DNA of 64,000 bases from an uncultured Rhodospirillaceae bacterium (GTDB lineage: Bacteria > Pseudomonadota > Alphaproteobacteria > UBA9219). The notes below the pieces were generated by a model, which did not search any database, was not told the origin of the DNA, and saw nothing but the letters and a program-made list of their open reading frames with translations. Below are positions 1 to 64,000 of this stretch, piece after piece. Position numbers and translations under genes: made by a program. The DNA is taken from contig CAYVNS010000006.1 of the NCBI GenBank assembly GCA_964453225.1, positions 9,036 to 73,035 on the forward strand. The letters run 5' to 3'. Each line of letters begins with the position of its first letter. Position 1 is the first letter of the stretch.

Positions 1-572
1 GATCCGACGGTAAATTCCCTATTCTCCTGGCCCGGGGGCATTTTCAGAAAATCCCCATAGCGAGCGAGGCCATGGCCGGACACATCGACGGGCGGCACTT
101 TCTGCGAAGCGGCCGAGAAAACATTGCTGGCGCACCCGTCATAACCGATGGCAACGGGCGTATAATCCAAATCCTTCACCGCATAAGCCCAGCTGTTTGG
201 ACCGAGCAGATTGTTATTTTTGACGCTGTTAAAAAACGCGGCGAATTCCTCCAGCGTTTTTTGAGGCACAAAAATATCTTTATTGAAAGTCGTATTCGAA
301 ATAATGCGCCCTAATCCGAAGCCGTAAAAGGTCGAAAAGACGATGTTTTTCGCACCGCTCTTTAGTCTGATTCCATTGCTTCTTCCTGTCAACTGCCCCG
401 AAGAGTCATTGCCTTTGAAAGCCTCTTCGCCCTCAAAATCAGGCCTGTGCTGACACGCGTCCGAAAGCTTGCTGCCGCCCTCATCAGAGCAATCCGAAAG
501 CGCTGCGACAGCAGCCCCCGGATAAAAAGAAAGAAAAGAAATCAAGGTAAAGCAGAAGATGGCTATGCGCAT
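1..572 (-). CDS. N-terminal part (start at 572, runs off the window) of a secreted protein paralogous to the giant protein at 686-4156
   Basis: The reverse-strand reading begins MRIAIFCFTLISFLSFYPGAAVAALS, which looks like a signal peptide. There is GGAG 8 nt upstream. The segment KDIFVPQKTLEEFAAFFNSVKNNNLLGPNSWAYAVKDLDY aligns with KDIFIPQQNKSEFASFLGSNLLNTSMSAGGTYAFDWGYAVIDAQVD of the downstream protein. It is absent from the ORF track because there is no stop inside the window. Confidence 0.5.
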   Translation of the reverse strand, partial: MRIAIFCFTLISFLSFYPGAAVAALSDCSDEGGSKLSDACQHRPDFEGEEAFKGNDSSGQLTGRSNGIRLKSGAKNIVFSTFYGFGLGRIISNTTFNKDIFVPQKTLEEFAAFFNSVKNNNLLGPNSWAYAVKDLDYTPVAIGYDGCASNVFSAASQKVPPVDVSGHGLARYGDFLKMPPGQENREFTVG

Positions 573-685
573 GGCAAGCTCCGGAATAATCACCAAAAGA
601 CTCAATGATGATCCTCTTAAAGCTTTAAAATATTATTACCTCCTCACCGGAAGAGGCCCAGGCATATCTTATCGCAATATCTTCC

Positions 686-3600
686 CTATGGGATACACGC
701 GGTGCTCGTATAGCTGAAGGATACGGATCCTGGACCGCCGCCGTAGCCGCAGGGCATAGCTCCATTACCCCTGCAATAATAAGCCGATCCCCCGCCAGCA
801 GAGTAGCCACCACTGGGGCCTATTCCGCCATTGCCGCCCTTTTGCCCTTGGCCGCCGCCACCGCCGCCACCGCCAAAGTAGGTACCGCCTCCGTATCCGC
901 CGCTTCCTGCGCCCGCACCACCGCCACCGCCACCGCCTGCGCATGAACCGCCAGAGCCTGCACCGCCGCTTGCTCCACCGCCTGCGCCGCCGGTTCCTGA
1001 ACAGGCTGGTCCACCGCCGCCGCCGCCATAGCCTGAGCCACCACCGCCGCCGCCGCACTTAGAATATTGGCCTGTATAGCTGCCGGAATTAGAGGACATC
1101 CCCCTGCCGCCACCGCCACCGCCGCCGCCAACATAGACGGTTAGCGTGCTGCCCTTAGGAACAGCCACACTGCCGCTAACGGTAGCTCCGCCATGACCGC
1201 ATGTATCCATCGTACCGCCGCCCATTCCGCCAGATGCATAATTGACAAGGCTGCCGTCTTTGAGCAAAGCCGTGGAACCGCCGCCGCCTCCGGGCGCTCC
1301 GCCGGAGCCATGCTGATTAGCACCGCCGCAACCGTGGCCTCCACCGCCCCCTCCGACCAGCGTATAGGAAAGACTGCTTATATCCGCAGGAACGGTGAAC
1401 GTCGTTGTGCTGGTAATTGACTTGCTGCATGACACGGGAGGCGCCGAACAGGTCGCTGTCGCGCCATTATAGTTAAGCGTTCCGTCGTTGCATGTGAAAG
1501 TCGCCTGTCCGGTTTTTCCGTTAGTCGATGCTATCTGTGTCGAGCCTCCATGCGCCAATGCGCCCACTGTCCCCTTGCACACAACGCTGTTGATGATCCA
1601 CATCCTTTCAGCTGACGCGCAAGACGACACGCATGACGAGCTTGACGGCCCAGACCAAGTGCCGTTGCTACAGGTATAGCTTGCGGTTCCTGTCGTGGGA
1701 GATGTCGCGTCTTGAACGGTTTGCGTGCCGCTGCCCGCCGCCGTTAAGTTGCCGGAGCATTTGCCGCCCGCTCCCCAAGTAACGGCTGTCGCAGGACATG
1801 AGGAATTATTACAACTGGATGTCCCCACCTGCTCGACCCATGTTCCGTTTGTGCATGCATAGTAGTTGTATCCGGTTTTGCCGTTTGTTGACATGACAAG
1901 AGACCCAAAGCCGGAGTTGGCCTCAGCCGTATAGCCGGAACATGTTATTGATCCCACTGTCCACGATTTCAACTGCGCCGGACACGAGGTTGCCGTGGAT
2001 GTGCAAGACGACGCTGTCGGACCAGACCAAGAGCCGTTATTGCAGGTATAGGTCACGCTTCCCGATGTGCCGGAAGTTGACGTATTTGCGCTCGAAGACG
2101 ATCCTGAAGAAACGCCGTTCAAATAGCCCGAACAGGATGGGCTGGAACCCCATGTCACAGTCATGCCTGTACATCCTGCGGCCGGGGCCGTGCAAGACGA
2201 CGATGTCGGCCCAGACCAAGAGCCGCTGTTACAGCTATAGGTCGCGCTCCCACTGTTGCCGTTCGATGAATTAGCCGTCGAAGATGATCCTGAAGCAACG
2301 CCGTTCAAATAACCTGAACAAGATGGGCTGGATCCCCAGCTTGCTGTTGTTCCGCTGCATGACGCAGGCGCTGAGCAAGGCCCTGACTGGTAAGTTAGGC
2401 TGCCTGTGCTGCCGCATAAGAATGTTGCGGTTCCCGAATTACCGTTGGTGGAGGTTATGGATGTCGTTGAACCGGCATTGGTGACGGAGGACGTGGATCC
2501 GCCGCATGTATTTCCTGAAGTCCATGTTGCATAGGTTCCTGCCGCGCACGTTACCGAAGGCGAACAGGTCGCGCCTGGCTGCACCTTCAATGTGCCTGCT
2601 TCGCATTTAAAGGATGCGCTTCCGTTGTTTGTGCCGGTCGCGGTCACGTTTATCGGCGAGCCGGAAATAGCTGCGGCATTCGTTGTGCCGGTACATGAAT
2701 AGTCTCCTGACGTCCAATTTACGGATGTTCCCGCAGGGCATCCTGCTCCCCCCGCCGTGCAACTGGCGGCTGTCCCACCGGATGGATAACTATTGCATGT
2801 CCACGTCCACGGGCCGCTCCCCGAAACCGCGCTTGCATTACCTTTGGCGCATAATGTCGTTGACGGCGGCGTTGCCGACGGCATGGTGGTCATGGTTGTG
2901 CCATGCGCGGTGCCGCACTGGCCGTCTATGGGCGGCGCTTTTTCCGAATACCCGTCTGTGCAATCAGCGACGGACGTTTCCGCGCCCCCGTTGACGCTGA
3001 CATAAAGCCCCGACTCCTCTACCGGATTAGTGCCCGCCAAGGCCCATCCATAATTTTTGAGATCAACGCCCCCATAGGTGTATTTCGGCGACATCAGTTC
3101 CGTAGCCTTGAAAAGGAGTTTGTTGTATTGATTAAAAACGACGTTCGCGCAGCTTGAAGCGCCTTGCGGGTCGTAAATGCAGTCATCACTGTAATTGCTG
3201 CGGGTATACCTGAATTTTAATGGGCTGCTGGGATCTGTGCTTCCTAGAACGATGGAAATTGGATCGGGCTGATTGGGTCGATTAATCGGCTGCTTAGTGT
3301 ATACGCCGACCCGAACTAGGGATTCGCCGCCCGGCACTGCGATGTTTTGCGGGGAACTACCCGGAACGGCTATTGTACCGACGATGGGGGTAAACGAACC
3401 AGCGCTGCATCCATCATAGCTTTTCGCTCCCTTTGAAAAATCAACCTGGGCATCGATAACCGCATAGCCCCAGTCGAAGGCGTAAGTTCCGCCAGCACTC
3501 ATGCTGGTGTTAAGGAGATTGCTGCCGAGAAACGAAGCAAATTCACTTTTATTTTGTTGCGGAATAAAAATATCCTTTCCGCTTTTATTCGAGACAAACC

Positions 3601-4156
3601 TTCCCATCCCGTCATTATAATATTCTATGAACAGCGCATTCAGGGTATTATCGTTCATTCGGATGCCCTGGCTTTGATTGCTCCCCCAAACGGTAACTTT
3701 ACTGCAAGGAATGTATTGGCATTCTTTTTTGTCGGTGCTTTTGCCGCTGCAATACCCGCAAGACGGCAACTGCGTCACATTAATATTGATCCCCGCGACC
3801 GTATATATTCCTGTTCGCGCCACGCCCGTATCATTTCGAGGGATTAGTCTGCTAATTCTTCCGCTTTCAACCCCTCCACTGTACCCCTTGCTTTCAAACC
3901 ATTCAGGCATTGTAGATGATTCCGACCAAGAACATCCTTCGGACGATAATGTAATTTCAGCTACAAGCTGAACACTTTCAAACGGAAGAGTAACATTCTT
4001 CGAAAGAGGCGCTCCATAAGAGCGGGCAAAAAAATCATCCGGGGTTTTTGCCCAAGTGGAATTCACATCATATGTGCATGCCGAGAATGCCGGGATCGAA
4101 TCGCCGATCAGGAACACAAAAAACGCAAAAAGCAAAATAGCCGAGCGCATGGGCAA
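686..4156 (-). CDS. Giant secreted/surface protein (1156 aa): N-terminal signal peptide, unique N-terminal domain, tandem Cys-containing ~45-50 aa Ser/Thr/Gly-rich repeats, poly-Gly/Tyr C-terminal tail
   Basis: The long ORF starts MPMRSAILLFAFFVFLIGDSIPAFSA (signal peptide). Internal units repeat with the form SCSGYLNGVxSGSSSxANxSxxGxSGSxTYxCNxGSWSGPTxSSCT. The last ~250 aa are nearly all G/S/Y/A. Overlapping + and - ORFs in the track are frame artefacts of the GC-rich repeats. Confidence 0.7.
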   Translation of the reverse strand: MPMRSAILLFAFFVFLIGDSIPAFSACTYDVNSTWAKTPDDFFARSYGAPLSKNVTLPFESVQLVAEITLSSEGCSWSESSTMPEWFESKGYSGGVESGRISRLIPRNDTGVARTGIYTVAGININVTQLPSCGYCSGKSTDKKECQYIPCSKVTVWGSNQSQGIRMNDNTLNALFIEYYNDGMGRFVSNKSGKDIFIPQQNKSEFASFLGSNLLNTSMSAGGTYAFDWGYAVIDAQVDFSKGAKSYDGCSAGSFTPIVGTIAVPGSSPQNIAVPGGESLVRVGVYTKQPINRPNQPDPISIVLGSTDPSSPLKFRYTRSNYSDDCIYDPQGASSCANVVFNQYNKLLFKATELMSPKYTYGGVDLKNYGWALAGTNPVEESGLYVSVNGGAETSVADCTDGYSEKAPPIDGQCGTAHGTTMTTMPSATPPSTTLCAKGNASAVSGSGPWTWTCNSYPSGGTAASCTAGGAGCPAGTSVNWTSGDYSCTGTTNAAAISGSPINVTATGTNNGSASFKCEAGTLKVQPGATCSPSVTCAAGTYATWTSGNTCGGSTSSVTNAGSTTSITSTNGNSGTATFLCGSTGSLTYQSGPCSAPASCSGTTASWGSSPSCSGYLNGVASGSSSTANSSNGNSGSATYSCNSGSWSGPTSSSCTAPAAGCTGMTVTWGSSPSCSGYLNGVSSGSSSSANTSTSGTSGSVTYTCNNGSWSGPTASSCTSTATSCPAQLKSWTVGSITCSGYTAEANSGFGSLVMSTNGKTGYNYYACTNGTWVEQVGTSSCNNSSCPATAVTWGAGGKCSGNLTAAGSGTQTVQDATSPTTGTASYTCSNGTWSGPSSSSCVSSCASAERMWIINSVVCKGTVGALAHGGSTQIASTNGKTGQATFTCNDGTLNYNGATATCSAPPVSCSKSITSTTTFTVPADISSLSYTLVGGGGGGHGCGGANQHGSGGAPGGGGGSTALLKDGSLVNYASGGMGGGTMDTCGHGGATVSGSVAVPKGSTLTVYVGGGGGGGGRGMSSNSGSYTGQYSKCGGGGGGSGYGGGGGGPACSGTGGAGGGASGGAGSGGSCAGGGGGGGAGAGSGGYGGGTYFGGGGGGGGQGQKGGNGGIGPSGGYSAGGGSAYYCRGNGAMPCGYGGGPGSVSFSYTSTACIP
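1900..2520. repeat. Intragenic tandem DNA repeats encoding the Cys-containing repeat units of the giant protein
   Basis: Near-identical stretches such as gtgcaagacgacgctgtcggaccagaccaagagccgtt / gtgcaagacgacgatgtcggcccagaccaagagccgct recur at ~140 bp spacing. They are mirrored by repeated peptides in the off-frame ORFs 1942-2274 and 2284-2484. Confidence 0.6.
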
Positions 4157-4639
4157 GCTCCGAAAAGGCTTTGCAACGATTCAATAATGAATCACCACAA
4201 AGATTTAAGAAGTGCTTAATCCACTTCTAAGCACCCTTTATTATCAGTCAAATATATCTCTAATTACTTAATTTGAGACTGGAAGTGGACCGGCTTTGGT
4301 TAATAACAAAAAACCTTGAATTATTTGATTTCTATTGAGAAATTGTTTCGTATCCCTTATGAATTTTTGCGTTTTAACAAATTCATAACTTAAAAATACG
4401 GTAGGAACTCCAGCCGTTTTTTTCATAGCAATGGAAATCCAAAATGAACAAAGAGAAGAAGAACTACAGTATTGCCGGAAATACTGAAATTATTGTTTTA
4501 GGCAAAAAGTATATCCGGCATCTCTTCTGCTTATTTCCCAAAGATGAAACCACTCATTCATCCCGGTTCAATGGATCGATATCATTTTATCGGTTTCCAT
4601 TTTTTCCGATGCCCATTATTTTACTTAAGGAAAAAAATT

Positions 4640-5359
4640 ATGTCCGAACTTGAGAAATACAAAAGAGTGGCAAAAACCGTCTTCGCGAGAGCAAAAAAAT
4701 ACGGCGCTCCGCTCGACCCGGCGGATTTGGAAAAATTAACAACCCTGTGCGCCGCGATATATTGGGCCGATAATTATTTCGATAAAAACAATGTTCACGA
4801 CCGCGCCAAAGTCGCGCAGCAGATTTTGCAGAATGCGCGGATTGACAAAATACCGGGTTTCAATGCCAACCCCGAAACCTGCGAGGCTTTGGAAAAGCTA
4901 AAGAAAGTTCTGAGCACCCTGCCCGAAGCGCAAGCGACCTATTTCAAGAATGCCTTGCTGGAAGCCTTGAAACACGGCGAAAAACTGCGCACCACAAAGG
5001 ATATAAAAACGTTCATCAAAGCACGCTACGTAGAAGCCCTTCATACGGCTGATTTATGCTCGACTCTTATCGCGGACAAAATCGACCAACTCGAAGAAAC
5101 CCGGCGAGATCTCTTCTGGAAGAAATCTCGCGACCGCGTGATCTACGTGAATTACGCCGATAGCTTTCTGGACGCTCCTCAGGACTGGAAGAATAAGGAA
5201 ATTCTTATCAATCCGCACATTCTTCGCCTTCATCTGGTTTTTGATAAATATCCGGGAAAGCCTCCTTATTTGTCTTGCTTCACAAAACACGTAAAAAAGA
5301 AACTGAAGAGCATAAGGCAATCGGTTTTTGGCTCGGCGTCGATCCCCCAACCAAGCTGA
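4640..5359 (+). CDS. Hypothetical protein, paralog A of a tandem pair (about 240 aa)
   Basis: An ATG preceded by aaggaaaaaaatt gives MSELEKYKRVAK, which matches the start of the next gene (MSELDRYKKAVS). The two share colinear conserved blocks (WADNYFDKNN/WIDRHFDENN, HGEKLRTTKDI/HGERLHTTKNI, INPHILRLHLVF/INPHLLRLHLLF, YPGKPP). I recognise no known domain. Confidence 0.6.
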   Translation: MSELEKYKRVAKTVFARAKKYGAPLDPADLEKLTTLCAAIYWADNYFDKNNVHDRAKVAQQILQNARIDKIPGFNANPETCEALEKLKKVLSTLPEAQATYFKNALLEALKHGEKLRTTKDIKTFIKARYVEALHTADLCSTLIADKIDQLEETRRDLFWKKSRDRVIYVNYADSFLDAPQDWKNKEILINPHILRLHLVFDKYPGKPPYLSCFTKHVKKKLKSIRQSVFGSASIPQPS

Positions 5360-5389
5360 CCCTGAAAACGCTTACCCAAGAAGGCAAAC

Positions 5390-6076
5390 ATGTCAGAGCT
5401 GGATAGATATAAAAAAGCCGTCTCTATAATCGTTAGAAGAGCGGGAAAATTCGGAGTATCGCTCGACGAAGAGGATGTGCAGAAGCTCAACGTGCTGTGG
5501 ATCGCCATATTCTGGATCGACAGGCATTTTGACGAGAACAATGAAAAAAACTGGGCCGACAAAGTTCTTCCTGGCATTGAAACGGGCAAAATCGATGAAG
5601 GTCTGGGCAGCCATCCTGAGACGCGCGTCGCCGTTCAAAACCTCATCGAGGTCTTGCACTCTCTATCGGAAAGACAGCAAGAGGATTTTAAAGTCGCCCT
5701 TCGGAAAGGGCTGGAACACGGAGAACGCCTTCATACGACAAAAAACATACAGGAATTTATTGAATCGAGGCGCCAGGAGGCCATTCACGTCGGCGATATG
5801 TCCCCCATTTTTTTCGCCGATAAAATCGACCGGCAAGACGAAAAAACGCGCAATCTTATATGGAAATCCTTTCGGGATTGCATGGTCATCTTTAATTTTG
5901 CCGACAGCATCAAGGACGCGATTCAGGATCGGAAGAATAACGAGATTCAGATCAATCCACACCTTCTTCGCCTTCATCTTCTTTTTGGAAATTATCCCGG
6001 AAAACCGCCTGTTCCGCGGTTCCTGAAATGGTTCGCAAAGCGCAAGCTGAAAAGCGCCTTGCATAGGGTGCTATAA
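5390..6076 (+). CDS. Hypothetical protein, paralog B of the tandem pair (228 aa)
   Basis: It lies 30 bp after paralog A on the same strand and aligns with it over the full length. Confidence 0.6.
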   Translation: MSELDRYKKAVSIIVRRAGKFGVSLDEEDVQKLNVLWIAIFWIDRHFDENNEKNWADKVLPGIETGKIDEGLGSHPETRVAVQNLIEVLHSLSERQQEDFKVALRKGLEHGERLHTTKNIQEFIESRRQEAIHVGDMSPIFFADKIDRQDEKTRNLIWKSFRDCMVIFNFADSIKDAIQDRKNNEIQINPHLLRLHLLFGNYPGKPPVPRFLKWFAKRKLKSALHRVL

Positions 6077-6201
6077 CCCCGCCGCCCCGGAGAGCAATCT
6101 GAAGTCTAAAAAACTACGTTGAGCGGGGAAGGAAGCTGGAAGAGTGAAGGGATATTGGCGTATGCCCACAAATGATTTTTCAGAGGCTAGTTTAGCTGTT
6201 A

Positions 6202-8733
6202 TTATGCCGCATCCTCTATTAAACGAATAAACTCTTTGCGCCATTCATTGCTATCAACGACGGCGTACTTAATCGGACGTTGCTTAATTGCTTGTGCAAA
6301 AGTCGCTTGGTCAATCTGCATCGTCTTCGATTTTTGATTAGCCATTGAAAAAACCGCATTTTTATAGGTAGTATCATCGTTGTCTTTCAGGTGAACGCCC
6401 TTTGTTTCGACCACGAAAACCTTGAAGTTATCATCGCCATCATTGTCAGTAGAAAAAACAAAATCAGGGAATATCCTATTCTTTTGCCAACCTTGCAGGC
6501 TATATCCAGTCCTAACGCGATTGCGTAGCCAAAAATAAAGCTGTTTTTGATCTTCTAAAAACCAAGCAACATCACGTTCCAAGCCATCGAAATCATCTTC
6601 AAGCTCAACATCAAACAGGGAGAATTGAAGGGGCTGGCCGCGTTTGTTGGTTAGTACTTTTGTATCCCTAACTTGCCGTGGGGAAAACAGCCGCAGCCTC
6701 GCCTTTTCATCAGCGATAATCGTGAAACGTATTTCATCTTTCGCAAGACTTTCATCAAAAGCTAATTTTGCTAATCGGTCTTTTTCTTTCTGAATATGCT
6801 GCTTGGCCTGTTCCACGATATAGACAAAGCTGCTGGCCACCATGTCGCCACCATGCTTGGCTTGCAGTCCGTCTAAAACCTTCTGTGTGACGGAATTGGC
6901 AACCCACGGATTTGGAATTAAGTCATCGGAGAGCACGCGCGCAAGATAGAATGGGTCTAACTCGCCAACGCCGACATCCATACGCTGCACGTCATGTTGC
7001 CGAATAACGTCGTTTTTCTCGCGCCCAAGCCCCACGGCAAAAGTCTCGCCCGTCGGTTTATATTTGGAAAGCGGCAAAGCAAGCAATTCGGACAAATCTA
7101 AAGCCACCCAGTTGATCTGGGCTTCAATGTCCATCGCGTAGCTAACGGGTCGCCACCGTTTTTTATCTTCGCGCCGCGCAAATAAAGGAAGGAAGGCCGC
7201 GCTGATCGCCTTTTGAAATTTGCCTCTTACCGAAGCCGTAATAGTATTCGGTCTATCGTCTATCGCCCTGTCAATTGCCAGTCTTCCAGCCAAATCGCCC
7301 AAGCCTTCATTTTCAAAGCCGTCCTGAATCTGCTTCAACATCTCGGTTGGCATTTGTTGATAGGAATAGACGTAGCTTTCGTCCAAAGCCTTCACGCCGG
7401 TTTTACGAGCTTGGGGTTGGCGCAAGATGCGCCCCACCAACTGAGTTAGGGCCGTCCTTGCCCCCGCATTGGTCAGGATAGCCAACACATAGGCAAAGGG
7501 ACAATCCCAACCTTCCTGCAAGGCATATTTGGTGATGATATAACGTATCTGGCAATCGCGTGATAACAGGCCGTCATCGTCATCAATATCTTCTAAGTCG
7601 TCTTTATCACTGGACTTAATCGCAACTTCGTCTGGCCGAATGCCCCCGACCTCAATCAAATGCTGTTTGATCTGTTCGGCATGGGTGTAGCGGCCATCAT
7701 CGCGCTGATCTTTACCCGTGCGTTCAACCTGAATAAGCAGAATGGGGCGGATAAAGCGGCCAGATTTTGCCCCATAATCACGGGCTTCTTCTTCAAGCTT
7801 ATTGCGCTTTTCAATGGCGTGCCGCAAGGTATCGCGCCAGTCCCACGCGGTTTCGTTCGTAATATGCAGGTCGAGTTTGAGCATTTCTTCTTGCTCTAAT
7901 GCCCTGCCGCTAACGGTAACGAGTTTGTTGGCGGTGGGCTTAGGTGTCGCGGATAGTTCTAGCACGACACAGGGATTAAAACCGGCAATCGTAGCTTGCG
8001 CCAATTCGCCATAGGCTTTGTGGCCTTCGTCTAGAATGACAAGCGGATTGAGCAAGCGCAGGGTATTGCCTAGCGAGGTTTTAGCCCGCCGTTTCAGAAT
8101 ATCGTCTTTGTGGCCGAAATGATCGAGGTTGGGAATTTTATCCAGCAATGCCTCATGTTCAGCGGTCGCATCGTCCATAGGGAAGAAAGTATCAAAGCCC
8201 CCGCTGTCCTGAAACAGTTTCAGCGTATCTTTGTTCTGTCGGTTGGCCGAAGGCAGCATAAGCAAAAGCACAACCAGATTTTCCTGCACATCGAGCGGGG
8301 AAAAACGATCAGTCTTTTCGATAATTTGCGCCCGTCCACCAGTGACAAGGTCAAGATGTTGGCGATAGGGGTGATCTTTGTCGCGCAAGGCTTTCAGCGT
8401 TTGCTGATAAATCTGTTTGGTCGGCACAACCCACAGTACAAGGCCGGTCTTTAATTGGCGGTAATGCAGATTGACCAAGTCGATCACCTTGATCGCAAGA
8501 AAAGTCTTGCCGCCACCGGTGGGGACTTTCAAACAGAAATTTGGAAGCGGGCGACCAAGCCCATCGGCCTTGCCGTGATATTCACTCAATCTCTCCAGCT
8601 TACGCCAAGCCTGTTTAGGGAAGTCAATTTCAAGGTCGGGGTTTTCGTCGGCCTTCCTTTTCCACACGGCCAACTGTTGCAGGTAGTTTCCGACCTGTTT
8701 AAGAGCATCTTGCTGAAACTGTTTCAGTTCCAT
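6202..8733 (-). CDS. res: Type III restriction-modification system restriction subunit (Res; SF2 helicase plus endonuclease)
   Basis: It has a Walker A motif VPTGGGKTFLA and a DEAH-box motif ILDEGHKAYG. At 843 aa it sits immediately downstream of, and 2 bp from, a Mod-type methyltransferase gene on the same strand. Confidence 0.8.
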   Translation of the reverse strand: MELKQFQQDALKQVGNYLQQLAVWKRKADENPDLEIDFPKQAWRKLERLSEYHGKADGLGRPLPNFCLKVPTGGGKTFLAIKVIDLVNLHYRQLKTGLVLWVVPTKQIYQQTLKALRDKDHPYRQHLDLVTGGRAQIIEKTDRFSPLDVQENLVVLLLMLPSANRQNKDTLKLFQDSGGFDTFFPMDDATAEHEALLDKIPNLDHFGHKDDILKRRAKTSLGNTLRLLNPLVILDEGHKAYGELAQATIAGFNPCVVLELSATPKPTANKLVTVSGRALEQEEMLKLDLHITNETAWDWRDTLRHAIEKRNKLEEEARDYGAKSGRFIRPILLIQVERTGKDQRDDGRYTHAEQIKQHLIEVGGIRPDEVAIKSSDKDDLEDIDDDDGLLSRDCQIRYIITKYALQEGWDCPFAYVLAILTNAGARTALTQLVGRILRQPQARKTGVKALDESYVYSYQQMPTEMLKQIQDGFENEGLGDLAGRLAIDRAIDDRPNTITASVRGKFQKAISAAFLPLFARREDKKRWRPVSYAMDIEAQINWVALDLSELLALPLSKYKPTGETFAVGLGREKNDVIRQHDVQRMDVGVGELDPFYLARVLSDDLIPNPWVANSVTQKVLDGLQAKHGGDMVASSFVYIVEQAKQHIQKEKDRLAKLAFDESLAKDEIRFTIIADEKARLRLFSPRQVRDTKVLTNKRGQPLQFSLFDVELEDDFDGLERDVAWFLEDQKQLYFWLRNRVRTGYSLQGWQKNRIFPDFVFSTDNDGDDNFKVFVVETKGVHLKDNDDTTYKNAVFSMANQKSKTMQIDQATFAQAIKQRPIKYAVVDSNEWRKEFIRLIEDAA

Positions 8734-8735
8734 GC

Positions 8736-10559
8736 TTACGCCCCTGCCTTCGTTTTCTTGTTGCTGTCGGCAAGCTGATAAATTTCATAAGGCAGACGAG
8801 CGAAGTCTATGCCGAAGCGGTCGAGATAATCTGGATCGAGGTATTTTGTCGGTGCGAATATCAAACGCCGCTTGTCGCCGACTTTCCACCTGGGCAATGC
8901 CTCGGCCTGATCGAGTGTCAACGCCGTGTTTTTCAGATATTCAACGTCAGGCTGATAGAACAGATAGACGTGATAGTTCCGACTTTCGCCGATATAATTT
9001 TTCTTGGCGTCCAGTTCCTTTTCATTCCATTCTTCGCCTGTGGCCATAAAGAAAACATAACGTGATAGTTCTTTATATGTGGGCAGATTTTTGCCGTTCA
9101 GAATGGTTTGGATTTCAACCGGCTTGCCAAGTTCAAAATAGCTGAACGTGCCGCCCAAGCCTGTTTTCAAGTCTTCGTCTTTCGCTTTCGGTACACCCTT
9201 AATTACGCGCCTCACCCGTTCCGCCGTAATCGTGTCGGCATAATCAAGCGTTTCGATCAAAATAAATTTGCGATTGCCGACGTCTTTTTTGTTCAACGCA
9301 AGAACGGCATGGGCAGTTGTGCCAGAACCGGCGAAGGAGTCGAGGATAATATCGCTTTGTCTTGAAAAAGCTCGTATCAGCTTAGCCGCAACGTCAACGG
9401 GTTTAGATGTATCAAAATCTATCCCAAGAGAGCTTAATAATGCATCATCACTTGCGCCATAATAAAGCAAAGACGGAATGTTTTCACTCATATTTTCTTT
9501 TAATAAGTATTTTCTTTGGGGCTGAGTTTGTTCATCCGATCCAAAAACTATTAATCCCCTTTTTTGAAGATCTGCCATAGTTTCGGGAGGGTTGCGCCAC
9601 CCCTTCGCGGGCACTGGACAAAGTTTTTTATTTGTTGGATGTTTCAAGGGTTTAAAATAATTATCAGGAGCTTTCTTTTTGTTAGGCCATGCCATAGAAA
9701 CAAGACGATATACCTCACCTTTCTCATCTATGTATTTATACATGGCTTCTCCGCCAGATAGGTTGTCCTGTTTAGATAGCCACTTTTGATAATCAATATT
9801 TACTGTATCAAGCGTGCATTTTCGAAAATAATTCGAATCTTCTTTGAGTTCCAGCACGGCTAGTGCGTCCTTAATTGAAATGGGAATACATTTTTTTCCA
9901 ATTTTTCCGAATAAAGCTTTTGCTTTTGTGATCATTCTTTCAGCATTTTGCTTTGGCGCGACTAATCCATTATGCTTCTTGAAAGTTTGTTTTGATTTTG
10001 CAAAGCAAATAATAGCTTCATGCTGATATGAAATTCCATCACTATCTCCTTTGGGGTTACGTTTATCCCATATAATTTCCCCCAAAAAATTACATTCGTT
10101 AAATATCTCACCTAAGATACTCCTTAAATTGTTGCATTCGTTTTCATCTATATGGATTACTATTGCTCCATCCTCTGCCAGTAAATCCTTCAGCAACCTT
10201 AACCTCGGCCACATCATGCAAAGCCACTTATCGTGCCGCGTGAGGTCTTCCTTATCGACTACTTTGCCAAACCATTCCTTAAACATCGGATCATTGACGT
10301 TATCGTTATAAACCCAACCCTCGTTTCCGGTGTTGTAGGGCGGATCGATATAGATGCACTTGATCTTGCCGTGATGCGTCGGCAGCAAAGCTTTCAACGC
10401 GGCCAGATTGTCGCCGTGGATAATAACATTATCGTGCAGGCTAACTTTGCCGTCTTTGGCCACGACGCTTTTGGCTTTTATCGGCTTCAGCTCATGAAAA
10501 GGCACAACCAAGTGATGGTTTTGAACAAGCTGTTTACCTTTGAACTGCAATGAGGGCAT
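8736..10559 (-). CDS. mod: Type III restriction-modification system DNA methyltransferase (Mod; beta-class N6-adenine/N4-cytosine MTase)
   Basis: The catalytic motif IV IYIDPPYNTG precedes the AdoMet motif I ILDSFAGSGTTAHAV. That is the circularly permuted order typical of Mod subunits. It is 607 aa, and this stretch of the gene is AT-rich. Confidence 0.85.
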   Translation of the reverse strand: MPSLQFKGKQLVQNHHLVVPFHELKPIKAKSVVAKDGKVSLHDNVIIHGDNLAALKALLPTHHGKIKCIYIDPPYNTGNEGWVYNDNVNDPMFKEWFGKVVDKEDLTRHDKWLCMMWPRLRLLKDLLAEDGAIVIHIDENECNNLRSILGEIFNECNFLGEIIWDKRNPKGDSDGISYQHEAIICFAKSKQTFKKHNGLVAPKQNAERMITKAKALFGKIGKKCIPISIKDALAVLELKEDSNYFRKCTLDTVNIDYQKWLSKQDNLSGGEAMYKYIDEKGEVYRLVSMAWPNKKKAPDNYFKPLKHPTNKKLCPVPAKGWRNPPETMADLQKRGLIVFGSDEQTQPQRKYLLKENMSENIPSLLYYGASDDALLSSLGIDFDTSKPVDVAAKLIRAFSRQSDIILDSFAGSGTTAHAVLALNKKDVGNRKFILIETLDYADTITAERVRRVIKGVPKAKDEDLKTGLGGTFSYFELGKPVEIQTILNGKNLPTYKELSRYVFFMATGEEWNEKELDAKKNYIGESRNYHVYLFYQPDVEYLKNTALTLDQAEALPRWKVGDKRRLIFAPTKYLDPDYLDRFGIDFARLPYEIYQLADSNKKTKAGA

Positions 10560-10794
10560 GACCTAAAGGGGGTATGAAGGGAGAATCAATAGTGAACAAA
10601 TTGTTCATAAGCACCTTGCCCCTTACTAACCCCTTTTTCAACAAGCTAGTAGTAACAAAAAGGTCTCTATAGGGTTCAGCAAGGCACAATCCGTCTGTAT
10701 CGGACTTATCCACAAGCAAAATGGGAGCTTTGGCCTATAACCAATTCATATTGTTCAAGCCTCTAAACCATGACCCGTCTGGATGAAAAGAATA

Positions 10795-10826
10795 TTGGAG
10801 CGGGTGAAGGGAATCGAACCCCCGCT
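10795..10826 (-). repeat. Duplicated 3' portion (~26 nt) of the adjacent tRNA-Gly (att-like scar)
   Basis: tggagcgggtgaagggaatcgaaccc is identical to the 3' end of the tRNA at 10876-10901 and diverges afterwards. Confidence 0.6.
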
Positions 10827-10875
10827 CGCGAAGGCGAGCAAATAATAGGGGCAGGAAAGACCTTTAGAAATAAAC

Positions 10876-10949
10876 TGGAGCGGGTGAAGGGAATCGAACC
10901 CTCGTCGTAAGCTTGGGAAGCTTCTGCTCTACCATTGAGCTACACCCGC
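10876..10949 (-). tRNA. tRNA-Gly (anticodon CCC), CCA encoded
   Basis: The reverse complement reads GCGGGTGTAGCTCAATGGTAGAGCAGAAGCTTCCCAAGCTTACGACGAGGGTTCGATTCCCTTCACCCGCTCCA. It has a 7-bp acceptor stem, a D-loop AGCTCAATGGTAGAGC, an anticodon loop TTCCCAA and a T-loop GGTTCGATTCC. Confidence 0.85.
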
Positions 10950-11176
10950 AGAATAAAACCAACAAGGGCTTCTGCCCGCCCCTTTCGTGTTGCTCGCCTC
11001 CGCTCGCGGGCATTGAGCTACACCCGCACTCGCGGGCACTGAGCAAAACCCGCAACGCCGCGGAATTTACGCATTAAAAGCCCTTCTGTCAAAGGGCTAA
11101 AAGCATTTTAACCTCTTGTTTATTCCCCTCCCCTATTTTGTTATAGTCTTAAAACCATTCATTAAAGCCGCTCAAC

Positions 11177-11833
11177 ATGATCCGTATTGCTCCTTCCATT
11201 CTTTCGGCCGATTTTTCCAAGCTTGGCGACGAGGTTCGCGCCATCGATGTCGCCGGAGCGGATTACATTCATATCGACGTTATGGACGGGCATTTTGTTC
11301 CCAATCTGACCATCGGCCCCGCCGTCGTCAAAGCCTTGCGTCCTTGCAGCAAAAAGATTTTCGACGTTCATCTGATGATCTCGCCGGTCGACCTTTTCAT
11401 CCGCGATTTTGCCGAAGCGGGTGCGGATATTATTACGGTGCATCCGGAAGCCGGCCCGCATCTGCATCGCACGGTGCAGCTGATCAAGGCGCAGGGTAAA
11501 AAGGCGGGCGTCGCCCTGAACCCCGCGACGCCGGTTGCGGCCATCGAAAACGTGCTTGGCGATGTCGATCTCGTTCTTGTCATGACCGTAAATCCGGGTT
11601 TCGGCGGACAAGCCTTTATCGCCTCGCAGCTCGATAAAATCCGGGATTTAAGAAAACGCATCACAGCCTTGGGCAAGCCTATTGATTTGCAAGTTGACGG
11701 CGGCATAACCCCGGATACGGCCAAACAGGCCGTCGATGCGGGCGCGGATGTTTTGGTTGCCGGCACGGCGGGTTTCAAGGGCGGGCCTACCCACTATGCC
11801 CGGAATATTGAGGCTTTGCGCATTCATTCTTGA
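11177..11833 (+). CDS. rpe: Ribulose-phosphate 3-epimerase
   Basis: [48 protein letters not shown] and VDGGI are classic Rpe motifs. Confidence 0.9.
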
Positions 11834-11848
11834 GTTCAGAGAGACGAA

Positions 11849-13447
11849 ATGACTCAAGCAGCCAAGCTCCTGCGAAAAGTTAAAAGCGGCGTCAAGACCG
11901 TCGCTTACGGGAATCCTATCTATCAAAAAATCCTTGCTGCCGGTGAAGCGCAGACGCGCTTGCCCTTCACGCCTGCCGATCCCTGGCCGGGCAATGCCAA
12001 GGCGGGCGAGGCTTTGCTGTCGCGGCAAATTTCTATTTTCGAACCGGACTCGTTAAAGGCCTGCAATGCCGCAACGCTTTTGCGTAACTTGCGCGCATTC
12101 GGCACCGATGCCGCGCGTTTCGCTTGCGCCGACATGATCGACGGATGGCTGATGGAATATGACGGCTGGAACGACGCCGAATGGAGCGCGGAAAATCTGG
12201 GCGCGCGCCTTGCGGCATGGATAGGCTTTTATACTTTTTATGCGCCGGCTCTTTCCGCCGACTTGAATCAGAAACTCATTTTAAGCCTGCACCGGCAATG
12301 GAAACATCTTGTCCGCACGATTTCGCCGTCTCTCAAGGGCGTAAGCGCCGTCGAAGCCGCGCGCGGCCTCATCTACGGCGGCTTGAATTTTCCCGAAGGC
12401 GACAATGCGCTTGGGCTTGCGTGCGATCTGTTGCAACGGCAAATCGCGGCGGAAATTCTGCCGGACGGCGGGCATGTTTCGCGCAATCCGTCGGTGCAGC
12501 TGCATTTGCTGCGGCATCTCGTCGATATCCGGAATGTTTTCACGGAAGCCGATATCCGCCTGCCTCAGGCGATCGGCTCGGGCTTGGCCGCTTTGATTCC
12601 GGGGCTGAAGTTCTTTCGCCACGGCGACGGAGGCCTTGCGTTGTTTCACGGCGCGGTCGAGGAAACGCCTCTCTTAATCGATGCGGTGTTGACTCAGGCC
12701 GTCGTGCGCGGGCGCGTGGTCAGGCGCATGCCCGATGCGGGCTATGAAAGATTGCTGGCGGGGCGAAGCCTGCTGATCGTCGATGCTTCCTCGCCGCCGC
12801 CGCGCGCCTATGGGAGCGAAGGCCATGCCGGGCTTTTAAGCTTCGAGTTCAGCATCGGGAAAGAACGCCTGATCGTTAATTGCGGCGCCGTTCCTGCCCA
12901 AAGTTTTGTGAGGGACACAGACCGATGGCGGGCCGCTTGCGCCACGACCGCCGCGCATTCGACGTTGACCGTTGCCGACACAAACGCCTGCGATATCCAT
13001 CCCGATGGCGGCGTAACCGGCCATGTGCAGACATCGACCATGCGTTTCGAAGAGGAAGGCGCGCATGGGATCGAGCTGGCGCACAACGGCTATTTTGCGC
13101 GCTTTGGGCTGACGCATAGCCGCGTTTTGAAACTTTCCAATGACGGAGATACTCTAAAGGGCCGCGATCTTTTACAGGGGCGCGGCGGCTGCGCCTTTGC
13201 CGTGCGCTGGCATTTGCATCCTTCGGTTCAGGTCTCCCTGTCGCAAGGAGGGAAAACAGCCTTGCTGCGCGCGCCTTCGGGAAGCGGCTGGAGACTGCGC
13301 ATCGAAAACGGCGCGCTTGCCCTTGAACCAAGCATTTATTGCGGCGAAGCCCTGCCCCGCCGAACGATGCAAATCAAGGTGACAGGCATAACGCGAAACG
13401 GCGACACCGTCGTTAACTGGAGCTTGGCGCGCGAGAGGAAGGCCTAG
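11849..13447 (+). CDS. Heparinase II/III-like family protein
   Basis: A 532-aa ORF immediately after rpe, an arrangement recurrent in alphaproteobacteria. The call rests on length, context and my memory of the family, so confidence is moderate. Confidence 0.55.
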   Translation: MTQAAKLLRKVKSGVKTVAYGNPIYQKILAAGEAQTRLPFTPADPWPGNAKAGEALLSRQISIFEPDSLKACNAATLLRNLRAFGTDAARFACADMIDGWLMEYDGWNDAEWSAENLGARLAAWIGFYTFYAPALSADLNQKLILSLHRQWKHLVRTISPSLKGVSAVEAARGLIYGGLNFPEGDNALGLACDLLQRQIAAEILPDGGHVSRNPSVQLHLLRHLVDIRNVFTEADIRLPQAIGSGLAALIPGLKFFRHGDGGLALFHGAVEETPLLIDAVLTQAVVRGRVVRRMPDAGYERLLAGRSLLIVDASSPPPRAYGSEGHAGLLSFEFSIGKERLIVNCGAVPAQSFVRDTDRWRAACATTAAHSTLTVADTNACDIHPDGGVTGHVQTSTMRFEEEGAHGIELAHNGYFARFGLTHSRVLKLSNDGDTLKGRDLLQGRGGCAFAVRWHLHPSVQVSLSQGGKTALLRAPSGSGWRLRIENGALALEPSIYCGEALPRRTMQIKVTGITRNGDTVVNWSLARERKA

Positions 13448-13522
13448 ACCGCGATCCATCCAGATGGAAGCATCTCTTGCTTCCATCGGAAATGCTCTAG
13501 AATATTATCCGTTCATATTCTT

Positions 13523-14334
13523 TTAGCGGGGCCCGGGGGTTGGGTCTGCACCATATTTGCGTACCTGTTTGGACGGCAAATGGCGCAACAGTTTATCCGC
13601 CCTATCTGCCTCTTTCCTTAAGTCGGTATCTTCGCAGTGGCCCAATCTTATGTAATTTGTTTCTTTCTTAGGATCGGATGGAAGCGCAGGATTCAATTTA
13701 TTGACTTCCGCCATTACTATATTCCGGCCCATTTCGGTTTCGTCCCAATTCTCTGCCGTAAGGGGGGCTATTCCGTTCGGCGGCATAATTGAAATCAGGG
13801 AAACGATTTTTCGATCCTCAGGCGCAAGCTGAATGGCATGCTCTTCTGCCCATCGGCTTTCCTCGCGCCTCAGAGTCATTAAAGCGCGCGTTGCGGCAAA
13901 GCTGATCAAGAAAAGTCTCTGCGAATCCCTGAAGGCCCGAAGGCCCATAATGCTCCTTAAATTTTGTCCCGTATTTTTAGAGGTGTTTTCCTTTGAAATG
14001 TTTTCTTTGGGAACGCCTCGCATAATCAAATAGCTTCCATCCAATCGGCTTCGGTTTCCCCGTCATGAGCGGAAGGCTTAAGGGCCTCGTATTTTTGTTT
14101 GTGGGAGTCGGGAAGATCGTTGATAACCGCGCCGCCGCATACAATGACATGATTGATTTGGCCGTTTTTGTATAACTCCAGAACTTTATCGCAAAAGGGC
14201 TTGCACACATTTCCCGCGCCAAGAACGACAGCCGTATCCACGCAGACATACTGCGGGAACCACGGAAACATGATTTTCGTGATTAATGCTTTTGTCAGTT
14301 CTTCAAAAGAATATCCGCCTAAGGAATAGGACAT
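13523..14334 (-). pseudogene. DUF218 / SanA-YdcF-ElyC family gene split by a frameshift (ORFs 14026-14334 and 13523-14044)
   Basis: The upstream ORF has DTAVVLGAGN...HVIVCGGAV...ETEADWMEAI, which are the DUF218 N-terminal motifs. The downstream ORF, in another frame, continues LIMRGVPKENI...NTGQNL...LISFAATRAL, which corresponds to the G-V-P...S-x-N-T-x-E-N and VTSxxHMxRA region of DUF218. The frame switch sits at about 14026-14044. Confidence 0.55.
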
Positions 14335-14478
14335 CCCGCCTCGATTATTTAATCAATAAAGCAATAATATCAGCCCATTATTACACAGACTGGTTAACAA
14401 AGACAATTCGTAAAACACGCAAAGGGATGGACATTGCGCCGTCTTAATCATAAAACTAATTTTCATAAAGGATTTCAG

Positions 14479-15291
14479 ATGAAAACCGTTATTGTCATTC
14501 CCGCGCGTTATGCTTCCACCCGGTTGCCGGGCAAACCCCTAGTTTCGATTGCGGGTAAAACACTTTTACAACGCGTTATCGCCATAGCTCAAGCAGCCTC
14601 AAAAAATGATGCGTCCGTGCGTTTCCTAGTCGCGACGGATGACACAAGGATCGGCGAGCATGCCGCCGCGCTTGGGGCCGAATGGGTCTTGACCCCTGAA
14701 AGCTGCAAAACGGGCACCGACCGCGTGCGCGCCGCCGTGGCGCAGCTTCAGGAAAAGCCTGTTTTCGTCTTAAACCTTCAAGGCGACGCGCCCTTTACGC
14801 CGCCGGATTTCCTGACCTCCATGATCGCCTCGTTCAAGGCTGCGCCTTGCGATGCCGTAACGCCTGTAACCCGCCTTTCATGGGAAGAACTGGACAAGCT
14901 GCGCGCGGACAAACAAAAAACGCCCTTCAGCGGCACGACGGCCGTTTTCAACGACACAACCGGAAAAGCTTTCTGGTTTTCCAAAAACGTCATTCCGGCC
15001 ATACGCAAGGAACAGGATCTGCGTTTGAAGGATTCTTTCTCGCCTGTTTGGCGGCACATCGGCCTTTATGGCTACAGCACCGATATGCTGGAAAGATTTG
15101 AGACGCTTCCCGAAGGGCAGTTTGAAAAACTGGAAGGCCTTGAACAACTGCGCCTTGTCGAGAACGGCTTTCATATAAGATGCGTTCCCGTCGATTACTG
15201 CGGACGGCCCAGCATGTCGGGCGTTGACAGCCCCGAAGATGTCGCGCGCGCCGAGGCGCTTATAGCCAAGCACGGAGATCCCTTGCCATGA
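14479..15291 (+). CDS. kdsB: 3-deoxy-manno-octulosonate cytidylyltransferase (CMP-KDO synthetase)
   Basis: MKTVIVIPARYASTRLPGKPL is the canonical KdsB N-terminus. The track ORF starts earlier at 14434, but the ATG at 14479 with an upstream AAAGGA is the likely start. Confidence 0.85.
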   Translation: MKTVIVIPARYASTRLPGKPLVSIAGKTLLQRVIAIAQAASKNDASVRFLVATDDTRIGEHAAALGAEWVLTPESCKTGTDRVRAAVAQLQEKPVFVLNLQGDAPFTPPDFLTSMIASFKAAPCDAVTPVTRLSWEELDKLRADKQKTPFSGTTAVFNDTTGKAFWFSKNVIPAIRKEQDLRLKDSFSPVWRHIGLYGYSTDMLERFETLPEGQFEKLEGLEQLRLVENGFHIRCVPVDYCGRPSMSGVDSPEDVARAEALIAKHGDPLP

Positions 15292-15905
15292 CAACGCTGA
15301 TTGTCGCAAGGCACGGCAACACCTTTGCGCCGGGCGATAGGGTGACGCGTGTCGGCGGACGAACCGATCTGCCCCTTGTTCCAAGCGGCATTGAACAAGG
15401 GCGCAAGATGGGCGCCTATTTGAAAGGACACGATCTATTGCCCGATGTCGTTTTCGCTTCGCAGCTTCAGCGAACCGCGCAAACGGCGCAGGCGGCGCTG
15501 GATGCGGCGCAAATCGACCGGAAGATCGAACGCCTTTCCCTGTTTAACGAGATCGATTACGGGCCGGACGAAAACAAGCCGGAAGCCGAGGTTATCGCGC
15601 GCCTGGGCGAACAAGCGCTGAAGGACTGGGATGAAAATGCGGTTGTCCCTAAAGGATGGAACTTTGACCCGAGGGCCGCCATAGGCGACTGGATGACCTT
15701 CGCTTCGGAGGTGGCGCAAAAATACAAAGACAAGACCGCGCTTGTCGTGACCAGCAACGGCATAGCCAGGTTTTCACCGTACCTGACGGGGGATTTTGAA
15801 GGCTTTCGCCAAAAACACAAAATCAAAATTTCAACGGGCGCCTTATGCGTTTTCAGGCATGACGGAAGCCAATGGAAAGTTGAAGGCTGGAATATCAGGC
15901 CTTAA
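15288..15905 (+). CDS. Histidine phosphatase (phosphoglycerate mutase-like) family protein
   Basis: LIVARHGNT is the RHG catalytic motif. There is a 4-bp ATGA overlap with kdsB. Confidence 0.7.
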   Translation: MTTLIVARHGNTFAPGDRVTRVGGRTDLPLVPSGIEQGRKMGAYLKGHDLLPDVVFASQLQRTAQTAQAALDAAQIDRKIERLSLFNEIDYGPDENKPEAEVIARLGEQALKDWDENAVVPKGWNFDPRAAIGDWMTFASEVAQKYKDKTALVVTSNGIARFSPYLTGDFEGFRQKHKIKISTGALCVFRHDGSQWKVEGWNIRP

Positions 15906-15961
15906 GGCTTGGGGATCGGCAAAGGATTTCAAGCTTGGGCGGGGCACCCCAGCCCCCAACC

Positions 15962-18900
15962 TCACGTCCTTATGATCCACCTGTTCAGCATCGCGGCAAT
16001 CTGTTCCTGCTTAAACGGCTTGTTCAAATAATCATCCATGCCCGCATCAAGGCATTTTTCCCGATCGCCTGTCATGGCGTCCGCCGTGAGCGCGACAATA
16101 ATCGTGTGATTTTTTCCGTTGGCCTCTTCCTCCCGGATGCGGCGCGTCGCCTCGAAGCCGTCCATGATCGGCATTTGGCAGTCCATGAAAACAATATCGT
16201 ATTTCGTTTCCCTAATCTTGGCGACGCCCTCCTCGCCGTTGTAGGCCGTATCGATGGATGTGACTTCCATTTTTTCGAGGATTTTCTGCATCAGCATCTG
16301 GTTGACCTTCATATCCTCGACAAGAAGAACGCGCGCGCCCTGGAACGACCCCTTTTGCTGGCGGGCCTCGGCATCGCCGTTTTGAAGCTGCGCGATCATG
16401 CTGCGCGTCAGAAGCCCCCTTTTGTCTTTCTTCTGATAGCCGTCCCACAATATTTTAAAGGCGTCTTGCAGCTGATCGGGGAAAAGAGGCCGTGTCAGCA
16501 AGGCGGCGCGATCCGTGCATTTCAGGATGCGCGTGGCCGTTTGCGGCCCGAAAACGGCGGCTATGACAAACATGACGTTGCGCACTTCGTTCGGTATTTC
16601 CTTCGCATCCATCAGTTCCAGAATTCTTTGGACGCCGATCTTGTCGTCGACGTAGACGAAGTGGAAAGCCGCGCCATCCTGGCTCGCATCTTTCAATTGC
16701 TGAAGAAAATTCTGGAAATCGTCGCAAAAGCTGCCGGCCATTCCCCATGCCTTAAGGTAATCGCCGATTATCTTGCGCTTAATATCGCCATCGCAGAAAA
16801 CAAGCACGCGAAGGCCGCGGATATCGATCGGCGGGACTTTAGATATATCGTTAAGGGGCCTTGGGAGATTGATGTCAAAATGGAAATTGGATCCTTTGCC
16901 GACTTCGCTATCGACCTTAATTTCGCTTTCCATCAGATTGATCAGCAGTTGGCTGATGGCAAGGCCGAGACCCGTGCCGCCAAAGCGTCGCGTCGTGGAT
17001 TCCTCGGCTTGCGAGAACTTGTTGAAAATGTGCGCCAGATGCTCGGAGGCAATGCCGATGCCCGTGTCTTTGACGCTAATGGAAAGCCTTGTGTCGCTTG
17101 CCCCGACATTCCGGCTTCCTATATCGAGGAAAACATGGCCTTTCGGCGTAAATTTAATGGCGTTGCCCACAAGATTAAGGACGACCTGCTTGATGCGCAG
17201 CACATCGCCGATCAAATAGCGCGGAGTCGCCGGATCAATTCGGACAATCAGCTCGATTCCTTTTTCATGCGCGCGCAGAACCAGCATGTCGGTGATTTCC
17301 GCCATCGCCGAATAAAAATTGAACGTCACAAACTCCAGCTTCATGCGGCCGGCTTCGATTTTGGAAAAATCGAGAATATCGTTGATGATCTCCAAAAGGC
17401 CCATGCCGGAGTTGTAGATGATTTCGGCCCAGCTTCGCTGTTCGGCGTCGAGCTTCGTATCCATCAAGAGCCGCGCCATGCCAAGCAGCCCGTTCATCGG
17501 CGTGCGTATTTCGTGGCTCATGTTCGCAAGGAAGTCGCTCTTCGCGGCATTGGCCTGTTCGGCCGCAAGCTGCGCTTTCATCGCTTTCGTTTGCGAAACT
17601 TCGATTTCGCCAATGAACAGCTGCAACTGCAATTCGCGCGCGCTGATTTCCTCGACCTGCTGTTCCAAAAGAGCTTTATTTTTTTCGACTTCAATCTGCT
17701 CCAGCGTTGCTTCCGCGCGGTTGTAGTTAATGCAGTTCCCCGGATGATCGTTGCCCTTTAATATCGCGGTGGCAAAGCGGCGGCAGCTGCCGTAGCCGCA
17801 GGAAAAACAATCGATGTGCCGGCTTTCTTCATCCAGTTTGTGAAGTTTCGTGAAAACCTCGTCGTATTGTTCTTCGCTGAAGCTTTCTTCTTCCGACCGT
17901 TTTCTTTTATCGACGTAGCTGCGAAGGAAATCATCCAGTTTCAGGGTTTTATCGAACTCCTTAAACAGGGAATAGACAACCTTGCCGTCTTCGGTTTTCT
18001 CTTTCTCCTGCAATTTCTGCACCTTCAAGGCGTTGATCTGCGAGTCGATGTCGTCGATGCAGGCGTCCTTGCATGTGCCGGTGCCAAGATTGCATCCATG
18101 CGGGCAATTTAATACATCGAGGAAGAGAGGCAGGCTTTTTCCCTCCCTTATGCGTTCGGAATATTCCGAAAGATAGGTATACGCGTGGTCGACGCCTTCG
18201 ATCTGGCGCACCCATGCATGGCCTTTAGTATGATATTCAAGATTTTCCCTTAGGCCTCCCGGGCGGCAAAAAACCATCCCGATTCCGCAGCCGACATCGT
18301 CGAAATCCTTTTCAAGCTGGTTATCGAGGCGAATATTATGGGCCGCCATATACGCGGCCAGCTTTTTGAACGTCACGTTGTAGGAAACGATATTGCCCGT
18401 GTCCCGGAGTTCCTGCGTTTTTCCGAGACACGGTGAGAGAAAGGCTATTTTGTCGTTCACGCCGACATAATTTCTCATGTAGATGGCCGAACAAAGCGCG
18501 GGGCTGTGAACCGGGGCGAGATTCTCTATGAGCTCGGTCTTGTGCTTTTCAATAAAGGAAACGATCGGCGGGCACGGCTGCGCGATGATCGAGGCCAGGC
18601 GCTTGTCATCGACCACTTTCAGATAAGCCCACGTCGTAATATCCGCGCCGAAGGAAACGTCGTAAACGAGGTTGACGCCGAGGCTTTTCAATAACCCGAA
18701 AAGTTTTTTGTAATTGGCGACGTTGTATCGAATGGACGGCGCCGCAATAACCGAAATTTTTTCGCCTTTGGCAAGATCGGAAAAAAAGGCTTCTGTGTCG
18801 TCGATGTAGTCGCGGGCGCCGTGCGTGCAAACCGCTATGCACTGTCCGCAATTAATGCAGCGGTCGGGATGAATGCGAACCTTGTTCTTTCCGTTTACAA

Positions 18901-18994
18901 CGTAGGCCACATTCGCGTCCTCGACAGGGCAGCGGGCAATGCATTTGTTGCAACCGATGCATTTGCTTTCATCGAGAACGATAATGTCGGGCAT
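15962..18994 (-). CDS. Hybrid sensor histidine kinase with N-terminal 2x[4Fe-4S] ferredoxin and [FeFe]-hydrogenase-like (H-cluster domain-like) sensor, HisKA, HATPase_c, C-terminal receiver
   Basis: CIGCNKCIARCP and CINCGQCIAVC are ferredoxin motifs. QPCPP, LSPCLGKTQE and LNCPHGCNLGTG correspond to the three [FeFe]-hydrogenase signature motifs TSCCP, MPCxxKxxE and ExMxCxxGCxxG, with reduced cysteine content. The H-box is ANMSHEIRTPMNG, the G-box is [10 protein letters not shown], and the receiver has DIVFMDCQMPIMDG and a T/K pair. Confidence 0.8.
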   Translation of the reverse strand: MPDIIVLDESKCIGCNKCIARCPVEDANVAYVVNGKNKVRIHPDRCINCGQCIAVCTHGARDYIDDTEAFFSDLAKGEKISVIAAPSIRYNVANYKKLFGLLKSLGVNLVYDVSFGADITTWAYLKVVDDKRLASIIAQPCPPIVSFIEKHKTELIENLAPVHSPALCSAIYMRNYVGVNDKIAFLSPCLGKTQELRDTGNIVSYNVTFKKLAAYMAAHNIRLDNQLEKDFDDVGCGIGMVFCRPGGLRENLEYHTKGHAWVRQIEGVDHAYTYLSEYSERIREGKSLPLFLDVLNCPHGCNLGTGTCKDACIDDIDSQINALKVQKLQEKEKTEDGKVVYSLFKEFDKTLKLDDFLRSYVDKRKRSEEESFSEEQYDEVFTKLHKLDEESRHIDCFSCGYGSCRRFATAILKGNDHPGNCINYNRAEATLEQIEVEKNKALLEQQVEEISARELQLQLFIGEIEVSQTKAMKAQLAAEQANAAKSDFLANMSHEIRTPMNGLLGMARLLMDTKLDAEQRSWAEIIYNSGMGLLEIINDILDFSKIEAGRMKLEFVTFNFYSAMAEITDMLVLRAHEKGIELIVRIDPATPRYLIGDVLRIKQVVLNLVGNAIKFTPKGHVFLDIGSRNVGASDTRLSISVKDTGIGIASEHLAHIFNKFSQAEESTTRRFGGTGLGLAISQLLINLMESEIKVDSEVGKGSNFHFDINLPRPLNDISKVPPIDIRGLRVLVFCDGDIKRKIIGDYLKAWGMAGSFCDDFQNFLQQLKDASQDGAAFHFVYVDDKIGVQRILELMDAKEIPNEVRNVMFVIAAVFGPQTATRILKCTDRAALLTRPLFPDQLQDAFKILWDGYQKKDKRGLLTRSMIAQLQNGDAEARQQKGSFQGARVLLVEDMKVNQMLMQKILEKMEVTSIDTAYNGEEGVAKIRETKYDIVFMDCQMPIMDGFEATRRIREEEANGKNHTIIVALTADAMTGDREKCLDAGMDDYLNKPFKQEQIAAMLNRWIIRT

Positions 18995-19171
18995 TCGAAA
19001 AAACCGGAGAGGAAGGCCAAGCGGAGGGAGCCATAAAGTGTAGCTATTGATAGTTATAAAAAGGTTACTAAAATAGATACAACGCCTGACTAACCGCTTC
19101 AGATTTATGAAGAAATGTCAGGCGCAAAACCCGAGCGGCGCGCCTTCGCTTTAGGAAAATGGTTGCAGGCT

Positions 19172-19504
19172 TTATTTTCTCTCGTTAAGCGCTTTTTTAA
19201 CCTTTTCCAGCTCGGCCTCCATGTCGGCAAGCATCGCTTTTTTTGCATCGGCGCCTGATTGAAACTCATCCTGCGCCTTTTTGCATATTTCGCCAAGCGG
19301 CGCAGCGCCAAGATTAAAGCTTATGCCCTTAAAAGCGTGCGCATGATCCCGCCATGCTTTTTCGTTGCCGTTAGCCAGCGCTTCATGAAGGCCGTTGACG
19401 CATTCAACGGACGAAGAAAGGAAAAGCTGAAAAAGCTCGGCCTCCATGGCGGAATCGCCCCCCGTAATGTCCTGAAGATTGCTAAAATTTACTGATGGAT
19501 CCAC
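19172..19504 (-). CDS. Hpt (histidine phosphotransfer) domain protein
   Basis: A 110-aa helical protein with a conserved His in HAHAFKGISFNLGA. It lies between the response regulator and the hybrid kinase. Confidence 0.7.
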   Translation of the reverse strand: MDPSVNFSNLQDITGGDSAMEAELFQLFLSSSVECVNGLHEALANGNEKAWRDHAHAFKGISFNLGAAPLGEICKKAQDEFQSGADAKKAMLADMEAELEKVKKALNERK

Positions 19505-20459
19505 GAACGCCTCCCTTGTGGCTGATCACATAGCGCTCGATGTAATCCAGCACCTGTTTCTTGGTGTACGGCTTCATGATAAAGCCGTCGACATTGTTCT
19601 GCCGCGCAACGCCAAGTTCGCCTTCATATGTGTTAGCGGTGACGATAATCACCTGCGCCATCGGGTCCAATTCCTTGATCGCACGAGTCAGCGAGTGGCC
19701 GCTGCCGTCGATCAAGCCCAGATCGATGAAAGCGATATCATGGGCTTTCTTGAGAAAAAGATCCCACGCCTCCCTGATGGTTTGAACCGCATCGACGGAA
19801 GGCGCCTCGCGCGTGCTGGATCGCGCGCCGCGCAGGATTTCGCAAAGCAGCCTTTGCGAAAAAATTTGATCTTCGACTACAAGAATTTGCAACTGCTTGC
19901 GAAACGGGCGCTGATCCCTGATTTCTATGTAGGAGGTCACCTGCTCCGGCGTAACGGAAAAGATGCTTTTAACGCCTTTTTCTTTTTCCGTATCGTCATC
20001 GTCATCCAGATCGAACGGGCTGGCGTCTTGCGGCAAGGGGCCTTTGATTTTCGGCTTTAACGCATTCGCCTGCGAGGATTTCTCAATTTCCGCTTCAAGA
20101 GCCGTTTTAAAATCAGCGCCGCGAGCCTTCGGATCCATGTAGGAAATAACGGCCAAAGGCTCGGCTGCCATGCCCGCTTGCACCAGGTTCGCAAGCACGA
20201 CTCCGCGTATATGCTTGTAAATCGCTTTTTGCTCCCCGCTCCAGGCAATATATATATTCTTGTTATCTGAAAAATAAATCTGCGCCTCTTTTGCTTCCTG
20301 AATGGCCGGCGTAACAGCAAGAAGGAAAGCTTCGTTCGTCATCGTCTTCAGGTTGTTGCGACGAATGCAGGCTACGCCCCATGTCGAATCGCCTTTCTTT
20401 GCGATTTCATCGACCAAAGAAATAAGGGGAATTAGGCTATCATATTCAACGGCATCCAT
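19482..20459 (-). CDS. Response regulator: uncharacterised ~160-aa N-terminal domain plus C-terminal receiver, no recognisable DNA-binding output
   Basis: The receiver is LQILVVEDQ...DIAFIDLGLIDGSG...IIVTAN...KPY. The N-terminal domain is homologous to that of the regulator at 46511-47287. Confidence 0.7.
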   Translation of the reverse strand: MDAVEYDSLIPLISLVDEIAKKGDSTWGVACIRRNNLKTMTNEAFLLAVTPAIQEAKEAQIYFSDNKNIYIAWSGEQKAIYKHIRGVVLANLVQAGMAAEPLAVISYMDPKARGADFKTALEAEIEKSSQANALKPKIKGPLPQDASPFDLDDDDDTEKEKGVKSIFSVTPEQVTSYIEIRDQRPFRKQLQILVVEDQIFSQRLLCEILRGARSSTREAPSVDAVQTIREAWDLFLKKAHDIAFIDLGLIDGSGHSLTRAIKELDPMAQVIIVTANTYEGELGVARQNNVDGFIMKPYTKKQVLDYIERYVISHKGGVRGSISKF

Positions 20460-20925
20460 GATGATCCATTAAGTACGCATATAAGTCGGAAAAAAGAAAG
20501 GCGGGAAACTCCTTTTAACTTAGTCTAAAGGATGGGCCTAAAACATGCAACATCTTCAAGCATGCAGCAACGCAAGCATATGATTGTATGAAATATTCTC
20601 ACAGCTTTGGCATCCGAAAGCGGGTAATAATCTTATAACATTAAGGCAAAGTCCCCCGCCCCGATTCAACTAGAAAGGACATGCTTTATCAAAAGTCTTT
20701 GGATGGCGATTCACCATCCGGATTATCGTTTCAAAGGAACAAGAAAAACAAAAATGACTCTGGCTCCTTCGAAAGCTCCGCACTGCCCCACAAGCACCCT
20801 TTCCGAGCTTGATGTGCCTAAAAAACGCAGAAAGCTTAGGACAAAGGCCTTTACAGGCATTAATTTCGAAAAATGACATTTTTTGCTTGCCCGCCGTAAG
20901 GGGAAATTGTTTAGTTGCCCCCGCT

Positions 20926-21019
20926 GGAGACGTGGCCGAGTGGCTGAAGGCGGCGGTTTGCTAAACCGTTATAGGTTTGTAAAGGCCTATCGAGGGTTCG
21001 AATCCCTCCGTCTCCGCCA
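20926..21019 (+). tRNA. tRNA-Ser (anticodon GCU), CCA encoded
   Basis: GGAGACGTGGCCGAGTGGCTGAAGGCGGCGGTTTGCTAAACCGTT followed by a long variable arm, then GAGGGTTCGAATCCCTCCGTCTCCGCCA. The anticodon loop TTGCTAA gives GCT. Confidence 0.9.
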
Positions 21020-21050
21020 GTTTATATAACAATATCAGTACATTGATCCA

Positions 21051-21073
21051 TTGGTTCGAATCCGGATTTGGGA
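21051..21073 (+). repeat. Degenerate tRNA 3'-end-like fragment (ttggttcgaatccggatttggga) 30 bp after tRNA-Ser
   Basis: It contains the T-loop consensus GGTTCGAATCC but does not match the adjacent tRNA-Ser. It could be an old att remnant. Confidence 0.3.
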
Positions 21074-21131
21074 TTAGAAGTCATCATTCTACTCTTTAAT
21101 AAGCCTCTTTCTTATTAACGGATAATACACT

Positions 21132-21164
21132 AACCTTTAATAAGATGGTTCCTTATTAAAGGTT
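21132..21164. promoter_or_regulatory. Perfect 13-bp inverted repeat with 7-nt spacer immediately upstream of the fic start
   Basis: aacctttaataag atggttc cttattaaaggtt. Confidence 0.4.
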
Positions 21165-21171
21165 GGGCTTT

Positions 21172-22350
21172 ATGGAAAAAGCATCAAACAAGAACAGACT
21201 CGGCTCCTACGTTTCTCGGTCTAGCGCCGGAGAAATGTACAAGGCCTTCGTACCCCCTGCTCTGCCGCCTGATCCGCCGCTTGATATGGATAGACTATAC
21301 AAACCACTCGACAAGGCCATGAAGGCTTTGGGCGAACTGGATGCTTTGGCAAAGCTTCTTCCGGATATAGGCCTTTTCCTTTACATGTACGTTCGTAAAG
21401 AAGCCCTCCTATCTTCGCAGATAGAAGGAACTCAGTCGTCTTTATCCGATCTTCTGCTTTTTGAAAATCAGGAAAAGACAAATGCACCGGCGGACGATGT
21501 CGAGGAAGTTTCAAATTATATCGCCGCGCTTAATCATGGACTGAAGCGGATGAGGGGAGGTTTCCCTTTATCGACCCGCCTTATACGCGAAATGCACGCT
21601 ATTTTATTACGCGGCGGGCGCGGTTCCACTAAAGCGCCTGGAGAGTTTCGCCGCTCGCAGAACTGGATTGGCGGCACCAGGCCCGGTAAGGCTCGTTATG
21701 TCCCCGCTCCACCTGAAATGGTTGGCGACCTTATGAGCGATTTGGAAAAATTTATCTACACCGACAAACAAAGCCTGCCGACTTTGATTAAGGCAGCGCT
21801 CGTTCATGTGCAGTTTGAAACGATCCATCCTTTTCTCGACGGCAATGGACGTCTGGGGCGGCTGCTCATTACCTTGTTGCTCTGCGCTAACGAGACGCTG
21901 GTTCAGCCGATTTTGTACCTCAGCCTGTATTTTAAAGAACATCGGCAGATTTATTACGATCTTCTGCAAGACGTCCGATTGAAAGGCGATTGGGAAGAAT
22001 GGTGTGAATTCTTCCTTGATGGAGTGCAGGAAACGGCAACCAAAGGCTCGGCTGACGCGAAAAAAATTATTGATCTATTAGAGCGCGATCGCAAACGTAT
22101 CGGCGTGATCGGCAAGGCATCAAAGAGTGCATTAAAAGTTCATGAGTATCTGCTGAAGAAACCGTTTCTGTCGATCACCAAGGCATCAAAGACGCTTAAG
22201 CTATCTGTTCCGACCACAACGAATGCCGTGCAGAAATTAGTGAAGATCGGGCTCCTGAAAGAACTAACCGGCGGCGCACGAAACAGGCTTTTCGCATATA
22301 CCGATTATCTGGCCATTCTAACTGTTGGCACCGGGCCGCTGAAGAAATAA
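21172..22350 (+). CDS. fic: Fic family protein (AMPylation/Fido domain)
   Basis: The Fic motif HPFLDGNGRLGRLL is present. The track ORF starts at an upstream TTG, but the ATG at 21172 (MEKASNKN) is more likely. Confidence 0.85.
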   Translation: MEKASNKNRLGSYVSRSSAGEMYKAFVPPALPPDPPLDMDRLYKPLDKAMKALGELDALAKLLPDIGLFLYMYVRKEALLSSQIEGTQSSLSDLLLFENQEKTNAPADDVEEVSNYIAALNHGLKRMRGGFPLSTRLIREMHAILLRGGRGSTKAPGEFRRSQNWIGGTRPGKARYVPAPPEMVGDLMSDLEKFIYTDKQSLPTLIKAALVHVQFETIHPFLDGNGRLGRLLITLLLCANETLVQPILYLSLYFKEHRQIYYDLLQDVRLKGDWEEWCEFFLDGVQETATKGSADAKKIIDLLERDRKRIGVIGKASKSALKVHEYLLKKPFLSITKASKTLKLSVPTTTNAVQKLVKIGLLKELTGGARNRLFAYTDYLAILTVGTGPLKK

Positions 22351-22361
22351 AGCAGCTAAAA

Positions 22362-23768
22362 TCACCCAACAAGTTGCTCAGCGTCGTTCTCCATTCTTTC
22401 ATAAAAACTGCCGAGGTCATTTCCCAAATGGAACTGGCTATTGCAACGATTTCTTGGAAGAAACAAGCCATATAAATCGGATTCCGTCATATACTCGTCA
22501 AACGAATAAGGAAGAGGAAACAGTTTGAATTTCGACATATAGTCTTGAACCGCCGCTTTGATAGTCTCCGGCGATGCATTTTTAAATATCAGCCGATACA
22601 TCATTTCGGCCACAAAATCGAAGTCTTTTTCCTTTAAACCTCTTCTTGTCGCCGACTGGACGCCGAGCCGGAATCCATAAATATTGTCTTCTTCCGACAG
22701 CACGACATTGTTTGTTCTAATGCCGCCCTTATTCAAAAATTCTCTTGTTACAAAATCGGTGCGCGCCCAATCGCCTATTGCCACATGCACTTGATTTGTT
22801 TGCGTATAGCCGAATACATCCCCTCTTACGTTAAAGCCTCTTTCGGCAAGAACCTTCGCCAAACGCTTGGCATTAAGCTTGGTTTGCAGGGCATAAGAAG
22901 CGCCAAAATATTTTATCTCTAAAAGCGTGACGTAGAAGTTGATTAAAAGTTCCGAATGGCAATTGCTTTGCAGTTTTGGGAAAACACACGGAGAGATTTT
23001 GTCGCACAATGCCCTTGAATCCGCATATCCAACATACCCCTTCTGTGGCCCCGGGATGGTTTTGTGCGTGCTTCCGTGGATAATATCGGCCCCCACATCA
23101 ATCGGATTGGGTAATGTGCCGGTTGCAATAAAAAGCCCGTCATGACTTGCGTCGTAGGACAAAACGACGTCCTTTGGAAGCGCTCGCCTTATCTCCTTAA
23201 TGTCTTGCATCCGTAATTTATTGGATTGGTCAAGCATCACTACCCGAATTTCAGGATGCTTTTTAATCGTCTCAGACAAAGCTTCCGCATCGATAAGAAG
23301 GCTATCTTTCTTGACTTTAAAATAATAACTATTAACTCCTAATTGTTCCGCCATCCCATCCAGTGCGAAATGCCCTCCGTCGCTTCTGGAAAAATGAACA
23401 ATGCCATCTCCTCTCCCGCACAAACCGAAGAGAACCGCATGTTCGCACCCTTCTCCGCCGTTGGGCCTCCAATCGAAATATTTTGTACCGAAGATTTCGT
23501 TTCCCAGAGAGATAAGCTCTGCATTAAAACGATCTACAGCCTCGCTTCGCGGATAGAAAGTCTTGAATTCATAGTTATCGACAGGAGGCTGGAAATCGTA
23601 AAAGCTTGAGCTAACGAAGTTATGTGCGCTGCGGACGTGAAAACTTGGATAATTCTCGTTCGCGGTCAGAGAGATGCAATTTTCATGATGCTGCGCATCT
23701 TCAAATAGCCTGTTGGCAATGTTCCTGACCAAGGAACGATAACCTGACTGAATATCACTATTATCCAT
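22362..23768 (-). CDS. Serine hydroxymethyltransferase-fold PLP-dependent enzyme, strongly divergent (candidate aldolase/transaldolase)
   Basis: LTANENY resembles SHMT LIASEN. DGGHFALDG resembles GGHLTHG. HGSTHKTIPGPQKGY resembles TTTHKTLRGPRGG with the PLP lysine. The 468 aa protein diverges elsewhere. This is the last gene of the AT-rich operon. Confidence 0.65.
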   Translation of the reverse strand: MDNSDIQSGYRSLVRNIANRLFEDAQHHENCISLTANENYPSFHVRSAHNFVSSSFYDFQPPVDNYEFKTFYPRSEAVDRFNAELISLGNEIFGTKYFDWRPNGGEGCEHAVLFGLCGRGDGIVHFSRSDGGHFALDGMAEQLGVNSYYFKVKKDSLLIDAEALSETIKKHPEIRVVMLDQSNKLRMQDIKEIRRALPKDVVLSYDASHDGLFIATGTLPNPIDVGADIIHGSTHKTIPGPQKGYVGYADSRALCDKISPCVFPKLQSNCHSELLINFYVTLLEIKYFGASYALQTKLNAKRLAKVLAERGFNVRGDVFGYTQTNQVHVAIGDWARTDFVTREFLNKGGIRTNNVVLSEEDNIYGFRLGVQSATRRGLKEKDFDFVAEMMYRLIFKNASPETIKAAVQDYMSKFKLFPLPYSFDEYMTESDLYGLFLPRNRCNSQFHLGNDLGSFYERMENDAEQLVG

Positions 23769-23849
23769 TTTTCGTCAATCCCGTTTGGGGCAATGCCGGC
23801 GCACGACTCTTTTGCGCCGGCAGCAGCATCTATCCATCACAAGGCGGCT

Positions 23850-24905
23850 TTAAAGCGCACTACTTTGCTTTTTTGTCCAAAATTTTTTCAAGACCTCATC
23901 CATCGTCTCAATATCGATGTCTAAATATTTGATGAGGTCGAGGGTTGCCGGAGGTAATGATTTAACCTCCTCGCTGACCAGAAGCTCTTTGGCTTCCTGA
24001 ATTGAAATTTCCCCGAACTTCAGAAGGTTGCTGACTTGGACATTCTTTCCGCAATATCCATGCTTTTTGTATTTAAAATATTCCAGTATGGGGTTGATCT
24101 TGCAGTCGGCGTGGAAAAACTGTCCTTTCGGATGCCTCCAATCGTACAATTCCTTAAGTTTCTTGTTGACCGCATGATAATCGCTATCGACGTCATAAAA
24201 ATCTGGCAAATCGACGGTCAGAAACTTGGGCCTCCAATTCTTAATATGAAGGAAATCAGCATTCCGGTTCAAATCTTCTTTCGTGATGTTCTGCTGTTTC
24301 GCAAAAGACTCAATCTTCTTATTAAACTCTTCCTCGGATTTTGCATAATATCCGCTGTAATTGCTGTCGATATAATTGTAATCGAATTTCGAATTGATGC
24401 CGCGCAGATATATGGGCACATCGTATAACTTGGCTGCCATTGCAACGACATACTCATGGCCCTGATGGCATGGAGAGCAAAATTCACCGTAATTCACCAA
24501 GAAACCCCTAGTTATCTTTTTATTGAAGGCCTCATTAATCTTGAACGTTATGAAGTCAACTCCTTGAACTGAAGAACACCGGTCCATATTGAACTTGGCC
24601 TCATCGGTAACAAATCCCGTGTCGTAATAGACGGCCAACGGCACAAGTCCCAGATGGTTCTTGACATAGTCGAGCATGAACCCGCTGTCTCTTCCTCCCG
24701 TAATTCCAATAATACAATCGTATTTTGAAGTGTTTTCCGCGGCGACTTCTCTTACTTGTTCCAAGCTCATGGAGAGATTGTCGTTCGACAGCATCTGTCC
24801 CGGACTTTTGGTCACGTCGATATCCGATGAACAATAATTGCATCCCTCTTGCGTCGCATTAATGACATCGCCGGGCATTAAACATTTCTTACAATTGCCG
24901 CACAT
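23850..24905 (-). CDS. PP-loop ATP pyrophosphatase-family amidotransferase with N-terminal Cys4 ribbon (N-acetyl sugar amidotransferase-like)
   Basis: CGNCKKC...CNYC at the N-terminus, then the PP-loop IGITGGRDSGFMLDY. The ~350 aa architecture is as in WbpG/WbuX-type amidotransferases. Confidence 0.6.
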   Translation of the reverse strand: MCGNCKKCLMPGDVINATQEGCNYCSSDIDVTKSPGQMLSNDNLSMSLEQVREVAAENTSKYDCIIGITGGRDSGFMLDYVKNHLGLVPLAVYYDTGFVTDEAKFNMDRCSSVQGVDFITFKINEAFNKKITRGFLVNYGEFCSPCHQGHEYVVAMAAKLYDVPIYLRGINSKFDYNYIDSNYSGYYAKSEEEFNKKIESFAKQQNITKEDLNRNADFLHIKNWRPKFLTVDLPDFYDVDSDYHAVNKKLKELYDWRHPKGQFFHADCKINPILEYFKYKKHGYCGKNVQVSNLLKFGEISIQEAKELLVSEEVKSLPPATLDLIKYLDIDIETMDEVLKKFWTKKQSSAL

Positions 24906-24914
24906 TCCTTCCTC

Positions 24915-25808
24915 CTATGTCTGAGTGAGTATTGTTTCGGGTTTTTGCGTGCGCGGGCCCTTTTCCGCTTGGAGACGAAAATCGCTCGCAGGATAAACCC
25001 CCATGACCGCGACTTCCTCGGCGTAGAAGGAAAGCTCCTCTATCGCCAGTTTCATAAGTTCTTCATCGGGATGTCCTTCGACGTCGATCCAGAATTGCGC
25101 TACGCTGAAGCCGCCATCTGCAAGATAACTTTCAAGGCGCGTAATATTGATTCCGTTGGTGGCGAATCCGCCTAACGTTTTGTAAAGTGCGGCAGGAACA
25201 TTGCGTACGCGATAGATCAATGTCGTAATACATGGCCCGTCGCTGATTTCCGGACGCAAAGGCGTGGGCGATAAAATCAGGCATCGCGTCGTATTGCCGC
25301 GTACATTGGCAATGTCGGCCGCGAGGCTTTGTAAACCATAAAGTTCTCCAGCCAACTTTGAAGCAATGGCGGCAACCCTCACATCGCCCAACTTCGCCAC
25401 TTCCTCAGCCGATCCGGCCGTATCCGGGCGAACGATGGGGTCGATATTATGCGCTTTCAGCCATTGGCTGCACTGCGGCAAAGCATGGACGTGGCTACGC
25501 ACCTCCTTGATGTCGGCCAATGTCGCATTCGGCAGTGCAAGCAAATGATGCTCGACAGACTGGTAATGCTCACCGATGATATAAAGACCGCTTTTGGGCA
25601 GAAGATAGTGAACGACAGCAACTCGACCGGCAACTGAATTTTCAACAGGGATCATGGCCTGATCCGCCCGCCCTTCATGCACGGCCGTGACGGCTTCCCC
25701 GACGGTCGTACAAGAAACGGTTTCGTAGTCCGGCAAGGCCTCACGGCAAGCCAAATCGGAGTACGCGCCCGGAACACCCTCAAATGCAATGCGTTTAGAC
25801 ATTATCAT
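24915..25808 (-). CDS. pheA: Prephenate dehydratase with C-terminal ACT domain
   Basis: RIAFEGVPGAYSDLA...IPVENSVAGRV and the TRL and ESRP-like regions, at 297 aa. Confidence 0.8.
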   Translation of the reverse strand: MIMSKRIAFEGVPGAYSDLACREALPDYETVSCTTVGEAVTAVHEGRADQAMIPVENSVAGRVAVVHYLLPKSGLYIIGEHYQSVEHHLLALPNATLADIKEVRSHVHALPQCSQWLKAHNIDPIVRPDTAGSAEEVAKLGDVRVAAIASKLAGELYGLQSLAADIANVRGNTTRCLILSPTPLRPEISDGPCITTLIYRVRNVPAALYKTLGGFATNGINITRLESYLADGGFSVAQFWIDVEGHPDEELMKLAIEELSFYAEEVAVMGVYPASDFRLQAEKGPRTQKPETILTQT

Positions 25809-25862
25809 ACCTCTCTTCTTGGGTTGAACACTTCACCATACGGGCAACAATTTATGGAGAAG

Positions 25863-27635
25863 TCAACCACAAGCAATTCCTTTTCCCCTTGGTTTTGCGT
25901 TTGGCAGAGGAAGGGAGGGTCCATTCGCCATGTATTGCTGATCGAATTCTTTCTTTGCTTGACCGAGCTGATGAACAAGCTCTGCGGCGCTTTCCCGATC
26001 CATGTACGGATTAAGGATATAATATCTTAGCGCAGTAACGCCTTCTCCGATCGGAGCATAGAAAGCGGCGGCAGTCTTCCCTATGGAAAAGCCATTTTCG
26101 CCTTCAACGTGATTGGCTTGCAGCCAATCATAGAATTCGGAATTGTACTCGTCTGTTTCCGACAATGCTGCCGCATCGAGCAACTCCCGCTCATGCTCTT
26201 TACAAGGCTCCGTTCCGGGGGGGAAGGCGCGCACATATACGTCGGAGCCGAAAGACTGCCGGTTTACGACATAAAGTCCCGTTTCAGAAGATTTTTCATT
26301 TATGCCGTCTCTGATGAGCTCAGCCATTTCCAACGCATGACCGAGCAGGACTTGGTACCCTTCTTTGCCGAAAGCTTTTGCCGTGATCCATGTCCCCACC
26401 ATGTTGGCAGCCGAACGCGAAGTCTCCAACGAATACTTTCCAGGATGATAGTCGTTCGGATCGAAAAATAACGGCGTCATCATCTGGCTTTCGCGTCCAA
26501 GATTGGAAAGATCTTGCTTATTCCGCGCGATCACGACGCTTGAAACATAGGGAACATATCCGGTCTTGTGAAAATCCAATCCGATGCTGTCGGCATAGCG
26601 GAAAGTTTTGACAAGCTCGGTCGTACGCTGAATCTTGCCAAGAACTTTTTCGCTGAAACCCAGCGGATTTTTTGCAAAGTCATAGTCTGCAAAGTGCAGG
26701 TACGCCCATCCGATAACGCTGTCGCTATGAATATGAGGAGAATAATCCAGTGCGAATTCCTCGACCAAACGATCGCGCATCTCAGCCATATCCTTGAAAT
26801 TGTCTATGCCCATATTCGAGGTAGTGCCGCCAACTCCGACAATGCAAGCAATCCTCTTTCCCGCCTTGATTTGCTCCCTGCAAATTCTTTCCATATGGGC
26901 AAGATCCGTTGTTTGATCCATGTTGGATCGCGCCATCAGATAGTTATTGCGACCGAGGCCAAGCCAATTTGTGGAGTTTTGCTGAGCATAATGAGCGGGC
27001 ACTGAACCGACGATAACAAGGTTTCCTTTGCTTCCTTCAAAAATGAAATCGGGATCGGCCTTGGATATCCCCATTTTAAAGCCATACAAAATCGTAGCGG
27101 TTCCTCCGAATGTAAACAGCCCCCCTGCCTGCGCCGGATCGTAACCGGCCATTTCTGAATATACCTTTGAGATCGATATCTCGGCATTCAAAGCATTGGC
27201 TGCATATTCGCTCGTGACGGCATTCGGCATATACAAAGACGTCACTAAATGACCGGCAAAGTATGTCCACGACGGAACCGGGATCACGTTCTTGTTCATC
27301 TTCACATGGCTTGCTTTAACAATCCCTTCAAGCTCATTGGGAAGAGAGGAAATCGCCGCGAAAGGATTGACGGTAAGATTTTCGGGCAAGCGCGCAACCC
27401 TAACGACTTCTTCGAAAGGCAAAGAAGGGCTGGTTCGCCGATAGGTTGGCCCCGAACCCTCGTTTTCCATCGTGACATCGACGGCCTCGCGCAACAGAGA
27501 AATCATTTTTTCTTTGTTGCTCCCGTCGGGCGCGAGGAAATAATTGTTTCTAAGGCACGTCAACAATTCTTCGTATTTGCGCGCTTGCGGCGGTGCTTCC
27601 AGAAAGTCGCCATCGAAAATCTGACCCACACTCAT
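25863..27635 (-). CDS. Group II pyridoxal-dependent amino-acid decarboxylase (aromatic/tyrosine-decarboxylase-like)
   Basis: DFHKTGYVPYVSSVV matches the DPHKMGYVPY PLP-lysine motif of bacterial tyrosine decarboxylases. The 590 aa size is similar. Confidence 0.65.
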   Translation of the reverse strand: MSVGQIFDGDFLEAPPQARKYEELLTCLRNNYFLAPDGSNKEKMISLLREAVDVTMENEGSGPTYRRTSPSLPFEEVVRVARLPENLTVNPFAAISSLPNELEGIVKASHVKMNKNVIPVPSWTYFAGHLVTSLYMPNAVTSEYAANALNAEISISKVYSEMAGYDPAQAGGLFTFGGTATILYGFKMGISKADPDFIFEGSKGNLVIVGSVPAHYAQQNSTNWLGLGRNNYLMARSNMDQTTDLAHMERICREQIKAGKRIACIVGVGGTTSNMGIDNFKDMAEMRDRLVEEFALDYSPHIHSDSVIGWAYLHFADYDFAKNPLGFSEKVLGKIQRTTELVKTFRYADSIGLDFHKTGYVPYVSSVVIARNKQDLSNLGRESQMMTPLFFDPNDYHPGKYSLETSRSAANMVGTWITAKAFGKEGYQVLLGHALEMAELIRDGINEKSSETGLYVVNRQSFGSDVYVRAFPPGTEPCKEHERELLDAAALSETDEYNSEFYDWLQANHVEGENGFSIGKTAAAFYAPIGEGVTALRYYILNPYMDRESAAELVHQLGQAKKEFDQQYMANGPSLPLPNAKPRGKGIACG

Positions 27636-27645
27636 ATGACGACCC

Positions 27646-28272
27646 CTATAGATTATATGAATTATAAACTCTTCCCCTCAGCAGAACGACACGCGACCGA
27701 TCCTCGTCCTTGCCGTACCACCCATAATTGCCGTCCCTAAGCCTGACATGGCGGACGTCGCAAGAACCCGGAACGGCTTCCGTGCTCGAGACGCACCAAC
27801 TGTTGTTGAAAGAGCCGGTGCCGATGGTCTTATTAAATCGATCGAGCAAGGGATTGGTCTTGCGCGTGGCCATGATCCTTTCGAGATCAGCATTTCTTGC
27901 AAGAATATAGGAACCAGACTTGAATTCGCCTTCCAAAACGGATTGGGCAATTTCGGATTCCAATCCATTCCTCACGCCTTTGCTAAGCGCGGCTGCGCAA
28001 TCAATGGCCTTGCGGCAATTCAGCTGCAAAGGCTCGCCACTGGCGTCTCTTACATAATCGGGGATCAAATTCAGCTTTACGGTATTGCCGTTTTCCGCCT
28101 CTATTTTCCCAAAAGGGATACCGGGATCCGTAATCGACCGGCCAAAAATGGCCGGGAACGTCAACTCCTCCGCCACAGCGACCGCTTGACTCCTGTAGGA
28201 CGATCTATTTTCCAAATTATGTCCCAATGCTTCAGCATAAATTCCTGTTGTTTTTTGAGAGATGTTTTGCAT
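27646..28272 (-). CDS. Hypothetical protein (208 aa), first gene of the AT-rich operon
   Basis: It lies 10 bp upstream of the decarboxylase on the same strand, with an AT-rich promoter-like region upstream. I recognise no motif. Confidence 0.45.
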   Translation of the reverse strand: MQNISQKTTGIYAEALGHNLENRSSYRSQAVAVAEELTFPAIFGRSITDPGIPFGKIEAENGNTVKLNLIPDYVRDASGEPLQLNCRKAIDCAAALSKGVRNGLESEIAQSVLEGEFKSGSYILARNADLERIMATRKTNPLLDRFNKTIGTGSFNNSWCVSSTEAVPGSCDVRHVRLRDGNYGWYGKDEDRSRVVLLRGRVYNSYNL

Positions 28273-28739
28273 AAAGCCGCTCCTTTCAAAGTAATTCAGT
28301 TAGGGCGCCGTAAACTCATCACAAGCGCATCGATCTCGATCTTTGCAGGGATTTGTGACCGGTCCGACAATAGAGACATTGAAAACACCTTGTTTCCCTG
28401 TAAAAGCATCCTCTTCTATAATCATAGTATTATGCGGCTTTATTCACCTTCAATCGATGTTTCCATCGGTATTCAATATACTACATATCTATTTTCTTCA
28501 TTTTCCCAAAAATTATCGCTTTTCAATATTGTAAAACGGTACTCATTTGATGCTCGATGATCCGCTTGATGTTTGGCGCCAAAAAAAAATGCGCAATAGC
28601 ATCAGAGGCGTTACAACGGACGGGCGCAATATTCTCGCTAGCTGCGGTTTCGGTTTCCATTTTGGGCGCGGGCCACGATAAATAATTTTCCGTTTGGAGT
28701 TTTCCAAAGATGAAATCGAAGAATGTTGGCACATGTCCG

Positions 28740-28960
28740 CCTTAAAGGCGATTGGGAAGAATGGTGTGAATTCTTTCTCGATGGAGTCATGGAAACGGCG
28801 ACCCAAGGCTCGGCTGATGCAAAAAGAATTATCAATCTGATAGAGCGCGATCGCAAACGTATCAATGTAATCGGCAAGGCATCGAAGAGCGCCTTAAAAG
28901 TTCATGCGTATCTGCTGAAGAAACCGTTCCTGTCGATCAGCAGGAACCAAAGACGCTTAA
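28740..28960 (+). pseudogene. Decayed copy of the fic 3' end (direct repeat of 21971-22200)
   Basis: LKGDWEEWCEFFLDGVMETATQGSADAKRIINLIERDRKRINVIGKASKSALKVHAYLLKKPFLSIS matches the Fic C-terminus and then is disrupted by a small deletion. There is no start codon or upstream part. Confidence 0.6.
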
Positions 28961-29697
28961 TCCACTGCAATGGTCATTGTGTTGATCCACGCTCGAACCA
29001 TTTTAGGGCTGGAAAATGCACTGTTGCATAATTTGCCTTTGCCAACGCGGGCTGCAATGCCACCGTTTTTCAGGCAAGCACCGATGGCGGATAGATCGGT
29101 TATATCGTCGCCAAGAAAAACAGGCCGTCGACCTTTAAAAGGCGCAGTCTTCATAAGCCGCTCAAGCGCTTGTCCTTTGTCATGAGTGGGCTGGGCAATC
29201 TCAAAAACTTTGCGGCCTCGAATGAGTGTGAGGTCAATTTTAGACTTGCCGATGAGCGCTGCCAGTGTCTTTTCTATTTCTTCGGCTTTTTCGAGCGACT
29301 GTCTGTAATGCACAGCGAGCGTAACGACTTTATCCTCGACACGAACGCCTTTTGTGTTTGCAAAAACCTCAGCAAACTCCAAACGCAGGGTTTCTGGCAA
29401 TGACGCGGTGCTCTTCACAGAACCTTGCGGCGATAAACGCCATTCAGCACCATGTGCGCCGGATGACGGCAGACGCAGGGGGGCAAAGAGTTTATCAATA
29501 TCGTCTATCGTGCGCCCACTGATGAAGGCCAGCGCGCCACCAAGTTTGTCATGCAACCGCCCAAGATCCTGAACCAGTTGCTTTGAGACAACCACCTCCT
29601 GAGCGGTCGGGGCAATATCGAGCAGCGTACCGTCTATATCAAGAAACAGGGCGTCCTTTTCGGGATTGAAGCGTAACCACATTTTTTGAAGTTTCAC
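28957..29697 (-). CDS. otsB: Trehalose-6-phosphate phosphatase (HAD superfamily)
   Basis: [10 protein letters not shown] and FLGDDITD HAD motifs. It sits downstream of otsA. Confidence 0.8.
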   Translation of the reverse strand: MKLQKMWLRFNPEKDALFLDIDGTLLDIAPTAQEVVVSKQLVQDLGRLHDKLGGALAFISGRTIDDIDKLFAPLRLPSSGAHGAEWRLSPQGSVKSTASLPETLRLEFAEVFANTKGVRVEDKVVTLAVHYRQSLEKAEEIEKTLAALIGKSKIDLTLIRGRKVFEIAQPTHDKGQALERLMKTAPFKGRRPVFLGDDITDLSAIGACLKNGGIAARVGKGKLCNSAFSSPKMVRAWINTMTIAVD

Positions 29698-31918
29698 CTT
29701 GGTCGGAAGATTCAGCGATAAAGTGTTCGATGTGCGCGCGCTTGCGCAGAATCGCGGCGTCCATCAAAATGCGCGCGGCCCAGTAATAGACGTTATTGTC
29801 ACGTATAAGCTCACGCATCAAATGCATACGGTCGGTCTGTTCCTCCTTCGGCATTGCTAGCGCCCTGTGCATGGCCTTGGCCATGCCTTTTGCGTCATAA
29901 GGATTAACCAGTAAGGCTTCAAGCATCTCTTTAGACGCTCCTGCAAACGTGCTAAGGATCAAAACCCCTTGCTCGTCGCTGCGGGCGGCGGCGAACTCTT
30001 TAGCGACCAGATTCATACCGTCGTGCAAGCTGCTAACCATGCAAAAATCCGCAGCGCGGAACAGTTCGAAGACCTCGCTTGGTTCGTGATGGCGGCCCAG
30101 AAGTATGATAGGCTTATATTGCTCGTTACCAAATTCGCGGTTGATCGCATCGGCAAGCTCGTGCGTCTCTCGCTGGATTGCCTGATAGGATGGTAACTTA
30201 CTGCGCGTCGGCGCGGCGGCCTGGATAAATATGACATTGCCAAGCCATTCCGGATAAGATGTCAGAAACTCGCGGATAGCTTGGAATCGATCAATAATCC
30301 CTTTCGTATAATCGAAACGTTCAATGCCGACGCCTATACGAACGTCCTTTTTCAGCCCGAACCGTTGTCGCACATTTTGGCGGCAAATATCCGCTGGAGG
30401 AACATCGGCCAGACCTTCCGGTGGCCAAGCAATGGAAATCGGATAAGGCCGGATCAGAGTTGAATTGTCGTCTGCCGTAATGAACGACTGATCGCGGTTA
30501 ATGTTGCTTTCAAGGAAACGATCCACCGACTCCATGAAGTTCTGGCAATGAAACTGGGTGTGAAAGCCTACAACCGAGCTTCCCAAAAGGCCGGACAGGA
30601 TTTCCTCACGCCACGGGCAGATGCTGAAGACTTCGGGGTTAGGCCACGGAATATGCCAAAAGGTGATGATGGTTGCTTCTGGTAACTGCTCTCGTATGTA
30701 ACGGGGTAGCAAGGCAAAATGATAATCCTGAACCAGAACGATGGGATTCTTTGTTTTTGCTTCTTTGACAACGGCATAGGCAAACTTGCGGTTCACGGCT
30801 TTGTATGCCTGCCAATCGCTTTCGCGGAAGTTAGGGCGCACGAAAGCGATGTGACATAAAGGCCAAAGCCCTTCGTTGGAGAGGCCGTAATAGTAACCTT
30901 CTTCCTCATCCTGCGTCAGCCAAACGCGACGCAGTGTGTATTCAGGATCGTCAGGAGGTACGGCTATACGGTCTTCCTTATCGACGGCACAACGGTCCGC
31001 CGAACCGCTGCCATGCGCAATCCACGTGCCCTTGCAAGCACGAATAATTGGCTCTAAAGCCGTAACAACGCCGCTGGCAGGACGTTGTAGACTGACTTGG
31101 CCATCCACAAGGTTGTGAATATATGGCTCACGATTGGAAACAACCATCACCTCGGATTCCGGCAGCTCCTGTTTCAGGAGTCGATTCAAGGTTTGAGGCG
31201 TCCAGTCCACCTTGATGCTATCAAGCGGAAACCCCCCGGGCTTAATATCGCGTAACATCTGCCGGACTTCGCGCACAATAGGCACGAACTCGCGTGGCAA
31301 GTGTTGTTTGGACAAACGCGCCTTAGGATCGCTCAAAGTGAGCCTGAGTTTTCCAAGCCATCCCCTCATGGTGATGCGAGCTGTTAGCAGAGTCACAAAA
31401 GCCGAGACACAGGTAACGGTGATAAGAAAACCGATAAGATAAAGTCGTGTTTCGCCTTCGCGCTTGGAGGCAAAACTCAAATCATGCAGGACGACAAAAT
31501 GGGGTTTCAATACATCTTCAACTGGAAGCCGGAAACTGCCGGAAAGAACGGCGCCCTTTTCCAACTTTTGCACCGAGAATTTAGGTTCCGCCTCTAATAG
31601 AGAAGCAGGACAATCGAAATTAAGCGGCCATTGCGCGCTTTTTGTGACCAGTTTGCCTTCGGCGGAGCAAATGCCAACGGCCAGAACACGCTCATCACGG
31701 GCAATATTGTCAAAAAGCTTTTTATAGGATTCCAGCCGTTTTCCTTGGTTCCATAGATCGGTTAGAGTGTATTCGACGCTTTGAAAAATCAAAGCGGTAC
31801 GCATCTTTACGTCCCTTTGAAACCAGCTAGAGACAAGACCATCCGCTAAGGGCGTGGCGAAAACGGCCAAACTTGTCAGGGCTAAAAGCAATGGAAAAAC
31901 AAAACGCAAAATGAACAT
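29639..31918 (-). CDS. otsA: Alpha,alpha-trehalose-phosphate synthase with ~270-aa N-terminal extension (signal/TM1, periplasmic segment, TM2)
   Basis: The C-terminal ~480 aa form an OtsA GT20 domain ([18 protein letters not shown]). The N-terminus has [21 protein letters not shown] and a second hydrophobic helix [22 protein letters not shown]. Confidence 0.8.
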
Positions 31919-32394
31919 TCAGGCTCCCTACTCCTTGTTGGAATTGCGGGCGGATTTGATAAAAGGATTTGAGGAAAGGAGGGACTCGATCCCAACCGCG
32001 TCTCTTGACTAAATCGGCGCTCTATGAATAAAGCGAAAGCTAATTGGATTCATGGAATCAGAGATGTACGCCAACTTATATGTTGAGGAAGTATGGGCAT
32101 TTTGACTCTGAAAAGCAAATTTATGATGAAGCATCTGAAATTGAATAAAAATTAAACTTCTAAACTAAGTTGGTGCTTACTATTGTTTCATTATGACTTT
32201 TCGTCATACCGCGCATGTAAAAACCCGCACGCTTTTTTTTTCAGCATAAGCGCTAAAGATGGCGCAGCCGTTGGGTAATAGGCAATCAGATTTAATAATG
32301 GTTTTCGCAAGAAAAGGCCCTTAAGATATTGAGTCCCACAGCTTTCCAGTCTCACTGATGCTATGGCTTAAATATATCATTTTGGCAGGATGAC

Positions 32395-33087
32395 ATGTCT
32401 CAAACTATATTAAAACCGCGTCAGATAAAGGCGGCTCGCGCCCTCCTCGATTGGTCGCAGGAAGATTTAGCCGAACAGGCCGCTTTGTCGGTCGCCACAG
32501 TTCGAAAGCTTGAAGCTGGCAATTTGTCTCCGCGCGGAAAAACCAATAATGCACTTCGCAAAGCCCTTGAAAACGCGGGGCTTGAATTCCTTGATCCGGA
32601 TGGTGTCCGTCATCGATCCGAAGAAATAATGATTATGGAGGGCGAGGAAGGAGTAAAAGAGTTCTATGACGATGTTTACAACACCGCCAATAAAACAGGC
32701 GGAGACGTAGTATGCGTATCTAAAGATGCGACTGTTTTTTCTCAGTGCCTAAGAGAACATAAACAGGCACACATCGACCGCATGGTGTCGATAATGGATA
32801 AAGCTTCCGTGAAGGTAATCCTCACGGGAAGCAAAACGTCGACGCCGGGAGCGGCTTATGCGGAATACAGATATTTTTCTCAGAGTCTGGTGGACTGCGT
32901 TTTTTTCTATGTCTATGGCGACAAATCGGCATTCAGGCTTCTTAAGCGCGATACTTTCCCTCGTTATATCGTCATTCAATCATCCGAGTTGGCCGACACC
33001 TTACGCCAGCAATTTTACTCCATGTGGGACAAAGCTTTGCCGGTGAGCGTTCCACAAAGAAAGACCTCTCAATCCAAAAGAGGTTGA
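32395..33087 (+). CDS. XRE-family HTH transcriptional regulator with uncharacterised C-terminal domain
   Basis: The N-terminus IKAARALLDWSQEDLAEQAALSVATVRKLEAG is a helix-turn-helix. Confidence 0.6.
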   Translation: MSQTILKPRQIKAARALLDWSQEDLAEQAALSVATVRKLEAGNLSPRGKTNNALRKALENAGLEFLDPDGVRHRSEEIMIMEGEEGVKEFYDDVYNTANKTGGDVVCVSKDATVFSQCLREHKQAHIDRMVSIMDKASVKVILTGSKTSTPGAAYAEYRYFSQSLVDCVFFYVYGDKSAFRLLKRDTFPRYIVIQSSELADTLRQQFYSMWDKALPVSVPQRKTSQSKRG

Positions 33088-33131
33088 AAGTCCCGGAAAC
33101 TTGAGGTGCAAGAAGTGTGCTTTGATTTTCG

Positions 33132-34001
33132 TCAGCGAGCGTAGGTTCTCTCGACGAAGACCTGAGATGTTCCCGAAGGAGCAAGTCGAACAAGATACGA
33201 ATGATAGGGTGCCGAGGGAATCGAGGCGGTGATTGTGCGGCTTCCACCCGCGGGCAGACAGGAAATGGTTCCCCCCACGATGTGCTCGGACGCCGCATCC
33301 CCGGCATTGACAAATCCCCTAACTAAATAGGTCATGGCGTTGACGTCAACATTGCTTGTGTTCTGAACTGTGAAAGAAATCTCCGTTGCGGAAACAACTC
33401 CATCGCCAAGAGCTACATTGTGCCCGGAAGGCCTAACAGCTTGGGGAAGCGTAAAAAGCTTGCTTGCCAAATCCGTGTTTCCTTCCCGCACCTTCAGTAG
33501 AAGTTCGGCTTCTTCGTGCTCGCGCATAGGCACATATCCAGTATAGCCCACGGTTCTTTTTGCCGGGATCGGCTCCAAAGCGGTATCGGTCATGGTCTGT
33601 TCGTTCACGCCCTGGGAGGTGCGATAGGTGGGCGTCATCACAAGATTCGCACCGCTATCAGCGTCTCCCGTATTAATCAAATCAACGACCCATTTCTTCT
33701 CGCACGATGGGCCGGAGGCGGATTGGTTCGAAAAGGTAATACCCCCGATTTGAATGTTGGCCGCGCCCTGCGGGGCGGCGTTGTTGGCGTTTGCGTTCTG
33801 GTCGTTGCTGCTTTGCGTTCCGGCGCCCTGCCCCGTTGGGAAAGGAGCAGCGGATCTGGGAAGGCGTTTGATTTTTTGCTGCGGCGTAACAAGGGCGCCC
33901 GCCTTATCCGTTACAAGTTGCTTGACGGACGGAGTCTCGGCGGAAACAGGAGAAGAAACCAAAAAGATAATGGATGCGGCAACAGAAAGAATCTTTTTCA
34001 T
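33132..34001 (-). CDS. Secreted hypothetical protein
   Basis: Signal peptide MKKILSVAASIIFLVSSPVSAETPS. No recognisable domain. Confidence 0.5.
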   Translation of the reverse strand: MKKILSVAASIIFLVSSPVSAETPSVKQLVTDKAGALVTPQQKIKRLPRSAAPFPTGQGAGTQSSNDQNANANNAAPQGAANIQIGGITFSNQSASGPSCEKKWVVDLINTGDADSGANLVMTPTYRTSQGVNEQTMTDTALEPIPAKRTVGYTGYVPMREHEEAELLLKVREGNTDLASKLFTLPQAVRPSGHNVALGDGVVSATEISFTVQNTSNVDVNAMTYLVRGFVNAGDAASEHIVGGTISCLPAGGSRTITASIPSAPYHSYLVRLAPSGTSQVFVERTYAR

Positions 34002-34016
34002 ACTTACCCCCGTTGT

Positions 34017-34475
34017 TTATTGTGAATCCTCAAGCGCACCGAGCTCCTCGCCCATTTTGCCAAAAGCATCCCGAACCTTTTCGTTCATCATATAGCCTTG
34101 GATCTTCATCATAGCCGCAGGAAGCTTTTCAAAGCTATCCTTTGCGCGCTTCATTTCTTTTTCCGTCTGCACAGACATTTTAGGGGCATCGCCAGCGCTA
34201 ACAGTCTTTTCAAGTTTTTGAAGTTGGGGGATAAGCTCTTTCATCTCGGCCGTGTAACGCTCGATTGCCTTAACCACGTCGTCTGCGTTTTGAGCGGACT
34301 CGATGCCATTGACATAATTTTCCGTGACCGCGGCCTGCTTTTCAAAAACCGCATTTCCATCCCCGCCGCCGGAACCGCCGGCCAACACATAAAGAAACGC
34401 CAAGACAACAGCCCCCAGCAATAGGGCAAGAAAGTATTTTTTGGGGAAATGTTTTTCAGTTTTGGCGGGGGTCAT
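34017..34475 (-). CDS. N-terminally membrane-anchored coiled-coil hypothetical protein
   Basis: The internal start MTPAKTEKHF is preceded by AGGACAATCA. It has one TM helix followed by charged helical sequence. The track ORF extends upstream to 34622 without an RBS. Confidence 0.45.
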   Translation of the reverse strand: MTPAKTEKHFPKKYFLALLLGAVVLAFLYVLAGGSGGGDGNAVFEKQAAVTENYVNGIESAQNADDVVKAIERYTAEMKELIPQLQKLEKTVSAGDAPKMSVQTEKEMKRAKDSFEKLPAAMMKIQGYMMNEKVRDAFGKMGEELGALEDSQ

Positions 34476-34641
34476 TGATTGTCCTGTTTCTTTTCTATGG
34501 GAGAGCGTGCTTGAATATAGGAGCATATCCCAATGAGCGCAAGATGGCAGTCTTTGATCCTTGAGCCTTGCGCGCATTTCACAATCCTTGCGCAGCCAAA
34601 GCTGTTTAGCTTGATTTAACAATGCGCAACTTGCTCTTATT

Positions 34642-35841
34642 TTATAGAAAATTTTCCCGCGCTACGGTTTGCGCATCCGCAATCTTGGGGCGTTGACCTC
34701 CCCTAAGAAAGGCGCACCAGCGATGATCCAGCCCTGCAAAAACGTGGCTCAGCGGAAGAAGAACGCAAAGAGTCGCAAGAAAGCACGTCAAAACGGCGCC
34801 CCTGTACTCTAGCCGCGGGACAAGGAAGACAAAAGCGCCTGCGGAAAAAGACAGGATCAGCGGCACGTGCAAGGCATAGAGCGGGAACGAAACGCGCCCC
34901 AGAAAACGGATGGGTCGCAAAGAAAGCAGGCGGCACGCGCTTTTGTCCACCAAGGCAAGTTGGATAAGGGCGACAGAGGCAACGCCATGAATAAAAACCC
35001 TGCTGTAAAGCTCCAACGGGGCCAGCGTGCCTAGCGCCTTGTAAAAACCTGTCGCGGGCTCTATGTATCCAAGTCCCAGCAGCGCCAAAGCAACGGTTAA
35101 AACCACAACGGGTTTGGAGATCGAATTTGTTTGCCGTGTGCGCCGGCTGTGAAAATAGGCAAGGGCTGTGCCCGCGACAAACAGCGGCAGGTAAACATTT
35201 CCAAAAAAAACAAGCAGCCCCGCGATAACAAAAACCATCGCAGCCTCTTGGGGCCGGCTGTCTCTTACAATGGCGGCCAGCCCAAAAACGATGAAGCTGC
35301 CTACCAGTTCAAGATGCATGGTCCAAAGGCTTGAATTGAACCACGAGTCTTTGATGCTCCTGAAGAAAATATAAAAGGCTCCTTGAGAAACGGCATCGAA
35401 CAGCGAAGTTTCGGGGGAAAGCTGCTGCGATGCGTATCCGAACGTCGCCATCCAGTCGGAGCGCGTAAGTTCCGAAGCCTCCACGTAATGGAAAAGCCCA
35501 AACTTGAACAACCCATAGGATAACAAACACGACGCCAGAACGACGGGAACAAGCCTCGGCCACCGCCTGATGACGGCGCCGGCAACGGATTTACGGGAAT
35601 TCTGAAAAGTGCCGTAGGAAAGGACAAACCCCGAAAGAACAAAAAACAAGGTTACGGAAGCGGCGCCGTTAATCATGAAAAAGAAAGGAGTCTCCATCAA
35701 ATTGCCGCCGGGAATAGCGCCGGCAATATAGCCGTGCCGCTGAGGCGCAAAAGCTAACATGAAATGGTTCAGGAACACGATAAAAGCAGCGATGCCCCTC
35801 ATCCCCTCAAGCTGCTCGATCTTCATGGTTTGATGGCTCAT
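34642..35841 (-). CDS. Acyltransferase family 3 (OafA/OatA-like) integral membrane protein
   Basis: EQLEGMRGIAAFIVFLNHF matches the acyltransferase_3 LDGLRGIAA motif. It is multi-pass hydrophobic. Confidence 0.7.
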   Translation of the reverse strand: MSHQTMKIEQLEGMRGIAAFIVFLNHFMLAFAPQRHGYIAGAIPGGNLMETPFFFMINGAASVTLFFVLSGFVLSYGTFQNSRKSVAGAVIRRWPRLVPVVLASCLLSYGLFKFGLFHYVEASELTRSDWMATFGYASQQLSPETSLFDAVSQGAFYIFFRSIKDSWFNSSLWTMHLELVGSFIVFGLAAIVRDSRPQEAAMVFVIAGLLVFFGNVYLPLFVAGTALAYFHSRRTRQTNSISKPVVVLTVALALLGLGYIEPATGFYKALGTLAPLELYSRVFIHGVASVALIQLALVDKSACRLLSLRPIRFLGRVSFPLYALHVPLILSFSAGAFVFLVPRLEYRGAVLTCFLATLCVLLPLSHVFAGLDHRWCAFLRGGQRPKIADAQTVARENFL

Positions 35842-36007
35842 GGATCCGTTCTCTTCGAAATAGGCGAAAGTGTCCCGATGCCACTTTAGCAATACCGTTT
35901 AAGTAAAGCGACAAGCTTCAAAAGCTGTTTTTGCCTCTCTGAACGACCTTGTGAAACCGCGCAAACGCCCTATAGTGCAGGCTTCGATTACGAAGGGAGA
36001 GCCATTT

Positions 36008-37195
36008 ATGTCATCCGCCGCCGCGTTCGTCCTCAATGCTTCCGCGCCCGAAAGCCCCAAGGGCTTTAAAACGTCCGTCCTGAACATAGGCATCAAGGAT
36101 TCGACGAAGGATTTCGTTTGCATCTTTTCGGAAGCCCCCTGCTCCGCAGCCGGGGTCTTTACGCAAAGCCGCTTTGCGGGGCCGAGCGTGATGCTCAGCC
36201 GCGCCAATCTTGCCAACGGCAACGCGCGCGCTATTGTCGCCATTTCCAAAAACGCAAACGTCGCCAACGGCCCTGCCGGCGAGCAGGACGCCGTTGTTAT
36301 TATCTCCGGCATTGCGCAAACATTGGGCATTCCGGCCGACGAGGTCGTGATCGCGTCGACCGGCGTTATAGGCCGCCGCTATCCGATGGATAAAATTTTG
36401 CCGCATCTTCAAACCTTCGCGGGCTCCATGGCGCCTGCGAATTTCCTGGAAGCCTCGTGGGCTATCATGACGACGGATACCGTGGAAAAATGCGCTTCTG
36501 TCCGCATGGGGGATGCCGTTCTTGTGGGGATCGCCAAAGGCGTCGGCATGATCGAGCCGAACATGGCGACGCTTCTGACTTTTTTCGCGACCGACGCCGA
36601 GATCGACAAGCAGGATCTGGACGCCGTTTTCCGCCGCGTGATGGACCGCACTTTTAATTGCCTGAGCATCGACTCGGATACCTCGACAAGCGACTCGGCC
36701 ATTATTCTTGCCAACGGCACGGCGGGAAAAGTCGATCTTGACGATTTTGAAGCAGCGCTTGAGAAAATCGCGCTTTATCTCGTTCGCCGCATTGCCCGCG
36801 ACGGCGAAGGCGCGACAAAATTACTGGAAGTGAAGATTGACAAAGCCGTCGATTACCAGCAAGCGAAAAAGGTCGCGAAAGCTATCGTTAATTCGCCGCT
36901 TGTGAAAACAGCCATTTACGGCGCCGACCCCAACTGGGGGCGCGTAGCCATGGCCGTCGGCAAGTGCGAAGAGTATCGGGATATCACCCCTGAAAAAACA
37001 ATCATTCGCTTCAACGGCATGGAAGTCTATCCGAAAGCTCTTGGCGAAAGCGACCTTGCAAAACTCAAACAGCTTCTGAAAAAAGAAGAAGTGGCGATCC
37101 ATGTGACGCTGCATACCGGCTCGGCCGAGGCCACGGTTTGGGGCTGCGACCTTTCGCCCGAATATGTGCATATCAACGGCGATTATACGACGTGA
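36008..37195 (+). CDS. argJ: Bifunctional glutamate N-acetyltransferase / amino-acid acetyltransferase
   Basis: ATLLTFFATDA is the self-cleavage/active-site threonine motif. The ATG at 36008 is preceded by GGGAGA. Confidence 0.85.
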   Translation: MSSAAAFVLNASAPESPKGFKTSVLNIGIKDSTKDFVCIFSEAPCSAAGVFTQSRFAGPSVMLSRANLANGNARAIVAISKNANVANGPAGEQDAVVIISGIAQTLGIPADEVVIASTGVIGRRYPMDKILPHLQTFAGSMAPANFLEASWAIMTTDTVEKCASVRMGDAVLVGIAKGVGMIEPNMATLLTFFATDAEIDKQDLDAVFRRVMDRTFNCLSIDSDTSTSDSAIILANGTAGKVDLDDFEAALEKIALYLVRRIARDGEGATKLLEVKIDKAVDYQQAKKVAKAIVNSPLVKTAIYGADPNWGRVAMAVGKCEEYRDITPEKTIIRFNGMEVYPKALGESDLAKLKQLLKKEEVAIHVTLHTGSAEATVWGCDLSPEYVHINGDYTT

Positions 37196-37198
37196 CCG

Positions 37199-37873
37199 AT
37201 GCAGGGATATAAATACCTTTCCGTCATCACCGGCTTTTTCACGGCGACGCTGTTGCTGTCCAATGTGCTGGCGGGAAAGATTTTTGCCATAGGCGGGCTT
37301 ACGTTTCCCGCAAGCGTGATTATGTTTCCGATATCCTATGTGTTCGGGGATATCCTGACGGAAGTTTACGGCTATTCCGCTTCGCGGCGCGTCGTCTGGA
37401 CAGGCTTTGCCTCGCAAATTGCCGCCGTGTTGTTCATTGAAATCGCCAAGGCGACGCCGCCTGCCCCGTTCTGGCACGGGCAAGAGGCCTTTGAGGCCGT
37501 CTTCACCCAAACGCCGCGCATCGTCGCCGGGTCGATCATCGCCTATCTGTGCGGCGAGTTCGTGAATTCCTATGTGCTGGCCAAAATGAAGGTCGCCACG
37601 GAAGGCAAAGGGATGGCGGCGCGCTTCATAGGCTCGACGATCGTCGGAGTCCTTGTCGACACGGCGATTTTCTGCACCGTCGCTTTTTTCGCCACGATGC
37701 CAAACGGCGCGCTGATCTTCCTGATTATCTGCGACTGGATCGCCAAGGTTCTATGGGAAGTCTTTGCGTTGCCCCTAAGCATGCCGTTGTGCCGGTGGCT
37801 GAAAAAAGCCGAGAAGACGGATACCTTCGACCGGGCAACGAACTTCAACCCGTTCATTCTGGGAAACGGGTAA
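37199..37873 (+). CDS. Queuosine precursor transporter (YhhQ/DUF165 family)
   Basis: FPISYVFGDILTEVYGY is the family motif. 224 aa, multi-pass. Confidence 0.7.
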   Translation: MQGYKYLSVITGFFTATLLLSNVLAGKIFAIGGLTFPASVIMFPISYVFGDILTEVYGYSASRRVVWTGFASQIAAVLFIEIAKATPPAPFWHGQEAFEAVFTQTPRIVAGSIIAYLCGEFVNSYVLAKMKVATEGKGMAARFIGSTIVGVLVDTAIFCTVAFFATMPNGALIFLIICDWIAKVLWEVFALPLSMPLCRWLKKAEKTDTFDRATNFNPFILGNG

Positions 37874-38018
37874 TTACGCCGGGCAAGCCATCAGTCCCGG
37901 CTCGCCGCATGCGCCAATCAAGAGTCTTTTCCGAATTCATGGAATCGGTTCTGAAGCGCATCGGCGATTCACCGGATGAAAGCAGGGGCTACTTCCTTCC
38001 ATCCGGACGGATGGCGGT

Positions 38019-38993
38019 CTAAGCCTTCTTCGTCTTCCAAAGCGAAAAGACGATGCCGGCCCCAAGAATGGCAAAGGTTATGGCGAGCGACCAGCTTATG
38101 GGAAATTTTTCCATCCCCATCAAAGGCGCGATGAAGGCTTTGCTGCCGATAAAGATAAGCAAAGCCGCAAGCGCATACTTAAGGTAATGGAACCGGCTGA
38201 TCATGGCCGCTAACACGAAATACAGCGATCTGAGGCCCAAAATGGCGAAGATATTGCTCGTGTAAACGATGAGAGGGTCTTTCGTGATCATAAAAATCGC
38301 GGGCACGCTGTCGATGGCGAAAATAACGTCCGCGAATTCCACCATCACAAGGCAAACGAAAAGCGGCGTCATCCAAATGACGGCGCGGCCGTTTTCCCGC
38401 ACGGGTTGGCGCACGAAGAAATCGTGTCCGTGCAACTCCTTTGTAACGCGAAAATGTTTTTGTATGAAGACAAGGATAGGGTTGCGGCCGACATCCGCGG
38501 GCTTGTCCGTCCCGCACATCATCTTGACGCCGGTAAAGATGAGGAAAACGGCGAAAACGTCCAAAATCCATTCGAACTTGCTTACAAGCGCCGCGCCGAC
38601 GCCGATCATAAGGCCGCGCATGACAATCGCGCCCAGAATGCCCCAGAACAAAACGCGATGCTGGTACAGTCGCGGCACGTGGAAAAAGGAAAAGAGCAGC
38701 GCCATCACGAAAATATTGTCGATGGACAAGGTTTCCTCGACAATAAAGCCGGTAAAGTATTCCTGCGCCTTTACAGGGCCGAGAATATACCATATCCACC
38801 CGCCGAACAGCAGGCCTATGGTCACATAAAAAGCCGAGAAATAAAGGCTTTCTCTGGCGCCGATCTCATGCTCCTTGCGATGCATAATGCCAAGGTCGAA
38901 AACAAGGATCGCAGCCACGATGACCGCGAAGACGAGCCACATCCAGACAGGCTGGCTCAGAAAGGTGACAGACAGAAAGGCATAATCAGACAT
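38019..38993 (-). CDS. TerC family integral membrane protein
   Basis: LSIDNIFVMALLF and a second DxxFAxDS-like half (FAIDSVPAIF). Confidence 0.8.
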   Translation of the reverse strand: MSDYAFLSVTFLSQPVWMWLVFAVIVAAILVFDLGIMHRKEHEIGARESLYFSAFYVTIGLLFGGWIWYILGPVKAQEYFTGFIVEETLSIDNIFVMALLFSFFHVPRLYQHRVLFWGILGAIVMRGLMIGVGAALVSKFEWILDVFAVFLIFTGVKMMCGTDKPADVGRNPILVFIQKHFRVTKELHGHDFFVRQPVRENGRAVIWMTPLFVCLVMVEFADVIFAIDSVPAIFMITKDPLIVYTSNIFAILGLRSLYFVLAAMISRFHYLKYALAALLIFIGSKAFIAPLMGMEKFPISWSLAITFAILGAGIVFSLWKTKKA

Positions 38994-39171
38994 CGGGATT
39001 CCGTTTCAGTTGGGTCGATAGTTGAAGGCGGGATTTATATAACATTATGTGGAAAAATATAAAGGATTCCTCGCGCGCCATCGACCGATCGGTGGTAATA
39101 TCCACAAACAGCGAGAAGCCGCCCGTTATTACGGCACCGAAATGTATTAGAATGTCCGCGAGTAAAGGCCC

Positions 39172-39498
39172 TTACAGGTTTTCCTTAATCCAGTTTTGGA
39201 GCGCCGTTTTGGGAACGGCCCCGACTTTGGTCGATACAACCTGACCGCCTTTAAAAAGAGCCATTGTGGGAATGCTCCGTATGCCATAGGTCGCCGACGT
39301 CTGAGGATTTTCATCGACGTTCAGCTTTGCCACGGTAATTTGGCCATCGAATTCCGTAGCGATTTCCTCAAGAATAGGGCCGATCATTTTGCATGGCCCG
39401 CACCATTCCGCCCAGAAGTCAACAAGCACCGGCTGAGCCGCTTTTAAAACATCGGCTTCAAAGCTGGAGTCGGTAACCGTTTTTGTCGCAGCGCCCAT
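39172..39498 (-). CDS. trxA: Thioredoxin
   Basis: The WAEWCGPCK active site and a 108 aa length from the internal ATG at 39498. The longer track ORF to 39690 is upstream read-through. Confidence 0.9.
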
Positions 39499-39605
39499 GG
39501 GAAGTCCCTCGCATAAGGTTAACTTGGCAGTATATCCATATATCTCCTTTTCCTGCAAGAGGAGATGAATCAGGTGTCTTATTAGAGCATTATCATGGCA
39601 AAAAG

Positions 39606-39761
39606 AACGCTCGTCATGCCCGCGGAGGCGGCATCCCATTTGGTTTTCTTGCCAAATAAACAATCTCCAAAATCTTTGAAATCCCGTCAAAAGGAACGCT
39701 CGTCATGCCCGCGGAGGCGGGCATCCATTTGGTTTTCTTGCGGGATAAACAATCTCCAAAA
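39606..39761. repeat. Two near-identical 67-bp palindrome-containing units separated by 22 bp (family: GTCAT-palindrome-ATCCATTTGGTTTTCTT)
   Basis: aacgctcgtcatgcccgcggaggcgg(g)catcc(c)atttggttttcttgc....aaacaatctccaaaa occurs twice. The core gcccgcggaggcgggc is an inverted repeat. Confidence 0.7.
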
Positions 39762-39881
39762 GAAGCTGTTCGCAAGCGAAATACCGGAGCCTTCCCTTAT
39801 TCCAGGGCGGCCAAACTGATGAAATTTTTATGACTTGCGTCCTTATTCGTTTATGTCTTAATTACGCGCAAGGAGAACATC

Positions 39882-40688
39882 ATGAACGCCTTTTTAAAAA
39901 GCATCCCCCAAACCCTCTACTCCGGCCCCTTTTACGTTAATCTGATCCTTCGGGGCAAAGGCATCGGCTGGAAATATATTTTCCTTCAAACCGTGCTGAT
40001 TTTCGCTTTTTTTGTTTCCTCGGTTTTTTGGGGACAAGCGTCGATTTCGACGTTTCAAAGCGATATCGATTCCTTCTTTGCGCAAATGCCGGGCGTCTCG
40101 GTTAAAGACAATCAACTTGTGATCGACAAGCCTTCGCCTGCCGCCGTTAAGCTTAGCAACGACAAAGGCGACTATTTTGTCGTCTTCGATACAACGCCGC
40201 GCGAGAAAAACGACGCACAGCTTATCGAGGAAATGCAGGCGAAGAAAATCATCATTCTCTTCGCCAATGATTTCATCGCGACCTTGCAGGAGGAGCCGAA
40301 CGCCAAGCCCTCCATCGAATACTCCAGCTACGCTAAGTACAATAATCTCAAGATCAGCCACGAAGAATTTGTGGAAATGGGTAAAGGCGTGTTGCCGACA
40401 GTGGGGACCTTTGGCTTCATGGCTTTGTTTTTCTTCACGCTTGTCGGCAACTTCATCAAAGCGCTTCTTATAAAGATCAGCGCGCTGTTCTTTAGCGTAA
40501 AGCCGGGCCTTGGGGATTCCATGCGGCTTGCGGCGGCGGCGTCGATACCCGTCGGTTTATTGCGCATCGCGCTGGTGCCGTTTCATCTGCCCATCTCGCC
40601 GCTATTCGGCATGCTTATAACGCTTGCCTTTGCTGTTTTCGGGCTTACGTATGCGGATCGGGAAGCGAAAGCGAAAGACCTGAAATAA
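39882..40688 (+). CDS. Multi-pass membrane hypothetical protein (DUF1189-like)
   Basis: Hydrophobic segments flank a central soluble region. The domain assignment is from memory only. Confidence 0.4.
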   Translation: MNAFLKSIPQTLYSGPFYVNLILRGKGIGWKYIFLQTVLIFAFFVSSVFWGQASISTFQSDIDSFFAQMPGVSVKDNQLVIDKPSPAAVKLSNDKGDYFVVFDTTPREKNDAQLIEEMQAKKIIILFANDFIATLQEEPNAKPSIEYSSYAKYNNLKISHEEFVEMGKGVLPTVGTFGFMALFFFTLVGNFIKALLIKISALFFSVKPGLGDSMRLAAAASIPVGLLRIALVPFHLPISPLFGMLITLAFAVFGLTYADREAKAKDLK

Positions 40689-40742
40689 CCCGTTTCCCTT
40701 TTGACTTTCGCTGGCGTTACGTTTTCGGTTATGCTTGGGCGC

Positions 40743-42113
40743 ATGCAAAATTCCGCACCTCCTCCGCTCATCGAAAAGCCCATTCCCGGGAGCAACGCGC
40801 CCGAGTTCGGCGTCAGCGAGCTATCCAATCTCCTGAAGAGAAAAGTCGAGGAGACTTTCGGCTTCGTGCGCGTGCGCGGCGAAATTTCGGAATGCAAGCG
40901 CGCCGACAGCGGCCATGTGTACCTGACTCTCAAGGAAGGCATCGCCTGCCTTGCGGCTGTCTGTTGGAAGGGACAAGCGGGCCGCCTTGGCCTCAAACCG
41001 GCCGCCGGCATGGACGTCGTCTGCACGGGCAGGCTGACGACTTACGAAGGGCAATCGAAATACCAGCTTGTGGTCGAACGCATGGCGCTTGCGGGAGTCG
41101 GCGCTCTTCTTAAAATGCTTGAGGAGCGCAAGAAAAAGCTGGCCGCCGAAGGGCTGTTCGACGCCTCGCGCAAGCGCCCCCTGCCCTTTTTGCCGCGCGT
41201 TATCGGCGTCGTGACCTCGCCGACCGGGGCCGTCATACGCGATATCCTTCATAGGCTGGACGAGCGGTTTCCGAGGTCCGTTCTTATCTGGCCCGTGGCG
41301 GTTCAGGGAGAAAACGCCGCCGCGCAGATCGCCGCGGCGGTCCGGGGGTTCAACGCATTGCCGGCGGAAGGCGACATCGCGCGTCCCGACTTGCTTATCG
41401 TGGCGCGCGGCGGCGGAAGCGTTGAGGATTTGATGGCCTTTAACGATGAAAGCGTCGTTCGAGCGGTCGCCGAAAGCCGCATTCCCGTTATTTCCGCCGT
41501 CGGCCACGAAACGGATGTCACCCTGATCGACTATGCAGCCGATTTACGCGCGCCGACGCCAACGGCAGCCGCCGAAAAAGCCGTTCCGGTGCGCGCGGAG
41601 CTTCTCGCGCAACTCGGGGACGTGAACGCAAGGCTGTTCCAATCCCTCGTTCGCCTGGCGCGGCAAAGCCGGGAAAAGCTGAGCATGTTGACGCGCGCTC
41701 TGGGCGATCCTGCGCGCGCGATCGAGCCCCTCGTTCAAAGGCTGGATGAAAGAAGCGAGCGCCTGTCGCTTTGCTGGCGCAATTTCTTCGATAAGAAAGC
41801 ATCGCGCATAGCGGAAGCCGCGGGCCGCCTTCGCCATCCGCGCGATTTGATGGCCATGGCCGTTCAGAGGCTGGCCGCGGCAAGCCAGAAAATTGATTTT
41901 TCGTGGAAGTCCTTCTTCACGCGAAAAGCCCATAGCCTTGAAAAGACAGGAACGATTTTGGAGCACCTCTCTCCCCGCGCAGTGCTGGGGCGCGGGTATG
42001 CGCTGGTTCAGGACTCGAAGGGGCATGTTGTCGTCAGCGCAAAGCAATCCCGAAAAGGCGAGAAACTAAGCATCGAATTCAGGGACGGAAAAACCGCAGC
42101 CACCGTCGACTAG
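40743..42113 (+). CDS. xseA: Exodeoxyribonuclease VII large subunit
   Basis: The OB-fold start VRVRGEISE, the catalytic-region motifs VVTSPTGAVIRD and ARGGGSVEDL. The start is ambiguous (TTG 40701, ATG 40731 or ATG 40743). Confidence 0.85.
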   Translation: MQNSAPPPLIEKPIPGSNAPEFGVSELSNLLKRKVEETFGFVRVRGEISECKRADSGHVYLTLKEGIACLAAVCWKGQAGRLGLKPAAGMDVVCTGRLTTYEGQSKYQLVVERMALAGVGALLKMLEERKKKLAAEGLFDASRKRPLPFLPRVIGVVTSPTGAVIRDILHRLDERFPRSVLIWPVAVQGENAAAQIAAAVRGFNALPAEGDIARPDLLIVARGGGSVEDLMAFNDESVVRAVAESRIPVISAVGHETDVTLIDYAADLRAPTPTAAAEKAVPVRAELLAQLGDVNARLFQSLVRLARQSREKLSMLTRALGDPARAIEPLVQRLDERSERLSLCWRNFFDKKASRIAEAAGRLRHPRDLMAMAVQRLAAASQKIDFSWKSFFTRKAHSLEKTGTILEHLSPRAVLGRGYALVQDSKGHVVVSAKQSRKGEKLSIEFRDGKTAATVD

Positions 42114-42142
42114 GAACCACAGGGGCTATTTACAAAAGGACC

Positions 42143-42197
42143 GTCATTCCGCAAAATTCGCCAAGCGCGACTTTATGCGGAATCCGATTTGATTTTT
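42143..42197. repeat. Palindromic intergenic element of the GTCATTCCGC...GCGGAATCCGATTTGGTTT family
   Basis: gtcattccgcaaaattcgccaagcgcgactttatgcggaatccgatttgattttt lies between the convergent xseA and the 42267 gene. Confidence 0.65.
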
Positions 42198-42266
42198 TTA
42201 ATAGCAAAATCTCCAGGTCACTCACTTCGGGTAAGCCGAAAACGGAAAGCAACAGCTCGGTTCGCT

Positions 42267-43163
42267 TTATCCTTTTGCGGTATGTGCATGATCCTTTTCC
42301 CTCTCCGGCAGTGCGGCTTCCAAAGCCTTCAGTCGTATTTCGTTTGCCAGAGTGACAAGTTGATTATCGCGAAAAGCGCTGACAAAAGATGCGCCGGCCT
42401 CTCCCTTTTTATCTTTATGGAATTTTTCATGCGCGTCGACGATCTCCGGGTCAAGCCATTTGTTCCGTCCCGGATCTTCGAAAAGAGCCTGCTCGACCGT
42501 ATAGTTCTCCATGTGCGGGCGCCTCACGAAAAAAACGCTCTGGCCTTCGTTGGTATGAATATGGAAATCGTTCCGCGCTTCGAAATGCGCCGTCAAAAGC
42601 ACTTCGGAATTGAATTCGCGCGTGGCGGCATAGTCGCGCGCATGATCGAAAAGCTTATGGAAATAGAGAATGGGCTCCATACCGCCCAAGGCAAAAAGAT
42701 CGGACAACACGTAATCTTTTTTCCACCACGAGACCCATAGATCCTTTGCTTTCAGCGTGGGAATGACGTTGTCGAGCGTATAGACGAAATGCAGATCGGC
42801 GCGGCTGCGCATGCCAAGATCGTAATCGGCCTTGAACGGTTCGACCAGCCTTGCGACCTCGCGCCAGCTGAAGTACTGGGAAAACATGCGCGACGGAATA
42901 TTGATGTTGTCGTGACGAAACGCGGGGTCGGTATCGGCGTCCGAAAAGTCGCGCGGTTTTTCAAAAACAAAAGCGCGCGGCTTCAACAAAGACACAATTT
43001 CTTCTTTTTCTTTGTCGTCGACCGCATCCCAGAAATGGAAAAAGAAATCGGCGTCGTAATCTTGCAAAAGCGCCTGCTGCGTGGGCAGGCAAGCCCGCCA
43101 CTGGCGCGGCAAGCCCGAAAGAAGCACAGCGATGCGCGGCTTATGTTCGCCGCCCCCTCTCAC
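42267..43163 (-). CDS. Hypothetical protein, last gene of a 3-gene translationally coupled operon (possible sugar-modifying/transferase role)
   Basis: 4-bp ATGA overlap with the upstream gene. No motif recognised. Confidence 0.4.
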   Translation of the reverse strand: MRGGGEHKPRIAVLLSGLPRQWRACLPTQQALLQDYDADFFFHFWDAVDDKEKEEIVSLLKPRAFVFEKPRDFSDADTDPAFRHDNINIPSRMFSQYFSWREVARLVEPFKADYDLGMRSRADLHFVYTLDNVIPTLKAKDLWVSWWKKDYVLSDLFALGGMEPILYFHKLFDHARDYAATREFNSEVLLTAHFEARNDFHIHTNEGQSVFFVRRPHMENYTVEQALFEDPGRNKWLDPEIVDAHEKFHKDKKGEAGASFVSAFRDNQLVTLANEIRLKALEAALPEREKDHAHTAKG

Positions 43164-44233
43164 AGGTATTCCTGCAAGTAAGGCGCAAGCGGGCTATCGC
43201 GCAAAAGAGAAACCGCGCTGCAACTTGGATAAGGATTGGTCGGCGCATGATCGTTAATCATGACGCGCCGGCCATGGTGGCATCCCGTCAGTATGGCGTG
43301 GGGTTTGATTCCATATTTTCTCAAAAGCTCAAGAATCTGCCCCTTAAGGTTCTCCCCGCGCGCCGTGACAATAACGACCTGAGCGCCGTTCGCCTGCGCT
43401 TTGCCAAGAGCCTCCAGATTTTCAGCGATTGGCTCAAGGCAGGTCTCCCAGTTCTTCGAGCCGTATTGGCCGACGTTTTTAACAAGCACGCCGTCGAAAT
43501 CGCAAAACAGGGATGCAAACCTGTTTTGCCGCGCGCGCCATTCGCGCAACGTTCCCCAGTCTTCGTAGCCCGTCGCCTCATGCGCGCGGAATAGTTGGCC
43601 CTGGCGCGCGATCATCCACGCGATGACATGGCTGACGAAGGTTTCCTTCTCCAGTCCCGCATTCGAAGACATATCCTTGAAAGAAGCCTGAAAACCCTCG
43701 GCGGACGCAAATTGATAAGCCCCCGCGCAGAACGTGTTGGAAATGATCCGTTTTTCAACGATGTCCTGAACGATCCCGTTTTTATCGAGAGCGACGTAGC
43801 TTTTCGCGGCGACGTCCCTCGTGTCGCGCAGCCGGCTCAGATTTCCGACGACAACGAAATTCTGAACGTCGCCGCCATCGTCCCATGCAAGGTAATTGTC
43901 GCAATCCTTGACGAGAACCGGCCCCTTTATCGATGCTTCGGCAATGGCTTGATAAACCGTTTCCGCCTGCCCGGCGGTAAATTCCGGCAAGGTCACAATG
44001 TGCAAGCGGCTCCCAAAGCGTTCAAGCGCCTGCCGCAGGATCAATCCGCCTTCGAATTCCTCGTCATGCTCTTTGACAATCACGAAAACCATGCGGTCGA
44101 ACCGATCCGTGCCGCAGCCGTCCAATGCCTTGTCGGCCATAAGACGCCCGTCGGGATGAGTCAGAAGCCACTTGGGGCGCATATCGGGAAAACGGGAAGA
44201 GCGTCCGGCGCAAGGCACAAGCAAAGTGGTCAT
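43160..44233 (-). CDS. Nucleotidyltransferase (MobA/LicC/MurU-like NTP-transferase fold) fused to a short HAD-like phosphatase domain
   Basis: The N-terminus LLVPCAGRSSRF resembles the G-x-G-x-R nucleotide-binding loop of sugar-phosphate nucleotidyltransferases. The C-terminus LFCDFDGVLV (HAD motif I DxDGxL) ...VVIVTAR (motif II) ...NDHAP. Confidence 0.55.
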   Translation of the reverse strand: MTTLLVPCAGRSSRFPDMRPKWLLTHPDGRLMADKALDGCGTDRFDRMVFVIVKEHDEEFEGGLILRQALERFGSRLHIVTLPEFTAGQAETVYQAIAEASIKGPVLVKDCDNYLAWDDGGDVQNFVVVGNLSRLRDTRDVAAKSYVALDKNGIVQDIVEKRIISNTFCAGAYQFASAEGFQASFKDMSSNAGLEKETFVSHVIAWMIARQGQLFRAHEATGYEDWGTLREWRARQNRFASLFCDFDGVLVKNVGQYGSKNWETCLEPIAENLEALGKAQANGAQVVIVTARGENLKGQILELLRKYGIKPHAILTGCHHGRRVMINDHAPTNPYPSCSAVSLLRDSPLAPYLQEYL

Positions 44234-45126
44234 GGAGAAACCGTCAAAAAGCCATCGAGAGCCGCCGCCAACCTGTTTTCGACAAAAACGCGGTCTTCCG
44301 GCGCGGAAACGTAAGGAAGGATACGCAAAAGGTGCAGGGCGTACAAGTCGCGAATAACCCCAAGGGAGCCGGGATATTTTTCCTCAAGAGCTTTTTCGAG
44401 GCTATGCCTCAGGCTTGCGAGGCGCAAAACAAGATTCCTGTCGGCATCGATCCGGCGAAAACTCCATCCGCCGATCAAATCCTGCAAAAGCTTCGCCATG
44501 TCCAGATACCAACTATCGGCAAAGCTATCCAGAAAATCGATAAGATAGAATCTCTCGCGGTGAACGATGATATTTTCAAGAGTTAAATCCCCGTGACAGG
44601 GCGATTTGGGAATCCCTTCCCATGAACGCTTCGACAGAATATCGACCGTTCGCGCGACTGCTGGAGATAAACAGCCTTTTTCATGAAGGACGCGCCGCAA
44701 CTCGGCGATTTTGCCCAGAAAAACCGAGGCAGGAAGCGAGCCTTCGCTTTGCCGTTCCGTAAAATTCATAAGCATCGCGGACCAGTAGCGGATTTCCGAC
44801 AGCGGCAAGGCTTCAAGCTTTTCGGCAGCGGTGACGCCGGGCACATAATCCATATCTATGTAGGCAATGCCCGTGGGAAGAGAGCCGACGAAACGCACCT
44901 TTACGGCCTCAAAAAAAGCATTGCCGGAAAAAGTCTTTTGTTTCTCGGCCTGTTTTTCAAGTCGGCCGTTATAGTCTTGGCTTTTGGATGTCTTGCGGAC
45001 GAAGATATCTTCTTTTCCCTCGACCAAAAGAACCTGGCAGCCGGAAAAACCGCGCAACAGGATGAGGCGCGCTTCAGCATCAAGGCGGCTGTCTCGGCAA
45101 AAAATATCGTTCATGAAGGCAAACAC
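44230..45126 (-). CDS. Aminoglycoside-phosphotransferase/choline-kinase-fold small-molecule kinase (AmgK/LicA-like)
   Basis: The catalytic loop CHGDLTLENIIV and YLIDFLD (metal-binding D). 4-bp overlap with the downstream nucleotidyltransferase. Confidence 0.6.
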   Translation of the reverse strand: MFAFMNDIFCRDSRLDAEARLILLRGFSGCQVLLVEGKEDIFVRKTSKSQDYNGRLEKQAEKQKTFSGNAFFEAVKVRFVGSLPTGIAYIDMDYVPGVTAAEKLEALPLSEIRYWSAMLMNFTERQSEGSLPASVFLGKIAELRRVLHEKGCLSPAVARTVDILSKRSWEGIPKSPCHGDLTLENIIVHRERFYLIDFLDSFADSWYLDMAKLLQDLIGGWSFRRIDADRNLVLRLASLRHSLEKALEEKYPGSLGVIRDLYALHLLRILPYVSAPEDRVFVENRLAAALDGFLTVSP

Positions 45127-45220
45127 ATGATTCTTTCGAACCTAAAGTTTGCACTTATTATTGCCCTTCCGCAAAATCTTTAAGCGGCGAGGAACCGCAG
45201 CTCAGCGTTCCAGAAAAACC

Positions 45221-45279
45221 GTCATTCCGCAAAATTCGGCGCGACGGCGACGACTTTATGCGGAATCCGATTTGGTTTA
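45221..45279. repeat. Palindromic intergenic element, same family as 42143
   Basis: gtcattccgcaaaattcggcgcgacggcgacgactttatgcggaatccgatttggttta. Confidence 0.65.
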
Positions 45280-45286
45280 TCTGCCC

Positions 45287-46234
45287 CTAGTCGAACAACT
45301 CCGTCGACAAATACCTCTCGGCACTGTCGGGCAGCAAAACGACAATGGTTTTGCGCGCCATAGCCGAACGCCGCGCCAATTTCACGCCTGCCGCCAAGGC
45401 GGCGCCCGACGAAATGCCCGCTAAAAGGCCTTCCTCGCGGGCGAGCCGTCGCGCATAGGTCAGCGCCTCGTCATCTGAAATAGAGATAACCTCGTCAATA
45501 TTACTCATATCCAAAAGCGGCGGCACAAAATTGGCCCCTATGCCCTGTATTTTGTGAACGCCCGCCTTTCCACCGGATAAAACGGGACTGGCGGCCGGTT
45601 GCACGGCGATAATCTTGATATCCTTATTATGCTCGCGAAGGCCTGTCGCAACGCCTTGAATGGTGCCCGCCGTTCCAACGCCGGCAACGAAAGCATCGAC
45701 AACGCCTTCCGTGTCGTTCCATATCTCTTGCGCGGTTGTCGCCTTGTGAATAGCCGGGTTTGCGGGATTGTCGAATTGCCCCACTTTCATGGCGCCCGCC
45801 GACTCTTTCACGATTTCCTCGGCCTTTTTAAGAGCCCCGGCCATGCCTTCCGCCGCCGGAGTCAGCTCGATACGAGCGCCAAGGAATGCCAGCAATTTCC
45901 GGCGTTCCATTGACATATTCTCGGGCATCGTAAGGATAAGCTGGTAGCCCCTGACGGCGCAGATAAACGCTAATCCGATTCCCGTATTTCCTGAAGTCGC
46001 CTCGACGAGAAGCCCTCCCGGTTTTAACCGGCCCTCTTTTTCCGCCGCATCGATCATTCCCAAAGCGGTTCGGTCTTTGCTGGACGAAAGAGGATTAAAA
46101 AACTCCATCTTGACTAAGATATTGGCGACGCACCCTTCCGCTTCGGGAATTCTTTTCAAGCGCACAAGGGGGGTATTGCCGATAAGCTGCGTTATATCGT
46201 CATAAATGGCATTTTTACGCTGGGGAATCGTCAT
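45287..46234 (-). CDS. cysK: Cysteine synthase (O-acetylserine sulfhydrylase)
   Basis: LNPLSSSKDR (PLP lysine) and ATSGNTGIGLAF. Confidence 0.85.
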   Translation of the reverse strand: MTIPQRKNAIYDDITQLIGNTPLVRLKRIPEAEGCVANILVKMEFFNPLSSSKDRTALGMIDAAEKEGRLKPGGLLVEATSGNTGIGLAFICAVRGYQLILTMPENMSMERRKLLAFLGARIELTPAAEGMAGALKKAEEIVKESAGAMKVGQFDNPANPAIHKATTAQEIWNDTEGVVDAFVAGVGTAGTIQGVATGLREHNKDIKIIAVQPAASPVLSGGKAGVHKIQGIGANFVPPLLDMSNIDEVISISDDEALTYARRLAREEGLLAGISSGAALAAGVKLARRSAMARKTIVVLLPDSAERYLSTELFD

Positions 46235-46510
46235 TGAAAAGCCTTTGAAGGAATCATTCTACAAAGCTAAATAGCCTTTTCATCGTGCTTTCGTAAAGGA
46301 TGAATTTAGCTCGGCTGGGTTCGTTTCCCGCGTTTTTCCGCGCTTCTTCAAGTACATACCCTGCTATGATTGTTGCTCGAAAGGCAATGCTCCGCATTAT
46401 CGAAAGGAAACGCGAAAGGGGGCAATTAAGCTATTCGACAAGGAAATATTTGTCGCTTATATTAAGAATTCGAAATCCTATTCCCTTGAAACCGTACGAA
46501 CATCAGGTCA

Positions 46511-47287
46511 ATGGAAATATTATCGCATAAAAATCATCAGGAATTGCTCGATTTTCTGCCCCAGATCAAATCATCGGTCAAGGAATGGGTTCTTGTCGAT
46601 GTTCGGCTTACGGAAATATCCGATAAGGATTTCACGGTCACGGACGCCGCGAATCTTATTCGCCACCTTTATGAAAAAAACGAAGGCAAACTCTACATAT
46701 GCAATTCCCGCGAAATGATTTTGCTGTTACGCCTTGGCAAAACAAAAGAGAAAACCCCCGAAGCGGTCGCAAAAAATGTCGAAGAAAATCTGCCCGAAAG
46801 CAGTTGCGAGGTAAGAGCCTATGAGCCGACGCCCCAAGGGATCGCCAAATTCGAAGTCCTTATCACTTATAGAAAACCCGTAGGGCTGTCGGATTTGCGG
46901 CGCGCCAGAATTGAAAAAATTATTATGGTCGCCGATGACGATATGTACATTCGCATGCTCGTGAAAAAAGGCGCCGGAGCCAATTTTCTTATCGTTGAAG
47001 TCGAGGACGGACAGGATGTCATGAACTCCTACCGGCAACACACGCCGGATATCCTTTTTCTCGATGTGCATCTTCCCAATATCGATGGCACAAATTTATT
47101 GCGCGGCATTCTGTCGTTCGATCCCAAAGCCTACGTCGTGATGCTCAGCGCGGATTCATCGCTTGAAAACGTCGAGCACGCGCTATCAAAAGGCGCCGCC
47201 GGCTTTCTGGCCAAGCCTTTCACAAAAGAAAAACTTCATGAATATATTCGCAAATGCCCGACCATTCCGGGAATGCTTGTGACCTGA
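46511..47287 (+). CDS. Response regulator: uncharacterised N-terminal domain plus C-terminal receiver (paralog of 19482-20459)
   Basis: The receiver is IIMVADDDMYIRML...ILFLDVHLPNIDG...VVMLSAD...KPF. The N-terminal block KLYICNSREMILLL aligns with QIYFSDNKNIYIAW of the other regulator. Confidence 0.7.
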   Translation: MEILSHKNHQELLDFLPQIKSSVKEWVLVDVRLTEISDKDFTVTDAANLIRHLYEKNEGKLYICNSREMILLLRLGKTKEKTPEAVAKNVEENLPESSCEVRAYEPTPQGIAKFEVLITYRKPVGLSDLRRARIEKIIMVADDDMYIRMLVKKGAGANFLIVEVEDGQDVMNSYRQHTPDILFLDVHLPNIDGTNLLRGILSFDPKAYVVMLSADSSLENVEHALSKGAAGFLAKPFTKEKLHEYIRKCPTIPGMLVT

Positions 47288-47343
47288 GGGTGACACCCTA
47301 AAGAACCGAACTCAACGAAGAACAAGCGCCCCAACAAAAGAAA

Positions 47344-47490
47344 GTCATTCCGCACGAAGTCCCGCCGCATCAACCCGTCATCCTCCGCGAATGCGGAGGA
47401 TCCCATTTGTTTTTCTCACAAACAGCACAGCCGTCATTCCGCACGAGGTACGCGATGCGTACCGAGATGCGGAATCCGATTTGGTTTCTT
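47344..47490. repeat. Cluster of three palindromic elements (two GTCATTCCGC-type, one GTCATCCTCCGCGAATGCGGAGGATCCCATTTG-type)
   Basis: Units at about 47344-47375, 47376-47420 and 47432-47490, between the convergent RR and HK genes. Confidence 0.65.
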
Positions 47491-47523
47491 ATGAATTAGA
47501 CGGGCATCCTATTAGACGGCCCC

Positions 47524-49869
47524 CTAAGCGAGTCCCAGTTGCTTTAGGCTCTCTTTTATTTTTGCGTATTCGCTTTCAATTTCCCCGAACTGGGCCGTTC
47601 GATCTTCGGCAGGAACGTCGCCCATCAACTGCGCGGTATGGCAAAGCTTTGCCAGCACATGCGCCCCTATTGCCGAAGCGCCGCCTTTCAGCATATGCGC
47701 GGATTCAACCCACGCGTCGCACCTGCCGCCAACGCAAGTGTCTTTTAAGGACTTCAAATTCTTGTCCGATTGCTTCAGGAACATGACAATAAATTCTTTT
47801 TCAACGTCGGGATTGCCGTCGGTAAAGGTTTTGAGCTGCGTCAGATCAATCGGGCTGCCTGCGTGCGACGCTTTGTCGGCCTCTTGTGTCATATGATCCC
47901 TGTCAAATTGTATCCACTGGCTTAATACTTCCTTGAATTCATCAACATTGATAGGCTTGCTGATATATTCATCCATGCCGTACTGCAAGCATTTTTCGCG
48001 ATCGCCAACCATGGCGTTCGCCGTCATGGCAATGACAGGAACGTGATTTTTCGTTCCTCTCTCCATCTCGCGGATTTCCATGGTCGAGTCATAGCCGTTC
48101 TTTTCCGGCATATGGCAATCCATCAAAAGGGCCGTCCATGTGTCGTTTTTATAGGCTTCCAGAGCCGCATTGCCGTTCTCAACGATTTTCATTCGGCCTA
48201 TGTTGAAGCTTTGCAGAACCTTTCGGATCAGAAGCTGGTTCATCGGATGATCCTCGGCGACCAGAATAGAGGCCTTTTCCGGAAGGATCGTGCCCATTTT
48301 CGCTTTTTCGCGGCGGACGCGCTTTTCCTTATATACGTTATCCGTGATTTCGAAGGGGATCGTAAACCAGAAGGTCGATCCGATGCCGACCTCGCTCATG
48401 ACGCCAATCTTGCCGCCCATGATCTCGACAAGTTGCCGCGTGATGGCAAGGCCAAGGCCGGTTCCGCCGTAACGGCGCGTTGTCGAGGTATCGGCCTGTA
48501 TAAACTTATCGAAAACGCGCCCCTGCTTGTCCTTCGGTATGCCGATGCCTGTGTCCTCGACTTCAAAGCGGATATCGACATGCCGGTCGTCGCGGCGGGC
48601 GCACGTCGCGCGCACGTCTATGTGCCCCTGATCCGTATATTTGATGGCGTTTCCTATCAAATTCATCAGGATGCGCGAAAAACGGGCCGGATCGCCAAGC
48701 ACGTAAGGAAAGGAATTCCCGATATAGCTTCTGTCGATATGCAAATACTTTTGATCGGCGATATGGTCGAGCGTTTTGACGACGTTATCCAGAACATAGA
48801 TAAGATCGAATCCGATGCGCTCCAACTTCATCTCGCCCGCTTCGATTTTCGACAGATCAAGAATGTCGTTCACAAGCTCAAGAAGATTTGACGACGAACT
48901 CAACATCACGTCCATCAAGCTGCTCTGCTCTTCGGTCAAAGCCGTATCTTGCAAAAGCCGATTCATGCCTAAAATGCTGTTCAGCGGGGTCCTTAATTCA
49001 TGGGACATATTGGCAAGGAATTCCGACTTCGCCCGATTGGCCTCATCGGCCTGTTCTTTCGCGTCGCGGAGCTGCTGCATCAGAGCCGTGCGCTCAATCA
49101 TCGTTTTTTTGAAAAATTCCAGCGCGCGCGCGAGATCGCCGATCTCGTTCTTTTTTTCGAGCCCGGATACGTCGATCGACGTATCTCCTTTTGCCAGCTT
49201 CACGGTCGCGTTCGAGATGGCGTCAAGCGGCTTTGAAATGCCGTGCCCAATGGCTGTAACGCCAAAAGTTATGACAAGAAAAAGAAGCGCCGAAATGCCG
49301 CCGATGGCGGCGCCGCTACGCAGAAAAATTTTTTCGATGTCGTCCGTATAAATGCCCGAACCGAGCATCCACTGCCAGGGCCCGAAGTATTTCACATAGC
49401 TGAGTTTCGGCGATAACGGCTCTCCCGGAGCGCGGCTCCATTTATAATTCAAAAAAGCGCCGCCGCTTTTTTGGGCAGCCGCCATGCTTTCGCGCACGGA
49501 AGGGCCCAAGCCGCCCATTTCATCGAAAATATTTTTTCCAAGGCTTGCAGGATGCAACAAAAACGCCCCGTCCAAATTGTTGACCCAGATGTAATCGCTT
49601 TCGCCGTATTGCAGGACATGCAGAACCTCAAGCGCCTTCGCCTTCGCCTCCGCTTCCGGAAGAAGGCTCTGTTCCGTTTTTTTGTAAAAGTCCTTGACGA
49701 TATTCGTGGCCGTTAAAACGGTTTCGCGCGTTTGCGTTTTGCGATCTTCGATTAAATGTTTTCGAAGGTTCGCCAGGCCCACGATCCCTACGGCAAGCAT
49801 GCCCAGAAGCGCCATAAGAATGATGATGTTCAGGCTTGTCCTAATTTTTAAATCGCTGGAAAAGTTCAT
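47524..49869 (-). CDS. Hybrid sensor histidine kinase: TM, periplasmic Cache-like domain, TM, HAMP, HisKA, HATPase_c, receiver, C-terminal Hpt
   Basis: [14 protein letters not shown]-box, [10 protein letters not shown]-box, a receiver with [11 protein letters not shown], and a C-terminal [19 protein letters not shown] Hpt motif. The N-terminus has two hydrophobic helices flanking ~150 aa. Confidence 0.8.
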
Positions 49870-49912
49870 CGATGCGGCTCTAATATCGGGATTAAAGTGA
49901 AGGCGGGAGGAA

Positions 49913-50311
49913 TTATAACGAACCAGTATCCTTGAGGTAGTCGGTTACTTTTTGGTATTCGTCTTTTATCTTTTGGAAAAAAGTTTTCCGCTGATCCGCT
50001 GTCGCATCCGCGAGATACTGAGCGTCGCAGCAAAGCTTGCTGAGAACGACGGCCCCGATGGAAGCCGCGCCTCCCTTGAACATGTGCGCTGTTTCGACCC
50101 AAACTTCGGATCGTCCGTCGATGCATGTTTCGCCTAGAACGCGCAAATTCTCATTGGATTGGTTGAGAAAAACGCCAATGCATTGCTTTTCAAATTCTAT
50201 GTCGCCTTCGGTAAACGCCCTAAGCTGAACAAGATCGACAGGGGGTTGTGGAGATTCATCGGCCATGTTTGCGCTTTCATTTCCCATTTGAGATGTTGAT
50301 GGTTGCCGCAC
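49913..50311 (-). CDS. Stand-alone Hpt domain protein paralogous to the C-terminal Hpt of the adjacent kinase
   Basis: [19 protein letters not shown] versus [19 protein letters not shown]. Confidence 0.65.
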
Positions 50312-50436
50312 TTTATCGAATGGTTAATTAAACCACGGCATACTACCAGAACGGGAACATATGTACAGCGTTTCGCTTGAACCGCGATATTTTCAAAATC
50401 ATTTCGTTCAAAATGAAAAAATATCAAGAAACCGAG

Positions 50437-51033
50437 TCACCCGGCAAAACTACGCTGATTCTCTTTTTTGCTGAGTTTTTGAAGAACATCCATTAGTGCC
50501 GCCTGAAATCGTTGCGGATCCGAAACGCCGTCAAAGGGCGAAACATCGCCGCCTGATCCATGAACCAATATCGTCCCGTATCCGAAAATGCGTCCCACGA
50601 CCGTTTGATCGAAATTCACGCCCGAAATGCGATTCACCATGATTTCATACGTCGCCCGCGAAATAAATCCGTATTTTGCGATAATTCTGTGATCGGTTAT
50701 GACAAGTTCGGTCGATGCCTGCCTGACAAACGCGCCCACCAATAGAGCGAAGCCGACCAACGTAAAACCCAAAGCGATTCCGGCGCCTATTTTGCCCACC
50801 AGCGGCGCCAAAGGGCCGGTTATTAAAATACTGGCTGCGGTATAACTGTAAAAGCTGAATCCGCCTCCGGCGAAGGCCAGAATGAGGCCCGGCATAAAGA
50901 TGATCCAGTGCAAGGTCGCGATATGCACGATATGTTCGTCGGGGTCGATGATGCCGCCGACATAGGACATCTGATTCATGCCCGATTGCCTTCCTTGCGA
51001 AGGCTTTTTGTTAACCCGTTGTTTTTGAGTCAT
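50437..51033 (-). CDS. Bacterial PH domain (DUF304/YdbS-YdbT-like) membrane protein
   Basis: Two TM helices followed by a ~80-aa PH-like segment (ELVITDHRIIAKYGFISRATYEIMVNRISGVNFDQTVVGRIFGYGTILV). Confidence 0.55.
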   Translation of the reverse strand: MTQKQRVNKKPSQGRQSGMNQMSYVGGIIDPDEHIVHIATLHWIIFMPGLILAFAGGGFSFYSYTAASILITGPLAPLVGKIGAGIALGFTLVGFALLVGAFVRQASTELVITDHRIIAKYGFISRATYEIMVNRISGVNFDQTVVGRIFGYGTILVHGSGGDVSPFDGVSDPQRFQAALMDVLQKLSKKENQRSFAG

Positions 51034-51034
51034 C

Positions 51035-52003
51035 CTAAGCGGGCCTCCCGTTACATGCTTGCAAAGCCAAAAATCTTTCGGCGTCCAAAGCCGCCATACA
51101 CCCCGTGGCGGCGGCGGTGACGGCTTGCCGGTACATATTGTCTCTAACGTCGCCGGCGGCGAAAACGCCGGGGATATTGGTTTCGGTGCATTCCTTTTTG
51201 GTGATCAAATAGCCTTCTTTATCGATGTCCAGTTGCCCCTCGAAAATCTTTGTGGCCGGCGCATGCCCGATGGCGATAAAAACGCCGTCTGCGGGAATAA
51301 TTTTTTCTTCGTTCGTTTTGACGTTGCGCGCGCGCACGCCGGTTACGGAAAGCTGGGGCTGCTCGTCGCCGATAATTTCATCGATGACCGTATCCCACTC
51401 GACGACGATTTTGGGATGTTTCAGAACGCGCTCATGCAGGATTTTCTCTCCGCGAAAAGCGTCGCGGCGATGGATCAGCGTTACCTTGCTGGCGAAGTTG
51501 GTCAGATATAAGGCTTCCTCAAGCGCGGTATTGCCGCCGCCGACGACGCAGATTTCTTTTCCGCGAAAGAAAAAACCGTCGCAGGTCGCGCAACCCGAAA
51601 CCCCGTACCCCTTAAACTTCATTTCGCCGGGAACGCCGAGCCACCGCGCCTGAGCGCCGGTGGCAACGATCACGCTATCGGCGACAAACGTATCGCCCGA
51701 GTCAGCCTTGCAGATGAAAGGCCTTTTGCTGAAATCGGCTTCGACGATCACGTCAAAAACAAGCTCGGCCCCCACCCTTTTCGCTTGCGCGGCCATTTGC
51801 TCCATCAGCCACGGCCCTTGCACCGGCTCGGCAAAGCCCGGGAAATTCTCGACATCCGTCGTGATGGTTAATTGCCCGCCGGGCTGCATGCCCTGAATCA
51901 AAATGGGGCTAAGATTGGCGCGCGCCGCATAAATAGCCGCCGTATAACCGGCCGGGCCGGCACCGATAATGAGAACTTTGGTAATGTGAGAAGACGGCAT
52001 CAA
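51035..52003 (-). CDS. trxB: Thioredoxin-disulfide reductase
   Basis: FAD site IIGAGPAGYTAAIYAARA, redox CATCDG, NADPH site VVGGGNTALEEA. Confidence 0.9.
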   Translation of the reverse strand: MMPSSHITKVLIIGAGPAGYTAAIYAARANLSPILIQGMQPGGQLTITTDVENFPGFAEPVQGPWLMEQMAAQAKRVGAELVFDVIVEADFSKRPFICKADSGDTFVADSVIVATGAQARWLGVPGEMKFKGYGVSGCATCDGFFFRGKEICVVGGGNTALEEALYLTNFASKVTLIHRRDAFRGEKILHERVLKHPKIVVEWDTVIDEIIGDEQPQLSVTGVRARNVKTNEEKIIPADGVFIAIGHAPATKIFEGQLDIDKEGYLITKKECTETNIPGVFAAGDVRDNMYRQAVTAAATGCMAALDAERFLALQACNGRPA

Positions 52004-52144
52004 CCATACCTTTTCTGGAATTATTAATCACTTTAACGAAACCAAATGCGTAGTCTAGCAAATTCAGATATCCCTTCTTGTATCTGTCATTCCCTTTTGA
52101 TATTATTTTCGCATTCAAAACGACTTGTTTTACAAGGATGTATT

Positions 52145-52534
52145 ATGCTCACAAATAACAACTTCTTTGATTTGCATAGCGTCAAGGCAATCGCGCACCC
52201 TTCGGGCGAGGCCCTCCTTATCAAAATAACCTTAAAAAATACTTCCAATAAGGATCAAGTCCTCTGGAGAGCCTTTGGCATTCCCAGGTTGGAAGACGAT
52301 AAAAAACAGCCTGAGGTATCTTTTAAATTCCCTGTTCATACAGTTCCGCCACACGGAACCGTCACAAGCAAACCGCTTGTCTTGTATGAAGCCAGACATC
52401 CTATAGCGAAACTGGAACTGTCAAAGGTGGACCGAGACCCCTTGTATTATGATATCGAGATTGCCCCCGAACGCAAACCCGGCAACGAGGTTTCCTTAAA
52501 GAAGTTATATCGCGTTGGCTTAGGCGAAGCATAG
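52145..52534 (+). CDS. Hypothetical small protein
   Basis: An ORF after trxB with an internal ATG start and no motif. Confidence 0.3.
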   Translation: MLTNNNFFDLHSVKAIAHPSGEALLIKITLKNTSNKDQVLWRAFGIPRLEDDKKQPEVSFKFPVHTVPPHGTVTSKPLVLYEARHPIAKLELSKVDRDPLYYDIEIAPERKPGNEVSLKKLYRVGLGEA

Positions 52535-52599
52535 ACGGAAATTCTTTTTCCGGTTCCCAAAGGCTTTCCGTGTGCTAAAAGTGCGTATCCTAAATTAAC

Positions 52600-54159
52600 T
52601 TGCAGGGTTCGCTCGACATGGCAAAGCCGGAAACGTCTCTCATCAATCGCATCGTCTCCCTTTCGAAAAGGCGCGGGTTTGTTTACCCTGCGTCCGAGAT
52701 TTACGGTGGGCTCAACGGCTTTTGGGATTTCGGCCCTTTGGGGACGCTGCTGAAAAACAACCTGCGCGATGCGTGGTGGCACAGCATGGTGGAATGCCCG
52801 CCGCTGGGCCCCGATAACGAGCCTTTATCCATCGTCGGCATAGACACCTGCATCATCCAGCATCCAAAAACATGGATAGCCTCCGGACACGTGGCGGGAT
52901 TTGCGGATTTGATGGTTGATTGCCGCGAAACAAAGCAACGCTATCGCGCCGACCATATCGCCAGTGTTGATGTTTTTTACGTAAAAGGCGGACAACAGAA
53001 GTCCCTTGGCGTTCTGAGCGCGCTTGAAGGCGACGACGCGTGCGACCTGATAACCAAAAAAGCGAAAAAGCTCCTGCAAAAAGCGGGCGGCGGCGAGCTT
53101 ATGCCCATAAATATGAACGCCGCCGTGCCTTTCACGGCCCTTTCAGCGGCGGAACAATCAAAGGTCTTCGGCCCCGATGCCGACATCGCGGGAACGCTCA
53201 CGGAACCGCGCGTATTCAATTTGATGTTCGAGTCTCATGTGGGCGTTTTTCAAAACGAGGATTCAAAAGTCTACCTCCGCCCCGAAACGGCCCAGGGCAT
53301 TTTTCTTCAGTACAAGAATGTTCTCGACACGTCGCGGGTCAAGCCTCCCTTCGGCATCGCGCAGGTCGGCAAGTCCTTCCGCAACGAAGTGACGCCGCGC
53401 AATTTTATCTTCCGCGTCCGCGAATTCGAGCAAATGGAAATGGAGTTTTTCGTTCCTCCCGAAGACGGGATGAAATGGTATGAATTTTGGGTCGCCGAGC
53501 GTCTGCGCTGGTGGAAAGAGCAAGGCGTGAACGAAAAGAATCTTTATCGCCATGAAATCGCCGACCAGGATCGCGCGTTCTATTCGGCGGCAACGTCGGA
53601 CCTTGAGTACCTTTATCCCTTTACGGCTCCGAATTTCGGCGAGCTGGAAGGAGTGGCTTACCGCACGGACTACGATCTGAACCAGCATCAGAAATTCAGC
53701 AAAACCAATCTTGAGTATGTGGATCAGGAGAACAAGCGGCGGTATATCCCCCATGTTATCGAGCCCGCCAGCGGTCTGACTCGCGGCGCGCTTGTTCTTT
53801 TATGCGAAGGCTATCAATATGATGAAAGCCGAGCTTCGCCCGAATGGTTAAAAATAAAGCCGAGCCTAGCCCCCATCAAAGCCGGGATTTTCCCTCTCGT
53901 AAATAAAGACGGAATGCCTGAAATAGCGGAAAAGCTGTTCCTTGACCTGCGTCAAAATTACGTTTGCCAGTTCGATGCAAAACAAGGCATCGGCAAGCGT
54001 TATGCGCGCATGGACGAGGCCGGAACGCCCTATTGCGTGACGATAGACGGCGATACATTGAAAGACCAAACGGTGACGATCCGCGATCGGGATACCGCCC
54101 AGCAGGAACGGGTTGCGCTGGACAAGGTTAAGGGGTATTTGGCCTCCAAGCTCGCCTAA
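52600..54159 (+). CDS. glyS: Glycine--tRNA ligase, dimeric (GlyQS/eukaryote-like) type
   Basis: EIYGGLNGFWDFGPLG, a class II aaRS with an anticodon-binding C-terminus. The true start is probably the internal ATG near 52618 (MAKPETSL). Confidence 0.8.
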   Translation: MQGSLDMAKPETSLINRIVSLSKRRGFVYPASEIYGGLNGFWDFGPLGTLLKNNLRDAWWHSMVECPPLGPDNEPLSIVGIDTCIIQHPKTWIASGHVAGFADLMVDCRETKQRYRADHIASVDVFYVKGGQQKSLGVLSALEGDDACDLITKKAKKLLQKAGGGELMPINMNAAVPFTALSAAEQSKVFGPDADIAGTLTEPRVFNLMFESHVGVFQNEDSKVYLRPETAQGIFLQYKNVLDTSRVKPPFGIAQVGKSFRNEVTPRNFIFRVREFEQMEMEFFVPPEDGMKWYEFWVAERLRWWKEQGVNEKNLYRHEIADQDRAFYSAATSDLEYLYPFTAPNFGELEGVAYRTDYDLNQHQKFSKTNLEYVDQENKRRYIPHVIEPASGLTRGALVLLCEGYQYDESRASPEWLKIKPSLAPIKAGIFPLVNKDGMPEIAEKLFLDLRQNYVCQFDAKQGIGKRYARMDEAGTPYCVTIDGDTLKDQTVTIRDRDTAQQERVALDKVKGYLASKLA

Positions 54160-54265
54160 CGGAACGCCGCAAAAAGGACAGAATTTCCTCTATCCTTTGG
54201 GATATTCGCATAAACGGAACAATCATGTTCACACTGAAGCACCATTCGGGGTTCAAGAATACTAA

Positions 54266-54306
54266 CCCCTCCCCCTTGATGGGGGAGGGGTTGGGTGGGG
54301 GTGATG
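54266..54306 (+). repeat. G-rich hairpin repeat unit (CCCTCCCCCTTGATGGGGGAGGGGTTGGGTGGGGGTGATG)
   Basis: The same unit occurs at 57869-58190 (array) and 60572-60609. Confidence 0.7.
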
Positions 54307-54383
54307 CCGCCACATGCCATATGTTCATTCATGTGACAACATCATCCCCCATACCGGCCTTCCCTCCGAATTAGAAAAAGGAA

Positions 54384-57086
54384 ATGACGATGAAAGCGCA
54401 AAAGTGGGTCTATAGTTTCGGGAACGGACAAGCGGAAGGCCGCGCCGATATGCGCAACCTCCTCGGCGGCAAAGGCGCCGGCCTTGCCGAAATGTCTAAT
54501 CTGGGCTTGCCCGTCCCTCCGGGATTTACGGTAACGACCGACGTATGCACCCACTACTACGCGCACGCCCATGCCTATCCCGATGATTTGAAAAATCAGG
54601 TGAACGCGGCTCTCGCGCAGGTCGAGGCGATAACGGGTTCCAAATTCGGCGATGCCGGGAACCCCCTGCTCGTTTCCGTTCGCTCCGGCGGGCGCGCGTC
54701 GATGCCGGGCATGATGGATACGGTTTTGAATCTTGGCCTTAACAAAGCGACGGTCGAGGGCCTGAAGGCGCAAAGCGGCAATCCCCGTTTTGCCTACGAC
54801 AGCTACCGCCGCTTTATCCAGATGTACAGCAACGTCGTGCTTGGCCTTGAGCATCATCTGTTTGAGGAAATCATCGACGACGTCAAGCGCGCGCAAGGCT
54901 ATGCGCTGGACACCGAGATGACGGCCGACGACTGGCAGGAAGTGACTGAGGCTTACTTGAAAACGGTCGAAAAGCACTTCGGCAAGCCGTTTCCGCAGGA
55001 CGTGCAGGATCAACTCTGGGGCGCGGTCGGCGCCGTTTTCGGCTCGTGGATGAATTCGCGCGCCATCACGTACCGCAAGCTGAATGAAATTCCTCATGAT
55101 TGGGGAACCGCCGTAAACGTCCAGGCGATGGTTTTCGGCAATCGCGGCGACGATTGCTGCACCGGCGTGGCCTTTACGCGCAATCCGTCGACGGGCGAAA
55201 ACGCCTTCTACGGCGAATACCTTGTCAACGCGCAAGGCGAAGACGTGGTCGCCGGCATTCGCACCCCCCAGAATCTAACGATCAAAGCGAAGCAGGAACA
55301 GAACGCGCAGCTTCCCGCGATGGAAGAAGTCATGCCCGACGTTTTCAATCAATTAAACGCCGTGCGCCTGAAGCTCGAAAAGCATTATCGCGATATGCAG
55401 GACATCGAATTCACCGTCCAGCAAGGCAAGCTTTACATGCTTCAAACCCGCACCGGCAAGCGGACGGCGGCGGCGGCCATGAAAATCGCCGTCGATCTCG
55501 TGAACGAAGGCTTGATCGATCAAAAAGAGGCGGTCAAGCGCATCGACCCCAAATCGCTCGACCAGCTTTTGCATCCGACGCTCGATCCGAAGGCGAAGAA
55601 GAACATCATCGCCAAGGGATTGCCGGCATCGCCGGGCGCGGCGTCGGGCAAGGTCGTTTTTTCCGCCGATGACGCCGAGGCGCTGTCGAACAAAGGCATG
55701 AAGGTCATTCTGTGCCGCGTTGAGACCAGCCCCGAAGACATTCACGGCATGCACGCCGCCAAGGGCATCGTCACCAGCCGCGGGGGCATGACAAGCCACG
55801 CGGCCGTCGTCGCGCGCGGCATGGGCCGCGCCTGCGTGGCGGGCGCGGGCGAGCTGCATATGGAGTACGGCAAGAAGCAAATGTCCGTGAAAAACGTCAC
55901 GATCAAGGAAGGCGATATTATTACGATCGACGGCTCGACGGGCGAGATTATGCTGGGCGAGATTCCAACGGTTCAGCCTGAATTATCGGGCAGCTTTGCC
56001 ACGTTGATGGGCTGGGCGGACGGGCTTCGCCGTCTCAAAGTCCGCACAAACGCCGAAACGCCGCTCGATGCGCGCACGGCGCGCAAGTTCGGGGCCGAAG
56101 GCATCGGGCTTTGCCGCACCGAGCATATGTTCTTCGATACCGACCGCATCACCTCGATGCGGGAAATGATCATCGCCGACGACGAAGAAGGCCGCCGCGC
56201 CGCTTTGGCGAAGCTGGAGCCGATGCAGATCAAGGATTTCGTCGATCTGTTCACGATCATGGAAGGCTTGCCGGTTACGATCCGCCTTCTCGATCCGCCG
56301 CTTCATGAATTCCTTCCCCATCAGGAAGCGGAAATAGCGTTGGTGGCGGCGGCGGCGTGCTGCTCGGCCGACAAGGTGCGCAAGCGCACGGCGGTGCTTC
56401 ACGAATCGAACCCCATGCTGGGGCACCGCGGCTGCCGTCTGGGCATTTCCTATCCTGAAATATACGAAATGCAGGCACGCGCCATTTTCTCGGCAACGGT
56501 CGAGATGGCCCGGCAAGGCAAAAAACTTACACCCGAAATCATGATTCCCCTCGTCGCCTCGCGCAAGGAATTCGACATTTTAAAAAGAATGATCGACCGC
56601 GTGGCCGAAGACATTCAAAGGGACTCCGGCGAAACGCTCGCCTATCTGGTGGGAACGATGATCGAGCTTCCGCGCGCGGCCCTGCGCGCGGGCGATATCG
56701 CCGAAAGCGCCGAGTTTTTCAGCTTCGGCACAAACGATTTGACGCAGACAACCTACGGCCTTAGCCGCGACGACGCCGCGTCCTTCCTTCCCGACTATTA
56801 CAAGGCGAATGTCTTCGAAAACGATCCGTTCGCGACGCTCGATCAGGAAGGCGTGGGCGAATTGATCTCCATCGCGGCCGAGCGCGGGCGCAAAGCGCGC
56901 GCCGACATCAAGCTTGGAATCTGCGGCGAGCACGGCGGCGATCCGGCTTCCGTCAAGTTCTGCCACCGGACGGGATTGAATTATGTTTCTTGCTCGCCCT
57001 ATCGCGTTCCCATCGCTCGTCTCGCGGCGGCGCAAGCGGCTATCGAAAACGATAGCGACGAAGCCGCGCGCAAAAACGCCGCCTGA
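54384..57086 (+). CDS. ppdK: Pyruvate, phosphate dikinase
   Basis: ATP-grasp N-terminus GGKGAGLAEM, the phospho-His region GGMTSHAAVVARG, and a PEP-utilising C-terminus. 900 aa. Confidence 0.9.
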   Translation: MTMKAQKWVYSFGNGQAEGRADMRNLLGGKGAGLAEMSNLGLPVPPGFTVTTDVCTHYYAHAHAYPDDLKNQVNAALAQVEAITGSKFGDAGNPLLVSVRSGGRASMPGMMDTVLNLGLNKATVEGLKAQSGNPRFAYDSYRRFIQMYSNVVLGLEHHLFEEIIDDVKRAQGYALDTEMTADDWQEVTEAYLKTVEKHFGKPFPQDVQDQLWGAVGAVFGSWMNSRAITYRKLNEIPHDWGTAVNVQAMVFGNRGDDCCTGVAFTRNPSTGENAFYGEYLVNAQGEDVVAGIRTPQNLTIKAKQEQNAQLPAMEEVMPDVFNQLNAVRLKLEKHYRDMQDIEFTVQQGKLYMLQTRTGKRTAAAAMKIAVDLVNEGLIDQKEAVKRIDPKSLDQLLHPTLDPKAKKNIIAKGLPASPGAASGKVVFSADDAEALSNKGMKVILCRVETSPEDIHGMHAAKGIVTSRGGMTSHAAVVARGMGRACVAGAGELHMEYGKKQMSVKNVTIKEGDIITIDGSTGEIMLGEIPTVQPELSGSFATLMGWADGLRRLKVRTNAETPLDARTARKFGAEGIGLCRTEHMFFDTDRITSMREMIIADDEEGRRAALAKLEPMQIKDFVDLFTIMEGLPVTIRLLDPPLHEFLPHQEAEIALVAAAACCSADKVRKRTAVLHESNPMLGHRGCRLGISYPEIYEMQARAIFSATVEMARQGKKLTPEIMIPLVASRKEFDILKRMIDRVAEDIQRDSGETLAYLVGTMIELPRAALRAGDIAESAEFFSFGTNDLTQTTYGLSRDDAASFLPDYYKANVFENDPFATLDQEGVGELISIAAERGRKARADIKLGICGEHGGDPASVKFCHRTGLNYVSCSPYRVPIARLAAAQAAIENDSDEAARKNAA

Positions 57087-57256
57087 TAAAAAAATCAAAT
57101 CGAGACATAGAACTCCGGGAAAAAGGTTAATCCCGTTGTTCACGTACGCCTTGTGTGAAAGTAAAAAAGCAATAGAGAATAAAGCGAAAATAGAATATTA
57201 TGAATGAAGCAGAAATATTTTAGGTCATTATTTTTATATTTATTTTGGGAGTGAAA

Positions 57257-57778
57257 ATGTCAGAGGTCGGGTTTGGAAAAATATATTCCGATGTGAAGAG
57301 ATTATGGGGCATTTTAACGAACGAGGAAGCCGCAAAAGCAGAACAACCGGTTACGATTACTGTTTCCGATATTGCACAAGAAAACACGTGGGACATTGCC
57401 CCCTTTTCCATTGAAAGAATCGGCCAGACTGGCAAAATTTATGATACTCAGTTCGCAACCGTTCATACACAAGGTTGTGATTACGAAAATGTTCTTATTA
57501 AATCTCCGGGGGATAATTACGACCTCATCTCCACGCTTGAACAAATGGGGATTGTACTAAAAGAACTAACAAAAAGGCTTCCTTGCGGGTATGGATCCGA
57601 CACACGTGTCAATTTAGCCTCAGTCGTTAATTGTGACCATGGAAGACGTGCGGGTACTATTGAACTCCGCTTCAAGAGCGGCAATTCCATTATGGTCGAC
57701 GGCGATTGTGCCGACATTCAAGAAGCCGTTCGGGCAGCGCATAAAAGAAAACGAAGTCCTACTGGGCCTACGCGTTAA
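57257..57778 (+). CDS. Hypothetical protein in an AT-rich insert downstream of ppdK
   Basis: The ATG gives MSEVGFGKIY with an upstream GGGAG. There is no motif. The flanks are duplicated ppdK tails. Confidence 0.4.
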   Translation: MSEVGFGKIYSDVKRLWGILTNEEAAKAEQPVTITVSDIAQENTWDIAPFSIERIGQTGKIYDTQFATVHTQGCDYENVLIKSPGDNYDLISTLEQMGIVLKELTKRLPCGYGSDTRVNLASVVNCDHGRRAGTIELRFKSGNSIMVDGDCADIQEAVRAAHKRKRSPTGPTR

Positions 57779-57830
57779 ACAATCATCTGCACTTGATGGA
57801 TAGCCGACGCCACTGCGCCAGATCAAAAAA

Positions 57831-57868
57831 GAAGCGACGAAGCCGCACGCAAAAACGCCGCCTAGATG
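57831..57868 (+). repeat. Direct repeat of the last ~31 nt of ppdK (agcgacgaagccgcacgcaaaaacgccgcctag)
   Basis: One mismatch versus 57054-57086. Confidence 0.7.
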
Positions 57869-58190
57869 CGGGAGAGTTGGGTGGGGGTGATGCCTCAGAA
57901 GACGGAAAGCAGAAGTATAGGCCAGAAAGATTCCCCTCCCCTTGCGGGAGGGGTAAGGGGAGGGGTTAGCGTTAAAGTAATACAGAAGCCGAAAGTCGCA
58001 AGCCGGTGAGGGAAGGCAAAAGAAAAAGCCCTCCCCCTTGATGGCTCGAAGCGGGAAAACGATCCGGTGAATCGTTTTCCCCGCGAGAGGGGTTGGGTGG
58101 GGGTATGGTTCAGAAGGCAGAAAGCAGGAAACAGAAGACAGAAAAAAGCCCTCCCCCTTGATGGGGGAGGGTTGGGTGGGGGTGATGGTT
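57869..58190 (+). repeat. Array of about four G-rich hairpin units separated by purine-rich spacers, one unit interrupted by a nested perfect palindrome
   Basis: Units are at about 57869-57892 (tail half), 57933-57968 (variant), 58028-58110 (interrupted by gggaaaacgatccggtgaatcgttttccc) and 58149-58190 (complete). Confidence 0.7.
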
Positions 58191-58292
58191 TAGAAGACAG
58201 AAAGAAATTCACTTCCCTCTCGCACAACTCGAATTCAGCCTCCTAAATTCCATATAGAATTGAGAAAAGAATAGTCGGTACGGGTCTAAGAA

Positions 58293-58320
58293 AGCGACGA
58301 AGCCGCACGCGAAATGCGGC
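58293..58320 (+). repeat. Second partial direct repeat of the ppdK 3' tail (agcgacgaagccgcacgc), followed by a hairpin
   Basis: 18-nt match, then gccgcacgcgaaatgcggc forms a stem-loop. Confidence 0.55.
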
Positions 58321-58376
58321 TTGATCATAGCCAATCGATATAAAAGGGATAGTCTTTGAAATGTAGACAGCAGCGA

Positions 58377-58553
58377 TTAATTTTGCCCCTGACCATTCCG
58401 TTCCATCGCCGCTTTGTATGCAGCCATTTCGGATGTATATGCATCCTGAACGACGCCTGAAGCATTAGCGAATGGCATCGGCTCACCTCTTTGAGCCGCC
58501 GCCCTGGCTTCAATAATCTGTTGTGTCATCATCTGCTGTTCTTCATAGCTCAT
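58377..58553 (-). CDS. Small hypothetical ORF (58 aa), paralogous to 58742-58906
   Basis: Manual translation gives MSYEEQQMMTQQIIEARAAAQRGEPMPFANASGVVQDAYTSEMAAYKAAMERNGQGQN, with AAGGAG 7 nt upstream. It is below the 60-aa cutoff of the track. Confidence 0.35.
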   Translation of the reverse strand: MSYEEQQMMTQQIIEARAAAQRGEPMPFANASGVVQDAYTSEMAAYKAAMERNGQGQN

Positions 58554-58741
58554 TTTGTGTTCTCCTTATAGATGAAACATAATGTATGTTTATTATACAC
58601 AGAATAATAATCAGTAAAAACACCAATAATATTTTCACTTTAAAATCAAAGCATTGCCCAAGCCCCCCCGCCCACTTTGTTTACAAAGTGCACTGACCTA
58701 CTCGTAGATCGAAATACGGATAAATCAAACCCTCTACTTAT

Positions 58742-58906
58742 TTACCCCGCGCTCTGCTGATCGTCCCGGGCTTTCTTTTCCGCAAGATAGGTATTTAACA
58801 CATTCTGCGGCCACGTTGAATCAGGCGGTTGCCCTTCCCTTGCCGCAGCCCGCGCCGCATCCATCTGTTCCGCCATTTTATCCTGCTCTGTTTTTCCGTC
58901 GGCCAT
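58742..58906 (-). CDS. Small hypothetical ORF (54 aa), paralogous to 58377-58553
   Basis: Manual translation gives MADGKTEQDKMAEQMDAARAAAREGQPPDSTWPQNVLNTYLAEKKARDDQQSAG, with GGAGGG upstream. It shares the block (E/D)AARAAA(Q/R)xG(E/Q)P with the other ORF. Confidence 0.35.
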   Translation of the reverse strand: MADGKTEQDKMAEQMDAARAAAREGQPPDSTWPQNVLNTYLAEKKARDDQQSAG

Positions 58907-59085
58907 TTTTGCGCCCTCCGCGTTAAAGATACGGCGTCATGCTTACCATGAAGCCGGACATACATTTTTTGAAAAAGTCAAATTTGGAAAAACCGTCACC
59001 CGATGTTTCCTCCGAAGCCCCCGGCGTAGGAGGAAGGCGGGGGCCCATTTACTTTTTTGTATTTCCATGCAGTTTTCCCGCAAAC

Positions 59086-59232
59086 AGGGCGTGGCATCAA
59101 TTGAACAAGCTTGAGGCGAAAAGTGTGATTTTTCAGGATTTCGAGCGCAGCGTACTTGTCGTACGTGAGCATCGAAATCCTGAAAAAGTGCGCTTTGCAG
59201 CCCAAGATCGTTCAATTGATGCCACGCCCTAC
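59086..59232. repeat. Nested palindromic, MITE-like element with 21-22 bp terminal inverted repeats, abutting the dgt stop
   Basis: The outer arms agggcgtggcatcaattgaaca / cgttcaattgatgccacgccct match 21/22. The inner arms are tttttcaggatttcga / tcgaaatcctgaaaaa. Confidence 0.55.
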
Positions 59233-60405
59233 CTAAACCACAATCCCTGTCGCAAAAAGCCTGTGATGTTCCTTAATGGCATAGCGGTCGGTCATGCCCG
59301 CGATGTAATCGGCGATGATGCGGGCCTTTTTGTCTTTATCCTTCTCGGCCCTGAAGGCATTACTCCACGAAGCGGGCATGCTGCTCGGCTTGTTGATATA
59401 GGCCTCGAAAAGATCATGCACGATTTGCCGCGCCTTTGCGCATGTGTCGTTGACGCGCTCATGCCGGTACATGCGGGAATGCAGGAACAAATGAATAATC
59501 GCGATATGCCGCCCCATTTCCTCGCTGAAAGCGACGGTCGCTTTCGGCGCGCAGCGGATCTCTTTCGCGGACTTCGGCTTTAAGTCTTTCAGATTAAGCT
59601 TAGTGGCTCCCAGCACATCGTCGACCATAAGGCCGATCACTTCGCGAACGACCTCGTACATCACGCGTTGCGGCGCAGAATCCGCATAGGCGCTGCGCAT
59701 CTTTTTCAAAGTCGCCTTGAACAAGGGTAGTTCGCTCAAATCGTCCATATGAAAGAACCCCGCCCTGTGGCCGTCGTCGATGTCGTGGGTGTTATAGGCA
59801 ATATCGTCCGAAAGCGCGGCCACTTGCGCTTCCGGCCCCGCATAGGTCGTTAGCTCCAGGTCCCATTTTTCGTTGAACGCGCGCACTGTCGGCCCCATCG
59901 AAGAAGCATCGAGAGGCCCATTGTGCTTTATGATGCCTTCCAGCGTTTCCCAAGAAAGATTCAGTCCGTCGAAACGGGCGTATCTATGCTCAAGCTTCGT
60001 CACGATGCGGAAAGTTTGCTCGTTATGGTTAAAGCCGCCATAGGGCTTCATGGCCTCGTCAAGCCCCTCCTCCCCGGCATGGCCGAAGCACGTATGCCCA
60101 AGGTCATGGGCCAGAGCGATGCATTCCGCCAGATCTTCGTCGAGGCCAAGCGCGCGGCTGATCGAGCGGGCGATTTGCGCGACTTCCAAGGTATGCGTCA
60201 ATCTGGTGCGATAATAATCGCCCTCGCTTTCGATAAAAACCTGCGTCTTGTTGCGCATTTTTCGAAAGGCCCCGGAATGAACGATCCGATCCCGATCGCG
60301 CTGAAACGGCGTCCGCGAAGAGCTGGGCGCTTCGGGAACAAGGCGGCCCCGGCTCTCCGAAGCTTTGGTCGCGTAAACGGCAAGGGATGGATTTAGGACA
60401 GCCAT
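59233..60405 (-). CDS. dgt: dGTP triphosphohydrolase-like HD-domain protein
   Basis: YRTRLTHTLEVAQIAR and LAHDLGHTCFGHAGE HD motifs. 390 aa. Confidence 0.8.
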   Translation of the reverse strand: MAVLNPSLAVYATKASESRGRLVPEAPSSSRTPFQRDRDRIVHSGAFRKMRNKTQVFIESEGDYYRTRLTHTLEVAQIARSISRALGLDEDLAECIALAHDLGHTCFGHAGEEGLDEAMKPYGGFNHNEQTFRIVTKLEHRYARFDGLNLSWETLEGIIKHNGPLDASSMGPTVRAFNEKWDLELTTYAGPEAQVAALSDDIAYNTHDIDDGHRAGFFHMDDLSELPLFKATLKKMRSAYADSAPQRVMYEVVREVIGLMVDDVLGATKLNLKDLKPKSAKEIRCAPKATVAFSEEMGRHIAIIHLFLHSRMYRHERVNDTCAKARQIVHDLFEAYINKPSSMPASWSNAFRAEKDKDKKARIIADYIAGMTDRYAIKEHHRLFATGIVV

Positions 60406-60571
60406 GAAAGGATCATATCATCCCTTCGCAAAAGGGAAAGCTGTCAAAAAAACGGCGTTTAAGGATAAAATTCTAAAAACCTCTTTAAAAACCATTTTTT
60501 AACCGCATATGTATAGATATTCCAGTGGATGTAGAGCAATTCCGAACATCACCCGGAATCGACTTATAAAT

Positions 60572-60673
60572 CCCTCCCCCTTGATGGGGGAGGGTTTGGG
60601 TGGGGGTGACGGCAAGGATTGCGTTGTGATCGAGATCACACCCATCCCGACCTTCCCCTATCAAGGGGGAAGG
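60572..60673 (+). repeat. G-rich hairpin unit plus two further hairpins in the pepN 5' leader
   Basis: ccctcccccttgatgggggagggtttgggtgggggtgacgg, then gtgatcgagatcac, then ccttcccctatcaagggggaagg. Confidence 0.55.
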
Positions 60674-60705
60674 AGAAGTGTGCAACTCGTTTCAGAAAAG
60701 ATATT

Positions 60706-63330
60706 ATGCAACATAAAGAAATTCACCTCGCCGATTACGAAGTCCCCGCCTTTCTTGTGAAGAAGGTCGATCTCGACATCGAAGTCCTTGCCGATAACGC
60801 GCGCGTCCATTCCAGGTTCAAAGTGCGCCGCAACCCGAAATCGAAAAACAGGAAAGCGCCGCTTTTTTTGAACGGCGAGGCGCAAAAGCTTGTCGGCGTG
60901 TTCATCGACGGGCGCAAGCTGAAGCCAAGGGAATTCAAGCTGACTTCTTCAGGCCTCACAATTCCCCATATGCCCGACCGGGCCACGGTCGAGGTGATCA
61001 GCACGAACAACCCCTATACCAATACGACGCTTTCGGGGCTTTATGCCTCCGGCTCCATGATTTCCACGCAATGCGAGCCCGAAGGGTTCCGGCGCATCAC
61101 CTACTATCCCGACCGCCCCGACGTTATGGCGACATTCCGCGTCACGATTCACGCGGATAAAAAGAAATTCCCCGTTTTGCTCTCCAACGGGAATTTGATC
61201 GCGTCAGGCGACGAAAAGCAAAAAGGAACCAAAAGCGGCCGCCATTACGCGGTCTGGGAAGATCCGTTCCCCAAGCCCGCGTATCTTTTCGCGATGGTCG
61301 CCGGAAAACTCGACAAGCGAACCAGCTCGTTCAAGACGAGGCAAGGCCGGAAGGTGCTGATCGAGATTTACGTCGAGCCGGGAAAAATCAAGGAAACGGG
61401 CTTCGCGCTCGCGGCCATTAAAAAGGCCATGCGCTGGGATGAACAGCGGTTCAATCTGGAATACGATCTCGACCGCTTCATGATGGTGGCGACGCCCTAT
61501 TTCAATATGGGCGCGATGGAAAACAAGGGATTGAATATTTTCAACGACGCCTGCGCGCTGGGGCGGACGGAAACGGCGACGGATACGACCATTTCGTTCA
61601 TCGAACGCTGCGTCGCCCATGAATATTTCCATAATTGGACAGGCGACCGCATCACGCTGCGCGACTGGTTCCAGCTTAGCCTTAAAGAGGGCCTCACCAT
61701 CTTCCGCGAGCAGGAATACATGGGCGATGCGCATTCCATCCCTGTCGAGCGGCTGGATAATGTGCGCGACCTCAAGCGGCGCCAGTTTTCCGAGGACGCG
61801 GGCGCCATGGCCCATCCCGTCCGCCCCGATCGCTACGGGGCCATCGACAACTTTTATACCTGCACGGTGTACGATAAAGGCTCCGAGCTTGTGCGCATGA
61901 TCCAGACGCTCGTCGGCGTCAAAGGATTTAACAAGGGCATGGCCCTTTACGTGCGGCGTCACGACGGGCAAGCGGCCACGTGCGAAGACTTCGTCAAGGC
62001 GATGAGCCGCGCGAACCGCATCGATTTGAAACAGTTCATGCGCTGGTACAAGCAAGCCGGCACGCCCGTGCTGGACGTTAAAAGCGTTTATGACGCCGAT
62101 AAGAAAACGCTCACCCTCAAGGTCAGGCAATCCTGCAAGCCGACGCCCGGCCAGCCTGTTAAAAAGCCCTTTCATATTCCGCTCGCCATCGGCTTGCTTA
62201 GCCCGCGGGGGAAAGACCTTATCGGCACGCGCATTTTGTCCCTTAAAAAGCCGTTGGAAACGTATACCTTCGGCAACATCAAACAAAAGCCGGTGCTGTC
62301 GCTGCTTCGCAATTTTTCCGCGCCCGTTCGCCTGAACTATCCGTATACGAACGACGAGCTGTTGTTCCTCCTTGCGCACGACGTCGATCCCTTCAGCCGA
62401 TGGGAGGCCGGGTTCGAGCTGGCGAAGCGCTGCCTGCTGGATGGCGTATCCGCCGAAAGCGAAGAAGCCTTTATCGCGGCCTTGGGCAAAGTCTTGCGCG
62501 ACCCGCTTCTGGACGAAGCCTTCAAGGCCATGGTTCTCTCTTTGCCGTCCGAAGCTGAATTGGGGCTTGCCCTGAAGGCGCGCGGGCAGCTTATCGAGCC
62601 GGACGGCCTTTATGTAGCGCGCCGAAAATTGGTGAAACGCCTTGCCGGGCTACTGAAAAAAGACTTGGAAAAAGAGCAAAAACGCCTTGCGCGGATCGTC
62701 AAAGACAACGCCGCCGACGGCGTCGCGATGGGACGGCGGTCATTGAAAAATCTCTGCCTTTCTTATCTCGCAACTTTGGGGGAAGAACAAACGCTGAAAG
62801 CCGTTTATGCGCAAGCGACGCAATCCGTGAATATGACCGATACGATTGCGGCGCTTGGCATTCTTGTGGATTCACGTTTTGCCTCGGCGGTCGAGCTGCG
62901 GACCCGCGCGCTTGCCGCTTTCGAGAAGAAATGGAAAGCCACGCCCACGCTTATGGACAAATGGTTTGCCGTGCAGTCAAGCGCCCGGCAAAAGAGCGTG
63001 TTGAAAACCGTTCGCGCGCTCATGCGCAATTCGTCTTTTACGATCAAGAATCCCAATAGAGTATCGGCGCTCATCGGCGTCTTTGCGGCAAACGGCATGG
63101 GCTTTCATTCCGAGACCGGATCCGGTTATCGTTTCATCGCCGATATGATTTTAAAAATTGATCCGGTGAATCCGCTTGCGGCCGCGTCCTTGGCTAAAAA
63201 CTTCGCCCGTTGGCGCGATTACGATGCCGAAAGGCAGAAGCTGATGCTGGTGCAGCTAAAACGCATCAATGCCAATAAAAAACTTTCACGCAATACATCG
63301 GAGGTTGTCGGCAAGAGTCTGAAAGGGTAA
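60706..63330 (+). CDS. pepN: Aminopeptidase N (M1 family)
   Basis: GAMENKGLNIFN and the zinc motif HEYFHNWTGD...E. The ATG at 60706 gives MQHKEIHLADY. Confidence 0.9.
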   Translation: MQHKEIHLADYEVPAFLVKKVDLDIEVLADNARVHSRFKVRRNPKSKNRKAPLFLNGEAQKLVGVFIDGRKLKPREFKLTSSGLTIPHMPDRATVEVISTNNPYTNTTLSGLYASGSMISTQCEPEGFRRITYYPDRPDVMATFRVTIHADKKKFPVLLSNGNLIASGDEKQKGTKSGRHYAVWEDPFPKPAYLFAMVAGKLDKRTSSFKTRQGRKVLIEIYVEPGKIKETGFALAAIKKAMRWDEQRFNLEYDLDRFMMVATPYFNMGAMENKGLNIFNDACALGRTETATDTTISFIERCVAHEYFHNWTGDRITLRDWFQLSLKEGLTIFREQEYMGDAHSIPVERLDNVRDLKRRQFSEDAGAMAHPVRPDRYGAIDNFYTCTVYDKGSELVRMIQTLVGVKGFNKGMALYVRRHDGQAATCEDFVKAMSRANRIDLKQFMRWYKQAGTPVLDVKSVYDADKKTLTLKVRQSCKPTPGQPVKKPFHIPLAIGLLSPRGKDLIGTRILSLKKPLETYTFGNIKQKPVLSLLRNFSAPVRLNYPYTNDELLFLLAHDVDPFSRWEAGFELAKRCLLDGVSAESEEAFIAALGKVLRDPLLDEAFKAMVLSLPSEAELGLALKARGQLIEPDGLYVARRKLVKRLAGLLKKDLEKEQKRLARIVKDNAADGVAMGRRSLKNLCLSYLATLGEEQTLKAVYAQATQSVNMTDTIAALGILVDSRFASAVELRTRALAAFEKKWKATPTLMDKWFAVQSSARQKSVLKTVRALMRNSSFTIKNPNRVSALIGVFAANGMGFHSETGSGYRFIADMILKIDPVNPLAAASLAKNFARWRDYDAERQKLMLVQLKRINANKKLSRNTSEVVGKSLKG

Positions 63331-64000
63331 TGTCCCCGCGGTTCTTTCGGATAGAAATCCAGCAACCCAAGGTGCTTGACGTGTTTTGCCGCATCCTCCT
63401 CCCTGTTCTGGCTCTCCTTATTCTTTCCCCCGCCCTTGCTTTTGCGAAAGGGCCTTCCGCAAAAGACATCTATGCGAACGATGCCTCCGGGGGGGCAAAC
63501 AAGTACGCGGGACAAGATTTTTCCGTTAAAAAAGAATATCCCGATCTCGTTTCATTAAGCCTTGGCGCTTATGACCCCAACAAACCCGATGCCAAAAGGC
63601 ATTCGGTGGATTACCGGGTCGAATACCGCTGGGGGCTGTCGCTTCTTCCTCTTCTGTCGGACAGCTTCAACAGCGTCGAGCCCCTTTTTCAGGTTCATCC
63701 GACGCTTGGCATCGAAGGCAACACGCGCGGCGCTTTTTACGGCAGCGGCGGCCTGGTTATGGATATCCCCTTCTCCGAATACGGCATCATTACGTGGGGC
63801 GAATCGGTCGGCGGCTTTATACAGGGCAAAGACCCGTGCAACATGGGCTCCGTTTTCCAGATCAGGTCGCAACTTGAACTGGGCGCGCGTTTTGAAAATC
63901 AGATGCGCGTGACGGCCTTTATCAGCCACATCTCGAACGCCTATACCGGCGATACCAATCCGGGGGCTGAGATCGCGGGCATCTATGTCCATACGCCGCT
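63330..64000 (+). CDS. PagL-like outer-membrane lipid A deacylase (acyloxyacyl hydrolase family), partial; runs off the window end
   Basis: The start codon overlaps the pepN stop (TAATG). Signal peptide ILLPVLALLILSPALAFA. The HxSN-type motif ISHISNAYTGD lies near the window end. Confidence 0.5.
   Translation, partial: MSPRFFRIEIQQPKVLDVFCRILLPVLALLILSPALAFAKGPSAKDIYANDASGGANKYAGQDFSVKKEYPDLVSLSLGAYDPNKPDAKRHSVDYRVEYRWGLSLLPLLSDSFNSVEPLFQVHPTLGIEGNTRGAFYGSGGLVMDIPFSEYGIITWGESVGGFIQGKDPCNMGSVFQIRSQLELGARFENQMRVTAFISHISNAYTGDTNPGAEIAGIYVHTP

Follow-up and report, generated by a model that had tools for sequence, protein, structure and literature searches.

Three copies of the ppdK 3' end mark probable serial insertions between ppdK and dgt in an uncultured Micavibrio-like alphaproteobacterium

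Why should the last codons of a conserved gene be found three times in a row, and what is the DNA that separates the copies? This question is raised by the junction between ppdK and dgt in an uncultured Micavibrio-like alphaproteobacterium. The window, i.e., the whole 64-kb stretch of DNA that was analysed, carries ppdK on the plus strand (54384-57086), which encodes an intact pyruvate, phosphate dikinase of 900 amino acids with the Pfam domains PPDK_N, PEP-utilizers and PEP-utilizers_C. Convergent with it on the minus strand is dgt (59233-60405), which encodes a dGTP triphosphohydrolase (Pfam HD and HD_assoc; NCBIfam NF002328, 520 bits vs. a cut-off of 467).

The ppdK terminus is present three times on the plus strand of the window. 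The first copy, T1 (57042-57087), is the working end of the gene (IENDSDEAARKNAA), with the stop codon TGA at 57084-57086. The second, T2 (57822-57867), is a relic that reads SDEAARKNAA-stop with TAG at 57863-57865. The third, T3 (58290-58324), is the oldest relic and reads AR(R)NAA-stop with one base lost (SDEAA, then GCA CG- CGA AAT GCG GCT TGA). A preliminary description of this DNA had reported that the 31-nt tail AGCGACGAAGCCGCGCGCAAAAACGCCGCCT (57054-57084) recurs with one mismatch, and the second copy was indeed located at 57833-57863. The first 18 nt of the tail are found again at 58293-58310, and this 18-mer occurs exactly three times in 64 kb, where 0.05 occurrences would be expected. 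The gapped alignment of T1 (57042-57087) with T2 (57822-57867) spans 46 nt with three mismatches and two indels and a score of 65, and that of T1 with T3 (58290-58325) spans 37 nt with a score of 37, compared with 18 ± 2.3 (maximum 29) for shuffled spacers. The ppdK tail D-x-x-A-R-K/R-N-A-A-stop is conserved among relatives, and this C-terminal peptide with its stop is still readable in T2 and T3. When all six frames of the window were read, 'NAA-stop' was confined to the three copies. A fourth copy of the tail, inverted copies and duplicated dgt ends were looked for and none were found.

The differences between the copies are informative about their descent. T2 has a 1-nt deletion immediately 5' of AGCGAC and an A at position 15 of the 18-mer core, where T1 has a G; over its last 19-21 nt, it matches the ppdK end of L083, the closest relative, exactly. 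What sets T3 apart from T1 and T2 is a set of third-codon-position changes (AAC>AAT, GCC>GCG and GCC>GCT) plus K>R. Its tail is of the ARRNAA type, as in another relative, L092, with which it shares its codon choice (CGA AAT GCA GCC TGA). This suggests that T3 diverged as a coding tail rather than as a random copy. The preliminary description had taken the third copy to be 18 nt followed by a hairpin; the 18 nt are there, but what follows is a diverged ppdK terminus, even though T3 does form an 8-bp hairpin at 58300-58322. Since the three third-position changes also complete this hairpin, the effect of coding constraint cannot be separated from that of selection for structure. On the left, T2 and T3 are the same over ~20 nt, and the right side is divergent; the right arm is common to T1 and T2, and the A in the core is common to T2 and T3. 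A crossover inside the common core is expected to produce such a mosaic. The left/right asymmetry in divergence is marginal (roughly p = 0.03 vs. T2 and 0.1 vs. T1), and the arms flanking T2 and T3 have only ~5 nt in common beyond the core, which makes the case for two related elements a thin one.

Which of the three ends is ancestral can be read from the DNA on either side. To the right of T3 lie two small genes on the minus strand: s58 (58377-58553, 58 amino acids), whose stop is 52 nt from that of T3, and its tandem paralogue s54 (58742-58906, 54 amino acids). The s54 product matched a 77-aa protein of L093 (pairwise E = 3e-5), and a profile search yielded six members of this clade-specific family. 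The family sits just downstream of dgt in relatives, with members beside dgt in L093 and L167; the DNA right of T3 is therefore native to the clade and s54 marks the native side of the junction. The closer relatives were taken from a protein search and contig look-ups; in a genome-collection scan with ppdK, the matches listed were at most 74% identical and lacked ppdK-dgt synteny. The closest ppdK relatives are 85-89% identical, and the flat identity profile gives no sign of an imported block towards the 3' end of the gene. The gene order in relatives is glyS-ppdK-[0-2 variable genes]-dgt. The ppdK-dgt spacers range from 5 to 1161 bp, two being near-empty (5 and 53 bp), and a different single gene is found between ppdK and dgt in each relative, so that the spacer is a variable hot spot of the clade. 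None of the 10 relatives compared has a tail duplicate (scores of 15-26 vs. 65 and 37 here), and the ppdK loci of 12 relatives show no mobile element, integrase or tail repeat. Given the native DNA right of T3 and the lack of tail duplicates in relatives, T3 represents the ancestral terminus and 57088-58289 has been inserted. The comparison with related genomes that the preliminary description had proposed thus revealed spacers that are compact or differently filled, and no relative among those compared has the same arrangement minus the direct repeats. Its central claim, that the ppdK terminus was hit by insertions twice in succession, is upheld by the two relics, by the native DNA beyond T3 and by the undoubled tails of the relatives.

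The proximal inserted segment, E1 (57088-57821, plus strand, 734 bp), is AT-rich, is bracketed by T1 and T2 and contains one gene. Its GC content is 0.37-0.44 vs. 0.55-0.63 in the flanks, and it has no DNA similarity to the relatives. The gene (57257-57778, plus strand, 173 amino acids) is preceded by the ribosome-binding site GGGAG at 57247-57251. Its stop-free run of 184 codons exceeds that of all 2000 shuffles (maximum 159), and its GC3 is 0.40 vs. 0.63-0.75 in host genes. The AT-rich reading frame, described earlier as unlike the backbone, is therefore present as an intact gene that is foreign in codon usage and composition. A promoter-like -35/-10 site further upstream (57173-57201, plus strand) is a consensus match only and is weak, as the count of such sites is not above that of shuffles. 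Among 5.8 billion proteins (word-indexed search) and 1.84 billion representatives (full phmmer search), the orphan protein retrieved nothing but itself. Nothing credible was found by searching Pfam, PHROGs, PADLOC, NCBIfam and PDB sequences, where the best PDB E-value was 0.015 for an unrelated reductase, and the AlphaFold single-sequence model had a pLDDT of 33. A 177-aa reading frame downstream of ppdK in the relative L082 was compared as a candidate homologue and is not homologous.

The distal segment, E2 (57866-58289, plus strand, 424 bp), contains no gene. It consists of four G-rich hairpin units (spanning 57864-58210), the first of which directly abuts the stop codon of T2, and 79 nt of unique sequence. 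A secondary hairpin (58045-58088, plus strand) is nested in the third unit and is present as a single copy in the window. The array had been described as lying in this interval, and it is there, but the units are not peculiar to it, since copies also lie at 54263-54306 upstream of ppdK and at 60568-60612 upstream of pepN; matches of E2 elsewhere are limited to these two. With members of the repeat family also lying upstream of both ppdK and pepN, the second interval cannot be shown to be cargo of foreign origin, and it may be that E2 was at no time a separate element from outside, given that the family occurs elsewhere in the genome. The earlier view that both inserts are foreign therefore holds for the E1 gene, on account of its composition and lack of homologues, but is less certain for E2. 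It is conceivable, though rather doubtful, that E2 introduced the units, with their potential for hairpins and G-quadruplexes, and that they then reached the nearby regions upstream of ppdK and pepN. They resemble REP and BIME-like repeats in being short (about 45 nt), GC-rich, hairpin-forming and intergenic, and in occurring singly or in head-to-tail clusters. They depart from such repeats in that no more than five copies were observed, which share one strand and lie within a span of 6.4 kb, in that each unit has a canonical G-quadruplex motif, and in that no RAYT transposase was seen. A scan of viral contigs with the unit gave no matches. Rfam searches of the region at a permissive threshold and of the whole window at gathering scores returned only chance-level matches and two tRNAs.

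The arrangement is probably the outcome of two successive Campbell-type single-crossover integrations at a site that mimics the ppdK tail, leaving integrase-less remnants. The triple occurrence of the last ppdK codons would be due to two steps of insertion at the gene end, which together added 1.2 kb of DNA. In the ancestral state, ppdK would have ended at T3, and a spacer of ~50 bp would have separated it from the small genes and dgt, which are encoded on the other strand. Two DNA molecules, presumably circular, would then have integrated one after the other, each by a single crossover. Each circle would have brought along a short sequence resembling the final 35-46 nt of ppdK, and the crossover would have taken place within the shared core AGCGACGAAGCCGC(A/G)CG, the incoming DNA providing the new working tail and the previous tail being displaced downstream as a relic. 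The first event would have placed E2 between T2 and T3, and the second would have added E1, and with it the orphan gene, between T1 and T2, an order that the topology suggests. The inserts most likely represent either reduced remnants or minimal passengers of elements whose integrase may have acted in trans or may since have been deleted. A site-specific, probably tyrosine, recombinase would have been involved; we infer this enzymology, as no recombinase or active element was found. No gene or pseudogene for an integrase, excisionase or relaxase was detected in E1, in E2 or among the ~35 reading frames of the window that were scanned. The viral and metagenome collections yielded no attP-bearing element, all matches being due to chance. 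Viral contigs gave six matches to the 18-mer core, none of which extends past the 18-mer, and a metagenome scan with GCRCGCAAAAACGCCGCCT gave 71 matches, with no ppdK end and no att-like site among them. No excised form of the inserts was found.

The closest parallel to this reading is provided by the CIMEs and microCIMEs (cis-mobilizable elements) of Streptococcus, which are integrated in tandem at the 3' termini of the genes fda, rpsI, rpmG and rplL (PMC7563491). These, too, are remnants that lack an integrase and are flanked by direct repeats of a housekeeping-gene 3' end, and they build up one behind the other at a single site. The target gene of a CIME stays intact, as ppdK does here, since the element supplies the new end. 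In the streptococcal tandems, the most decayed, gene-less unit is the one furthest from the target gene (PMC7563491), which is also the position of E2. Classical CIMEs measure 1.2-13 kb and microCIMEs 130-220 bp without a gene (PMC7563491); E2, at 424 bp, is comparable to the latter, whereas E1, with 734 bp and one gene, is smaller than the former. Direct repeats of a gene 3' end bound both segments (T1/T2 around E1, T2/T3 around E2), and neither encodes a functional integrase, relaxase, coupling protein or T4SS, the single reading frame of E1 having no family match and E2 having none. Residual homology to an ICE or IME was not detected, as neither segment has protein or DNA similarity outside its own genome, a lack of homologues that is compatible with such descent. 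In contrast to the streptococcal case, no cognate ICE, IME or integrase was found at the same att site in the ppdK loci of the 12 relatives or among the window reading frames, and the host belongs to the alphaproteobacteria (uncultured, Micavibrio-like) instead of the Firmicutes.

The 3' end of ppdK is itself a known target. In Bacteroidota, PvCTn-like conjugative transposons integrate there, which results in imperfect direct repeats and a ppdK stop codon that is regenerated within a few residues (PMC11005914). Their attB is a 20-bp motif, GYSGCNCARGCKGCHRTHGA, that encodes AAQAAIE in the 3' end of ppdK (PMC11005914). The target gene, the gene end, the imperfect repeats and the regenerated stop are all shared with the present locus. 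However, those elements are large, carry integrase and conjugation genes and belong to a different phylum. The motif is present at 57027-57046, and the repeats (57042-57087) overlap only its last 5 nt. A PvCTn-like element was rejected, as the repeats are not at the attB motif and E1 and E2 contain no tyrosine integrase or conjugation genes. Genomic islands that grew by repeated integration at tRNA genes or gene 3' ends, such as the tycheposon islands of Prochlorococcus (bioRxiv 10.1101/2020.12.28.424599), are reportedly similar in that serial partial target copies mark successive integrations and cargo is kept after loss of the integrase. They reportedly differ in that their targets are mostly tRNA genes, their size is much greater and versions with an integrase exist.

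Several other classes were considered and rejected. By inspection, the ends of E1 show no paired RYYYAAC...GTTRRRY attC core sites or 7-nt core repeats; the segment is instead bounded by 35-46-nt gene-end copies and has its own leader with a promoter-like site, which argues against an integron cassette. IMEX are flanked by 28-bp dif-like sites (two 11-bp arms and a 6-bp spacer), lie at the replication terminus and use the host XerCD. Here the repeat is a coding gene tail without a dif-like dyad, as judged by eye against an E. coli-type consensus that may not be that of the host. For an IS200/IS605-type element, a MITE or another transposon, E1 offers neither a Pfam or NCBIfam transposase nor terminal inverted repeats.

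A somewhat unlikely alternative is that RecA-driven single crossovers inserted circularised fragments from related bacteria, consisting of a ppdK tail and the donor's downstream DNA, via 20-46 nt of homology and without a dedicated recombinase or mobile element. The topology and the mosaic of core and diverged arms would be the same as for Campbell-type integration, and the absence of an integrase would be explained naturally. The variability of the spacer throughout the clade and the identity of the T2 tail to that of L083 also fit. However, an imperfect homology of 18-46 nt is at or below the usual efficient minimum and would have been needed twice at one place. The E1 gene and its flanks are unlike the DNA downstream of ppdK in any relative, its GC3 argues against a donor from the same clade, and the 3' part of ppdK is devoid of an imported block.

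It is improbable that the DNA instead entered through a double-strand break within the ppdK tail, where end-joining or microhomology repair with fill-in would have copied 35-46 nt on both sides, in the manner of a very long target-site duplication, and the copies would have drifted since. Direct repeats of the target lying exactly at the insert boundaries, and the lack of a recombinase, agree with this, as do the scattered changes of T2 vs. T1, including two indels, which look like those of a decaying copy. Against it, two independent events at the same 18-nt position would be required, the divergence is concentrated right of the core, and neutral decay does not predict the third-codon-position differences of T3 together with its tail of another lineage (ARRNAA). 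In addition, the target duplications of bacterial transposons are, to our knowledge, all far shorter than 35-46 nt.

Rather doubtful, too, is the idea that E1 is a complete minimal mobile unit, a single-gene cassette of ~0.78 kb whose only cis requirement is the 35-46-nt mimic of the ppdK tail, with the recombinase in trans. If it were true, Micavibrio-like alphaproteobacteria would have a gene-end-targeting cassette system, which might explain why the single gene lying between ppdK and dgt is not the same from one relative to the next.

The T1-E1-T2 junctions are found in more than one assembly, as a contig of an independent Logan assembly, L001, matches the window without a difference over 56934-57959; the longest exact word common to the tail copies is ~20 nt, and such copies cannot confuse an assembly graph of k = 31 or larger. 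That the repeats are a reused terminator or regulatory motif, or an artefact of what appears to be a draft assembly, is very improbable and largely refuted: the core has a weak 5-bp stem and T3 its 8-bp hairpin, but the folding of T1 and T2 does not surpass that of shuffled sequences (z about -1.2), the second assembly agrees exactly, the shared words are too short to mislead an assembler, and the motif, which the preliminary description had considered might be a terminator common to many genes, is found at only three places in 64 kb and is absent from the relatives.

The preferred reading, two successive integrations, describes a genome scar that is real but of a familiar kind; it is a new example and not a new mechanism. 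It is a clean, small case of a conserved junction between two convergent core genes acting as a landing pad for new genes, in which the gene end is copied and the old end is displaced downstream, so that the order of the relic ends records the order of events. For annotation, the locus provides two pseudo-termini, one ORFan and one repeat family, and an intact gene without homologues is identified as recently acquired cargo. The ppdK 3' end, already known as a target of integration in Bacteroidota, thereby serves as one also in a distant and little-studied lineage of alphaproteobacteria, and this points to a possible, not yet found element that targets ppdK.

The genes ppdK (54384-57086, + strand; 900 aa with the Pfam domains PPDK_N, PEP-utilizers and PEP-utilizers_C) and dgt (59233-60405, - strand; HD and HD_assoc domains, above the cut-off of the NCBIfam dGTPase equivalog) are convergent, with 2146 bp between their stop codons. 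As stated in the preliminary description, the ppdK tail recurs within this spacer: its 31-nt end (57054-57084) is found again at 57833-57863 with one mismatch, and the first 18 nt of it at 58293-58310. The 18-mer AGCGACGAAGCCGCRCGC is present in three copies in the 64-kb window, where 0.05 are expected. By gapped alignment, the working terminus (T1, 57042-57087) matches the first downstream copy (T2, 57822-57867) over 46 nt with three mismatches and two indels (score 65), and the second copy (T3, 58290-58325) over 37 nt (score 37). Block-shuffled spacers scored 18 +/- 2.3, with a maximum of 29.

The C-terminus D-[VI]-x-A-R-[KR]-N-A-A-stop is conserved in the closest ppdK proteins (78-89% identity). 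T1 is translated as SDEAARKNAA-TGA and T2 as SDEAARKNAA-TAG; immediately before these codons of T2, a 1-nt deletion breaks the frame relative to the preceding ppdK-like ATCAAAAAAGA. The third copy had been described as 18 nt followed by a hairpin, but it also reads GCA CG- CGA AAT GCG GCT TGA, a relic terminus A-R-(R)-N-A-A-stop that has lost one base. It differs from T1 by K>R and three third-position changes (AAC>AAT, GCC>GCG, GCC>GCT), and the ppdK of one relative (L092) ends with the same CGA AAT ... TGA codons. A search of all six frames of the 64-kb window found 'NAA-stop' only three times, at T1, T2 and T3. T3 is thus one more ppdK terminus, the third, and belongs to the ARRNAA type. 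Judged from these reading frames, the copies are relic gene ends and more than a motif. In the hairpin of T3, 58300-58307 pairs without mismatch with 58315-58322 to form an 8-bp stem (-14.6 kcal/mol, z = -1.8). The same three third-position substitutions also complete this stem, and coding constraint and selection for the hairpin cannot be separated here.

The segment between T1 and T2 (E1, 57088-57821) is AT-rich, with a GC content of 0.37-0.44 versus 0.55-0.63 in the flanks. Its sole ORF (57257-57778, 173 aa) is preceded by a weak promoter-like site and, 5 nt before its start, by the ribosome-binding site GGGAG. This orphan ORF is very probably real, since its stop-free run of 184 codons is longer than that in any of 2000 shuffles (maximum 159), and it looks foreign because its GC3 is 0.40 compared with 0.63-0.75 in host genes. 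Two large protein searches returned no homologue of its product other than itself, and no family, defence-system, phage or PDB match was obtained. A single-sequence structure model was unusable (pLDDT 33). The AT-rich leader of the gene with its ribosome-binding site (57223-57256) resembles positions 6129-6163 of contig L167 from a relative (29/35 nt, E = 0.019), where the stretch is the leader of a dehydrogenase gene inserted after ppdK and unrelated to the orphan gene. This likeness may be due to chance AT-richness or to a shared expression signal.

The segment between T2 and T3 (E2, 57866-58289) is gene-less. It is made up of four head-to-tail units of ~45 nt with purine-rich linkers, followed by 79 nt of unique sequence. 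The G-rich unit, CCCTCCCCCTTGATGGGGGAGGG-TTGGGTGGGGGTGATG, forms a strong hairpin and continues into a G-run. The left arm of the first unit is replaced by the T2 tail, and the stem-loop of the third contains an inserted, unrelated 44-nt hairpin (GCGGGAAAACGAT...ATCGTTTTCCCCGC, 58045-58088) with no other copy in the window, so that one repeat is nested in another. Besides the units of E2 (57864-58210), one copy (54263-54306) precedes the ppdK start by ~80 nt and another (60568-60611) lies immediately in front of pepN, in every case on the + strand; no copy occurs in the initial 54 kb of the window or at the loci of the relatives. Since the unit also lies upstream of ppdK and pepN, E2 cannot be shown to be foreign cargo. 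A resident repeat may have moved into an old insert, or the insert may have brought the repeat, which then spread locally. The G-rich array belongs to a local repeat family and is no obvious cargo. The unit also contains a canonical G-quadruplex motif (GGGGGAGGGTTGGGTGGGGG). All five such motifs in the 64-kb window fall within 54.28-60.61 kb, and four of them are G-rich units, all sense, two of these just upstream of ppdK and pepN. Their clustering could reflect local spread or a regulatory role. A related hairpin is located at 60651-60673 on the - strand.

Two small minus-strand genes, s58 (58377-58553) and s54 (58742-58906), lie between T3 and dgt and are tandem paralogues whose products are 39% identical over 41 aa (pairwise E = 2e-6). 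The s54 product aligns with a 77-aa ORF in L093 (13311-13544) and a 75-aa ORF in L167 (6963-7190), which are 70% identical to each other and directly downstream of dgt. A profile search of 5.8 billion proteins found six members of this family, all of this clade, with the N-terminal motif MSNxKTxAEQ...DARxGxxPDP. Because the family is clade-specific and adjoins dgt in relatives, the sequence on the dgt side of T3 is ancestral. A 145-nt near-perfect palindrome (59086-59230; 59-nt arms, 83% complementary; -90 kcal/mol, z = -11.5) directly follows the dgt stop as a single copy in the window, and may represent a MITE-like insertion or a terminator of unusual length.

The distance between the stops of T3 and s58 is 52 nt and resembles the near-empty ppdK-dgt junctions of two relatives, one of 53 bp with one bidirectional terminator hairpin (L094) and one of 5 bp (L168). 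Elsewhere the order glyS-ppdK-[variable]-dgt is retained and the gap has differing contents: a 118-aa ORF in L090, a kinase-like gene of the AAA_33 family, in either orientation, in L092 and L093, and a short-chain dehydrogenase in L167. In three further relatives, dgt is no longer adjacent to ppdK. The junction is therefore a hot spot of gene insertion in this Micavibrio-like clade of alphaproteobacteria. The spacer studied here is the longest among the seven loci with adjacency kept, and the tail duplications are restricted to this genome, as a second ppdK tail is absent from all ten relatives compared, where the best scores are 15-26. A mobile element at the ppdK-dgt site was seen in no relative examined. 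The comparison, which the preliminary description had proposed, found gaps that are empty or otherwise filled; together with the relic termini and the native DNA beyond T3, it makes the original proposal of two successive insertions of foreign DNA at the ppdK end essentially right. In the closest relative (L083, 89% ppdK identity), the region after ppdK (2849-3326) begins with a tandem array of the heptamer GGATTCR. An ORF starting with MKEITTIGLDLAK, possibly the N-terminus of an IS110-family transposase, begins ~450 bp downstream, where the contig stops.

The identities among the three termini form a mosaic. T2 and T3 are identical over ~20 nt (AAGCGACGAAGCCGCACG) and diverge thereafter, T1 and T2 have the right arm (AAAAACGCCGCCT) in common with the stop codon as the only difference there, and core position 15 is A in T2 and T3 and G in T1. 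This is the outcome expected if two single crossovers took place one after the other within a shared core, and integration of the Campbell type at a tail mimic, twice in succession, is considered the probable origin, with moderate confidence. In each event, a chromosome B-core-B' and a circle P-core-P' would yield B-core-P' ... P-core-B'; B' would be the right arm of T3 (native), P2' that of T2 and P1' that of T1. Every integration would give ppdK a working tail and displace the old one, in agreement with a 900-aa ppdK that is intact and shows a flat identity profile when compared with relatives. Since both events used the same 18-nt core, a site-specific recombinase acting in trans is favoured, with roughly two thirds of the weight given to such integrations. 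Neither E1 nor E2 nor any of ~35 ORFs scanned across the window encodes a recombinase, intact or as a pseudogene, and every match in viral and metagenome scans for an attP-bearing element was due to chance. The arms flanking T2 and T3 agree over only ~5 nt outside the core, and the left/right asymmetry of divergence is marginally significant only. Purely homology-driven crossovers, with RecA acting on 20-46 nt of homology, are an unlikely source of the mosaic. Break repair with a long local duplication, followed by drift, is more doubtful still. A functional motif or an artefact is highly improbable, and an assembly artefact in particular is very unlikely because positions 56934-57959 are identical to a contig of a separate Logan assembly (run SRR8925805) and the longest exact word common to any two tail copies is only ~20 nt.

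Several other features of the window were recorded. A type III restriction-modification pair (6202-10559), consisting of an 843-aa ResIII helicase-like protein and a 607-aa N6_N4 methyltransferase, adjoins tRNA-Gly(CCC) (10876-10949), which suggests an island at the tRNA gene. The three adjacent ORFs (686-4156, 4544-5359 and 5390-6076) have no Pfam match, and a 186-nt tandem repeat (2001-2338) lies within the one of 1156 aa. The gene that directly follows tRNA-Ser(GCT) (20926-21019) codes for a protein of the Fic/DOC family that has a winged-helix domain at its C-terminus (21163-22350). A 1010-aa hybrid histidine kinase (15962-18994, - strand; Fe_hyd_lg_C, Fer4, HisKA, HATPase_c and receiver) combines an N-terminal Fe-only-hydrogenase-like domain with 4Fe-4S ferredoxin domains and may be a redox or H2 sensor. 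An intergenic 89-nt unit is repeated in 1.8 tandem copies with 92% match (39599-39761).

The 3' end of ppdK is a documented attB of Bacteroidota conjugative transposons, which regenerate the stop codon (PMC11005914). The window contains the 20-bp attB motif of that system at 57027-57046, but most of the repeated sequence is found further downstream; the likeness is therefore one of principle and not of site. In streptococci, integrase-less remnants of integrative elements (CIME/microCIME) occur in tandem at housekeeping-gene 3' ends, where the distal segment is reported to be gene-less and more decayed (PMC7563491). The same rule is followed here, as the gene-less, more decayed E2 is the distal segment. 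Tandem integration remnants at the 3' end of a gene are thus a known phenomenon in kind; the target and the lineage are new here, and the cargo is an ORFan.
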